A stretch of 64,000 nucleotides of DNA from Tubiluchus corallicola (GCA_030141605.1 JAQGDQ010000121.1:434001-498000), one strand, 5' to 3'; shown: positions 1 to 64,000, counted from the first letter of the stretch. Notes: generated by a model not told the origin, from the letters alone. A program made the numbers and translations.

Positions 1-85
1 ACTCCACAGCTGTAGCACAGCGCTTTATAGCACGTTCAACGAGCCAGCCTTGGTACCATAAAGGCAGTCCTGTCTCTCCACAACG

Positions 86-103
86 CCTTTGATCTCGCCG
101 CCA
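86..103 (+). promoter_or_regulatory. Bipartite TCF/LEF element (HMG site CCTTTGATCT plus Helper GCCGCCA) upstream of Axin
   Basis: CCTTTGATCT at 86-95 and GCCGCCA at 97-103, 1 bp apart. They match the TCF HMG-box consensus (SCTTTGATS) and the C-clamp Helper consensus (GCCGCCR). Located ~3.5 kb upstream of the Axin ATG. Confidence 0.6.
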
Positions 104-1327
104 TGCTGAGAGATGTGTGTACAAGCGTAGGCTGTAGATAATCTTGCTTGAACGCTTGGTGGTAGTGGTGGTGGAAACATACAGCATGCAGGCCATAGCG
201 TAGCCATTGATTTGTAATTATTTGCCCGAGATTTATTGCACTTTTCTCATGTTCGATTCTATTTCGTTTTATAACGCGCCATATCATTAATCAGCCATCA
301 TTCTGATTTCGTGATAGTTTTTCTAACTCGCTGTTAAGAAAACATTTTCGGCAACGATGTAATCAATTCAAAGCAAGATGCAAGATACTGACGTTTTTAC
401 GCGGCTTGATAAAAAGAATAAAGTCGGCTAGGTTTTTGCTGATTGCCTGTTTTAAACTTCTATCTTTTTGAAAAGCAGATACTATGCAACTAAAATTTTA
501 GTCGTATTTTGTCAAAGTTGTATTTTTGCCCTTTGCTGATGATGTGGTGTCTAGACAGTGAAAAAGTAATAGTGTAGTGTATCACTTATTGTCTAGGAAG
601 ACGACAAAGCTATAGGCTAAATGCAATCATGACTGAAACTTGTGTCGCAGTCTCATTTAAATAACACAGACTGTACTGGTATTTTATTCAAGTTGAATGC
701 TATTTAAGTCTTTTTTAAACTAAGACTAATAGTTTCTGCAGAATACGAAAAATTTAAATTATGCTAACATGCGCAATTCGAATCGGCAACTCAGCTGTTA
801 TAGAGACAACTTGAGAGTTCATGATAGGCATGGCAGCATTACTAGTGTATCAAAGAATTCACGAAAAATGCATTTTTGTTTGATTCATCGAAATACATTA
901 GCATTCATTTTTCATTTGCATATATTTAGGCTCTTTTTTGTCTTCTGATTCGTGTATTAGTTTCCACCATAATTTACAAGTCTTTTCTAGCTTTTGGTCT
1001 CAAATAAACTTGAAAGTAAGTTTTGATATTTGAAAGCTGTAATTACTAATTGTAACTAAACGATTAGGAAGCAGCAGCGTCAGCCAGTAGATCGATAAAC
1101 TGGAAGCTCACGGGTTTGCACTAGAATATCTGACGAAAAGGAAAAGTTTTTTATCATGGGTTACTGATATTAGTGGTATATATGTACATGTATGTGACTT
1201 GTAAGAAAATGAATAGAACAACATTACATCTTTTTGTTAGACCATTACTCGTTTGCCAAAAAGTTTTACCAGGCACTATAATTGGTTTAGTGCAAAAAAT
1301 AGACAAGGCTAGGATCGTATAGATCTA

Positions 1328-1425
1328 GGCGCTTATGTTTAACATGATAAGCTAGGGTTGCGTTTGAGCACATGAAGGCGCCTATGTTTAACATGATAAG
1401 CGAGGATTGCATTTGAGCACATGAA
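1328..1425. repeat. Direct tandem duplication of a 49-bp unit
   Basis: GGCGCTTATGTTTAACATGATAAGCTAGGGTTGCGTTTGAGCACATGAA (1328-1376) is followed by a near-identical copy (1377-1425) with a few substitutions. Confidence 0.9.
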
Positions 1426-3574
1426 AGCCCTGCCCTTTCTCCTTTTCTTTCTTTTTTGCACACAGCAAATAGAATGATTTACTACTAGTTAGGTTTTGGT
1501 ATGTGAATTACCGGGGGTAAGTGGAAGGCCTGAAAAGCTCTGATTGGATCTAGTGCATTAACGCTTCACGATATGACTTAAATTGTAATGTAGCAATACG
1601 CTCCCATTTTTTATATTGTTGTCAAAAGTCGCCAGCACTTGATAATTTCACATCCTCTGGGGTAAATTCCAATTTTAGCAACTACACTCAAGCTAAATTT
1701 CGCGGGCATACTCATCACACACAGTACCTGCAAATAACTGCCAACTCAGACTGTGCTGTTTCATTAAAAAGTTTTCAATTGCCCCCTCCCAATGTACATT
1801 AGGTATTTAACTATAACGTATTTGGTTATCAAAGTAAATTTCTGTATTCAGTGGCAGCACAAATTAGACTTTACTAATTTAACTAACCTGAGTTGATGAA
1901 AAATCTTGCCCCCTCCCGCAATTTCAGCAGTACGCGTTCGACCTGCAGTTTTTACAACCTGGCAATATACAAGTTGTGGCTGAATTACTCACTTTATAGC
2001 GCGAGCGAATGCTATTGGGGCCTTTGATGTTGCCGATATTATGAGCCATTCCTGTGCGAAATTACGCAGTCTGGCATTAGCCGTGCTAAAATGCAATAAC
2101 ACAGTAAGGTCGGAAGTTTATAGCCTCACTATTGGTGGTGGTGCGTGAACACTGAATGTGCGCATTTTGAATAAGAATTTTAATGTGCATGAAACTTGGG
2201 TGGTAGCACAGGTTTAGATTAACAGAATAGAAGCGCAATTATTATAGCCAAAGCTTGAATGATGTTATTTTCTGTTTTCTTCGCTTGTCCGCGCTTGGTA
2301 CGTTACTATTGTCTTCTGAGTGATGCGTATCTTCTCAGAGTTACTGTATTTACATTTTTAATGTGTTGCTTTTTGTAAACTGAAAATAGTTGCATCTTGT
2401 TACTTTAATGAGACTCTAATCGTGTGTGGAATCTGTTTGAGTTACTTAATCAAGCAATTTTACTCATATTTCAGTTACTTATTTATATTCAAATGCTGCT
2501 GCTGTATTACCTACATTTATTTATTTATTCAGTTTTTTGAATACTGCATTTCAATAGTTAATGCACTTCTGACAATAGAGTCTGACACGTGGCCGAATGG
2601 TTGGATATTTTTGGTCTATAATGCTAAGTACGCTAATATCTATCATATTTTCTAGATTTTTGTCAGTATTTTCTGTTGATACTTTTCTGATTTTTATTTT
2701 AAGTTATCCTAGATTTCTATGTACAATATATCTGTACAAGAATGGCAGCTAACTTTTCTTACAAAGATTATTGAAGTGAGCTTAGATATTGCAGTGCTCA
2801 TTTTGCTTGCTGTTATACTAATAACTATCCCTCTTCTATAAATTACATGCCACCATCTATAATAATTTGAGTAGATATTTCACCTGGCAGTTGCTGGATA
2901 TGTAAACATCAGGCGGTAGATATGATTTACAGAGTAAACTTCCAATGTCAATAATCATTCCAGTTCGTGCAGTTTGAGTTTATGGTCCTGTCTTGCATTA
3001 ATCGTTCACCCAGTTTATGGATGGTCGTCAGCCGTGGTCGGAGGGCAATTTTAGCTGTTTGGGAAGGAGTCTAACTTTGGACTTTACACACCAAGGCTAT
3101 GTTATGTAAAACCTGTGTCAGGGTGACCAGTTGTACCATTGTTGCAACAGTTTTTACCTTTATTATTGTTGTTGGAACATGACTTCAGTTTTCATTTTCC
3201 GATTGTATGGCCGAGATTGTGTAGTGGTGTTACATACAGTGCCTCTGGTGATAATATAAATTGGCTTTGATTGTAAAATAGGCTTGCATTGTAAAATTTT
3301 TTGGATTAATTTTGGCTGTCGTTAAAAACACCGGGATTATAAATTTCTGTGTTATGCTGTTAATTATAATAGTGTGTATTCTTAATAGTTAAATTACCTC
3401 CAATTTGACTAATGAAATGATACTCATTTAGGTTAGGTTAGTAAAACTGTAAGATAGGCTGTATGACAATCATTTTTAGTTCATTTGAAAATTTAGGTTG
3501 CTTCTACGAAATGTCATAATCAAAAAAAAAATTAAATTTCATTTTGTTTTGCAGGTTATAAGTTGACGGTTGCT

Positions 3575-3649
3575 ATGTTACTCCACAATTTGCTGCATCA
3601 CGGAGTTCCCTCCTCTAGTCGCGGTGCTGATACCGCTCTGCAGCCATGA
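3575..3649 (+). other. 24-codon upstream ORF whose TGA overlaps the Axin ATG
   Basis: ATG at 3575 reads MLLHNLLHHGVPSSSRGADTALQP to TGA 3647-3649; the Axin ATG is 3646-3648. It lies downstream of the strong acceptor ttttgttttgcag (exon start 3555). Confidence 0.55.
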
Positions 3650-6600
3650 GTCAGGTGTCACACCAGTTCAAGGAAACTGCACCTAGACCTCCCGTTCCAG
3701 GCAAGGAAAACATTGAAGAAAAGAGAGCCGCTGCAAAGTCAGTCACGGCCAGCAAAGGATCATGGTGCGAAGGTGGTGTGTCTCCAGCTGCAACACCACG
3801 ACGCTCAGCGCTAGATCCTAGCGCCACAATGCAGCGTGATGCGGTGCCACCTAGTGGAGCTGATGTTGACCCTCCGCTCGGGTTTGAACCAGAGGGGAGT
3901 GCCAATACCACGCCTCCATTTACTGAGAATAGTACGCCGCCATATTTGCGTTGGGCGGGTAGTTTACGTAACCTGCTGGACGATGAAGATGGTGTACAGA
4001 AATTTATGAAGTTTTTGCGGCAAGAGAATAGTGAGAACTTGCTGTTGTTTTGGTTTGCCTGTGAGGGTCTGAAGAAGCAACCACCCGATGCTACTGACCG
4101 TATACAGCAGTGCATACGGGTGATATATCGGACTTATGTACGCTCTCACGCCGAGCAGGCCATTAACATCAAACCCGAGCTGAGGAAGAACATTTCGGAC
4201 AAAGTGAATAAAGTGAAAGACTTGAATCAAAACTTATTCAACAGTGCTCAGTGTGAAGTCGAAGCTGTACTAGAGGGCAGCATGTACCCATTGTTTCTGA
4301 AATCGGACATTTACCTTCAGCACGTGCAACACGTGCAGAATGGATCGGATAGCCCAAAGACGGGTGAGCATTCCAGTGGTAGTCGGTCGAATGGTGAAAC
4401 TCGAACTGCCCAGGGTGCACTGCCCACGGTACATGAAGACTCAGAATTACAAGTGGAAACTCAGGGGACTGGTGACAATGTGTTGCCATTAACAACGAAG
4501 CATTTATTAGCAACTAGGTTTCGGAGGTTCACAGAAGCCAATGCTGGGTGAGTACTTAGTTTATATAAATTTTGCTAAAACATAGTCACAAATCACTTCT
4601 ATAGATAGCCGACCTTAGACGGATCTGGTGCCATTTACCACCCAACATTTTTACACAATTCCTGGAGTAAGTAGCTACGTGTGGCGCCAGGTCGTTGGAA
4701 AGAACAGGAAGTAAGATAGAAGCCAACGAAGCCACTACATCTGGTCCATGTTATGCGCAGATCTCTTAAAACAGTCCGCGGCAGATGAAGTAAACCCGTA
4801 TGTTGTGGCTTACATAAACCATAGCTGCCGTACATTCCTCATTTCTGCTGGACAGAGCCACCCATAGAATGTGAAATTAAGCAGAACTTGTTTTCGCTTA
4901 GCCACCATTCATAAGAGTGCTTGCCGGTATTCGGAATGTTCAAACATAAATAAAACTAAAAACCAATTTCTTAAGCTGTACTTTTCTCCAATAGTGCCGA
5001 TAACTACTTGCCCTGCTTTAATAGAATCAATGCTACTAGTGTTTACATTAAAACATTTCCAGCATTCTACCAATTCTGTAAATTGTGATCTTCACTTACG
5101 AAACCCACACCGAATTCACATTTTAGCCTACTAAGGCATTCACGCCTATTCCACTTCAGAGTCAAATTCATTATAATGAGAATGGATGATGTTATACACA
5201 GACTGTAGGTCGTGGATAATACTACTTTGAATTGCAGGCAGTGGTGCAGATTTGCTGTTTGTTGCTTGCGTTTTCTCTCTACCCTTTCAAATTTGTAAGC
5301 ATGAAATGACATCTTAGGACAGACATTCTGCTGGTTTCTTTTCCTTTGAAGCAGATTCACAACTCTCTATCACCTTGAGGCTTGCACCTTCTGTACATTT
5401 CTATTGAGAATTGCATGACTACAAATCATCAATGGCAAACTGTAGTATTGAATCCATAACACAAGCGAAATCCACTCACCAAACAGCTCAATTGCCAGTA
5501 TTGGGTGAAGCCTGAGAGGCTGTCTGTAGATGCGTATATAGGATTTGTTATCCTCACCCTGTTTTTGCTATTCCTTGTCATTTGAAGACTCAAATAGGAG
5601 GTGAATGTAATGCATTTCAGGGTAAATCACATTTATTGGCAATACTAATTTGTGTTGCAAGTATCTGTGACTTTTTCTAAGGCTTTGTTACCTAATACTG
5701 ATATTTCTACTAGCAAGTACAATGGACGTAAGAAATAACGCAAAAATTAATACCTAGGAGAAAACTAAACAGAAAAATAATTAAAACAATGTTCTTTCTT
5801 TGCTAAAAATCATAAAAACAAAATATATGTAGATAACTTATTTAAAGTTTACCAATCACCAGCTGTGCAATGTGAATTACTATTATTACAACGTTAGACA
5901 TTACGGCCTATACGTATCTTGAAGTCCATCTTCCATACTATAAATTAGAGGTATTCGAGGTTTGGACATTGGACAGGGGTTCGGGATGCACATTGAGATC
6001 GGAACTTTTTGACCCGTGCTATATATATAGATATATTTATATATATTGCAGAATCATACTATTAAATTAAAACAATTGTTAGAAAGAATAAAAATTTATA
6101 CGTATGGCCTACTAACTGAGAAGCGTTATCTGCTTGGGCGATTTTTAGATAGGAAAGATACTAGTGGCTGTGCCTGTTAAGTTAAGAATGATACAATATA
6201 TTTTTTGTAAATTGTGCCAAATTTAATGTTAAAGTACACCCGGATCAGAAGCATCACACATGTGCCACGGAAAGGTATTACGGTAATCATGCATTTGCTT
6301 TAAATTATTTACAAGACATTTTAAAAAATAGCGTTAATAATCATGTTGATAGCAATTTTCACAAACGTTAAGCTTGATCTCCCGTGCAACCTTGCCAGAA
6401 GTGTACCACGTTTGGAAGATTTTGAAAACTACTAGTCTGTTTTGCTTTTCCTTTTTAAATGTGTATGCTAAGTTTTGTTGAAACACACATCACACAAATA
6501 TTTAATAGCCGCAGTTTATCGTGCAGGCATGCACATTTGTTAAGTTATTGTATTATGCCATGACACTATTTGCACCACAGGAGTGATTGTGTTTGTCACA

Positions 6601-9600
6601 TAATACCCAAGTTTACAAATTTACATAGAAAAGTTAATATAAATTATACTTGAAAATTTATTATATGATTTCAGAATTTTTAGTTACAGTATAATGAAAG
6701 CTAAAAGATTCTGATAACTCGTACCGATTCCTAGAAATTAATATTGTAAATTTTCACTTTCACAGGAAATATTTAACCGCGAGCAGTCGGGTGCCAAATC
6801 CGTACCATGTCACTTATTCGTCGTACATCCCTGTATCAGCCCAGGACAGTGAGCAGCAAAGTTTGTCCAGTGATGCACAAACAGATGACACGTTATCTCT
6901 CACAGACAGTAGCTTGTGAGTATGGTTTCTTTTCATTCATTTCTTTCTATCATTTCTAAGTTTTCAGTAATTTCAAAGGCAAAGAAAGGCACATTCCATT
7001 GTTCCTGTATATCTTTCATCGCCCATAAATAAAAAAATGACGAAAATGAACATCCGATGTAATAATTCTGCAAGTCATTCGCAAAAGCAATATGTTCCCA
7101 TTAAGTGTACTTTCAAGTTTTGACTTTAGCTGTGGCCGAAAATTTGTATACTGTATTTCCTAAAAGCGTTGATATCCTAGTAGTCTCGTTTGATCGGATG
7201 AGTTTTAATTCTTCAACTGTGTACGAGAGTGGGATTTTGGAAAAAATTTTGAACTCTTTTTTGCTCAGCTTATTATATTTACATGTGATTATCAAACTCA
7301 CACCCAGTAGCAATTGATTTTTCCGCATGTAAAATCTGCTACTGGGGGTGCTTCACCAGAGCGCCTGCTTGGAATTCAGAGCTGCACAAGAGTTTTCTTT
7401 GATGGAACCAATTAATGGCAAAAAACCGCATCGCTGTGTAAATAATCGCGAAACGATTTTACTTCAATACTTCCTTACGCGAAGCTTGCGTGATTAAGGA
7501 CCCTCTTGTCCACATGTGACTGAACAGCGGTATATATTGCCTCCCCTACGCTAAACAAAGCTGGCATTGTTGTTGCCGGTTGGCAATTACAGCACAATAA
7601 TTTCGTGTGTTCGCTCGGTAGCAATTTTAAGTGGCAGTACAAGTTTTCAGGCGCCGCCGCTGCAGCTTGCTTTTGCCACCCACTATCGACAGCAACCCGG
7701 TATTTCAGATTCAGCCGGAGGGTTTTCGACTGACAAACTTTTATAGCTTGCTTTTTGCGGCATGATTAAAGCGTCTAGGCGGCCCCCGGGCGATGGCTTT
7801 ATGCTGCTTCTTTGTTACCAGATCGCGAACGAAAAACTTCGTGCGGCTTTGAGAAAAAATTCGCTTGTGGATTACAGAAAGCCTGGCTATGATTAAGAGC
7901 AGGAAAGCGCTGGCTGCGCATTCATTAATGGAAACAGATTATCATCCAGGCTCTGTACAGGCTCACTGACTGAGCAAATATTTCCACAAACCAACTCGAA
8001 AAACAGCGAAAGCAGGTTGCACAAACAGCGACCGGGTTTCTCTCCTTCCTATCCCTCCACTACCAAAGAGTTGAGAAAACAAAATCCCCCAGCCTCTCTC
8101 TTCCCATTTTGTCCGCATTTCCTTTAGTAGAAACGTTGTTATTTCATCAAGTAGCTACGTGAGGCTGAGAGTCGACTTTCTCGTTAATAATATTTTTGAT
8201 TTGAGCTAAATTTGTAGTAGTAAATTCACAAAGGTATAAATGCAGTCAGTTGTTTAAATTTTATTGTGTGTACAATGTAACCGTTGTTTACTTATGTTGG
8301 CGGACTGTATTAATGAAATTCGTCTTTGGGCTATCTGACTCACCTGCAAAGTCGTAACTAGTGTTTAAAATTTTGATAAGTCTATAAGCTAGTATTATCG
8401 CTCATTGTGCTCCTTGAAGAAGGAAATAAAACCATTTGCTTCTAGAAAAAGCGTTTTTCTGTCCAAATATACATTATACCAAGTATCCAACACTTGAACA
8501 TGTTTCCATAAAAGTCTGCTTGGTTGAGTTTTTGAGATTTCCTGCTTAAAACGGCCCGTTTGGAAATTAGTTTCTGGGTATATACTTACTGTGGGGCGGA
8601 TCCAGTCTGTGGTTAGCCGAATAAGATAGTAAGTCTGTGATAAAATGGAATAAAACCAAACATATTTGTGGTGTCCAGTATACACGTCAAATTATTAAAG
8701 GCATCAGTTATCAGGTGGCAATATTATTGTTTCTAAGGGAAATGTACACACATCCTGTGGGTGTGATCCACCATCTCTAGTGCACGCTCAAAAGTGCTAA
8801 CCAAATAACCGAATGCTTGGCGGCTAGATGAAAGCGATTACAGGGCCATGACTTATCGGGCAAGCTAGTTTTCCAGTTGGCGAGTTTAGCTAGTGGTTGC
8901 TATTAGCCACACAGTATTGCTTGTACAGCAAGTTCACTTGGGCGAATAAAAAGTCTGGACAATAGCCGTGGAAATTCTTTATACGAACGAATAAATAAAT
9001 ACCGATACTTATTCTTAATAATTCTGTTGAGTAAAAAAATTTATAAATATCGTCAAAATTGTATTTTGTCACGAATCAGGATCCTTACAGCAATCTTTCT
9101 CAGTTTGCAACTTGACATATCAGTATTTAGTTTTCTGGTCCGCGTGGTTATCAGTTTAGTTGCCTTATCGTATACATGGTCTCCCTGATATGAAATACTT
9201 TATGAAATGTGGGAAAGTTTGGTACAAGTAAGCCTGCCACCGGCAAATTTGATACAGGTAAATTTTATAAAAGGTAAATTTGGTACTCTGATCTTTAGGT
9301 ACTAGAAAAATTTGTTATAGAAAATGTTTGGTAGAAGGAAAATATGGCACCAGGAAAAGTTCGTACTAGGAAAGTTTGGTAGTGGAAAATTTGATACTAG
9401 ACAGAGAAGAGAGCATATGTCATTACAATATAATTGCAAGAACTACAGTAACAAAATAACAAATGTAATGACGACAGCAATGATGACGATGATGATAACA
9501 AGAACAGCATGCAAGAAACAAGCAAACAACAGCAGCAACAACAAAAACTATAGCAACAACAGCAACGGCGATGGCAACAACAATAATGGCAATGATGACG

Positions 9601-12600
9601 ATGGTGAAGACCACAAACACATCAACAAGAAGCAAACGTACAAGAACAACAACAACAACGCCAATAAAGCGGTAAATATAACAACAGCAAAAGAACAACA
9701 ACAATGCTATAGGGATGACAGCAACAAAATGACTTAACGTAACAATAGTGACAGCAGTGATAACGATGATGATGATGGGTGACGATGACAACTCTCGCTA
9801 CAAAGGAGAGGTAATAAACAGACGAACAACAGCAGCAGTGCAGTTGAATGAAATAACAAACCACAGACAAATAAACGAACAAAAAAAACAAGTGAAAAAA
9901 TGCAATAATATGAACCTGTATAACTTCTTCGAATAGGTTATATAAAAGATACTTTTGTTGTACTAAGCTTTCCTTGTTCACAACTTTCTCTGCGTCAAAT
10001 TTTCCTAGTACCAAACTTTCCTAGCACCAAATCCTGTTCCGTACCATTTTACCTTTAGGTACCAGTTTTACATGTACCAAAAATGCTTGTCAAAAATTCT
10101 AAAAAGTAGATTCCATTTTCAGGTATGTATAAATATCCTACAGTAGTATAATGTATCTATAATATGAGAATATCGAATCGATTGTTCGTCCGGGGTGTTG
10201 AGCAAAGGGGGGCCGTTTGATCCAGATATTAAAGCTTGGGTTAGGTTCTAAAGTTCTGCATGCGGTTAAAAATACGCGAAACCGTTCAAAACGACCAAAA
10301 GTTCTTTTTTTTACAAACACCAAACAGTAACATACAATAAGTAACACTTTATGATTCAGTAGCTCTGCTGCTCAGATTGAAAACACTCTATTTTCCCCGG
10401 TTGGGTAAAAAAATAAGTGTTTTCATTCTCATTTTTTTCATTTTGTATTAGGTTCTGTGAAGTGGTTTACTGATACATTGTTTGCTCATTCACGCAGAGT
10501 TCAAGTAACGTTTATTGTATATCTACTACAAGCCTACAACTGATCTTATCGTCCTGAATTTTTTCTACTGGAAGCTGCTTCTCCCTGTGAAAGAGAAACC
10601 CGGCAGGTTATATTCGCCTCCTGCACTGGCCATGTGTGTCGGTTGTAATCTGATCCGGCCTCTGCTATTTGTGGCCTCAAGCCTCTCTTTGCTCTCACCG
10701 CATCTGAATCCTCCTCCCTCAACACATGGTCCGGTGATTCAGATGTGTGCATAGCACCTCTTTATTTTACCATTCCATTCCTCTGTTGACAACTTTAAGA
10801 ACTCTGTATTAGTAAGCTGGCTATTTACCCACTTGCTTTGTTGCATATGGTGTGTATGACCTTGGTTTCTTGTATGATAATTAGAGTTGTTAGACTGCTA
10901 CACTAAAAAAGCTGCTTTTCTTGTGGGCTGTGATGCAAGTTAAAACAATCTTGTAAAACGGGGCAGCATACGATGCCATGCTCTTGTTTTAGTTAGAAAA
11001 TCCTCCAGAATCACTTCATTCTGTTTGTACAACTTATAGAAATTGCTCCTGTAATCTTGTGCTAGGTGGCTTGTGTGAAGAAAAATAACTACAAAATACG
11101 GGATGATCCTGACTTGCAAAATTGCTTTTCTGGCATTATTCTTACTTCAGAAATGTTTGATTCATCCAAAACTTTTGTCAAATATAGAGTAGAGCGAAGG
11201 TGAATGCGTTCGCTTATCCTCTGGGTTAAATGAATGCGTACACTTAAAATTAATGTAACCTCCATCTAAGTATTGTACCTTGTGTCCCTATAATTTAAAG
11301 GCTAGCCACTTGCATATAAATATACGAAACGATACCCTTCATAACTAACAAATTCATTTTCTTTTTTTCTGATCAATAATCTGGCTAACTATGGTGTGTT
11401 ATGTGTGTTATGAATACAAATGGTTGTCTGTATGCCTGTGCGTGATCTGGCGCGTTGCTAATGCAAACAACACGTGACGTCTGTGCGTGCTTGTTTGTTA
11501 GCAAGACAGGATGCATTTTGTGTGCGCAGTGCGCACCCAGTATAATCAGATGTCTGAATTTGCGTCTGCATTTTTAAACGTTCATGAATAAAAGTCTTGC
11601 CAACAAATGTCTGTAACTCATGGACCGCACATCAGTACACATGGTGGCAACCACTTTTGTGAATCTGAAGCTGACATCAGTTTCAAGATTTTCTTGTGCC
11701 TAGTGCCTTTGATTTTTATGAAAACCCTATATTGTAACTGCCATTATATTGATACAGGTATCAGAGGACGTTAATTAAAAATTCCTATTTGTAATGGTCT
11801 TGCAAATACTATACATGAAAAGGTTAATTTCATATGTCAGTGACTCCTTACACTCTCTACAATTAACACTAACTTGATGTCACACTGCAGCTGAGTACTA
11901 TATGCTAAGCCAGCTTGCAGTGTGTACAACTGTATAGAAAAAGTATCTTTTGCCAACAATGTAATTCTAAAAAGTTCAATTTAATATTTCAGAGATGGCA
12001 CATCCGGATTTGGCCGAAAAAAGTATCAGCGATTGCAGCAACGAGCAATTCAGAGAAGTGCACGGCAAAACCGTGACTGTTCACTGCATCATACTATCAT
12101 ACCGGTATGAACATTATGCAATGCATGTCATTTAATGACAAAAAACTCATTCTATGACCTAGGCTATCTGGTACCATTAGTCTCTTGTAAAGCTTTCTTT
12201 CGAAATGTTCACAAACAACAAAAGGTTGGTGTAAAACCAAAGGTGTCAAATTAGCACAAAGACAAAGCTAAAAGTATCCATTCCATAAAAAACTGGTACA
12301 AAAATGGAGACGGTAAGACAGATAATGTTTTGCCAAAGACTGTGCAGTCTGAAAAAGTAAAGTATTTAAAGCTGAAATTCAATTTATAGGTAAGGATTTC
12401 TGAAAATAACTTCTGATACCACTCTTACACTGTTAAAATATTTAAAACTTAAATCAAGGCTAGTTTGACATTTCACAACACTCTAGGAGCAAAAGAACTG
12501 GCAAATTCAAATTAAATGAAAAATATGTACTACTCCATTATAAAACATGTTTGACAAAGTTCATCTGCAAATTACAGATAAAGGTGCCTTCCAAGCCATC

Positions 12601-15600
12601 TTCACTCATGTCACTTTTATTACTGACAAATAAGAAAATTTTACAAAATTCAAAACATTGAGTTATTTTGTTGGGAAAATTAATTCAAGAGAGCATTTCT
12701 ACATCTCATTACAAAATAATTGCAACAACAGAACAAATGTAATAAATGACAACAACAATGTCGATAACATAAGCTGCATGCAAGAAACAAACAAACCCAT
12801 TAGCAGCAGCACCAATTCTTCAGCCTTGAAAATTATTTTTTCGAGCTCATTTTATTTTGCAGTTTTCATTTTTTGCACTATTTGTGGTCTTCACTTAAAT
12901 TTTTGTCTACATGCGCTTTAAATATCTAGCCACCAGCACACACAGTTCATCACATCACATATATTGATGATTTTTCACTCATGGCACTACACTGCTTTTT
13001 TAACTAAACAACCCTTGAATAAACAGCTGTGCAAACTATTTAAAAAACACAGAAATTTGGTATGTAGTCCAGCCAAGTTTGGCATACTGAAATATTGCCT
13101 GTTTTATAAATGGTCTTTGCAGAATGTTCTCACAGCATGCAGTCGAGAGTGGTAACCTTCAAACTTGTATTGAACTGCAAACTGTGTGCTTGCCTGCCTG
13201 CCTGTCTACTCAGTTTCACAAGCTTTTGTGCTGCTTTGATGATAATAGTCGATTAAATTATACCTGTTAGTCAACCCTGTGGTATAATAACAAGCTGCTA
13301 ATAATGATGGAGATGGTATTCTCGCAGGAAGCGCTAATGGACAGAGTGGCATGTGCTGCTGCCCAACCTCGTTATCTGTCCAAGTCCTCGGTGCACCTCA
13401 TCTCGTTACAATCATCATCTATTATTGACAAAACTTCAAAGACACCGCCACGCTTCAATAAGGAAAATTTGTCAATATATGGCGAGTTATAGAGGCTCGC
13501 ACGAGCGGCAAACTGTATCCGAGATGCGGCTAATTGAGTTAGGTGCGGAAACGCGGAAAGACAATAAATATGCGGAAGATCAAAGGAGCCGCAAGCTGCC
13601 GGGTAATAAGCTGTAAAGCAGGAGAGTTGTGTAATAATATGAACCTCGCAGTTCAAAAGCATTGAGCGCCAACCGGCGGAAAAGTTGAGATGTAATAAGC
13701 AGGAGGATGTAGCTCCATCAATGATGATCAAAGGCCAGCGAGAAATTATCTGCGGAAGGGTGGCAAATTTAAACTTGATCAAAGACAATGTATGCACAGC
13801 AACATCAAAGCCATGGCACATCAACTGATCTGAGAGTGGTAAAGAGATCCTGCAGCATGTTTTTAGTTAATAGAGAATGATTTTGGACTCGCCGCTGATC
13901 AAAGAGCAAGACAGGATGCGTTGGATTACGTATCACCTGTCACAAAGAGATCAAAGGAAAAGAAATGGAGATCAGAGGGACACTTGTATGACTAAGAAAG
14001 AGTTTTGAATATGAGAGTGAAGCGTCTGACATCAAAGTATATGTGATGTCTAATTAGGGCTATCGTTTGACTGAATAAGTCTGTCAAAGAAAGTCACACT
14101 AAGGAAAATCAAAGTTGCATGTCAAAGAGTTTTCTGAGTATTTTGACTTCAAAGATTTTCCTTATGTTTAAAATGTCTGTTCTGACACTTTGAAAGAGAT
14201 TTACCGTAGTGGTCAAAATTTAAGCAGTGTATATTTGAAGTGTGGCTGTGTAAGCTATGTAAATGCATGCTGTAAAAATGTACTATAATAATAATAAGAA
14301 GAATACATACATACATACATACTAGTAATGATGCTCCACTACAACAATTGTACTTTGTCTAAATTTAAATAGATGAGTTTTTGACTAATACTGTGTATAG
14401 TCTTAGATATTTGAGCTGATTACGAAATTGGGAATGCTTATCAGTAGAAATTTCAAAGAATGGTCAATTGATTTCTGGATCATCTCTTTGAAGTCGCCGA
14501 CACAACTGTGATACAAGTCTGCCTAACAAATATTAGAGTGATCAATAAAAGTTGATGCTATTGTGGATCTGATCGCCATTTTCGGTTCTTTAAAAGTCCT
14601 CTGAACGAGAATGCAAACTCACGGTGACTAATCATGTAATGGCACGTTCAGATCAGAGGCTTGTCAAAAATGATTAAGCCATGATATTTGGAACTATAAT
14701 GATTAGTGTACATTACTACTAGGTTAATGTACAATGCCATTAGCCAGCTAAAATATCTATGGTAGAATATTTTCTCTTGAAATGTTGGTTAATTTAGTAA
14801 AGGACTCTTAGTTTTTAGATTAATGATGTGTTGTTTCGAGAATGTACATTCAGCTTATGCCATACAATTATTTTGTTGTAGAAAACCTAAGTGTGTTTAT
14901 ATTACATATAAATTTGATGTGAAATTTTAAATAAAGAAAGTGGCAACTTTTGTGAAAATACGCAATGTCTGAAGCTGTTTTTGTTGTAGTTGTTGTGGTT
15001 GTTGTTGTTGTTGTATTAATAATTGATCCTTTGCATGGACACTACTGTCTGCAAACTAAAAAAGTGCATTTCTTCCTGCACTTTGCAGAATTTTCTTCCA
15101 AGTTAGCAGCTAACATAATTAAGACATAATAGCACTCTAGCCATTCCTTTAAGATTTAACCATTTTGCTTCCTTGTATGTTGTTCTCAAACAATGCCACT
15201 TTCCCATGGAAATGACACACAAAACAAGTAATGCTTCTGTTTTGTTTATTATATCCTTAAAATTTGCAACATCTAAGATGAAAGCAAAATTGAAGCCACT
15301 ATTACCATCACAAAGCTTAACTCTGATTACCCGTTTTATTTGGCTTTTACATGCCTAATCTCGTTTCTATATCATTTGCTTTATTCGCATTCGTTTTGGT
15401 TTTGTTGGTTCCACGAAAGATTAAAACTTCAGACAGCTTAGTAAGTGCATCTTTGAAAAGGAATTACAATATCAAAGACAATTTTAGTGCGTTCAAAGTG
15501 GCTATCAATGCCGGATTATAGTTTGATAGGCTTGTAAGCGATTGCCAGCTTTAGGATGTTAATCTTGCACATGGAATTAGCTTTATTATAAAATTGAAAG

Positions 15601-18600
15601 GAAAATACTGAACGCAAAAAGTTGCAGCCATCCCCAATGTTGTTAATAATAAGTGGATATGCAAGAAAGAAACAAATTTGTATGTTGTAGTAATATTTCT
15701 TCTCCAAAATGAAGAAAAAATACCTTTACGTTTTTTTCACTTCAGAGAACGGAGCATATTCCTAAGGACTATACGCCTAAAGATCCTAGTGAATTTGCAG
15801 CCGTGCTCATTGATAAACTGAGACGGGTTCAAAAAGAACGTGAAGCTGAGGAAAAAATTCAGGAAGCTCTCCGCGGATTGCAAAAGGTGGAGTATATACG
15901 TATAACAATTAATAATTATCTTATTAATTTCAACTAATTTGCATCTAAATAAACTTCTTCACTATGATGTTAAAGGTAAATTGAAATAAATAAATAATGT
16001 TCTTCAAAATCAATTTATACAGGCACTTCAAAGCATTTATTAAAACAACTTTTATTAAAAAACGTTAAGTTACAAATGTTTAAAAACGTTTATTGTTTTA
16101 ATAAATGATATTTTTCTGATGTCAGATTATCAGCGTTTGTTAAAGAGTGGAGTTTAACAGCCTTAAATCCTTTTTGGGTGGAAATTATTTGAATGTTTTA
16201 AATTAGCTTTGCACTCTTAAAAAAGTCAAAATGCATTAACTTGAAAAAGTCCTTTAAGCAGATCATATGTTATGTTGAAATATGTCTTCTTTCTATTTTA
16301 TAATCATCTATCTTAGTTTTTTCCCGTGAAATTTCTTTGCTGACTGTTAAAAACTTTGCCATATCTTTGATCTCCTTTTTCACTAGTCTTTCTATTTGAT
16401 CATCTCACTCAACTCACAGAGTTCTAAAGTTCTACCGTTCCCTTTATTGTCGCTTAGAATAGTTAGGCTGCAGCTTTGTCTCTCGGTGACAAGCCAAAAC
16501 TTTTGCCACCGATTCTTGTTGCACTGTGAAGGCTCTGCCTTTGAAGTGTACCTTTGATGTGTCTGCGGCTTCATTGATCTGATAATTTCCTGGGCTTGCG
16601 TCACAGCAGATGATAAATAAGCTGGTGCAGCCTGCTTGATAGTTATTGTCATAGTGCCGGCGTTGTAAAACTCTCCGTTAACAACAGACATAAGTGTCAT
16701 GAACAGGTCAAAAATATTTGAAAATGTTGCAGGTAAATTTTAAAATAGCCTCTGCATTACCTCTGCATTGAAAACCAAATAAAAATAAAATCACCGGTTA
16801 TTTGTCATAGAGCAGTGATATTTTCCAAGTTTTCGTTAATTATTTTATTTTCTCTTTGTAGCAGTTGGACGAATCGACTCACTCGATACATTCAGAAAGT
16901 GGTGAAGCAGTTTCCAAGCGCACGCCGACCACACTAGTCACCAAGTTTCCTTTGCCATCATCGATGATCACTACTTGCGAAAGCACTGAAGAAGATCAGA
17001 GCATATTAGACGAGCATGTCTCTCGCATATGGGATAACTCTGCCCATCACACGCCGGCCAGATCACCTGGACATCGGTCGCCAAAGTCAAAATCGCCTGA
17101 TCGCCTCCTCGCTTTGGCTCGTGGACCAGCTACCCTGCCCTTGTCACACAAACATTATCACAAAGGCCGGAAAGATTTTGGATCAGTACTCTCCACTGAT
17201 TCGGGCGTAACCTGTGGAAAAGAAGTCATCCATGAGGATCAACATAAACATATACATCACTACCACTATTACATTAAGGAGTACAAGTCTAAACATGAAA
17301 TGGACTCCCGTTCTTTGCCACAGTTTAGCGGTGCTGCTGGGCAGGAGGCATATAGAGCTCATGTGCTCGCACATGAACGGCAATCACGAGATGCATTGAA
17401 ACGCTCTGGTGGTAAACAGAAAGCACATTCAATTGCCAATCCTTCTGATGCAGGCAACTTGATTGATAGTGGAGTGAGTGTCGTGAGTGGCCAAGATTTA
17501 GAAGTGTCAAGCATTCCCAATCTAGATAATCCAATAAACGAAAGGTAGGTCATAACTGTTTTAACTGTTCGTGACTGCTTCTTTCTGAAATTGTGTTTAA
17601 ATTTTCTTTCATAAGTGAACTTTTCGTAAAAATGATTTCACCACTTGTTTCACATTTATTTCGTCATTTATAGGGTATATGCTTGGATGGTCAATAGTGA
17701 GAAGTACGGCCTAAATGATGGCGTGTTAGGTGACACAGAATCACTGGCTCACATGGAGAGGGAGTCAGCAGTTCGACATAAACGTTCACAGATGAAACCG
17801 TCCACAACACCTGCCTCCCCCTCACCTCTCCGCCACATGTAAGTGCCAGTTCTACATTTGTTCTTGGGTCTCAGTATCAGGGTTGATACTGAAACTGAAT
17901 TTACAAACAGAAACCGATACCGAACCGAAACATTTTTCCAAAACCAACCACTATTAAGACTGAAAAAAGAAAATTCTAAAATAAGTAAAATATTTTGTTT
18001 CCTGTTTGTTTGCTTTTATTTGTTGTGATGCAGAATTACTGATAAACAATTCTACTACAAAAAGGACAAGAAGTTTTGTAATATAGAACCTCAAGTTTGA
18101 TGGAGGGCTTACCTTAGGAAATGTGTTATAATGTTTTTGAATTTAAGTATCCTTATTGATTAATGTTAAAAGATCATGAGGCTTCATTAAAAATAAACAA
18201 TTTTTTGTAGATATTTTGTTGCCTATATTTCATAAATTATAAAATTCAACGTGATTTTGCTGAAGTAAATTGGTTTGATATTTCGGTTGATTGGGCCTGG
18301 AAACCTTAAAACTTCTGTCGTGAGCATTGCAGATACACCAGTAAAAACGCGTTACACACTGTTATACACTCTTTATTTGAACTAATTTGGCCAAGATTTT
18401 TCAGCGTTTTATGACATCTAGGAGAAAAGAAAAAGTAAATTGGATAAATACTTGTAAAGCCTCGGAAAATGCTACTGAAAGTTATAGGAAATTTCGGCTG
18501 CGAAATTTGGTAAATTTCACCGAAAGTTAACCGAAAGTGCAGTTATCAGCAAACTGAAATGAAAATTTCGTTTCGGTAACATCCCTGCTCAGAATGATAG

Positions 18601-21600
18601 ATATAGTTTCTATTAAAAGATTATTAGCCTTAAAATTTAAATTTTTTTGGCCAGCAGTGTTAGCCAACATTTAGTAGTCATTATCAGGTTTATAAAGTTG
18701 TAGAGGAAATTTTGTGTAATGGCATTGTAATGGTTACGTTACAGCTTGCAAAAGAAACAGCCAGTCCTTACGTCCAGGTCCGGGTCACTAGAACGTGGTG
18801 GCACTCTATCACAGTGGACAAAGCCAGGTGATGTAGCCCAAACTCAACCAATGCAACCTGTGCCACAGGTATGTGATTCCTTATAAAGCTGTTGTGAACA
18901 TTTTTGTATAATATTTTTTTACAAATCTGGTTGCCACTTCCGTCTCTTACTTAGTTACTTGCTCCTTTTAGTTCTTACTTGTTAGTTATGTGGACTATTC
19001 AAAACCTGATATGCTAAAATTATTTGATCTAATATGCGTCTTAGTAATGCCAGTAACAACCTTCTGATTTTCTTCATATGTTTGTTTTATGTCTGTATGT
19101 TGTTAAAAAAATCCTATTTTTTAGCCTTTCGCCAGCCACATTTCAACACTAGCTTCTCAAAACGTGCTGTTTGCTTTGGATGACCACAGTTTTTTTACTA
19201 TGCAACTTGTTGGTCATGACAATGATGTACATGAAAGAAAGTTTACTACAGCATAATGCTTGCTATTGTGAAGTCAGACTTTATAAACTTATGAAGCTAG
19301 TACTTTATATTTCTTGCTGCACATTGTACCAGTAACATTTTCATGTGATTGCGTCACAATTCAACTGTTTTATCCATATTAGATTGTAATTTGGCTTTGA
19401 AATTGTTTGCAACATAAGGACTTTATGTTGGAAAAGCAAGGGCTTACGACTTTGCAAACCAATTGAAGAGCTTCTCGTAGGCTTTCAAACAACACATTTA
19501 TTAGTCGTAAAATTCTAATAAGCTGCTGAGATCTGGGCACATAAAAGAGTCGGCATTTTGCTTTGGTGAATAGTAATGGCTTCGGCACTTGTGTTTTTGC
19601 GAAAATTGACAGAAGTCCCATTTCTTTCTTTCACATTTAATACCCGAACAATTTGTTTAATTGAAGACATATCAAAGTGTGATGTTTTTTGCAACAAACA
19701 AAACTGTTGTAATTTTGAATTAATTCAAATTGTAAATTAGTTGATAATTCAAAAACTTTTGTCTGTTATTGTAGGCTTCATGACTGCATTTAGCAATGAA
19801 AGCAATTTGTGTCACAAGTGCTGCCCTTGTCTCTGCCTTGAAATACTTTGGTCAATTTATAAGCAGTAATGTCATCTTGCTTGTCAATTTAACCACAAGA
19901 CTGTAAGGGTAATTATTTGCTAACATTTGCCTTACTTTCAGGAAATTTCGCCAAATGTTCCATCATCAAGTACAGATAAACAGCTTGAAGAGGCAAAGAA
20001 GAGACTAGAAGATGAAACAAAAGCTAAAATCAAATCTAGGTTAGTATTAACTATTATGTCATATTGTGCTTGACCGTCCAAGTTTTCATCCAATAGTGTT
20101 TGACTGTTATATCAAATCTCAGTACTAATGGGGCGTATAAAGTCGTGCTGTGGCTGTCATTTAAATTGCCAATTCTTGGAATTGAGAATGAGGTATTAAA
20201 TTTTGGCAAATTACCTATTATAGAGAAAGGATTTGGCTGTCATAAAACTAGCATGTTATTAAAAAAGATAACGGTTGGGTTTACCTACTAATACTATTGC
20301 ATTTTGTGCATTTTTTCGAATATGTTTAGGTTTTAATCAACTACCAGTTTTCAGCAAATTTAAAATTACTTTTCAACTTTTTGTTGTAGTAAAAAGAAAG
20401 ATAAAAAAGAAAAGTCTTCTCTCTCGAGCGGAGTAACATCTACCGGCACAACTTCTACAGTGACATCTGGTGGAGATTACACGATTATTGGGTACTATTT
20501 CTGTGGTGATCCTGTACCATACCGAACCAAACTGCCTGGCAAATCTATCACGTTGCGTCAGTTTAAAAATTTGGTTACAAAGAAGGGGAATTACAAGTAA
20601 GTATGCTGTTTTTGTTTCTTTGTTGACAGTTTTAAGGGACACTAATTGCGGATTTGTAAATACCGGTAAGATCAAAAAGTTGGAATTTTGAGTTGTCTGC
20701 ATGGTATATTGCTATGTTAGGGAGCTCTGTAACGCCCTACCGACTTGATAAACTCCCCAACGAATACTAAACACTTTCTCATTTTAAAAGCTGATATTTA
20801 ACAATGCTAATTTTTCAGACAAACTTAAAATTGCTTTCTGAATGTTTTGTTGCATGCTGGGATGGTAAAACACTGATGTCATGATATAACTTCTTGGCTC
20901 AAACTATTTAAACGAGTAACACGTTTTTCTTCTTTTAATCAGTGGTACTGGCTGATGTAACCTTTTTTCTAATTTTTTTAACAAACTTTTTACTTATGAA
21001 TTTTTTAATCTTCTATTTAAAATTGCTGACAAAAATTGTCCAAATGTTTTGGACTTCCCTTTGTAAAGATTTACAAACCAGCAATTTAGAATTATTATAA
21101 TATATTGAAAAATGTTCTTGTTAATTTACAAAATTAAATTCCTTAATTATTCATTCATTTCACTTTTCGCCTTTTTGAAGAATTTTGTTCAGTTATGCTG
21201 AAAGTACTAACGTATTCGTGAAACATTATTTTTATTTAATAAAAAAAATTTGGTGTCAGAATGTGAATAATATTGTTAATTTACATTTTGAAAAACAGAA
21301 TTTTCCAACTCATTGTTGTGATATGTAGATGCAATTCTTACATTTTGCAAAAATAAAAAATACTGAAGTTCTTTATTTTATTAGGAATAATAATTATGAT
21401 GGTGTGGTATTTTCTGAAAGCAGCTAATCTTTAAATGTTAACATTTCTCCTGCGGCACTTTTTAACACGAGTTTTAAATTTTGCAATTTTAGTATGCTTT
21501 TGCTACTGTTCTGTGGTTTTATCTAGGCGATAGTCGAATTACAGAGCTTGCTGGTCAGTAATATTATTGTTCGTAGCTGCTGGGCATTTTCAGCGTACTA

Positions 21601-22733
21601 GAGCTGCTGCTGCTGCTTAAAGTACAGCCTGTGCGCACATTGTATGTTAATCTGTGTTGCACTCTTTGTCTGCATGTAAAACTAGCTGTCGTGTTGATCC
21701 TAGCCTCCAGGTCAACCTACGTCATGATTTGGGCTGTGTTATTAAAGGAGAAATTGTGTCGTGCTATTATTAGGGCCTTGTGCAGAGAAAGTGCAAAGAA
21801 AAACCTTTTTAATTCAGTTCTGTCGACAGTTTTAAATTTTGAATTAAAAAATTAAAATCATATTGTAAACTGCAAAATTAAAAGGTTTATAAATTTTTAA
21901 CCATACTTTTATTAGACTTTGGAAAATAGATCTTCACTGAAGTTAATTAACAACACTCAGTGTTAATGTCATTGTTGTGGTCTTTTGGGTGGTCTCATTT
22001 AAAACTGACCATAATATCGGTCAGGGCTGGATGGTATGTTACTGACCAGCAAACCAGGGTCCTAATGTCTACACCTTGTTATTTAGCCGGTTTGTCTGTC
22101 TGTAATTTAACAAGATGGCTTACTCTGTGCTTATTTGCCTTCAGGCCAATAGGGCTGTTTCTGCTTAAATAAATTACAGATGGAGCATTTGTTAATAACA
22201 AGGCAGCCCCATAAGCAATTGAGGGGCTTGTGGCATAGAAGCTGTTTGTTGCAATACTAGTGCCAGACAATGTTAACTGAGATTTTGTACATATATTTAA
22301 AGAAAGCTTACAAATGGTAACTGCTGCTAGATAATAAAAACTTCCTTGATAATAGAAACCTTTTTTGCACGTTTCAATTTTTTGTTTAGGCCGAAAGCAA
22401 AAAATTTTGCAACTTCGCAGTTTTTGTAGATAATTATATTATTTTCCAACTTCAAATGGAATTTGCTGAATTTCTTCAAAACTGTTTTTCTTTGCCCTGT
22501 GCGGATAGACTGATTTATTAACTAATGTTGTGTTATGTCAGAAACTTTAGGCTTGCGCTTTGATGAATTTGCTTTCATTTAAATTTTAAATTTCTTAAAT
22601 TTGCAGGTATTTCTTTAAGAAGGCAAGTGATGAATTTGGTACGGGTGTTGTAAATGAGGAGATTTCTGATGACAACGAAATTCTTCCGTTTTGGGAGGGT
22701 AAAATATTTGCCAAGGTTGAAAACATCGATTAG
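3646..22733 (+). CDS. Axin: Axin, beta-catenin destruction-complex scaffold, ~901 aa, 10 coding exons
   Basis: Exons 3646-4547, 6766-6915, 11993-12104, 15746-15886, 16865(or 16862)-17544, 17674-17838, 18745-18868, 19942-20039, 20390-20596, 22607-22733. All introns are GT-AG and phase-consistent (2706 nt). Motifs: tankyrase-binding RPPVPGKE and GFEPEGSA; RGS domain (TPPYLRWAGSLRNLLDDEDG...FWFACEGLK); DSEQQSLSSDA; GSK3-binding helix PSEFAAVLIDKLRRV; beta-catenin-binding QSILDEHVSRIW; QLEEAKKRLE; C-terminal DIX domain (YYFCGDPVPYRT...EEISDDNEILPFWEGKIFAKVE). Confidence 0.97.
9213..10100. mobile_element. Foldback/MITE-like element: inverted arms of ~15-bp tandem subrepeats around an AAC/GAT-rich core
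   Basis: The left arm (9213-9400) repeats GGAAAATTTGGTACT-like units. The right arm (~9950-10100) repeats the reverse complement (e.g. TTTTCCTAGTACCAAACTTTCCTAGCACCAAA). The core is low-complexity. Boundaries are approximate. Confidence 0.7.
12690..12812 (+). repeat. Partial second copy of the core of the 9.2-10.1 kb element
   Basis: GAGCAT...CATTACAAAATAATTGCAACAAC...GCATGCAAGAAACAAACAAAC aligns by eye with 9411-9535 (GAGCATATGTCATTACAATATAATTGCAAGAAC...GCATGCAAGAAACAAGCAAAC). Confidence 0.65.
13234..14492. promoter_or_regulatory. Candidate Wnt/TCF-responsive intronic enhancer in Axin
   Basis: ATCAAAG at 13579, 13727, 13778, 13804, 13898, 13950, 14031 and 14108; CTTTGAT at 13234; TTCAAAG at 13435, 14148 and 14452; CTTTGAA at 14188 and 14486. 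Two are the optimal AGATCAAAGG (13577, 13948). Helper-like ACCGCCA (13444), GCCGCA (13588) and GCCGC (13891) adjoin HMG sites. Confidence 0.75.
15451..16570. promoter_or_regulatory. Secondary TCF/LEF site clusters flanking the Axin GSK3-binding exon
   Basis: CTTTGAA 15451, ATCAAAG 15471, TTCAAAG 15492, TTCAAAG 16027, CTTTGAT 16365, CCTTTGAAG 16538 and CCTTTGATG 16551, the last followed by GCGGC at 16565. Confidence 0.5.
17878..18587. mobile_element. Non-autonomous hAT-type DNA transposon (MITE), ~710 bp, in an Axin intron
   Basis: TIRs CAGGGTTGATACTGAAAC and GTTTCGGTAACATCCCTG. 8-bp target-site duplication CTCAGTAT (17870-17877) / CTCAGAAT (18588-18595). Subterminal ACCGAA repeats. Confidence 0.8.
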
Positions 22734-24609
22734 TTGTATGATCGCCGTCTAGATGGCAGCACTATTTTATTCTCGCACAATTTTTGCTCCTTGTAAGTAA
22801 TGTGTAAAGCCAAAGTGGTTTTGAGTTAAACAATTAAAGCCAGACCACAGAATATGTCAATTTGTATATACATTGTAAAAAGACAAAAGTTGTTTACAAT
22901 ATGCAAGTGTATTATTGCTTTGTTGGTATCAAGTTATACTGAAGACTTAGGCAGAGTTATTTATTTTTGTGGTTGATGTTATGTAAATGTGAATGTTGTT
23001 TGATTTTGCGAAGCTATTTATGTACATGCCCAGCGCTTTATAACTTTGTTACATAAACACTACACTACATGTTCACTACACTTTTGCTGCAAAAACTGAA
23101 CAGTCAATTTTGAAAAGGTTTATTTCCCTATGATTGCTAGTGTACCTTATGCAGGGTCAACAGAATTTGTGTCAGCATACATCTTTTATTGGAAATTTGT
23201 GGAATTACTCTGGCCTAGATATTATTTAAAACAGGCATGTCCTTTTGTCACTTAGTAAAATTATTTCCTTCCGAGTTGCCTTTTGTGGATGAGTGTGAAT
23301 CCATGTCTTTGTTTTAGTGTGCTGTACTGGCTTTTTTATATCAATGTGAGTGCAAAACTAGGTTTATGTGGCTGTGCCAGTGATTTCCTGTTTCTGATCG
23401 GAAGTTATGGTGTGTACATTTATGTACATAGTTTTTTTTTGCTAGGAATACCGGTAATGCCATGTCGGTTGTTACCCATAGCATCATTTGCAATTGGTGC
23501 TTAATCAAAATTGTAGGCCTACCTATTTATGTTGGTATTCCTAACAGAGTTTCATATTAACAGAGAACAGTACTAATCAAAATCTTATAGGTAATAATTA
23601 GATACTTTTATTTTGACTTTTCTTTTATGAATTGCTTTATGAGTTATGCTTCTTGTCTTGCTTGAAAATTTTTAGTATTTTTTTTATTTGGATTTGCAGT
23701 TGTCAATACTGGGGAAAGCTTTTCTTAGGCATCTTCATATTTTCACACAGCAGATAAAGAAAGGTCTTATTAGTATCATATTAAAATTATTGCTTCTGTT
23801 CATGTCCCTTTTCACTTTTCTTAGCACTTCTGTCTAAGTTATTTGAGGATTTATATAAGAGATGGTTAAATCAGTTCTTAATAACCATTTGTATGAAAAG
23901 TGTATTTATTACTTGCAGAGATTGTATTTATGTACAGAAGCAGCTACTTTACAAGCCGTAGATGCTAATCAACAAAGCTGATTTTGTGCTGTCCTTGTAA
24001 ACATATTTGTAAAGTCTGTAGTTTTGTTAATAAGTTAATATTGTTATTATTGTAATTACGACCATTTGCTAGGGTTTGCTGAGTCAACAGGATGACTGGT
24101 AGAATTATACGTAGTGTTTTTACATTAAACTACCTGTACTTTGTGTGACTTATACAACGCAATGAGATGAATAAATCTTTTACACCATTTATCAAGCTTT
24201 TTTAAATTGCCTCTTGTTTTGTTTTAATTTAGAACTTATTACAGTGAGAGCTGATTTGACTTTAATTTGTTTCGTAGTTTTACTAATGAGATAATATAGA
24301 CTGGGATATTTCACAATTGGATTAAAGATATACTTCTTTTGTATACTGCAAGTGAGTGTCACAGCCATTAGTCTCAAAATTTTGAGTAGGATTTGCTTTA
24401 TCATTGCTCTGTTAGCTTGGATTTCTACTGATTTCGAGAAAAGGTCATAGCACATATAACTATTTTGAGGTTTTCCAAAATACCAGATTGTCTTGTCACA
24501 CCTTTGTTAAGCATGACAGATCTAAAAGACCCGTATGCTGATTTTTAACCTTGCTTCAAAATGAATTGAATTTGAAGTGATTATATGCAAGAAGTGATAC
24601 AATGCAAAT

Positions 24610-25168
24610 TACCTAGAGAAAACTTTTTATCCTAAAAACAACTTAAAAATTGTAAAAACGGAGTTTCAAAAGAAAATATTTTTACAAAATTAAATTAAAG
24701 CAATTAAGATTGACCTGTTAAACATTGGGTCATTTGAAATGATTCTGATTTCTAATAGACGTTAGTAAGGAATTGTAGGATGAGACAAAGATGGGGAAGG
24801 GGAGAGATGAGAAAGAGAACAAGAGGGGTGAGAAAGACAGAGTGAAGAAAGGATGAGGTAGAGCGAAATGGAGAAGAGAGAGAAAGACGGGGACAGATAA
24901 AAAAGGAGAAGGGGTGGGAATAGGAAGGGAAGAAGGTAAAGACGGAGGAGCAATCAGAAAAAAAAGAAATCGGAGGCTTTGTCCTACTAAAATAGCATAT
25001 TTAGCAATTAAAAACGTAACCGCTATTATTCTGTTAAAAAATCTTTCTGTGAAACGTTTTTTTTTCTGTAAACGAGTTTTCTAAGAAAAAAATTTCTTTT
25101 TTGGAAATGGTTTTCCTGTAAAATTAATTTTAGGGAAACACGTACCCTTTCTCGGAAACGGAACTTAA
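24610..25168. mobile_element. Foldback/MITE-like element with degenerate repeat arms and a purine-rich (GA) core
   Basis: GA-rich core at 24780-24960. The right terminus TTCTCGGAAACGGAACTTAA resembles the reverse complement of the terminus at 49018 (CTTAGGTCCGTTTCCAGAA). Boundaries are approximate. Confidence 0.5.
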
Positions 25169-26518
25169 ACAAAATGTGAAAAGCATGCACATGGATTTAT
25201 CATTTGGAAGTGAATTCATTCAGTCTGTCAAGTGACAAACAAGTGTAACGTTTAACCGTGTTTATCCCAAGTGGTATTTCAACCCATATCTACTGTATCA
25301 GGACAACATTCAAAAAGCGAAAATCGAGCTAATTTAGCTTCACAATGCCCAGTTCATGATCAATTTAAGCAACACCCTCAGCAACATTACGTAAAAAATA
25401 ATGATTACAAAACTCTAGTAACCAAAAAAACAACTCTTCAACCTTGGACATTAAAAGACCACAACAAACTGGATCGGGTACCTCGAATTTGATAATATGA
25501 AAAGTGAAAACGTTACAGTTTCACCAGTCACACAGGTGGGCAGCTCCAGTTACTTGTAGCAGCTGTAAGTCTGGAGAACGAATCTGCTGAAGACTGTGAT
25601 GATTATGGATGTCAAGTCCATACCAAACTGTTAAACAAGATCTGCTGAACGAATGTATGTTGGGACAGACCATCGAAGAGAAGGCATCAACAAAAACCTA
25701 ATAATTTAATAACTAAAACCATTGTCTTGGCCAGGCAAAATGCTTACCACTCTGGCGTCGTCGCCACGCAGACTTTTCCTGGATATTTCAGAAGCCAAGT
25801 CAATTTCGTTTGCCTGACGTTTAAGGTATACCACTTATACTAATACTAATAATGTTATGTACATATGATTTATACCAGAAAAAAGCTAGTTTACAATTTT
25901 GAACAACTAATAAGCAGGACAAATTTCTAAAGAGAATATGTAATTATTGACGAAGTGCTGCATACAAAAATACATAACCTGCTAACGGGAACTATTACAC
26001 AACTTTGGTCATGTTCATTGACACCGGGACACCTACAAACTGAGTCACAGTTCACCATTCTGGTTTAAAAAATCAAAATGCATATATTGGCTACAACTCA
26101 GTGTCTGTGAGCTAACCCATCATGCCATCTGACTAGAAATTTCGATCAACTTGACTTTTGGGAGCTCAAAAGCTGGAATTTCACTCACTTCAGGATCGTG
26201 TTAACCCAACTGCTGCAAAGGAAATTATGTCATTGCATTTAAACATGGACACGAATCACGGAGATCATAAGCAACAGGTCGGTCATAATAACAAATTTAT
26301 CTTCGTACTGGTCATTCTTCTTATGAATTTTACACATTTGGATGCAATTTTTCAAAAACGTTTTGTTTGTCTTAAAATTTCGTAATTTTCTTTAAGATAG
26401 TTTTCATTTTTGATTTCTTTAATTGCCTTGTACTGTCTCAAAAAAGTGTGATGAAAAAACAAACACCAAAAAGTTTCTGTATTTTCTTACATAATTATAA
26501 TTAAAAAATTCGGACTAT

Positions 26519-26519
26519 C

Positions 26520-26554
<35 letters not shown>
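26519..26554. repeat. (TA)n microsatellite upstream of transketolase
   Basis: Directly visible dinucleotide run. Confidence 0.9.
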
Positions 26555-26872
26555 CTTGCTTAGTAGAAACTTCACCAATTTAAAAAAAAATAGATAATGA
26601 TTTCTTAATCACAACTTGAACTAAGGTGCTTACTTATAGTTAGAGTATCTGAATTGTAACTCTAAAGACACCATCATGCGTTACCGTAAGAGTTGACCAT
26701 AGATAATAATCTTACTAACGTAATCTCTAGATATCTGTAGATGACATTGACTACTATAGTGTTTTCAACTTTCACGTTCTTTCGTTTTGACAATCTTGGC
26801 CGGGTTGAACGCGTTTTCTGTCAGCTCTGATTTTCGCCGGTTAATCGTTATTTGACGAGCAATTCGACACAA

Positions 26873-28732
26873 ATGGATGCAACAACAGAACAGGAGTTAC
26901 GTGACATAGCTAACAAGTTACGAATACACAGCATTCGTGCAACAACAGCTAGCAAAAGTGGTCATCCTACGTCATGCTGTTCTGCGGCAGAAATCGTCTC
27001 CGTTCTATTTTTCAATGCTATGAAATACAATGCAAAAGACCCTAGAGATGCGAGCTCTGACAGGTTTGTTCTTTCTAAAGGACATGCGGCGCCAATTCTC
27101 TATGCAGCTTGGGCTGAAGCTGGTTTCGTTCCAAGAGAACAGTTGACTAATCTGAGGAAAATTGATTGTGACTTGGAAGGTCACCCCACACCTATTCTGC
27201 CCTTTGTAGACGTTGCTACTGGCTCCCTAGGTCAAGGATTAAGCTGTGCAGCAGGGATGGCATACACTGGAAAATATTTAGACAAGGCAAGTTATAGAGT
27301 TTATTGTCTCTTAGGGGATGGTGAAAGTGCAGAAGGTTCCGTGTGGGAAGCATTGTCATTTTCTAGCTACTACAAGCTGGATAACCTGGTTGCAATTTTC
27401 GATGTTAACCGTTTAGGGCAAAGTCAGCCAACTGCATTTGAGCACAATATGGAATTATATCGCAAACGCGTAGAGGCTTTTGGCTTTCATACTATTGTTG
27501 TCGATGGGCATGATGTTGGCGCTCTTGTTAATGCATTCCAATCAGCTGAATCAGTTAAAGGCAAGCCGACGGCTATCATTGCGAAAACATTCAAGGGTGC
27601 AGGCATACCGGGCATTGAGAATGAGAATGATTGGCATGGTAAAGCACTTGGAGACAAAACTGACGCAGCGGTTTCTGCTATTGAAAGTAGAATTGTTAAC
27701 AAAGCATTGCATAAACTATGTCCCAATCTCCCACTGAAGAACGATGCACCTGCAATTACCCTGGGCAAAATGAAAATGTCTGAACCACCTCAATACCAGA
27801 TTGGTCAAGGGGTTGCAACCAGGGCTGCATACGGAACAGCCCTAGTAAAAATGGGCAAGGCAAATAAGCACGTCGTTGCAATGGATGGGGATGTGAAGAA
27901 TTCTACTTTTTCCATCAAATTTAGGGATGCTTTTCCAGATCGCTTCATCGAATGCTTTATTGCTGAGCAGAATCTGGTAGGAGTGGCTATTGGATGCGGC
28001 ACACGGGGCCGCACTGTTCCCTTTGTAAGTACATTTGCTTGCTTTTTGTCTCGTGCATATGATCAGATTCGTATGGGTGCAATTTCTCAAACTAATGTAA
28101 CCTTCTGCGGGTCTCACGCCGGTTGTTCTATTGGTGAAGACGGGCCATCTCAGATGGCGCTGGAAGACCTGGCTATGTTTCGAGCAATTCCTGGTTCGAC
28201 AGTATTTTATCCAAGTGATGCAGTCTCTGCTGAGAGAGCTGTGGAAATTGCAGCAAATACAAAGGGCATCTGTTTTATACGTACCAGCAGGCCCAACACC
28301 CCTGTCATGTATGGAAATGACGAGCCGTTTGAAGCTGGCAAGTGCAAGGTCGTTCGCAAATCTGCCAAGGATTGCTGTACTGTAATTGGAGCTTGTGTCA
28401 CTTTAGTTGAAGCTTTGAAAGCAGCCGACGAATTGGCCGGACAAGGCAAAAATATTCGGGTCATTGACATCTTCACACTGAAACCAATAGATGGAGCCGC
28501 CATTATTGCCAATGCAAAGGAAACTGGTGGAAAAATCATTACTGTTGAGGATCATTATCCGGAAGGAGGTTTGGGAGAAGCAGTTTGTGCAGCCATTTCT
28601 GAGGAACCTGGCATTCAAGTGAAAAGACTGTATGTTCCAAGAGTTCCGAGAAGCGGGCCTCCAGCTGTTTTGATGGATATGTTCGGAATTAGCGCAAGCT
28701 GCATTGTGAAAGCATGTAATAGTTTCTGTTAA
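26873..28732 (+). CDS. TKT: Transketolase, animal type, 619 aa, single coding exon
   Basis: Uninterrupted ORF from ATG 26873 ([24 protein letters not shown]). Motifs [29 protein letters not shown], the TPP-binding [13 protein letters not shown]...[19 protein letters not shown] and [15 protein letters not shown] near 30093. Confidence 0.98.
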
Positions 28733-31689
28733 AAGTAACCTTGAAAGCATTTGAGAAGGAAACTGGTAAGGCTAAACCATTTGTCTACATACGTTGTAGT
28801 AAACTTGTCTACACACATTTTTCTTTATGCACGTGTAAAAGCGAATACTTGCAAGGTGAACATAACAAAAATGCTACACTTTGTTGTTTGTCGAGTTACC
28901 AATTAAAATGCTAATTTGACAACTAGTACCTTAATAACCTATAGTCCATACTTATAGCCTATCCATCAGTTTCAAAAATATGCTTCAGTATATATGTATT
29001 AAACTGGACCAGGTTCCTGGTGGTGGTGTTTTCTGAAAACCTTTGTCAACTTACTGTTACGTACATATTAATCATGCTCAGATTTTCATGCGTATTATGT
29101 AGACGTGCTTTGATGTTTTTTCATTCGTAGATATGAATTTCTCAAATTATTAACGGGTCCTTTTTTAATAGTCATTTCTGCCATTTTCGATAAGAGTCAT
29201 AGTTAACTGTCATTGGTTTACTTATTATTGAAAAGTAACTTTGCTGTGATAGAGCTATAGCCGGTGTTTCAGTTACAGTCAAAAGCTATTATTGTTATTA
29301 TTAGATCTATATAGTTCCCTTAAAAAATATAAAAAATATTTCATACAAATATTATAGATTTTTTTTTAATAGTAGGCCTAGGATTTGCAAGGATCATAGC
29401 TTATGCTTTTAGTTAATTTTTAGAAAAATGCCTAACTGTTTGGCAAATTTGATAGTAGCTTAGTTGTTACATGATTGTTGTTACATCTGGCAGTGAATTC
29501 ACTGTGATGTGTCCATGCACTATTTTATCCATATATTTTGCAGCACTTTGTGATTTTGTTGCTTTTGAGATATGCTTACAAATACCCGGTTTAGAAATAT
29601 GGCAGATTCAAGCTTTCTGCCAAATCTTTTGTGTGAATTATGTGTAAAAAAATTCATGAGAGCCAGTTAATGTTTCGGGATGTACTTTATACTTGGTTAT
29701 CAGCACTTTACAGTATAGCTGTTTATCGTTTTTGGCTGTTGTACTTAACAAGAATACAGAGATTTAGATTTAGTTGGTTAAACTATGATAATAGTAATGC
29801 TTTTAAATGAGTTGTTATGTTACACATATTATGTATAAATAGCTTGAATGTATAATTTTTTTGCAGCAGTCTTTTTGCTCATTTCAGAATACATGCTGTT
29901 AAAAAACATGTGGGCTAGCAGTACATCAATAATTACAAACATTTTGTCTTGACTAAAATGCAGTATAGTTTTTAGTTGTTCTTGGCTGGTATAAATCTTG
30001 CACTATAGCCACCTGTTGTTAAAATGTTAATGAAGCCTATGTAGAGTTAATATGCATTGCTGTCATTGTCTACATTGTGTGCACATTGTTAGAATAAACT
30101 TGTGGATGTTAAACATTGTCTTTTGACTTTTAGAAATGTTATTGGTGATCATAAGAAATTATATTTTAAATGTTCATAAAATTACGAATCCTTTCAAGTA
30201 CTGTACTGTATACTGAATAGTAAGTGTATACATACTTGACATTGTGTAGCTGTATACTTTGCAGTGGCTGACCTTGTTTATGTACAAGATGGCTAGTTGA
30301 TAAAATAATTATAGATATTGCAGCCGTTTAGGGTTCTATTTTTGAAATTGAAGTTCAAATCCAAGCTAAGCTATAACTTTTTATTTACATATTTTTTTAT
30401 TTTTGCCAGTTGCAGTTTAATTTTGCACTATTGAAACTACCAGTTCAAATGAGAACTGCAAAAATTTGAAAAAATGGAAGTTTTGCAATAGTTGGCATAA
30501 AAATAACTTGAAAGTTCATGCACTTCTTAAGTCTCTCACTGGCACATTTTATTGCAGTTAGGGGCTGGCTGCTGAAAAAACACGTTGAAGGAAAACTTCT
30601 GTAAAACGTACACAAGCTACAGCGTTTTGCTGTAAAGGGATGCAGTATAAATAGTAAGATTAAAACACATGTCACGGATGCTGGTATATGGCGCTTAGAA
30701 TAGCTAGCTGTATATAGTGTATAACATTTCTACGTATCCCAGTGAGCCCAGTATGAATTTGAATGACCTTGGTCAAGTTCAGTGAGGCTCACTAACGCTT
30801 TATAGTTCATACTTTCTATTAATTTTTTGTATTTAATTAAATTCTAAATGAGACTTTTTTGATACCCCAAGACGCTTAGCAAATTCAGAAATTAGTAATG
30901 TCATTTTGTATGCTTTATTGCCGTCAATATCAATTTTTTTCATAGAAGAATTGTATGAATGCCCCATTAATAGGCCACAGCACATACAATGTCACAAAAC
31001 ACGCAGGCAAATGATGCAACGTATGTCCAACAATTTATATGCATTTAGATTGTACGCCAGTAGCTATTAGCGAAGGTAGAACCTCTTTCAGCTTAACAAG
31101 CATTCTAATAAAGGTGCTATACTTATAGGACCGCTAATTTCTAAAATGTGCAAGTCATTCTGGCTACAAAAATGGGACGAAAATCCTGTTCTATGATAAT
31201 ATTCTTGGCTATTTACAACTAGCCTTGGCATGACTATGTGTTTGTTGAATGATTGGAAAAATGTTTGCATGTTGAATAGGAGTTTCTATTTACTAAACAG
31301 CGTACATTACAAGTGTGCTATGTATTGAGTTGCTCAGAACTGATATTTTCTGAAGTCACTCTCTTTCTTTTTCTTCTCTCTCTCTCCTCATCCTCTATCT
31401 CGACTCTCGCTGTCTCTCTACCTCCCCCTCTCTCTATCATGCTCTGTCGACCGCATGCGTGCACGCGGCGCGCGCGTATTTTTAAAGCTTGTAAAAGATG
31501 GGGTAGGCATGCCTGTAATTACTTTATTTTACATGTATTATTTATTTATTAAGGTATCCACACATAAATAAAAACAACTGCATAAAACAAAATATGTACA
31601 ATAATAAACGAGACGGGTTAAAGTGGATACGGGAGAGACACAACGAGTAAAATTACTGCTTACATGTCTGCAAAAATACAGATGTATTG

Positions 31690-32420
31690 AAAAATCAATT
31701 TTCATTAATCTTTGACTAAATAATTTACTTGAGGCGGCATTTGCCAGCGGAGACCCATTTACATACTCAGGTACTTGACTACTCTATTGGCAAACGAATG
31801 TTGAGCAACTGACAATACAGATCGATTTTCATAAAGTTTATGACAATGACCCCTAAAAATTCTAGGGGCATGAGGAAAAAGTTAATATCTAGCTAAGTGA
31901 TTTTCTCTATGAATAGTACTGCAACATCTTTAGATCATAATGAATTCTCTCTCCTAATGACAACATATTTAAAGCTAAAAGTCTGTCAGGGTAAGGCATA
32001 GAAGTAAATCCACACCTAGCGTACAATTTCTAGTGAAATGTCTTTGCACATTGTCAGTAATGTCGATATTTCTCATTAGGTGGGGAAACCATACAATGGT
32101 CCATACAGGCGTACACTATTCCACAATAGGGCGAATGTAAGATTTAAAAGTTTTAAGCAAAATAATCTCTATCTGTTGTAAACTGAAAATAACGAAAGAC
32201 CGTGTTTGTTACACGATTTACTTTAAAAGCAATTTCACGACGGTGCTCACTAAATTTAACACTATGGGATATAATTATAGTAATACCTAAATCACTCACA
32301 AGTTTTACTGGGAATTAGAGCTCCATATAATCTGCACACTATAGAACGATTCCTACTTCCTATGTGTAAAACGGATTATTTATTAATAGAAATACTTAGC
32401 TGCCATAAAATTTACTAAAT
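31690..32420 (-). mobile_element. Decayed CR1/L2-like LINE 3' fragment
   Basis: Minus-strand translation fragments KLVSDLGI, KSYIRPIVE*CTPVW and RGHCHKLY...HSFANRVV resemble the RT C-terminal region of CR1-group LINEs. Stops and frameshifts are present. Confidence 0.65.
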
Positions 32421-32429
32421 TTAAATGTA

Positions 32430-32875
32430 ATGAAGTCACAGGAAAAGTAGACTTTTCTAGGCCAAAAGCAGGCACAATTTTCGCTAAGAAAAAAGTTACA
32501 AATAATTTATGGTGGCCGAAAAAAGTCACAATTTTGGCTAGGAAAGAAGATCAGAAGAAAGAAAAACAAAAAAATTCGAGTCACAATTTATTTAAGTACC
32601 ATAAACAATTAAAATAGTAAAACAGAAATTGTTTTAAATCAGTTCCTAACTGGCAATGCGTCACTTGCAGATATTGACAACACTATTTATGTGTGGCATT
32701 ACGATCGATGGCAATACAAGTATGTGAAAAAATCACGTTTTGTTCAGTATGTTATGGTTAGGATTGCGGTCAGGGACCTAAGGTTGGAGTTGGAGTTAGG
32801 GTTAGGGTTATTACCTTTTCCTGTGATTTTTTTACTCGTAAATTTTTTGCTTGTGAATTTGTTACCTGTATTCGA
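32430..32875. mobile_element. MITE-like element with repeat arms and an internal TTAGGG telomere-like tract
   Basis: Left arm with GAAAAAAGTCACA-like units; right arm TTTTCCTGTGATTTTTTACTCGTAAATTTTTTGCTTGTGA; GTTAGGGTTAGGGTTA at ~32795-32810. Confidence 0.5.
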
Positions 32876-33658
32876 GAATCTTACGTGTTTTGCTATGAAT
32901 AATATGCTAGTACATATCCCAACTAAATGGTGGCTTAATTATTTTGTTGCAGTCTATTTTCTGGTCTCCATTTTTTTCATATAACTGACACGTTTTGGCA
33001 GGTAAATAAATTATTTTCATATTTCTAATAAGTAAAATATAAGTCAAATTTCATCATGTTAACTATCTCAGTTAAAAATTTTAAATACTTGGAAAGGGTG
33101 CCTAATATCTCTAAAATGCAAGAAATGCGTTCGCTTAAAATTGTGGTCTAGCGTCAAACCCTGCCGTAGGAGCTTACATACAGCATGTCACCAGGCCCCT
33201 AACAGTCTGTTTTCATCTTGGGGAGTCTATTAAAACAGTCTTCACAATAATACTTGGAATTTTGCACCACTTACATGCTGTACGTCTTATTGCACATTTT
33301 AGTTTACATTAGCAGTATGCTCTTCAAAACTTGTAAACTAATACTCCTCGATGTCAGTTGGTGCAGCCAGTAAACGGTGAAAATCTTAAGTATTTGAAAA
33401 AGCATTAATTAAAGCTCGAAAAAATAATCAGAACATTCGTAGCACGTACATTCTAACTAACTCAACAAAATTATAAGTAACTTTATATTATCAGTGAGAT
33501 CAATAAATGTGTTTTTGGTGAGCCAGTGGTGCACACTGGGATATGGATAATGGTGATACAGTGACGTTTGCCGGTTGGTGCAACCATTAATTTTTCAATT
33601 TTTTTCCAACTACATATTAATAATTATTATTTTCACTACTTTAATATTTTTGCTAGAA

Positions 33659-34066
33659 GTTGCGCAATACGTTGCGAGAGAAGTTGCCAACCGTCCATAT
33701 TAGCGAGTTTACTCCCATAGTGAAATTGCGCAATAAGTGCAGGAATGCCTGAACGCGCCATAAACTTTGGCTTATGCCTAAGCATATGCCTGCTAAGTTA
33801 CAAGCTTTTGATCAAAAATTTAGCCAATAGATGGCAGCAAAGTACCTAATTTGAACTTGAAAATTTACTAAGCCTTCCACGAGATGGCAGAACTTGCATC
33901 AACGTAGGTGTGTTTGTGTAAAAATAGTTAAGACGAAGTTTTGTTTTGATGAAGAATTCAGTCAAATAAACGTCAGAAATACTCCAAGGTAACTGTATTT
34001 TAGCACTCTTGTTGAGTTTATTGTAGAGCACAATTCATCTGTACATTAGCGTAGCATAAGGTAAGA
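33659..34066 (+). promoter_or_regulatory. Putative promoter and first non-coding exon of the PPxY membrane-protein gene
   Basis: C/EBP palindromes GTTGCGCAAT (33659) and ATTGCGCAAT (33725). CTCF/YY1-like GCCAATAGATGGCAGCA (33823) and TTCCACGAGATGGCAGAA (33875). Strong donor AAG|GTAAGA at 34060/34061 and a candidate acceptor at 36420/36421. Confidence 0.4.
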
Positions 34067-36877
34067 GTAGCTGTTTTTCAAGCTAGGTCTAAGAAGATTG
34101 TGATAACTTCGTTTCCTTCACTGCTTGCGCTAATTTCGAACTTACCAAAAGTAAAAATTTTACTTTCCTAAACTGCAAACTGAGTTTTGTAAACTGCATA
34201 TGCATTTTCATTATTTTTGTACTAGACGGAAAATAGCGCAGGAAAAGCTGCAAGTTACAAAAGGATGGACTGATGCGCGGAGTTTTGCCGTAATATTAGT
34301 AATTGGCATGACTTGTGGCTGTTATTTGTAAGGCAAGACAGTAATTGATTGGCATAGTTATTCATCTCCATTGGCATTAGGTAATATGGGTTCATGCGGA
34401 CCTCAGGAATTGACTGCTTATACTTTTGTTTCCAAGACATTGATATGATATTTACTTAAGTAAATTTTATTGCAATATAAGCAAAAATATATCCATAAAT
34501 TCATTTTTACAAAAAGTCTGTGCAGCAGCTCTTAATTTTTTTTCATTAAAGACTATCAGTCCGTCGTCCGGCAACAATGTTTAAAGGGAAACACGATAAT
34601 TTTTCGTATCCTACCCCATTTAGCAGTACAAAAAAAGAATACATTTTAACGCCTATAATAATACTGTTTCTATAATTTAATTAACAGCTGGAGAGCCCAG
34701 GTAGTGATGATCTCACAAATGAAGATAATTTTCAACAGCACATACATTCCGTGAGTGTGTTCACATGTTTGCAATAATGAAAATTGATGTACAGTGCTGC
34801 TGTATAAGGCGAATATCACACACTCTGTGTGATGCACAATATTCGGCAAATTTTAAATTTAAAAATTTGAATTTTGAGTTTACCGCTGCACACACACCTG
34901 CTCTGGAATGTGTGCACCACATCACAACTGAACAACAACATCTAAAGCTGCAGCACTGTTTCTTGTGCAATGCATTTCTAAGATGCAAGCTCAAGTGCTC
35001 AGCTAATTAGCAAAATGTCTGTAACAGCGAAGAACTAGCCGTAATAAAGTGAAATTAGATTTGTGCATTGACAATTCTTTCTTGCAAATTATTCTTGAAA
35101 AACAGTATGTTCCCGTTGAATATATTACAGGTTAGCGCCAAACATTCTTTTGAGCTTTGAACGAATGAAATCCTTGAATGAAATAATTGATTTTTCTTTG
35201 CGACAATTTTCTAGTCAATTTCTTATAAGTCAGGTAAATGTAGCAATGATACATTTTCTGGAGTAAGCGACAAATTGTTACTAAACATTTGCTCAGTTTT
35301 CCTGTTTTTCCCATGCCTTTGTAGTTATTTTGTAGGGTAGTGGCTCACCACCATACAGCTCATCAACAAGCAAGAGTTTGTAAGCCTGCTTGCTGCCAAC
35401 TGCTGATCTGTATATTAAAATTCTATTCTGCAAATTTTTCCTTGTTTTTGTAGCCTGGTCTTAGGAAATTTTTTGTTTAAAAATGTACTACTTTTTCCTC
35501 TTCTCTTTTTATTGTAGTGACATGCAGATTTTGTCAATTTGCTGCTGGAAAATGTTTAGTAATTAACCAAGGCTGCACAAAAGATTTTGCTCATATATAT
35601 TAATAATGTGCGAACATCCTATATAGTGTCCATTTTATCTAGTTATTAATGCAATACCAGCAGCTTTTACTGAACCAAAGTCGTATGCTTAGTACAGTGG
35701 AATGCCATCAGAAAATCCAGTCAACTCATAGCCACTCCTCTTTATGGAGAATCCTCAAAAGGGACACACATCATCTTGTAGCCCTGTTCATCCTCTTTCC
35801 AAAAAACTATATATCTCTGCCGAGAGAACCCCAGCAGGCGTCGCTAGAATGTTTTTCCTACATGGTTGTTCTGTCAAAATTTCGAAAAAAAAGGGTAGTT
35901 GGGTCTGGGAAAATGCCCGCTACTGGAAATGGTGGCCTTCACGTGAATTCTAAATATGCTTAATACATCTACTGTTCAACGGGCTATCCAACCATTACTT
36001 GTGATGCATTCTCGTTCTCTAGAAATAAGAGGTACAAGTGGCAATTCAGACTAGGTTTTTTAGTTTTTTACATCTTAAGTAAAAATTAAAGTACAGGTTT
36101 TTCAATGAAATATTGAAATTACTGAACTTTTGGGCAACCAGGGGTCATGAAAAGGTCAGCAGAGAAAAATATTGGGACAGTAGTGAGTGGCTCATATTAT
36201 CAAATTAATGTGCAGGACAAGCTAAGTCTATTAACAAAACTTTCAAGAACATAAAGATTTTCTGAAAGTGAACTTAATCCACATTTCCATCAATATCTAA
36301 ATTAGTTAAGAGGAAAATTACAACAAGTAACCAAGCAAAGTACCAAAGCAGGTAAGCAGACAAGTGAACAATATTTGCTACAGCTGAGCTGTTAAAATTT
36401 AATTTTCTTTGATTTTTTAGAACCTGCAAGTTTAGTTGAAACTTTTGAATGCAGTGGACAGTTTGAGAAGCAAATGATATTGTAATTGCTTGATGACGTC
36501 ATCACTATTATCGGACGATGAACAGCAGCCGGAAGCATGACTGGGAGTTATTCTCCAATTGGTGACAGAGGTCATCTTGTAATAGAATGTTTTTATGTAC
36601 CTTAGAGCATGGTTCATTATGCAGCAGTCCTAAAGAGATTGAAGTTCCTGTATCTTATGTAAATTTACTTGGACTTTTTCATCTTTTTACTCATTTGTGG
36701 CTTGTGCTGTTAGAGATTTGCTCTGGAAAATTAAAACTGTCTTTGAAACAAATTTTAATTGAGAGGTTCTACGGCATACATCAGCTATTCGTCTTGGATT
36801 ACTACTTTATTTGTTCATCCTTACTTGTTCATCCGAAATTTTTTTCTGCCTTTGTGGATGACACTTCACCTGCACCA

Positions 36878-39057
36878 ATGAGCAAACGACCTATGCGACA
36901 GCCGCTTTACAGCTCGCTAGCAATGACTGACATAACCCACCATATAACACCACAAGTGCCAGGAGCAGACCCAAGAAATGGAGTCTCTTCCACACAGCGA
37001 CTCAACAATGTGGCTGTCTGTTGTCATGTCTCTGTGTCTATACCACTAATAGTAGTTGGTTTCTTTATCTTGGTCTATGCAGTGTTGGGACGCATTGCTG
37101 TGGAATCACCTGAAGGCAGCCTATATTTTATTGGCCCCATCCTGGTGCTAGCTGGAATTGTATTCTGTTGTCGCGTATCCATGCTACGGAAACGTGTATT
37201 ACAGCCAATAGTAAGTACCTATTTCTTTAGTGCATGTCGTGTTTCTGATGTACTAATAACAGTGCAATTATCTAACTCATCTGGTATTGAACATTGCAAG
37301 GTGCTTGTTCAGATGAACAAAAAGAGCTTTATGATATGATTTAAATATAATCCATTAAAAATCTAATGCTTTAAGCAGGTGTCAAACAAACTTCATTACA
37401 TAAACTACTGTACTCATAAATAAATGAGCAGTTCATTATTAAAAAATAAGATATTTGTATCTTATAGAAAAGAATGTCTTAAGAGATCTATTCAATTTAC
37501 TTTTGCAAAAAGCATAGTACTAGCAAGCCTTTGCCTTCGGGCTAAATAGCAGTCATTATGCTATCATATTGTTCATTTTTTGGATATCTACATCAATTCT
37601 GCAAAGATTGTCTTCTGTATATTGCCTAAACATGGCAGTTTTCAGATTTTTCATACAGCATAGTCACACTGAATTTGTATCCATAGTGCATTGCAAATGC
37701 CTGTGGTAAATTATCTATATTTCTAATTGCTCTTATTTACCGCATTGCAGAGGTATTTGTAATCAATGTTTGGTGATATTGATCACTGTGCCTTGCGAAC
37801 AACATTTCACTTAATTAGAATGATTAGCGATGATCGATTGTAGTACTGCTAGGATTGAGGCTGTGCTTGTACAACCTAATTGAACTTGTCTGAAGCTTTC
37901 CTTGCATTTTTGTCAAAATAATTGAAATAATTTGTGAAATAACAGTGCTTGTCTGTACTACAGGATCAAAGGCATACTGAGGCAAGTTCCAATCTGCAAG
38001 ATGAGCTCACACCTCAGTAAGTGATTTGACAAACCCTCTGTCATTAATTAGTTTACTGTTAGTTATCACCCAATAAAAATTATGTGAATCATTGGTTAAT
38101 TGAAACATGTTTATTTGCACACGGCTATCAGGTTATTATCATTTACGTAGGTTTAGTAAAAAACTGTTACAAGCTTACACCAGTAATTAATATAATGAGT
38201 GTGATGCAGGAATATTTTAGAATAATGGTTAGTTTGACTTTAATTTTTTTCCGGGAAAGATGGACTTGATGTGTTATTTTGTATTGCTACGTGATTTTTT
38301 TGCATTCGTGTCATTTCTAGCTGTATTAACGCTAGTCGTTTACCTTAGTACAATGTATTACAAGGTAACCACAAACTGTTATTACAGTACGTTTATCCTA
38401 CGTCTAATATGTTTCAGAATGATAGCAGCTATGACAGCGCCACCTCCCGCATATGATGAGGTTGTTGCACCAAATAATACATCACATGCTGTTGTTGTAG
38501 CTGATACACATCAGACTGATATTGAAGTTTGTTCGCATGTAGATGAACCACCAGACTTATTAACCACTCACACTCCAGTGACATCACAAGTGGGTACTCC
38601 AGTGCCAAGCAGTGATGACAGAACACGTGGTGTAAGTCCAGAAAGTGGTTTAGAAATGGTATTTGGTGCCACCGGTCGTAACATGAGCGTTGGTAGTGGT
38701 TCGATTAGTTGTTCAAGTTCAACTGGAGATCCTGAACCTCTGCCTCCATCTTACTCTGATATTTTAACTTTTTCTCAGCAAAATTTGCAAACTGAGGGCC
38801 CAGAACGGCCGCTTCCCCCTTCTTATACTAGCCTACAGCTAGCGGATGGCACCTGGACTGAACAACCCGAGCGACCGACTTCGTCAGCATCACGTCATGC
38901 ACGAAGGCGCACGTCGGTAGAAAGAAGTGACGAGTCAGCAGCAAATCTTCTTGATGAGTTGCCTCATAATCAGGTTAATCTGGAAATAAGTTGTGAACAA
39001 TATCAAAAGGAGCAGGTTATTGACACAGTCAACAACCTACCGTCTGTGCACTTTTAA
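36878..39057 (+). CDS. Uncharacterised two-transmembrane protein with three PPxY motifs (TMEM171/TMEM174-like architecture), ~341 aa
   Basis: Exons 36878-37210, 37964-38016 and 38418-39057 are phase-consistent (1026 nt). Hydrophobic helices SIPLIVVGFFILVYAVLG and LYFIGPILVLAGIVFCC are followed by a basic stop-transfer (LRKR). The tail has PPPAY, LPPSY and LPPSY. The family assignment rests on architecture only. Confidence 0.75.
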
Positions 39058-42000
39058 GCCAGAAGGAATTGTGCATCAAGTGTGTATATTGAAAATGATG
39101 CAAGTTTTGTTAGTATTCTAAATCTGTCTGATGACATTTCTATATAAATGTACAGGGAAATACTTTATTTTTACAAAAAAAAATGGTGATGTTTTTTGTT
39201 GGTTGGGCTAGTGTGAGCCTTGTCCAGATAACCATTTGTGAGCAAAGTGCCTACTGTTGTTCCCGGTACATTATGTTCGGTACAGACAGTATGTACATCA
39301 CATATGTACATGCTGTATTATAAAAGCTAAATTCTGACAAATACATGCCAAATGCAGTAATGTGGTTATGATAGTCTAAAAATCGTGATACTAGATTTTA
39401 GTTCTCAGTTTTTTGCAGCATCTTGACCGTGCCTGATTTCAATGAACCAAAAGCAAAACTAGTTACTGTTGTGCAAACGTCAGTATTATAGAAAACGGCA
39501 CGATTTGTTGATGTTTGTGGTGACTGCTGTCAATGTAAATGTGACTACAGCAGTGTGGTGTTGTTCAAGTTCAATTAGTAAAACTTAGTATGAAAACAGT
39601 GCGCAACAGAAGCATTAAAATTTACTTACAGAGTTACCTCATATTGGGAAAAAATTTTCCTTTTATCCGTGTTTGTTTTGGTTATTTCTTTTTTGTATGC
39701 TTCTTGCAGGTAACTACTTTTAATCTTTCTATAGCAATATTTAAATACAGTACTTGCAAATTTTCTGCTCACACTACATGATGTAGTTAGCCATGGACGT
39801 TTATTTTAAATAATCTTATTTCTTTAAAAAATAATGTTTTAAAGTATTCTAGTATAACACAGTATTGCTTACTCTACACGGGTTCATAGACAGCTAAGCA
39901 TACACTAAAACAAATGTTTGTGATTAGCAGGTTTTTAATGAGTACATGTTGTTTAGATTAATGTAAATCATTTAGTCATATTTTATATCAAAATATGAGA
40001 AAGTTTTTACGAAGTTTTACATCATATATTGACTGATTGAGATAATGTAGGCAATACTAATAAAATTGAAACTATATTGTAAACTTCAATTTTCATCCCA
40101 TTAATTTTTTATTACAGTCGCTCTATATCTTGCTATTTAATAGCAAATCTTAACAAGTTTGTCACCAAAAATATTGAAATTACAGTTATATATTTTATTT
40201 ATTGCATTTAGAAATAAAATCGTTATTAACCCAATGTGAACAAATTTATTTTCACTTTTTTAATACATGTAGGGAGTGGCAACTATCCAAAGTGTGACGT
40301 TTTTCAGGGTTTGGAGTTTCAAAGTCAAATTAGTAGGGTTATATACTATTTTGTGAAATACGAAATGTTCAGTTATGATTTTGTTTATAATTGTGATTGT
40401 TGTTTTGCATTTCTAATCTACTTTCTGGCTGTTTTAGAAAAGCTTGCTTCAACTTGCTCTAGAAGTTGTATGATGGAGTGGTGGATAACATGTAGTTTTT
40501 CATGTGCTCTTGTTCGCTTACATACATTACAATGATATTTTACATCAATGCATGCAAAAAATACAACACAACTATTCAATGAGCTGATTTCCGTATGTTT
40601 AACATATATTTTTAGTGCTACTGAATTTTATATACTCATTTGCTCTCTAAGAAAATAAAATTGTAGGACACGAACGGTAAAATATTGAAAAACCTACATT
40701 ATACACGTGAAGTGTGACGCAACAGTGCTGTTCTTAACTACAGTTGTTCATTTAGAAAAACACTATATGAGTTGGAGAGTACCTAAATTTTTCCGTTTTA
40801 ATACTCACAGGGTATACATAAATAGTCTCGTAAATTCGTGAATAACAGATGAAATTACAGTACTGGTGTTAGTGTGGTTACAAAAAGAAATTAAAATATA
40901 GTAATTTCACAAGACACAAACTTACAAAAGTCGGCATTTAAAAAAATCATTCATTTATTACTTAATTTGACACAGTCGTAAAAATACACAATCAATTTAA
41001 ATGTACTCAAATTTTGTAATATACATCTAAGTTTTAATACACAGTCATTCATTAACATTACACAATATTAAGATTAGCTTATTAATTTCTAAGTAAATAA
41101 CATTCATTTGACATGAAAAATAAAGTAAAAAATCACTACAAACGGTGTAAGCGGTGTAAACTCGTACAGTAACCATCTGGATTCTTATCGACACCACATG
41201 CCTTGCATGATACAAGTCATTATCAAAGTGTTCACAAAACTTGTGTTGTGTCCACATTACCATACTTATTACTTAGTTAATAGAAACTAGTGCTCCTTAT
41301 ACATATGTTAATAGTTTAAAAATAGTTTTACACTCAAAGTTTTCTGTTTCCAATCACATTATAATCTTTCAATTTAATTGGAGCAATTCTGTGTCTATTT
41401 ACATTTTAAGGAGACGTTTACGTGGGATGCGGATGCGTTTTGGGGGGTGCGGAATAGATAAAATCGGTTTATACTGTTTTCAATGCAGCCTGCGTATGTG
41501 TTATTCTTTTTCTGCAGCTATTTCCTATTGATTTTTTTTGTGCAGGTAGAAACGTATTTGCATCCGCATGCTACAAAAACAAAACCTGATAACTCGCCAA
41601 AGTCAGGCAAAACATCTATATTTGCAAATAAAAATAACAACCTATTTGTCACATTGTTTGTATTTCTTTTCTAATTGGATTCAAAATCCCCAAACAAAGA
41701 GATTTTTCATTTTTGCATTACCTTTTTACGCTTAAATTCAGCCCCGTATTGATTCTGCCAAAGCCCAAGTATTAGAATTTCTAAATTACTCCATTCCTGT
41801 CTGTCACACTACTCAATAATGATTACCATTTGCAAAATTTGGTTTTCATATAAAATTCGAGCCAAGCCTCACAACAACAAAATTGCTGCATTCACAATAT
41901 CCACATTTTCACTATTTTGCCTATAGCAACTCATTTTGTAAATGTATAAGGCAGGTATTCAAGCAACAATTTTACTGACAATATGAAAAAATCTAACATG

Positions 42001-42569
42001 TAACACCAATTTTTTGATTATGCAGAATGCCTTATACATGCTTTAGACAAACTCACATCAACGAGTTTGAAAACACGATTGATTTTTTTACGCCGAGTGA
42101 GATATACATATGAGTATATTGATAGATATAGATAGATAGTGTATACACATTGATTTGATACATCAAAAATTATTATATATAACACATCAGAACAATAAAA
42201 GCATAGTTTGTGAGACCTACATCAGCTAATAGATGAACCTTAACAGGAAACATGCTGCAGCCACAGGCTAAGTAAAATACAAAAAAATTAAAACAAAGCA
42301 GTTTCCAAATTTTGCCTATCATGTGATGTAATATATTTTCATTTAATTGATGACAATAATTTTAATCCTTAAAAAAATTTTTGAAAGAAAATAATTAGCA
42401 TGTTTGTGGTGTACCTGGTATGCCTCTAGTAGGCAGCTTACACTTCAGTCATCACATTGAGATAGCTAACTATAGTACGGGGCACCTGGCTCTCAAATGA
42501 TTCTGGTTCAGAGACAGGATGTGAAACCTACAGCTTCACCTGCAAAGTTAACTTGTCCATCCAACACCT

Positions 42570-45500
42570 TTATCCTACCACTGTATCCAATACCATTTCT
42601 AGAAACTAAAATACACAAAAACTTTTGAAAATATTGAAACCATATTTTGTCAAGCTATTAGACTCAGGATATCAAAAAATAAAAATTGGTCACACAAGTA
42701 ATAACTTTAAAAATGGAAAAAATTCTAACATTAAGACACTGGTAGACAAAGTCTTTTGTTCTTTTATATTTTCATCTATTATTGGCAAACATAATAGATA
42801 AATGTAAATTTCAAGTTTGAAAATATAGAAGTGATTCTAAAATTAATGTGATCATTTCAGGTTAGTACGCCATTTAAAAAAATCTTCACAAGGAAGTGCA
42901 TTCAAGTAAATTGTACAAGAAGAAAATCAATAATAAAGCACCACCCTCCACTTTGACCATTACCACTATTACACTTGATAATATGAATATTTAAGCAGAC
43001 ATATGGATAATGATAGGCATTCCGTTTTCTTTTTTAAAATATTTTCTTTACAGACAAAGATAAAACTGCTCATATAACTCTGCTAATTATCTAACAATTT
43101 GAAGTAAGTCAAAAACAGTAAAGGAAAACAAAAACTGGTCACATGTTTAGCTGGAACAGAATTACAGCAAAGAGATTTTCTTCTATATGACTGCATTCCA
43201 TGCATTCAATCAACAATTAAATGAAAGAGCTGTTGTTTGCTGTTAATATAAACAACGTCCTTAGGATTATCCTTACATGGAAGAACTAAACAGCCTGGAA
43301 ACATTCTAAGTACATCTGTCAAAAAACTTTGGCTTTAAATTAAATGTCAATTTATAAAGTTATATTATGAAACATTAAATAATGAAAGAAGTACTTGTTC
43401 ATAGCTAATACGTATGTTGCCCTGCATTGCAGTATCCTTCTGCCTAAATCCATCAGTTAAGGACTTCAAAATAACGCAACTCTGAATAAAATCATCAAAT
43501 GAGATCGTCCTCGTGTGCCGACGATCAAATTTGCGAATTACTACATCACAAAACTGAGGAGACCTAAATGTAAAAAAACATGTGTATTAGAATGCAGTAC
43601 GAAGGCAAGATCGGGTTTTTTGATGCAAACATTTTAATTGACAGTATACGGATACTGAAAATGAAATTAATACACAGTCAACTTCTCTATACCGCCTACT
43701 TTCGGACTACAAAAAAGTAACCTACTATCTTTTAAAAACTAGGTGCAATTATCAGAGTATAAACTTGTTATTATATATACAGGCTTTAATCAGTAAAGAC
43801 AATAGAAATACCACTTCAGCAACAACTATAAAGATGGACTTTTATACGTAACATACAATCTATAGCCAAATGTAGTAAATGCATTGTGTAATTCTCCAGT
43901 ATCAATAGTGCCAGACCTATCACGATCAAACCTGGAAAAAAGTTAATTATACATGTAGGAATAAATAAATTCAATTATATTGTTTAATTGTAAGTTTTAT
44001 TTAATAAATTTATCCCAAATTATTCATTCAGCACTCAGAATTTGAAGGTGCATACATTTACAGCAGGTGCCGTTTATTAGACTCAGTTTTAATAGAATCA
44101 GTCGCTTAATTGAGTCAAAAACATCTGATACGGACTGCTCCTATTCAAATGTATATAAAACAGTGAACAACTGACTAATTAACTTTGCATAATTAACTCA
44201 AATTTTTGCCACAATTTTTACTTAAAATGAGACACTTGTGTGTGATCAAGGAATTTTTACTTCTTTTATGTTATTTTTACTTCGCTTTTGTGCACTGTAA
44301 TATATGTAGAAACAATAATGTTAAGTACTATTTCCTTTGAAAGCAGGAACATTCATTATGCGTTAATATGCTAGCTAGCATTTTTGCTTTAAACCTGTCA
44401 CGGGCCAGTCCCCTGTAATTAACAGTGTTGCCCAAGAACTTTTGGAAACTAAACTGCTCTTGCAGCCTTTGCAGTGTATACTACGCTGAAGAGTGATGAC
44501 TCATGCTTATATTGATAATACTGCACCCATCGGCTAATAAATTCAGTAGGTTAATTGGGTCAAAACACTTCAATCCCAACGTGAGTCTATTAAGCAGTGC
44601 CTACTGTAATTAAAATAAATTTAGTTTCGAACTTCCACACTAATAATGAATAACTTAAAACATAAGCCCAAATATGACAAACAGCTTAATTATACAAAAT
44701 TTTCAAGAATACAAACTTTAAAGACTAACACTTGAGAAAAGTTGGGTATCGCTAGTTATTACAAATTATTATGTAAAGGAAAACAATAAGTGAATGTTTA
44801 CCCATCAAAACAAGCCTTCCAATCTTGAATGTACTTCCACAAGGCAGCAAACTCATGAATATCAATTGTACCATTTCTAAACAAAATCAAAAATATCTCA
44901 CTTAAGAAACAAGGTACAATTCGCTCTGTTCAGGTTGCATTTGTACCTTAATCTGCTTCAAAATTTTAAACTGCACAGCCAATTGCCAGGATTTTTTAAT
45001 GAAACACATACAGTGCTATTACCAAACATTGCGCTTGCAAAGGTTAACAGGTTCCAACTTAATTAATTTGAATAATAGATAGACAACCTTAATAAATACC
45101 AATGAATTATTTAACCTAGAAAAACTCTACAGGTAAATAAATGATTCTACAAATCTTAATTGCAACATTGTAAATTAATCATGGATTAAACCCTCATGGA
45201 TTAAATCTTTTAATTTAAAGGTACAGAAGAATGGAAATTCAGACTAGCCCTCTCTCAATTGTGCAGATCGAGTAAATATGGCTTATACAATAGATCACAG
45301 ATTAGTCATGGCCAAATTCAAAATTTTTGTTAGATTCTTTTCCATAACAAATTAACTATTAAGTTAATTATTATTCCTCAAAAATCAAGCAGAGTTATTA
45401 ATTTCCTGGTGACAACATTATCCACCTATTATTGAATTGTTATCAATTCATTAGCTAGTTAGTATCATCAATTCAATACTAATAAATTTTACAAGGAATA

Positions 45501-48000
45501 CGCCTCACTAGATACACGTTTAACTATATACTGTGATAAGAATGTGATCACTCACCGATCTTTATCAAACATCCCAATCATAAGTCGGCATGTTTCTGAG
45601 TTGAAGGGAGATAAGTTTGAATTTAGCAAAGCTTGCTGTAGCTCTCTGCAAGATATTTTCCCGCTTCTGTCTTGATCAACAGCCTAGTAATTTAGCATAA
45701 AAATGTAAATTGAATCAAAACATTCAATTAAGTTATCAGAAAAGCACTGATTATGAAGTGCGCATAATGCTTATGTGTGAGTTAAACCTAGTGTAAATGA
45801 AAGCCTTGAAAATTTATCAAAACATGCTAACATCTTAGTGATTTTTTCTTGCTGCAATAGTAATTCATACTGTTGTTATTGTTGTAAATTGAAGTATCAT
45901 GTTTATAGCCCTTCACAAATGACAACATGCACTTCTTACTTTTTACTCGAAAGTTTACGGCAGCATTATCAATGACTTTTTTGTAACTGGCAATGTAGCT
46001 GTACATACTTTCTGTGGCTTTATAATATCAAACAAGCTCAAACATACTGAATATGTAATGACTGTCTGTGCTCGTTTCAATGTGAAAATATGTTACGCAA
46101 ATGACTAAACAAGCCTGTTGTACATGCCTATTATTTTGGTAAAAATGAGCAGTCCATTTTTAATTCTCTTGAAAGGTGACAAATTTCAATTCTCTTTGTA
46201 CCTTCTGTGACCATGTGCAATAAGAAAAATTGCTATTAAACAGATTCTTTTGCTTAATGTAAAATTACATAAACGATTAACAATGAGTGACTGTAGATAA
46301 AAAAACTATACCTGGAACCATCCCCAGAGTTCAGGATTTATACCAGGCGGCGGCCCATAATGTGCAGCCTGACCTCCATATGGACCCACTGGTGGTGCTC
46401 CATACTGTCCTCCAGATGGCACCCCATATTGCCCAGCAGGAGAAACTCCATACTGCCCTGCTGGTAGGGCTCCATACTGTCCAGGAGGAGGCGCTCCATA
46501 CTGCCCTGCAGGCGGTGCTCCATACTGTCCAGCAGGTGGCACTCCATACTGTCTAGGTGCTCCATACTGCCCAGCAGGTGGTGCTCCATACTGCCCTGCA
46601 GGCACTGCTCCATAGCCTCCATATTGTCCCGTAGGTGGTGCACCATATTGTCCACGTGGTGCTCCATACTGGCCTGCAGGTGGTGCACCATACTGTGCAT
46701 ACTGCCCTGGCTATAGAAAACAAAACATAGACCACTAGTTAATTAGCAAACTAATTTTCAAAAATATGAGTCTTGTGAAAGTAGTATTAAAATAAATGCC
46801 ATAAACTTGTTTTGAATGACCTCATTTCATGTCCAATAGTTTCATAAATCACCTTTTTGACAGTGATCGTATTCTTGCTTTTTGACTTCATACACACTAA
46901 CTGCAATGTGAGACAGAGATATTTGTAAAAAAAAAACTTCAAATTCGTAACTTGAGAATGATAACGTCTTACATCCTATTAGTAATAAGCCGGCCTAATG
47001 TTAAACTAATTGATCTCACGTAAAAACAGCAAAACAAATATTACATGGTAGTAAACACTAATTCTTTTCTTTTCCAAATTTCATTAAATATGGACAGTGG
47101 AAAGTTTAGTTAATAAAGCAGTGCTTTTACCCATCACAGATGACAGGTAAATTATGTGCCCATTCTGTCAAAGTTGTTTAAAGCTGTAGTATCATTGTAC
47201 AAAATATTGGTTCGGCCAAAGATCGAATATGCATTAGTTGCCTGGTCATCGCAGTACATCGCTCTAGTTAATCAGTGTTAGCAAGTTCAGAGGTGTTCAC
47301 TCAAATTATTTAATTATGACTGACTGAAAAGCTGAAAATGTCTGCCAACTATATCAGAGATGCGAAACTAGAACAGACCTTATGCATTGTTACAAAATAA
47401 TGAACAAGTTGGGCAACTTGAGTAAAGATGACTTCTTCATCCCAACTCATCGCCACTATGATCTATATGGAAATACGATTAAACTGTTCCAGGGTTTTTT
47501 ATCGTACTAATACAAGAAATCATTTTCAACCAAAAGTGTTCCCTGCTAGAATGCCTTGCCAGCCATGTGGTTAGTACCCCAAATGTTAGTATTTTCAAAA
47601 GCACATCGGAAGCTCAGTGGCAAAACCATATGGCCAGCTGAGTTTTTAAATACTGAAGGTGAATAACTGGTTTTAATCACTACAGTAAAATACCTTGAGT
47701 GACCGTGCTTTCAAACGAGGCCATCGAATCCAACGTGCTTTCAAACGAGGCCAACGAGGCAATCAATCAATGAATTTAAACGAAATTTAGAATGTGAGCG
47801 GAATAAAAAAAATTGTACCATACACACACTAATGCCAGTAGAAAACAGGCATTACAGGTGATGCAATGATCTACCTCTAGCCTTAACATTTGAAATGGCA
47901 TGGATAAACTTGGACAATAGCAAACAAGAACTCGTCTCTGAATTTTCAGTCGCATCAATATCACATCATTCCAACTTACCTGCCCAGTTGACCAGGACAT
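42570..48000 (-). CDS. PEF1: Peflin, penta-EF-hand protein of the ALG-2/PDCD6 family with a Gly/Pro/Tyr-rich N-terminus, ~300 aa
   Basis: Minus-strand exons 48000-47980 (MSWSTGQ), 46710-46312, 45683-45556, 44876-44802, 43931-43857, 43563-43395 and 42605-42570 are phase-consistent (903 nt). EF loops [24 protein letters not shown] and [12 protein letters not shown]. Peflin-like segments FNSETC, GYRLSPQF and [16 protein letters not shown], plus a long N-terminal repeat region. Confidence 0.88.
46330..46710 (-). repeat. Coding tandem repeat (~24-nt unit, QYGAPPAG) in peflin coding exon 2
   Basis: 13 QYG-initiated units. On the plus strand the unit is approximately GGTGGTGCTCCATACTGCCCTGCA. Confidence 0.9.
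47330..47775 (+). mobile_element. Decayed CR1-like LINE 3' end in peflin intron 1
   Basis: Frameshifted remnants [18 protein letters not shown] and [12 protein letters not shown] match the CR1 ORF2 tail pattern (GH..KL...R..FF..RV...WN.LP..VV....FK). They are followed by a duplicated CGTGCTTTCAAACGAGGCCA and an AATC-repeat tail. Confidence 0.5.
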
Positions 48001-48169
48001 TCTGTTTATTTTTTAAATAAACAGCTTCGGTGCGATACGTCTATTATTTTTTTTGAAGAAATGAAAATATTAAGTTGTCACATTTCGTTACCCACTGCTC
48101 ACTGTTCAGGTGCTTGTTCTGAGTAATGTGGCATATCTTCGAAATTCTGATAACACTCAGTTACATCAA

Positions 48170-48506
48170 GTGGTTGCTTGGCACATATCAAACAAAGATC
48201 TGTACAATAAAATCAAGACAGAGGAATGGACAATTAAAATCAAAAAGAGAAGATTAAGATGGATAGGACGTGTTATGCGACTACCAGATGACAGTCCACT
48301 AATGTTAGCTTTCAAAGAAGCACTGCAGAAAGCAAAGAAACTGTAAGGAGGACAGCTTCTGACTTACATCAATTTCATCCAGAAAGATCTTATCAACACA
48401 CCATTAGATATCAAACATACAGAGACTAGGGAGGTTGCGGGTGACAGGACAGCATGGAGTAAAGTGATCAGGAGACGACGTGTGACTCCAGAGATGAGAT
48501 GATGAT
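48170..48506 (+). mobile_element. RTE-like LINE 3' fragment just upstream of the peflin ATG
   Basis: ISNKDLYNK...IKKRRLRWIGRVMRLPDDSP...AGDRTAWSKVI matches the C-terminus of RTE-clade ORFs (RRLRW.GHV.R...A.DR..W). It ends in a GATGA-repeat tail and contains an in-frame stop. Confidence 0.75.
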
Positions 48507-48578
48507 TTGCATAAAAATAGATGTACTCTACCCACGCCCATATGCCCCTCGCCACACTACGGTCACGTCAACGACAAC

Positions 48579-48950
48579 TAGGGTGAGACTGAGCATCAAA
48601 TATTCGATTTGATTCGAATCTTAAACTATAGATTCGAATAATTCAACACTTCAACCGCATGCCTTCGTTATCATTAAAACGATTGAAACATCAAGCAATT
48701 AGTATAATTTAGCTGTGATTTCTGTGCACAATTTTAAACAAATGATTGATTGGTGGTTTTACTGCAGAACAAAATCGAGTAATAAGCGTGATCTTCGTAA
48801 GACTAGTTTTTACTGGTGGTTCGAAATCTTTCAATCTCAATTTGATTTCAATTCGAATTCGAAATATTGAAGTTCGGTTCGATTCGAATTCGAAAGTTGC
48901 AAATTCGATTTGTTTTGAATTCGCTTTCTGGTAGAGAATGCTCACCCCTA
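48579..48950. mobile_element. Non-autonomous hAT-type MITE, ~370 bp, rich in TTCGAA repeats
   Basis: Termini TAGGGTGAG... and ...ATGCTCACCCCTA. Flanks ACGACAAC (48571-48578) and ACGACACT (48951-48958) form a near 8-bp TSD. Many ATTCGA/TTCGAA subterminal repeats. Confidence 0.75.
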
Positions 48951-49017
48951 ACGACACTAGCTAACAATAACTTAAAATATGGTCAAAATTTAAAACAATC
49001 GAATAATAAGAAAATAG

Positions 49018-49500
49018 CTTAGGTCCGTTTCCAGAATTTTTTTCATAGAAAACTCTTTTCCCACAAAAAAAAATTAACAGAAAAACACATTTTAAATTCT
49101 TTGGCATTGTTATAGGTCTTAAAATGTATGCATTTGTTGTACTTCAAAATGGAGTAGAATATTAAAAATTATTTTGCTTTCCTTTAACGAGTTTGTCAAA
49201 TTTTTTTATCATCCCTGTTAATCAGTACATGTAGTTAAAATAAGCTACTTATTATTGCGTAATATCTAGCTGCGCTTTAAAAAAAGGAGTCGTCGTATTT
49301 TCTGTAAATTCTATTTTCTAGACATTCTTGGAAATGGTAATTCTGGGAAAAAACTTTTTCTGGAAGATTTTTTTGGGAAGTACTTTTTTCGCAAAAAAGG
49401 TTTCTGTGATTTTTATGTCTGACAAAAAATTTCTGGCAAAGGCTTTTTGAGGAAAAACCTCTTTAGGAAAAGAGTTTATCCCTAAGAAATATTTTTTATA
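49018..49500. mobile_element. MITE-like element of the same family as the 24.6-25.2 kb element
   Basis: Shared terminus GGTCCGTTTCCAGAA and tandem ~16-bp TTTTCTGGAAAA-like units. Boundaries are approximate. Confidence 0.5.
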
Positions 49501-50069
49501 ATTTTCAGTTCTTTCAGTACACTTTTTGCTGGTCGAATGGTTAGCATATAAACACTATGCGTAACGGTGTTTAATACAATGCTTGCATATGTAGTTAACT
49601 TTCTGAATTGATAAATTAGAATAAATCCATGGTTTTGGTTTTTGAAATGTGTGTAAATACATATTCTCGCGCCCAGCCTTTGTCCAAACTGAAGAATGTG
49701 TTAGATTATCACTTCACACATGACTTATGGAACAGAGTAATAACAGAGATTGTACATATTATCTGTAGACTGTTTTGTTCTTGTAAACTTGTCAAAGCAT
49801 TAAATGTAAGTATATCATTATAACTTTAACTGTACATTTAATTATTTATTTTATTTTGTAGAATTCTGATTTCACAACCGATTAAGTAAGTACAACAGTT
49901 TATATAATAATAATTTTCACTTCTGCGTATAATTTGTTATTTTTAATTGATTTCCTTTCCTTTAGGTCTTTTAGACTCTTCTATACTTGAAAGATAATGA
50001 CAACAATTACAATAATAATAAAATGCGAAGTTTCCGCGCAGCTCCACAACAGCCTATTTCTAGACTCGA

Positions 50070-50400
50070 ATTTACTAATTAATTACTGTGACTAAGTCTT
50101 TGTCTGACTACCTCACCGACTGCCTAACTTACTTACTGGTAATTACTTGACTAACAGACTGATAGGCTAACGGACAGGCTCACTGACTGTCTGACTGAAT
50201 GACCAACTAATTTCTTAAACCGACTAAAAATCTTGAATTCTATACTACCAACTCATTAACTAATTCACTGTATTTAGTAACGTATTCATTTTCTGATATA
50301 CTGACTAAGTGGTTTGTTGACTAATACGATTACTGGTTAATTGATTGATCAACTGATTTAATGATTGGCTGTTGACTGATTGGACGATTGACTGACTGGG
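50070..50400. repeat. Degenerate tetranucleotide (GACT/TGAT) simple repeat
   Basis: CTGACTACCT...GACTGTCTGACTGAATGACC...TTGATTGATC...TTGACTGACTGG. Confidence 0.7.
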
Positions 50401-51334
50401 CAACCCATATTTACCTACTGTAGTAAATCAACAGCTTGTAACCAAATCGTGTATACCCAAAATTTCCCGGAACACGCGTGCAGTAAATAAAAAACTGGCC
50501 TGTTGAAAGCGAATCGAAAACATGTGGCTTGAAAAAATTAGTCAACATGTAGCATAAGCGAGCCCAAAACCTATGGCTTGAAAAGAATGTTAGCTAGCAA
50601 GTAACAGGCCACTAAGATCAGTAATTAACAATAACACTGATGATAATTAACAGAGCCGAATTTACAAATCGTGATTCGCGAAGAAGTGAAGTACAAAATT
50701 TTGGAGCTCAGCCCACCAGTTAAATGACACCATTCCGACTTTTTACAGAATGGACGAACCTGGCCCTGCAAGAAAATCTTTCACACTATTTTTTAATATA
50801 TAAACAGAGAGCCCATATTGCCCAAAAATAAATTTTTGCGAAGACTTAGAATTACAGTATGGGCGCTTACTGTATAATTATTAGCTATATATATTTGCGG
50901 AGAATTTTTGGACATGACACAAACAATAATAGGAGCAAACTGATATCACAAAACTGTGTGAAACCCAGATAAATGTACAAGTACTTCAGATCCCTACTGT
51001 ACTCCTCTGCAAAACCCAAGCTTCACCGGCTTTTTCTCTAACTTAAAAATGCCTTAACCCAAAGCTCGAAATTAGGTCTGAGTGTGATGATAAAATTTGT
51101 AGTGATTTTCTGTAAGTACAAAATTAATAATTTTACATGTATACTAACTAGGAACTGCAAACAGAGGCAATACTTAGTTCCAGGCAACAGTCGAATAGGA
51201 AGTTTGTCACGAAAGGAAACTATTACAATTGAATGGTGCTGCTTATCTCAGAATTATACTACGGTTACATTAGTCAGAAATCAGGAAGGTAGTCATTGCC
51301 ATTTTGTCTATGATTTTGATACAATTAGCAGAAA

Positions 51335-51676
51335 AGCGTCGCCGTCTCGCCGATACACCAGCAGCTGACCAGAGACCGCTCGGACAGGCGACGACATCGA
51401 GTTACCACAGACAGCTCACGACGACAGTTCAGGGGACAAAGACGACACAAGTTCCTCTCAACTCTCATTTGACCAAGCGGCTGTTTGTGCGGCGATAGGG
51501 ACGTCCTCTTCCGGTAGTCATTCAGCTTCCACAGGCTGTTTATCAGGCTATCGTAACTACTGTTTACGCGCAGACACGTTCTCGTAGTAGAGTGATAAAG
51601 TTGTGTTTTGAAGGCGCTGAGTTCTGATATAAACTAAGATTTGTAAAGACACCAGAAAAAAGATTTTTTGGTAACT
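51335..51676 (+). promoter_or_regulatory. CpG-rich putative promoter and first exon of the cytokine receptor gene
   Basis: Local CpG/GC enrichment at 51335-51590, ETS-type CTTCCGGT near 51508 and a candidate donor TTG|GTAACT at 51670/51671. The coding exon acceptor lies at 53328/53329. Confidence 0.4.
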
Positions 51677-52523
51677 ATAATTTATCGCTATTAAACTTTA
51701 TTGAGATTTCAATTATAAAATTAATATTTTCTTACAGTTGCTGTCAGCATAGCAGAGCGTTGTAAATGATACAGGGCTCTGACCATATCTGGGCCGTGCA
51801 TGGTCTTTATCCTGACTAATCTAAGACTATGTGAAACATCGTGGCAATGTCAGGATAATTTTTATTTTAAATAGGACACGGGCGGCCAGCAAAATAACGT
51901 TAAAGTATATAGGTTAATTAAATTGGTTTCCCGTTTGCAGTTGGACAGTTCAATCAGCAAAATCGTGTAGCTTTTCCATGATAAACGTCGACATCAAACA
52001 TCAATAACATACATCTTTATACACATGCTAGCCTTTTCATTTTCAGTGGCCTTTTGCTCTTTGGGCAGCGATGACATACAAAGACATGTAGTGATCAAAT
52101 AATAGTATATAAAACAATCTTAGAGACCATTGTTGTGCTATTAGTGGGTTTTCTTTATCACTTACGAAATGTGCTGTGAAGAGCCTAAAAAATATTAAAG
52201 TACACAAGCAAAGTAAATATAACTAGATAAGCGCTTTTTAAGTGTTTTTCGTTTTATTCACATTCACTACAGTAAGATTCAGAGGACTCACGATCACAAT
52301 TAAAATAGAAATTACCTGAAAGTAGACCAACACCACTGTTGCAGCGCTCATGGACATAGAATACAATGGAATTTTACCATTTTTGTTGAATTTGCACATA
52401 AATTTAACAGCTTAAACACAATAGTATTACTATCAACGAAAGGCATTGATAACATTATCTTACAGGGCAACGGACCTTCAGTTTCAACTTTCGTAACGAT
52501 TTTTTGTGCATGGGATAAAAACT

Positions 52524-52640
52524 ATCATCATCATCATCATCATCATCATCATCGTCATCATCATCATCATCATCATCATTGTCCCCATTAACATCGTCGT
52601 CGTCGTGATAATCATCATCACCATCACCATCATTATTATT
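52524..52640. repeat. (CAT)n microsatellite
   Basis: Directly visible trinucleotide run. Confidence 0.9.
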
Positions 52641-53348
52641 ACATTTTTACAGGTGAATGGAATCTGGACAGATAAAATGGTTTAAACTGATATAAGCAAT
52701 CAAATTTAGCAGGTTGAAGTATGCTGTAATTTTTATAATCACATAGACACGGCAAGCAAGATCAAGTTGCATTGGCCATTCACTGTCAATTGACATGAGA
52801 AGCTAATGAGTAATTGACGGCCTTTAGGCGGGACAAATGTCGGTGAACTGACAGCAGCTAAATTTTATGGCCTTTGAGTATTTTGCGATGGACAAGCGGC
52901 CAGTTGTGCGCTGTTGAAAAAGAAGCTTCAGTTAGTAATTCCTGTGAGAGTACAACTGAGATCATTTGCTTTATTCAAGGAATTCGGAGAAAGTTAATGC
53001 GTCCTGTACGGGAAGTTCGATATCCTTTGTATAATTCCCCAATGCCCTGTTCACATGTGTTGCAAAATCACGCTGACAAAGTGGTTATGAAACAGTTTGG
53101 GCTTTAAGTTTCAATTAACCAGGCTAGGTTTAAATCAGGTTTAAAAGCTAGGAATTGTTTCACAAATGCACCGTCAGTCAGTCAGTAACGTAATTTTATT
53201 AAATATCGGGCATCACCTAACGCAAAATTTTTTTCGAGAATGATACATGTATGCGCTGCTAAAATGGTTAAGCAGCTTGAAACTTAAACAATTATTCATT
53301 TCTTATAAATTATAATTATATTTTTCAGGTTGAAGACTTTATTTCGAG

Positions 53349-53460
53349 ATGCTTACAATCCTTCTCTTACTTTCGACGTTCTCGGTACGGTGTTTAACCA
53401 AAGAGTATAGCTCAGAAGCAAATGGCATTTGTGAGTTGCAGTTAGTAATTATTCACCTTA

Positions 53461-53557
<97 letters not shown>

Positions 53558-56500
53558 TATTATTATAAAATAAACTTGCAAAAATACGTCGTCATCCTGG
53601 ACCTATGCGTATTAGAATAGTATAGGTGAAATAATAAATAGCAGCATAATTACGACAATCTCTGGATATGGGCACAGAGCTTTCATCAGTTTTATGTGAA
53701 GATTTTAATGATTTTATATTACATGTATATAATTTTATTTATTTATTTTGATATTAATAGTACAATTTCCTAATGCAGTCATAAAATGCATAACATAAAG
53801 ATGAATTGTGAAAGGAGTTTCGTTAAAAACTGACCATCTTTGCAGAAGTGTCAATGTTTGATGCCAAAAAAGCCAGCCAGTATTTCATGGATAGGTACTG
53901 CTTACCCCTCGCACAATTTTTTGAACAAAAGGCTAAAAATGTTCCTATATTAATGTATGGCACACGTAGCAAGCTTGAGACTATCGTTTTTCAGACTTTG
54001 CATTATGCGTGGCCACCGTGAATTCATTACCACCAATGGCACTTGTTGTTAACCCTGTTCAGTCAGACAGTCATACACACGGAGTTTTTCGGTTATGTGA
54101 CATACGTATATATTTCAATGGTGAACATTCTCTTTTTATCGAACATTAAGTTCATAAAACATCAAGTTGGTTTTACAGTGGTGCCAAAAATGTTAAACAG
54201 GTTGTTAATTGGGCTTTAATAATATCTATTTTATTTTAGGCATTAACCTAAAGAACGCAACTGACATATCTGAAACAAAGTCGTCTCAAGATTTATTTGT
54301 AGTAAATGTGAATTCAAATCTGTCCTTGAGTTGTTCTTGGGAATTTATCAATGGAACCAATGCACCAGCAGAGTGGTATTTTCAGCCTTATGGCAGCAAT
54401 GAAAAGTTTAAGATGAAGACAAAAAACTGGCAAAACTTGTCCTTCTCTGAAGACAAGTCAAGATCCATGAAATTTGTCATTCATATGCTGAACGAATCAG
54501 AATTACACATAACTGGATTGACTCAAGAAGATAGTGGATGGTATGAATGTGGAAGGGAATCCAATCAAGCAGTACTAGTGTCAATCTTAGTGACAAATCC
54601 CAGATCTTTGACAAAATACGGAGGTAAGAGCAGATGAACAATTTGTATGTCATGCATTTTGAAACACTGTGAAGTCATTAGCCTCCATAAAGACATAGCT
54701 AAAATATAGTTGCCTCATCACTATAGTACTATATAATATCACTTGCACGTTTAGTATAACACTTCCAACGAGCTGCACTTCTTTGAAAGGCTTAATGAAG
54801 TGGTTGCTGGGAATTGATCTTGTATTTGCAAAAAGTGACAAAAAATAACAAAATATACAAAAATACTGAGGCAAGTTATTTGAAGGTGCAAATAGCAGAC
54901 ATGTACTTCAAGATGTTTCTAGTCAATAATTCGTGGAACCATGTTGCCCAAGAACTTAAGCATATGTTGTTTATTGATTAATATTTAAAAAGTGAACTGC
55001 CCAGGTAAAGAGATATGGTGTCAAGGGATTTAAATCACAGAAGCATGGCATTATTCTAACTCACATACAGGCTTAACCCTTTCATACCCGTGGTATCCCA
55101 TGTGATACAAGAATATTCTCTGCGTTTAAAATTAATAAAATTTTAAAACTGACAGTTATTTGATCTGTTAATAGTTATTTTGATTTAAGCCAGTAACAAG
55201 AGACTAAAAATGGTGATAAAATGGCAAACTAGAAAATTTACATAGCATAAAAAACTGTGCAAGGTACAGTACTTTAGAGACGACTTTGTACAGATCAGCA
55301 TAGCATGCATACTAAATGTCTTAAATACTTTAAAAAATTATCAGCATTTGCTTTTTATTATGTTTAGTAAGCATTGAATCCCAATGTATCCCGTGGGATA
55401 CAGGCTATATTTAGCACACGGGCACAGGTAGAAAAAAATAATTATAATGTGTAAACAAGATGGACATACTGAACAAAAGTACCAAGCCAAAAAATTTTTT
55501 CTTATTAAAAAAATAATTTGGGACTGAAAGGGTTAAGTTAATGTTACGCTTATGTTAGTTCAGCATTAATGTTGGGCTAGAGTCGCTAAACCTACGCTTA
55601 AAGACACGTTGTCCAATGATTAACTTTAAAGAATAAAACTTACAGATATTAATATAGTAAATATTAGAGAAAGGTATGTTTACTTTGAAGAAAGTTAGAC
55701 TTAGAAGCTTGACTGATTATTTTCTTTTAGAAATTGCCCCCAATAAAGATCTGTTGGCAGTTGAAAGGGGGAATGTTACTCTCACTTGCATTTTCTACCA
55801 TCAAACAATCACAACTGAAACTATTCGATGGACCCATAGGAGTTTCAAGTCATTTTCAGTTGTTCATGATGTTACTAACTTTTCTAAAATCACTGATCAC
55901 AGGACATCGGTTCTACGCTTGGTCAACGTAACTTGGGAGGATAGAGGATGGTACAAATGTAGTTACAACAACAACAACAGCATAGATTCGATTCCTACCA
56001 TTAATATTACGAAAGCACTGATGATAGCAGATAAGCCAGCACCACCAACCAACCTCGAATGCTATTTTTACAACTATAAATCAGTGAACTGCACATGGAG
56101 ACCAGGTAATCGTCCACACATAGACACCACCTTTACACTGCAATACCAAACTGCACGCAGATCTCGAACAAATGGCAAGTGGTCAGCTTGTAAAACGTCT
56201 AACAATATTCAGTGTCATTGCGGACATTCTCGTCTGGCAATACTTGCTGGCGAAGACTGCTGTAAAAACTTGGATGATGATAACTTCTCGTGTTCTATCC
56301 AAGGAATGGACTACTTGAAACTAGGAATTTCACCAACTGTTCGCTTTATTGTATTCGCAAAAAACAATGTCGGAACAAGTTTGTCAGACCCACTGTTGCT
56401 CAAGCTTTCTCCAGAAAATGGTAAGTGCTAGCTTGTTGGCTTTTTGAGAAGTGTAATGAATTCAAAACGACGATAAAATAAAGCAAGAAGGCAGTTTGAA

Positions 56501-59500
56501 TTAACAGAATGCAGCCAGTAGAGAGTTTCCTTTTGCTATTTATAGTTTAACGTAACTAGTGGTAAATATACATTTTTATTATACCTTTTTTCCCTAGTTT
56601 TGTATACACTTGTAAAATGCCTTATCAGTTTATTTTGTGTTTGTGTTATTGCAGTGAAATTATCACCGCCAGACATATTTGAAGCATTCAGTTCTTCTAG
56701 TCACTCAATACAAATGAGGGTTGGCTACAAGAACATTTTGAAATCTTACAACTTGGAATTGTCTTGTTTGGTTGTTGTTACTGAAATGAGTGAACCTGTT
56801 CAGATGGTAAGTTAGAAAGATCATCAATTCAACATTACAAGAAAGATCACCCATTCAGTCTCTTATTCTCTTCGTCTAAAAATAGCCTGACAAGCCATGA
56901 CAACCCATTATTAGCATATTTATTGAGGTCAGCAGTTTCATTTAAGTTAATAGATGCTTTTATTCATTTTGTTGGTAGGCCGTAATTTATCTAGATGTTC
57001 GATATTTATAAAAATTTCTATCATTATGTTACAGAGGCTTGCTAATTATTACCGTACTTCATCATCCATTAAGAATATCTAAAATACCAGCACTATGTTA
57101 AATGACTTAATTTATTTTCAGAAAAACATGTCGGTGATTCTGAATGCCAGCTCTCAAATAATAACATTGGAAGTTGACAACCTGTCAGCATACACTTATT
57201 ATTCCGTAAGTGCTGGATGTCGCTCGGCATCAAATGACTATGAACGTCCATTCACCGATCCAGTTTTTCTACAAACCAAGCCTGCCAGTAAGTAGCCAAT
57301 GCTTTTTTAAATAGCCACTTATTTAAACTATGTTTCCAGTTCTTTGAATTTGAAGAAAATGTGACAGATGTAGGTGACCTCGGCAAAGTAGCAAATGCAA
57401 TTGTAGCAGTGGCAGTGAACAGCCACATATATTGGAATATCAATTTTCGAAAAGCAGTCCAACCCACCATCCAAAATCAATTGTGCACCTATTATGCATA
57501 TGTGCAGCATATCAACTGTTTCTGGAAGCTTAAGTATCATTTGTCTTCTATATCTCTGATGATAAAATATTTTTGCTTTTGTAGTTCCACTAAGTGGACC
57601 ACTGGTCTCATCTGGAGGATTTTATGCAAAAATACTCAATGAAACGAGGGAGATAACTGTCTACTGGCAGGTAAGTTGAATAATAATGATAATGTCAAAC
57701 ATAGTAATAGTTGTTATTGTTGTTGTTGCTGCTGCTATTTGCTGTTCATGCTGCTGCTGGTGGTACTGGTTTTCGTTTTAGTGGTGGTGGTGATTGTTGT
57801 TGTTGTTGTTGTTGGAGGTGGTGGTGTTGATGTTGGTGGCAGCAGCAGTGTGGTTGTTATCGCCATTATAGTTAGATTCTCTAGACATTTTGTTTTTGTT
57901 CTTATTAGCACGATTTTTAATTTGGGTTGTTATATTCTCAGGAACCTCCACTAAACATTGCTAGAGGAAAAGTAGAAGCTTATGACATATCAGTCGTGTT
58001 GGATAATGGGTCGACACAGAATGTGGAGACAGTAAATAGTTCCACTCAACCTTACAAGTCCACGTTCACTGTAAATAGAAACAAGGATTTGCAGGTGCAC
58101 CTAACAACAGTAAATGAAATTGGGCCATCCATAGAAGATACTGTTATCAATGTTCCAAAAATAAGTCAATGTAAGTGTTTTTAATCGGTGCACCTATTTA
58201 GAAAATTGGAATTTCTTAGGTTTTGTTAATCACATACATAATCTTAGGGGATAAAATTGTAACATGTAATGTAGTACAAAATGTGTGATTGATCACTAAT
58301 GCATGTCTGTGATGGAGTTTAATTTCTCATACCTGAGTTTAACAGATGGATGTGTGTCATTACCAGATTGTTACAGTAAAGCGATAACTAAAATCAGTTA
58401 TGTGTTTATTTGAGCTCTTCTGCAATTCTTTCTAAGAGGAACAAAGTAATCTATGGCTAATGTTGTTGAATAACGTCTGTTTGATGGTAGCTGAGTTAAA
58501 CTGAATAATAAATGTAAGTAAAGAACTGTTTTTTAGTGTTGAAGGTACCAGACTTTTTAAATGTAACAGTAGATGGCGATTGCTACCAAGAATTGAAGAG
58601 TGGTAGAATTCATCTAATGTGGTCGCCCGTGAATCTGGCAGGTAAGGGTCGAACTCGAAACTTTTGTTTATAGTCATGGTATACTGTGATTGCTGAGTAT
58701 AACAGTTATTACGGGTGTTGTTTGTGATTGCAGAAATCTTAACCAAAGTGCTATATGAATGTCTATGAAAGAACATGCTAATATAAGTAAGAATAAAATT
58801 TAAGATTGTTGCACAAAAATCAATACACTAGCAGATCTGAAGCCTTCAATGCTACCAAATATATAGTAATAATAGAATGCGCAAACCAAAAAACCATTTG
58901 CGGGCTTATAATTAATTGAATCCTAAATTTAGTTCATTGTTGTATAATCCAAACAAAACATTTTCTGATCCAGCCCCAATACTTTTGCTTTACTGCAAAA
59001 TAGGAAACGAAATTAAATTGGTTTTATTCTCGTGCAACAATTTCCTTAATTACATGCCTGCTTTGAATTGCAGGATTAAATAATGAAGCTACAACGACAA
59101 TATTCTGGTGCAAAGTTAACTACATGACTGGAGAATGTGCAAACAACATGCAGTGGCGAGATGGCCCATTGTATAAAGCAGGATCATTTGAGTTAAATGA
59201 CATTGAATTTCCATGTAGTACTAGAGTTGCAATATCAGTTGAAGACAATGGGATATCTAGTGGACTTGTGTGGCCTAAAACTGCTGAAATGTTGTCAGGT
59301 AATATTTTTGCTGATAAATTACCTGGTAGGCCTATTTACGTTACATGTCACAACTTTAACGCTGTTCAGTGTTCACCATGTATTTTTAAACTTTCTCAAT
59401 TTACTTTTCTGCTTGTAGGTAGGATGGTTACTGTCGAAATAAAAGAGGATAATGAATTTATTACAACAACTGTTCTCTGCATAGGCGCGGTCTTTCTTTC

Positions 59501-60897
59501 TGCAGTATTTTTAGCTTTGCTGAGTCAGCAGAAAATGTAAGTAATACAGAATCAGTTTAACTTTTATTTTCAACTAAATCTAAGTTTTCTTAAAATTTTC
59601 TGGTTCTCTGCACAGTTGTAGAATTGAAAGAAACATTTTTTTCATCTAGTTTTTATTTACATCTTTCCTGCTGAATTGTCACCAATAATCTTTTAACTTT
59701 TGAGATTCCTATGGCCATAATATAGTATAACCCATACTCTTGTAGCACTGTTGATCACTTGGTTTTCATGTATATGTATAAAAAATAAAGCATTTTAATG
59801 ACATTTAGTAGTCTGAAAAATAGCTAAAAACGTTTTAATGACGAAAATCTGTGTTTAATTAAAAAACTTGACGATGAGTTATCTAAATATCACATTGATC
59901 CAATTTTTCAGTAAGCTTGTATATCAAATAGTAACACATATAGACAGATTACTCTACTAAATTTGAAAGAACAGTCAACTGCTCAAAAGCTGAACATCAA
60001 ACTTTGTACTTTGCTTACATTTTTAATTCTAGTGTCTCATACTTAATGATGACTTAAATAAGATATTCTATAATTTTGTCTTACAGAATAAAAAAACGAC
60101 TTTGTACTGTTGGTGAGATTCCTGATATTCACAGCCTCTACCTGGAGTCCAAAGCAGCATCCATTAAAGGCCCAGAGTGTTACCAAAGTTTGGAATATCT
60201 GCCAAGAGAGTGCACCACTGACTTCATTCATATTAGCTCTCTTTTAGAAAATCCGTCTATGGACAAAGTAGTTGCCACAAAAGCAAGAGTGACACCTGCT
60301 ATTTGCAGTTGGGACAAATACAATCAGGATCTACCAAGTACAAAGGATCTTAAGACTGTAGACAAAAAAATAAGAAGAAGGGAAGAAATAAGGATATGTA
60401 GAATTAAAAATTTTCAGCAATGCAAAAATTTATTTAGCAATAAAAGGTCCAAGAAAAAAGTGGACCCTTCACCGTTGAAAGTACCAATGAAAATGGTGCG
60501 CAATAATCACTACGTCTCCAGTGTAGCTATTCGTCCAGCACTTATGCAAAAAGATATTGAACTAGACGCTATAAAAATACATCTAGGTCATGAAACACCC
60601 ATTCCTGGTGGTGCAAGTTTTGGTGAGACTGTATTGACTTCGGAGAAAAACTTGAACCATGTTAATCCAATTAGCGATGCAAAGGAAGAACCAGATAAAA
60701 GAGATAATGTCAGTTTAGCTTGTAGTCATGTTACATCACTACAATCATCCGTACCTTCCTGGCTAGATTACAGCAACTCTATGAAGTCTTACAGCAAATG
60801 TGACGTAATGAGTGAACCACCCCCTGGATATGTGAGCTTTGATGAAACTGTTTTAGCACACAAGCATCGTATTGAAAATGAAATGGTCGGTGAATGA
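53349..60897 (+). CDS. Class I cytokine receptor, Domeless/gp130-like (signal peptide-Ig-Ig-CBM-FN3-FN3-TM-cytoplasmic tail), ~1015 aa, 11 coding exons
   Basis: Exons 53349-53430, 54240-54623, 55731-56420, 56655-56806, 57122-57287, 57585-57670, 57942-58170, 58537-58641, 59074-59298, 59419-59536 and 60087-60897 are phase-consistent (3048 nt). Signal peptide MLTILLLLSTF; Ig motifs LSCSW...DSGWYEC and LTC...W...DRGWYKC; cytokine-binding module KPAPPTNLEC...VNCTWRPG and VKLSPP; Domeless-like REITVYWQ, IFWC and SSGLVW; TM TVLCIGAVFLSAVFLALL; Box1-like EIPDI. Confidence 0.85.
53459..53567. repeat. (ATT)n microsatellite in the receptor's first coding intron
   Basis: Directly visible. It accounts for the poly-Tyr of the 53349 ORF, which runs past the donor at 53431. 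Confidence 0.95.
55077..55532. mobile_element. piggyBac-like MITE, ~456 bp
   Basis: TTAA flanks at 55073-55076 and 55533-55536. TIRs CCCTTTCATACCC and GGGACTGAAAGGG. Internal palindromic GTATCCCATGTGATAC and GTATCCCGTGGGATAC. Confidence 0.8.
57706..57865. repeat. (GTT/GGT/GCT)n low-complexity intronic tract
   Basis: Directly visible; lies between receptor exons ending at 57670 and starting at 57942. Confidence 0.85.
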
Positions 60898-61261
60898 CTA
60901 TAAAATAATAAGGATTACTAAAAATAACTCTTATTTGCAAAGATAAGAATGCAAGTTCAACGACAAGATTTTATTATCATGTATATTTGAAAATTTATTT
61001 TTATATGTAAACAACAATGATGTAAAAATTTTAAAATGTTGGTGTTCAAGAACATAGATATCAGTCCCCCTATTTTATATTACATTAGGTAAATAAAATA
61101 AAAAAACATGCAAGTAACTCTGTTTTCAATGTTTCCATTATCATGTAAGTGGAATGGTGTAGCACAAATTCTCATACAATGCATGAAACAGTAAAGCTTT
61201 AGATTTGTAAACTTGTCAAAATGCATTTGTAATTTGTAGAAAGTTGCAGTAGCTCTCAGTT

Positions 61262-61373
61262 TGTCTCTCTCTCTCTTGCTCGCTCACTCTTTCTCTCTCT
61301 CTCCCCTTCCCTTTCTCTCTCAATGCCCCCTATCTCTTTCCCTCTACCATTCTCTCTCTCGCTCCCTCTTTCT

Positions 61374-61445
<72 letters not shown>

Positions 61446-61470
61446 TCTATCTCCCTCTCTCTCTCTCACT
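61262..61470. repeat. (CT)n microsatellite
   Basis: Directly visible pyrimidine dinucleotide run. Confidence 0.95.
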
Positions 61471-64000
61471 CATTCTTTGGTTTTACTATCCAGTGAGAGA
61501 GAAAAAACCTCGGCCACACAATTTCAGAAAATAATAGAGGTGATTTAGATATTTCTCCATCAAAGAGATCTTTGTTCTATTGCAGAACAAGCAAACGTAT
61601 TAGAAAATTTGCTTATTGCACTAGTGACGTAAAGAAACAATTATTTAGGTCCTTCTGTAGCAGTTTTAACTGAATGGCTACGTGAAGAAACTTTTATGAT
61701 TATAAAATGCAAACAGCCTATAATATACCGATGAGAAAGTCTTTACTCATGACTATGATTTTAGTGCTATATCTATGCTTGGACAACTAAATTTAAAGTA
61801 CTTTGGGGTATTATATAGAAAATGTGTGTATTGCAGTTCCAATGTGATTTGCTTAAAAATGATGACTGTTTCGCCACTAAAACTAGCAACTACTGGCGAA
61901 CTTTATCATATAGGCGTCAAAGTACAATCTGTTTATATGGAATGTGTGAATTAAAAAGTAATCGTGTTTTAGCTGATTGAAACTTTGTATTAACACCAAG
62001 TTATTTAATTATTTATATTTATGCATATATTTTCTTCGTAAAATTGTGTTTGTAAAGGCATGAACTTAGTTGTTCGAAATAAAGTAAATCACTTCAACCA
62101 ATCTCTTTCTTTCCTCTTTTCAAACCACCGTCCACTACCTTTGTCTGATCCATAGGCTCTTGTTTTCATCATTGTAGTCCTTTTTTTATTATTTTGTCCT
62201 TCTTATTTTTGCTGTACTTTTTTCCTTCTTTCTTTCTCACATACTCGTCCCTTAATTAATTATTCATTCACTCGACTCCTACACTTTATTTTTTCTCTCA
62301 TCTGTCAAATTCATTTCTTCTTTAGCTGATTTCCACACCCACGCTTGGTCAAACCGTCAGACAGGACACCCCAATAAGTAAAACGCTTGACTGGAGCAAG
62401 AAAGCAGCTATCATGTCACTCGCTATGCTCTACAGAACGCGGAAGTTTTACACTAATCACTTTACAGTAATAGTAGTAGTTATTACACTTTGTTAAGCAG
62501 AAGAGCAACAGACTACAATCAGTGAATTACAACTGTTACAAATACTTGACAAGCATAGTTAATCACTTTTACTTTATTTATTCGCTTAATAATTGTGCAA
62601 ACCAACAAACACGTAGATTTGCACCTAAAGTTTAGTTTTGTGATTCATCTGTGCTAGTTTGTGGGTTAGAAAGACGTTTTTGTGAGTGTAGTTAATGAGT
62701 CTTAGTAAACAGGTCGTTGAGCCACTTTGGAAGAAATTAAAAATCGCCTCTGGAAAGAAGTAAAAACTATATACCTAACGGCTAAACTATACGACGTACT
62801 TTGTGTTATAACACATTTATTACAAATTTCGTTTTTATCCTACTGCGCTAGAATTAACTGTGAGAGAAGAAAAAGTTGTGCAGTAAGTTTGTGGACATTT
62901 GTCAATGTAAGTGTATCATTATTTCCACAATAAATTCATTAACATTTCGATCACAAGCCACATCGATAATTTGGCTTCAACGAACTTCAGTCCGATACAA
63001 TAAGATTAAATGTGTGATTTTTTAGACTGCTATTTGCTGCTGATTCAAATCCTAGAATATTTTACGGAAAACACTTTTAAAATGGTATATAATTGTAGAG
63101 GAATATTTGTTGTAATATGTCAAAAAAGTGAGATTTGTGTGACGTCAGCGCTTCCACTTTTCGTTTACACAAATAACAGGAGCCAAAAATGAGTGAAATG
63201 ATGACTCGAACCAAGTAAAACTACCAAATGCATATGACACAGTTGACACCATAACAATAAAGTACAATAAAGTAAACCAATAAACGTGAGATCACGCTGA
63301 TAAAAAGTGAGATGAAGCTGAGTAACAGACGAATTTTCTAGTTTTTATATCTTTTGGTAGAGATTGTGTAATTCCCAATTGCATCGCCTAATTGTAATTT
63401 AATTTTGCTCGAAAAAATGCAGTAGAATCTTTTTTCAAAAGCTAGAAACTCTATAAGCAGAAGATGAACACTTGGTGGACTTAGGAGTCATGACTAAGTA
63501 TTACAGTGTATAAATTTCTAATTTTTTGTACGTTAATGTATACGTACCCGATTTTAACATGTTCGATTACGAAAAGTAATAAACATGTAATGTACACGCT
63601 CAAACCAGTGCTGCGTTCCCATATCTATGTTGTTTATTCGACAAAAATACAAATTCAAGATTTTGGCAAAACCTTAATAAATAACAATTAGCGAAATTCT
63701 CCGCCTTTGTAAATGATAATTTAATCTCCAGAATTACAAATGGTGAAATGCACAATAGAAGCATAAATATAGAAAGACTAGAACTATGAACTGGTGGGTG
63801 GAATTTTTTCACGTACCGGTAAATATTGGAAAAGTAAACTCTACAGGCCTAACGGACAATGGCCCACTGGCCCGCTGTCTGCTTAAGAAAACAATGCCGG
63901 TTAAAATAACACGTAACAACGGTAGCATTAACGTGAACAGCCATTAGTGTGAATACAGACTGTAATTTTTATTTTGGTATCACTCGCATTTTAACATAAA

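What the first reader, a model, noticed from the sequence alone, without database searches (positions are those of the whole stretch)
13234..14492. Dense co-oriented TCF/LEF site array in an Axin intron: candidate Wnt negative-feedback enhancer
Seen: 14 WTCAAAG/CTTTGAW sites in ~1.26 kb between coding exons 3 and 4. Eight are co-oriented ATCAAAG within ~540 bp (13579-14114), and two are the optimal AGATCAAAGG. The flanks differ between sites, so this is not a tandem repeat. A rough estimate at ~36% GC gives ~0.4 sites per kb. Known: this is the TCF/LEF HMG-box site, and vertebrate Axin2 is a direct Wnt target controlled through promoter and intronic TCF sites. Inference: this invertebrate Axin is itself a direct beta-catenin/TCF target, and the block is a ready-made endogenous Wnt reporter.
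Basis: partly seen in the sequence, partly recalled or inferred. Interest (0 to 1): 0.85.

Follow-up and report, generated by a model that had tools for sequence, protein, structure and literature searches.

The report
Wnt-response site cluster inside Axin intron
An intron of this invertebrate's Axin gene holds a dense, non-repeat cluster of binding sites for the Wnt-pathway factor TCF, with similar site-rich stretches in some other invertebrate Axin genes, so it is likely a switch by which Wnt turns on its own brake, a known circuit whose DNA control element has not been tested here.

Summary
There are 14 WTCAAAG/CTTTGAW sites in 13234-14492 against 0.74 expected. The real core is 13435-14154, with 12 of 12 TCAAAG on one strand. 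A spliced contig places the block in intron 3 of a 902-aa Axin that groups with arthropod Axins on a long branch. It is not a tandem or piled-up repeat, and I found no RNA or protein gene in it. In a diverged run with the same species label, the core differs by 3.5% against 9.0% elsewhere in the intron, and 6 of 6 checkable ATCAAAG sites show no listed change. Best reading: a likely beta-catenin/TCF feedback enhancer (0.72). No binding or expression data exist for it. Wnt-induced Axin is already reported in amphioxus, Platynereis and C. elegans, so this is a new, unusually dense member of a known kind.

The parts
13435..14154 (+). Core cluster: 12 TCAAAG, all on the + strand (8 ATCAAAG, 2 TTCAAAG, 2 GTCAAAG), no CTTTGA; reads as CTTTGA(W) TCF sites on the - strand
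   Evidence: P(12 of 12)=0.005 after correcting for purine skew, but 0.059 for the 8 ATCAAAG alone
13545..13758 (+). Five co-oriented GCGGAAR motifs (13545, 13553, 13572, 13676, 13752) in the G+C/CpG-richer 5' part; factor unassigned (ETS-like GGAA core, recalled, or a degenerate Helper)
   Evidence: 5 here versus 5 GCGGAA in the rest of the window, Poisson 1.5e-8 among 2048 hexamers
13432..13450 (-). TCF site plus Helper-like ACCGCCA in AK1 arrangement
   Evidence: nomenclature from PMC4154663; not covered by X5
13576..13594 (-). Full-consensus TCF 11-mer CCTTTGATCTT plus Helper-like GCCGCAA in AK1 arrangement
   Evidence: lies at the end of the X5 contig, where differences are not listed
14485..14502 (+). 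TCF site directly followed by GCCGACA (FF0 HMG-Helper pair)
   Evidence: X5 shows 14502 A>T; the rest is not checkable
86..103 (+). TCF site directly followed by a perfect Helper GCCGCCA (FF0), 3.5 kb upstream of the Axin ATG
2021..2038 (+). Full-consensus TCF 11-mer directly followed by GCCGATA (FF0), upstream of the Axin ATG
13234..13240 (+). Outlying full-consensus TCF site in opposite orientation (GCTTTGATGAT)
3646..4547 (+). Axin coding exon 1 (tankyrase-binding and RGS domains)
   Evidence: Pfam PF16646, PF00615; homologues
6766..6915 (+). Axin coding exon 2
   Evidence: tblastn, AG/GT ends, X6 loose end
11993..12104 (+). Axin coding exon 3 (5' flank of the host intron)
12105..15745 (+). 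Axin intron 3 of the coding region (3641 nt), host of the cluster
   Evidence: X6 joint, skips 3641, GT..AG
15746..15886 (+). Axin coding exon 4 (GSK3-binding region by recalled homology)
16862..22733 (+). Axin coding exons 5-10 (beta-catenin-binding motif, DIX); the whole model gives 902 aa without an internal stop
   Evidence: boundaries of exons 7-9 chosen by frame and AG/GT only

Best explanation
The block is a cluster of TCF-type binding sites in intron 3 of Axin that likely acts as a Wnt-responsive enhancer, through which beta-catenin/TCF would raise Axin transcription and so damp Wnt signalling. Shown: the sites, their density and orientation, the host gene and intron, the non-repeat nature, and slower divergence than most of the intron. 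Inferred: TCF binds the sites through its HMG box. At a minority of sites the C-clamp also binds an adjacent Helper motif. Without Wnt, TCF would hold the element quiet; with Wnt, beta-catenin would convert it to an activator acting on the Axin promoter about 10 kb or more upstream. A second factor on GCGGAAR would set tissue or threshold. The block is likely the densest of several TCF modules across the locus (86-103, 2021-2038, 15451-16558).
For: Cluster far beyond chance. Flanks fit the extended TCF consensus: S at position 9 in 7 of 8 core sites and W at position 10 in 8 of 8, versus 16 and 23 of 37 outside. No repeat structure. One X2 contig covers 13049-14322, with no pile-up like the repeat bins (183 versus 1656 and 2734). 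X5 core 18 of 515 differences versus 77 of 851 in six other intron-3 pieces, Fisher p=6e-5; 6 of 6 interior sites show no listed change, and 14030 C>G moves one site towards consensus. The Axin locus outside the block has 21 sites in 21.5 kb versus 16 in 41.3 kb, p=0.004. Three of 35 Axin-locus sites carry GCCG at offset 0, local P=3e-4. Other invertebrate Axin loci: 4 of 24 loci of 5 kb or more have O/E 2.4-3.9, p<1e-3. GCCG at offsets 0-1 follows 10 of 257 sites versus 0.44 per other offset and 1 of 922 control-word sites. These are the offsets favoured in fly TCF-bound chromatin (PMC4154663). Axin mRNA responds to Wnt in amphioxus (PMC7292647), C. elegans (PMC4059243) and partly in Platynereis (PMC5996498).
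Against: No binding, chromatin or expression data for this organism. Conservation rests on one low-depth contig (depth 8). Against only the two least-diverged flank pieces the difference is not significant (p=0.14). The site-level test is weak: P=0.28 for no hit by 13 random changes, and 5 of 18 differences are not listed. X4 shows 13904 G>T in site 13898 (depth 2.8, may be an error), X5 breaks a GCCGC beside it (13893 C>T), and X5 replaces the segment holding site 14188. Helper pairing is not enriched in the block versus other window sites (3 of 14 versus 5 of 37, p=0.67). 19 of 24 longer Axin loci show no significant enrichment, including two that span the homologous introns (L026, L028), and no non-Axin control loci from those genomes were available. 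No helical phasing. In Platynereis, Wnt inhibitors did not abolish Axin expression and the activator had no effect at 7 dpf.
Confidence: 0.72

Rival explanations
1. TCF binds the block, but it mainly works otherwise: as a default-repression or Wnt-repression element, or on another gene of the region rather than as an activator of Axin.
For: Sequence cannot tell activation from repression or name the target promoter. TCF switch behaviour depends on site type (PMC3916239 passages). Most core sites lack a Helper.
Against: TCF sites are concentrated in the Axin locus and depleted in the other 41 kb (O/E 2.79 versus 0.79). Axin induction by Wnt is reported in several phyla.
Confidence: 0.11
2. The block is a neutral relic, such as a decayed minisatellite or a mobile-element fragment that happens to spell TCF sites.
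For: All 12 TCAAAG share one strand. Earlier scan notes report TCF-site arrays in other genomes that proved to be satellites (unchecked). No whole genome was available to search for diverged copies.
Against: No periodicity or flank similarity. No contig pile-up in X2. Slower divergence than most of the intron. The same motif logic recurs in unrelated Axin loci.
Confidence: 0.06
3. The block is a Wnt-driven internal promoter that makes a short Axin lacking the tankyrase-binding and RGS domains.
For: CpG rises at 13301-13700 (o/e 0.87 in the core versus 0.19 upstream). A TATAAATG lies at 13105 and candidate donors at 14250, 15441 and 15534. The intron sits just before the GSK3- and beta-catenin-binding exons.
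Against: The single X6 contig laid here joins exon 3 to exon 4 and no alternative first exon was seen, though this small run cannot show absence. Exon 4 has no Met.
Confidence: 0.05
4. Another factor with a CAAAG-type site (SOX-type HMG or an HNF4-like nuclear receptor; motifs recalled) reads the block, not TCF.
For: Two sites read GTCAAAG and one ACAAAG, off the TCF core.
Against: The enriched word is TCAAAG/GATCAAAG, with TCF-type flanks and Helper pairing in the locus.
Confidence: 0.04
5. The conserved stretch is an intronic non-coding RNA or an antisense coding exon, and the sites are incidental.
For: A 164-codon stop-free frame on the - strand (13372-13866) and a weak Rfam hit to SNORA38 (E=0.45, 20.8 bits versus a cut-off of 60).
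Against: No Pfam match. 6 of 7 X5 changes in that frame alter the amino acid when tested singly. Folding z=-0.31. The sites fall in different frames.
Confidence: 0.02

Closest known systems
Human AXIN2 Wnt-responsive elements: promoter-proximal Ax2 and the distal CREAX enhancer (PMC8421206, passages read)
   Same: TCF-site elements at an Axin locus that make Axin a feedback target of beta-catenin.
   Different: CREAX has four annotated TCF sites, uses CDX and CAG co-motifs and has no Helper sites. Here there are 10 core-consensus sites in 720 bp, a GCGGAAR co-motif and Helper pairs in the locus. No function is tested here. The Axin2 intron-1 sites are recalled, not read.
Drosophila HMG-Helper Wnt-responsive modules such as nkd-IntE (PMC4154663, passages read); C. 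elegans POP-1 WREs, Helper GCCRAnW (PMC3916239, passages read)
   Same: Intronic modules of Wnt feedback genes, with HMG sites paired to Helpers in FF0-2 or AK0-6 arrangements. GCCGACA and GCCGATA here fit the worm consensus, and GCCGCCA fits the fly consensus.
   Different: [quoted passage not shown] This block is denser than their examples, though only 3 of 8 core sites are full 11-bp matches and spacing is 26-148 bp. Most core sites have no Helper.
Wnt-responsive invertebrate Axin genes: amphioxus Axin (PMC7292647, passages), Platynereis Axin (PMC5996498, passages and one section), C. elegans pry-1 (PMC4059243, passages)
   Same: A single invertebrate Axin treated as a Wnt/beta-catenin target and feedback inhibitor.
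   Different: The passages read give mRNA responses, not a mapped intronic TCF cluster. Here the candidate element is visible but the response is untested.
Hydra Wnt3 and Sp5 promoters (PMC6338789, passages)
   Same: Natural clusters of TCF sites that drive Wnt feedback in an invertebrate.
   Different: Three clustered sites in 599 bp (Wnt3 activator) and five in 3 kb (Sp5); different genes, upstream position, lower density.

Membership tests
TCF/beta-catenin Wnt-responsive enhancer (W-CRM/WRE) | Several HMG sites near SCTTTGWWSWW, above chance | tested here: met
TCF/beta-catenin Wnt-responsive enhancer (W-CRM/WRE) | Non-coding, non-repeat position at a plausible target gene | tested here: met
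   intron 3 of Axin; no repeat, RNA family or Pfam match
TCF/beta-catenin Wnt-responsive enhancer (W-CRM/WRE) | Evolutionary constraint on the sites | tested here: inconclusive
   block 3.5% versus 9.0% (p=6e-5), but p=0.14 against the two best-conserved flanks; site-level P=0.28; one low-depth counter-change in X4
TCF/beta-catenin Wnt-responsive enhancer (W-CRM/WRE) | TCF/beta-catenin occupancy in vivo | not testable with these tools
   no chromatin data
TCF/beta-catenin Wnt-responsive enhancer (W-CRM/WRE) | Wnt-dependent, site-dependent reporter or gene response | not testable with these tools
   needs experiment
Bipartite HMG-Helper (C-clamp) element | Helper motif at FF0-2 or AK0-6 from an HMG site, above chance | tested here: inconclusive
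   met for the Axin locus (3 of 35 at FF0, P=3e-4) and for pooled Axin loci (10 of 257); not enriched within the block itself (3 of 14 versus 5 of 37)
Bipartite HMG-Helper (C-clamp) element | The organism's TCF has a C-clamp | not testable with these tools
   no genome held; expected for most invertebrates (PMC5996498 passage)
Axin family (host gene) | Tankyrase-binding, RGS, beta-catenin-binding and DIX domains in order | tested here: met
   PF16646, PF00615, PF08833, PF00778
Tandem or dispersed repeat | Periodic units, similar flanks or multi-copy pile-up | tested here: not met
   no genome-wide search possible

The most novel reading that the evidence does not exclude
Single-copy Axin genes of many bilaterian invertebrates carry a shared, sequence-readable Wnt feedback code: intronic and upstream TCF-site clusters plus FF0/FF1 HMG-Helper pairs. 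The Wnt-induced 'Axin2-like' state would then be ancestral and directly wired. This block would be a natural TOPFLASH-like enhancer, a kind two fly/worm papers say is not found in genomes, in a non-insect, ecdysozoan-like lineage.
Probability: 0.45. Interest if true: 0.68.

Novelty: new member of a known kind. Interest (0 to 1): 0.5.

Why it matters
Axin mRNA is widely used as a Wnt read-out in invertebrate embryos, but in the papers read here that rests on drug or mutant responses rather than mapped elements. This block gives a compact 0.7-1.3 kb candidate that makes directness testable and could serve as a native Wnt reporter. The comparison across loci suggests that direct Wnt control of Axin can be read from sequence in several phyla and may be weaker in others (the termite-like loci show none). 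That bears on when Axin-based negative feedback arose and where it was lost. It does not change the known pathway.

Tried and rejected
No whole genome is held, so there is no genome-wide background, copy search or TCF gene check. Sequencing-run search: no RNA holder listed; the only RNA-like run (X6) is a guess and small, so it was used only for the splice joint. Gaps in X4/X5 cover were not used as evidence. Tandem and direct repeats, Rfam (1 sub-threshold hit), RNA folding (z=-0.31) and the antisense frame led nowhere. Helical phasing of the 8 sites: no period from 10 to 11 bp significant (best p=0.09). GCGGAA is not shared by the other TCF-rich Axin loci (0-2 copies each), so it was rejected as a general co-motif. 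The transketolase search found nothing closer than 72% and did not place the organism. The first tree used a last exon off by one base and an unfinished search; it was redone with 21 rows by the quick method, with the same grouping. Single-mismatch neighbour words had median O/E near 1 but reached 3.8 in L046 and 3.0 in L006, so per-locus enrichment is not unique to the exact word there. Nine literature searches listed no paper describing a TCF cluster in an invertebrate Axin intron; the library lacks most subscription papers, and no supplements were read. I recall fly Axin as not Wnt-induced, but PMC4059243 states the opposite; this is left open. Scan notes near this place: none.

Full report
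Observation. The window holds 51 WTCAAAG/CTTTGAW sites; 14 lie in 13234-14492, exactly as reported. The other 37 give 0.74 expected in that length (Poisson 9e-14). 2000 local dinucleotide shuffles reach at most 5, and 20000 random placements of 51 sites reach at most 10 in any 1259 bp. Without presupposing the motif, TCAAAG is the top hexamer of 13400-14160 (12 versus 51 elsewhere, 4e-12 among 2048). All 12 lie on the + strand with no CTTTGA; this holds after masking and correcting for purine skew (P=0.005), though not for the 8 ATCAAAG alone (0.059). The real core is 13435-14154.

Host gene. Exon 1 hits Axins of nemerteans, a brachiopod, molluscs and insects at 44-45% identity at best. Ten coding exons from 3646 to 22733 give 902 aa without an internal stop, with tankyrase-binding, RGS, beta-catenin-binding and DIX domains. 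A contig of run X6 (RNA is the tool's guess) joins exon 3 to exon 4 across 3641 nt with GT..AG ends, so the block lies in intron 3. In a quick tree of 21 Axins, the protein groups with 7 rows (SH-aLRT 99): 4 named arthropods and 3 unnamed proteins. Its branch is long. A non-insect, ecdysozoan-like animal is my inference; no named non-arthropod ecdysozoan was in the tree.

What it is not. TRF finds only a 20-bp ATAC run in the interval. Flanks of the 12 sites are no more alike than random pairs (0.25 versus 0.26). In run X2, which may be the window's source sample, one contig covers 13049-14322 with 3 differences at depth 183, while two repeat-bearing bins of the same intron pile up to 1656 and 2734 (depth is no copy number). 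Rfam gives one sub-threshold hit, folding is unremarkable, and an antisense stop-free frame has no Pfam match and takes 6 amino-acid changes among 7 X5 differences.

Conservation. Run X5 carries the same species label but is diverged. Its contig over 13578-14092 has 18 differences in 515 bases (3.5%); six other pieces in intron 3 have 77 in 851 (9.0%), Fisher p=6e-5. Against the two least-diverged pieces alone, p=0.14. Thirteen of the 18 differences are listed; none hits the six interior ATCAAAG, and 14030 C>G moves one site towards consensus. By itself this is weak (P=0.28). Against the reading: X4 shows 13904 G>T in one site (depth 2.8, possibly an error), X5 breaks a GCCGC at 13893, and X5 replaces the piece holding site 14188.

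Grammar. Three of the 8 core sites match the 11-bp consensus SCTTTGWWSWW fully and two have one mismatch; mean flank mismatches are 1.0 versus 1.9 outside the block (consensus from PMC4154663 passages). A second motif, GCGGAAR, occurs five times, co-oriented, in 13545-13758 (5 GCGGAA elsewhere; 1.5e-8). It resembles an ETS site (recalled) or a degenerate Helper and stays unassigned. Helper-like motifs pair with 3 of 14 block sites (AK1 at 13435 and 13579, FF0 at 14486), which is no more than at other sites of the window (5 of 37, p=0.67). In the Axin locus as a whole, however, 3 of 35 sites (87, 2022, 14486) are directly followed by GCCG (local P=3e-4). The one at 87 carries the perfect fly Helper GCCGCCA, and the others fit the worm consensus GCCRAnW (PMC3916239 passage). 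Outside the block the Axin locus still has 21 sites in 21.5 kb versus 16 in the other 41.3 kb (p=0.004).

Other Axin loci. A metagenome scan returned 65 Axin-bearing loci. Of the 24 that are 5 kb or longer, four are strongly enriched: L060 (32 sites, O/E 3.9; 12 in 1260 bp just before the beta-catenin-binding exon), L046 (29, 3.6), L005 (18, 2.5) and L006 (22, 2.4). L005 and L046 share an assembly prefix, so this is three sources. L045 is at p=0.011, and 19 are at p of 0.05 or more, including termite-like L041 and L054 (O/E 1.2) and L026 and L028, which span the homologous introns. Best hits label L060 and L006 as bivalve-like. Their sites are of mixed orientation, unlike the window's core. 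L005 and L006 have no site in their first 4.0 and 3.1 kb and then a dense run before exon 1. Pooling all 65 loci and the window's Axin locus (291 sites, 257 after removing near-duplicates), GCCG follows at offset 0 or 1 in 10 cases versus 0.44 per other offset, and in 1 of 922 sites of seven control words; Poisson 4e-8, or 4e-6 when three related loci count once. I ran this test after seeing such pairs, but the offsets are those favoured in fly TCF-bound chromatin. Four related loci (L009, L022, L026, L028) share an alignable intron-2 element built on such a pair. No non-Axin control loci from these genomes were available.

Mechanism. Shown: sites, host intron, non-repeat nature, partial constraint, and the same motif logic at other Axin loci. 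Inferred from established Wnt biology: TCF occupies the cluster, beta-catenin converts it to an activator, and more Axin feeds back on the destruction complex. I put this at 0.72. Rivals: TCF-bound but repressive or acting elsewhere 0.11, neutral relic 0.06, internal promoter for a short Axin 0.05, another factor 0.04, RNA or coding element 0.02.

What is known. Human AXIN2 has tested Wnt elements (PMC8421206 passages). Axin is used as a Wnt target in amphioxus (PMC7292647 passages), is induced by activated BAR-1 in C. elegans, where the authors call Axin feedback likely ancient (PMC4059243 passages), and responds only partly in Platynereis (PMC5996498 passages and section 27). Hydra Wnt3 and Sp5 have smaller natural TCF clusters (PMC6338789 passages). 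PMC6956378 (passages) notes Axin auto-feedback, and PMC4267635 was seen only as a listing. [quoted passage not shown] Nine searches listed no report of such a cluster in an invertebrate Axin intron; the library is incomplete and no supplements were read.

Verdict. A real and probably functional TCF-site cluster. It works like a Wnt feedback enhancer, but membership is unproven because occupancy and response could not be tested. New member of a known kind; interest 0.5.

Noticed in passing
window 86-103 and 2021-2038: Two TCF sites directly followed by Helper-type motifs (GCCGCCA, GCCGATA) upstream of the Axin ATG; candidate promoter-proximal Wnt elements. An acceptor at 3554 suggests an unmapped non-coding first exon further upstream.
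   Followed up: partly
window 7300-8100: G+C- and CpG-rich stretch in Axin intron 2 (highest CpG count per 500 bp in the window), with a perfect Helper word at 7653 and a TCF site at 7397; possibly another regulatory block.
   Followed up: no
window 15451-16558: Seven more TCF sites around exon 4 (three in 15451-15498; two 13 bp apart at 16539 and 16552 beside a Helper-like GCCGCAG).
   Followed up: partly
L009 ~5960-6030, L022 ~3280-3350, L026 ~5270-5340, L028 ~5460-5530: Alignable element in Axin intron 2 of four related loci: an invariant 20-bp stretch, then a Helper-type motif and a TCF site.
   Followed up: partly
L060 339-1709; L046 7267-9284; L006 3085-5057; L005 3999-7178: TCF-site-rich intronic or upstream stretches in other invertebrate Axin loci, of mixed orientation.
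   Followed up: partly
window 26873-28732 (+): Transketolase encoded by one uninterrupted 619-codon frame next to the intron-rich Axin; 72% identity at best to known animal proteins. Possibly a retrocopy.
   Followed up: partly
window 54209-60897 (+): Multi-exon gene with Ig and FN3/cytokine-receptor-like domains (IL6Ra-bind, LIFR D4 hits): a class I cytokine receptor-like protein.
   Followed up: partly
window 46306-46710 (-): Exon of [11 protein letters not shown] repeats (24-bp tandem unit), resembling the N-terminus of penta-EF-hand proteins (recalled; no Pfam hit).
   Followed up: no
window 12682-12828 and 16006-16069: Two short multi-copy repeat pieces in Axin introns 3 and 4 (contig pile-up); the first resembles the ends of the low-complexity insert at about 9240-10080.
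   Followed up: no
runs X5 and X2 over window 11800-16200: A run with the same species label differs by 4-13% in intron DNA from the window, which may mean high polymorphism or a cryptic lineage.
   Followed up: no
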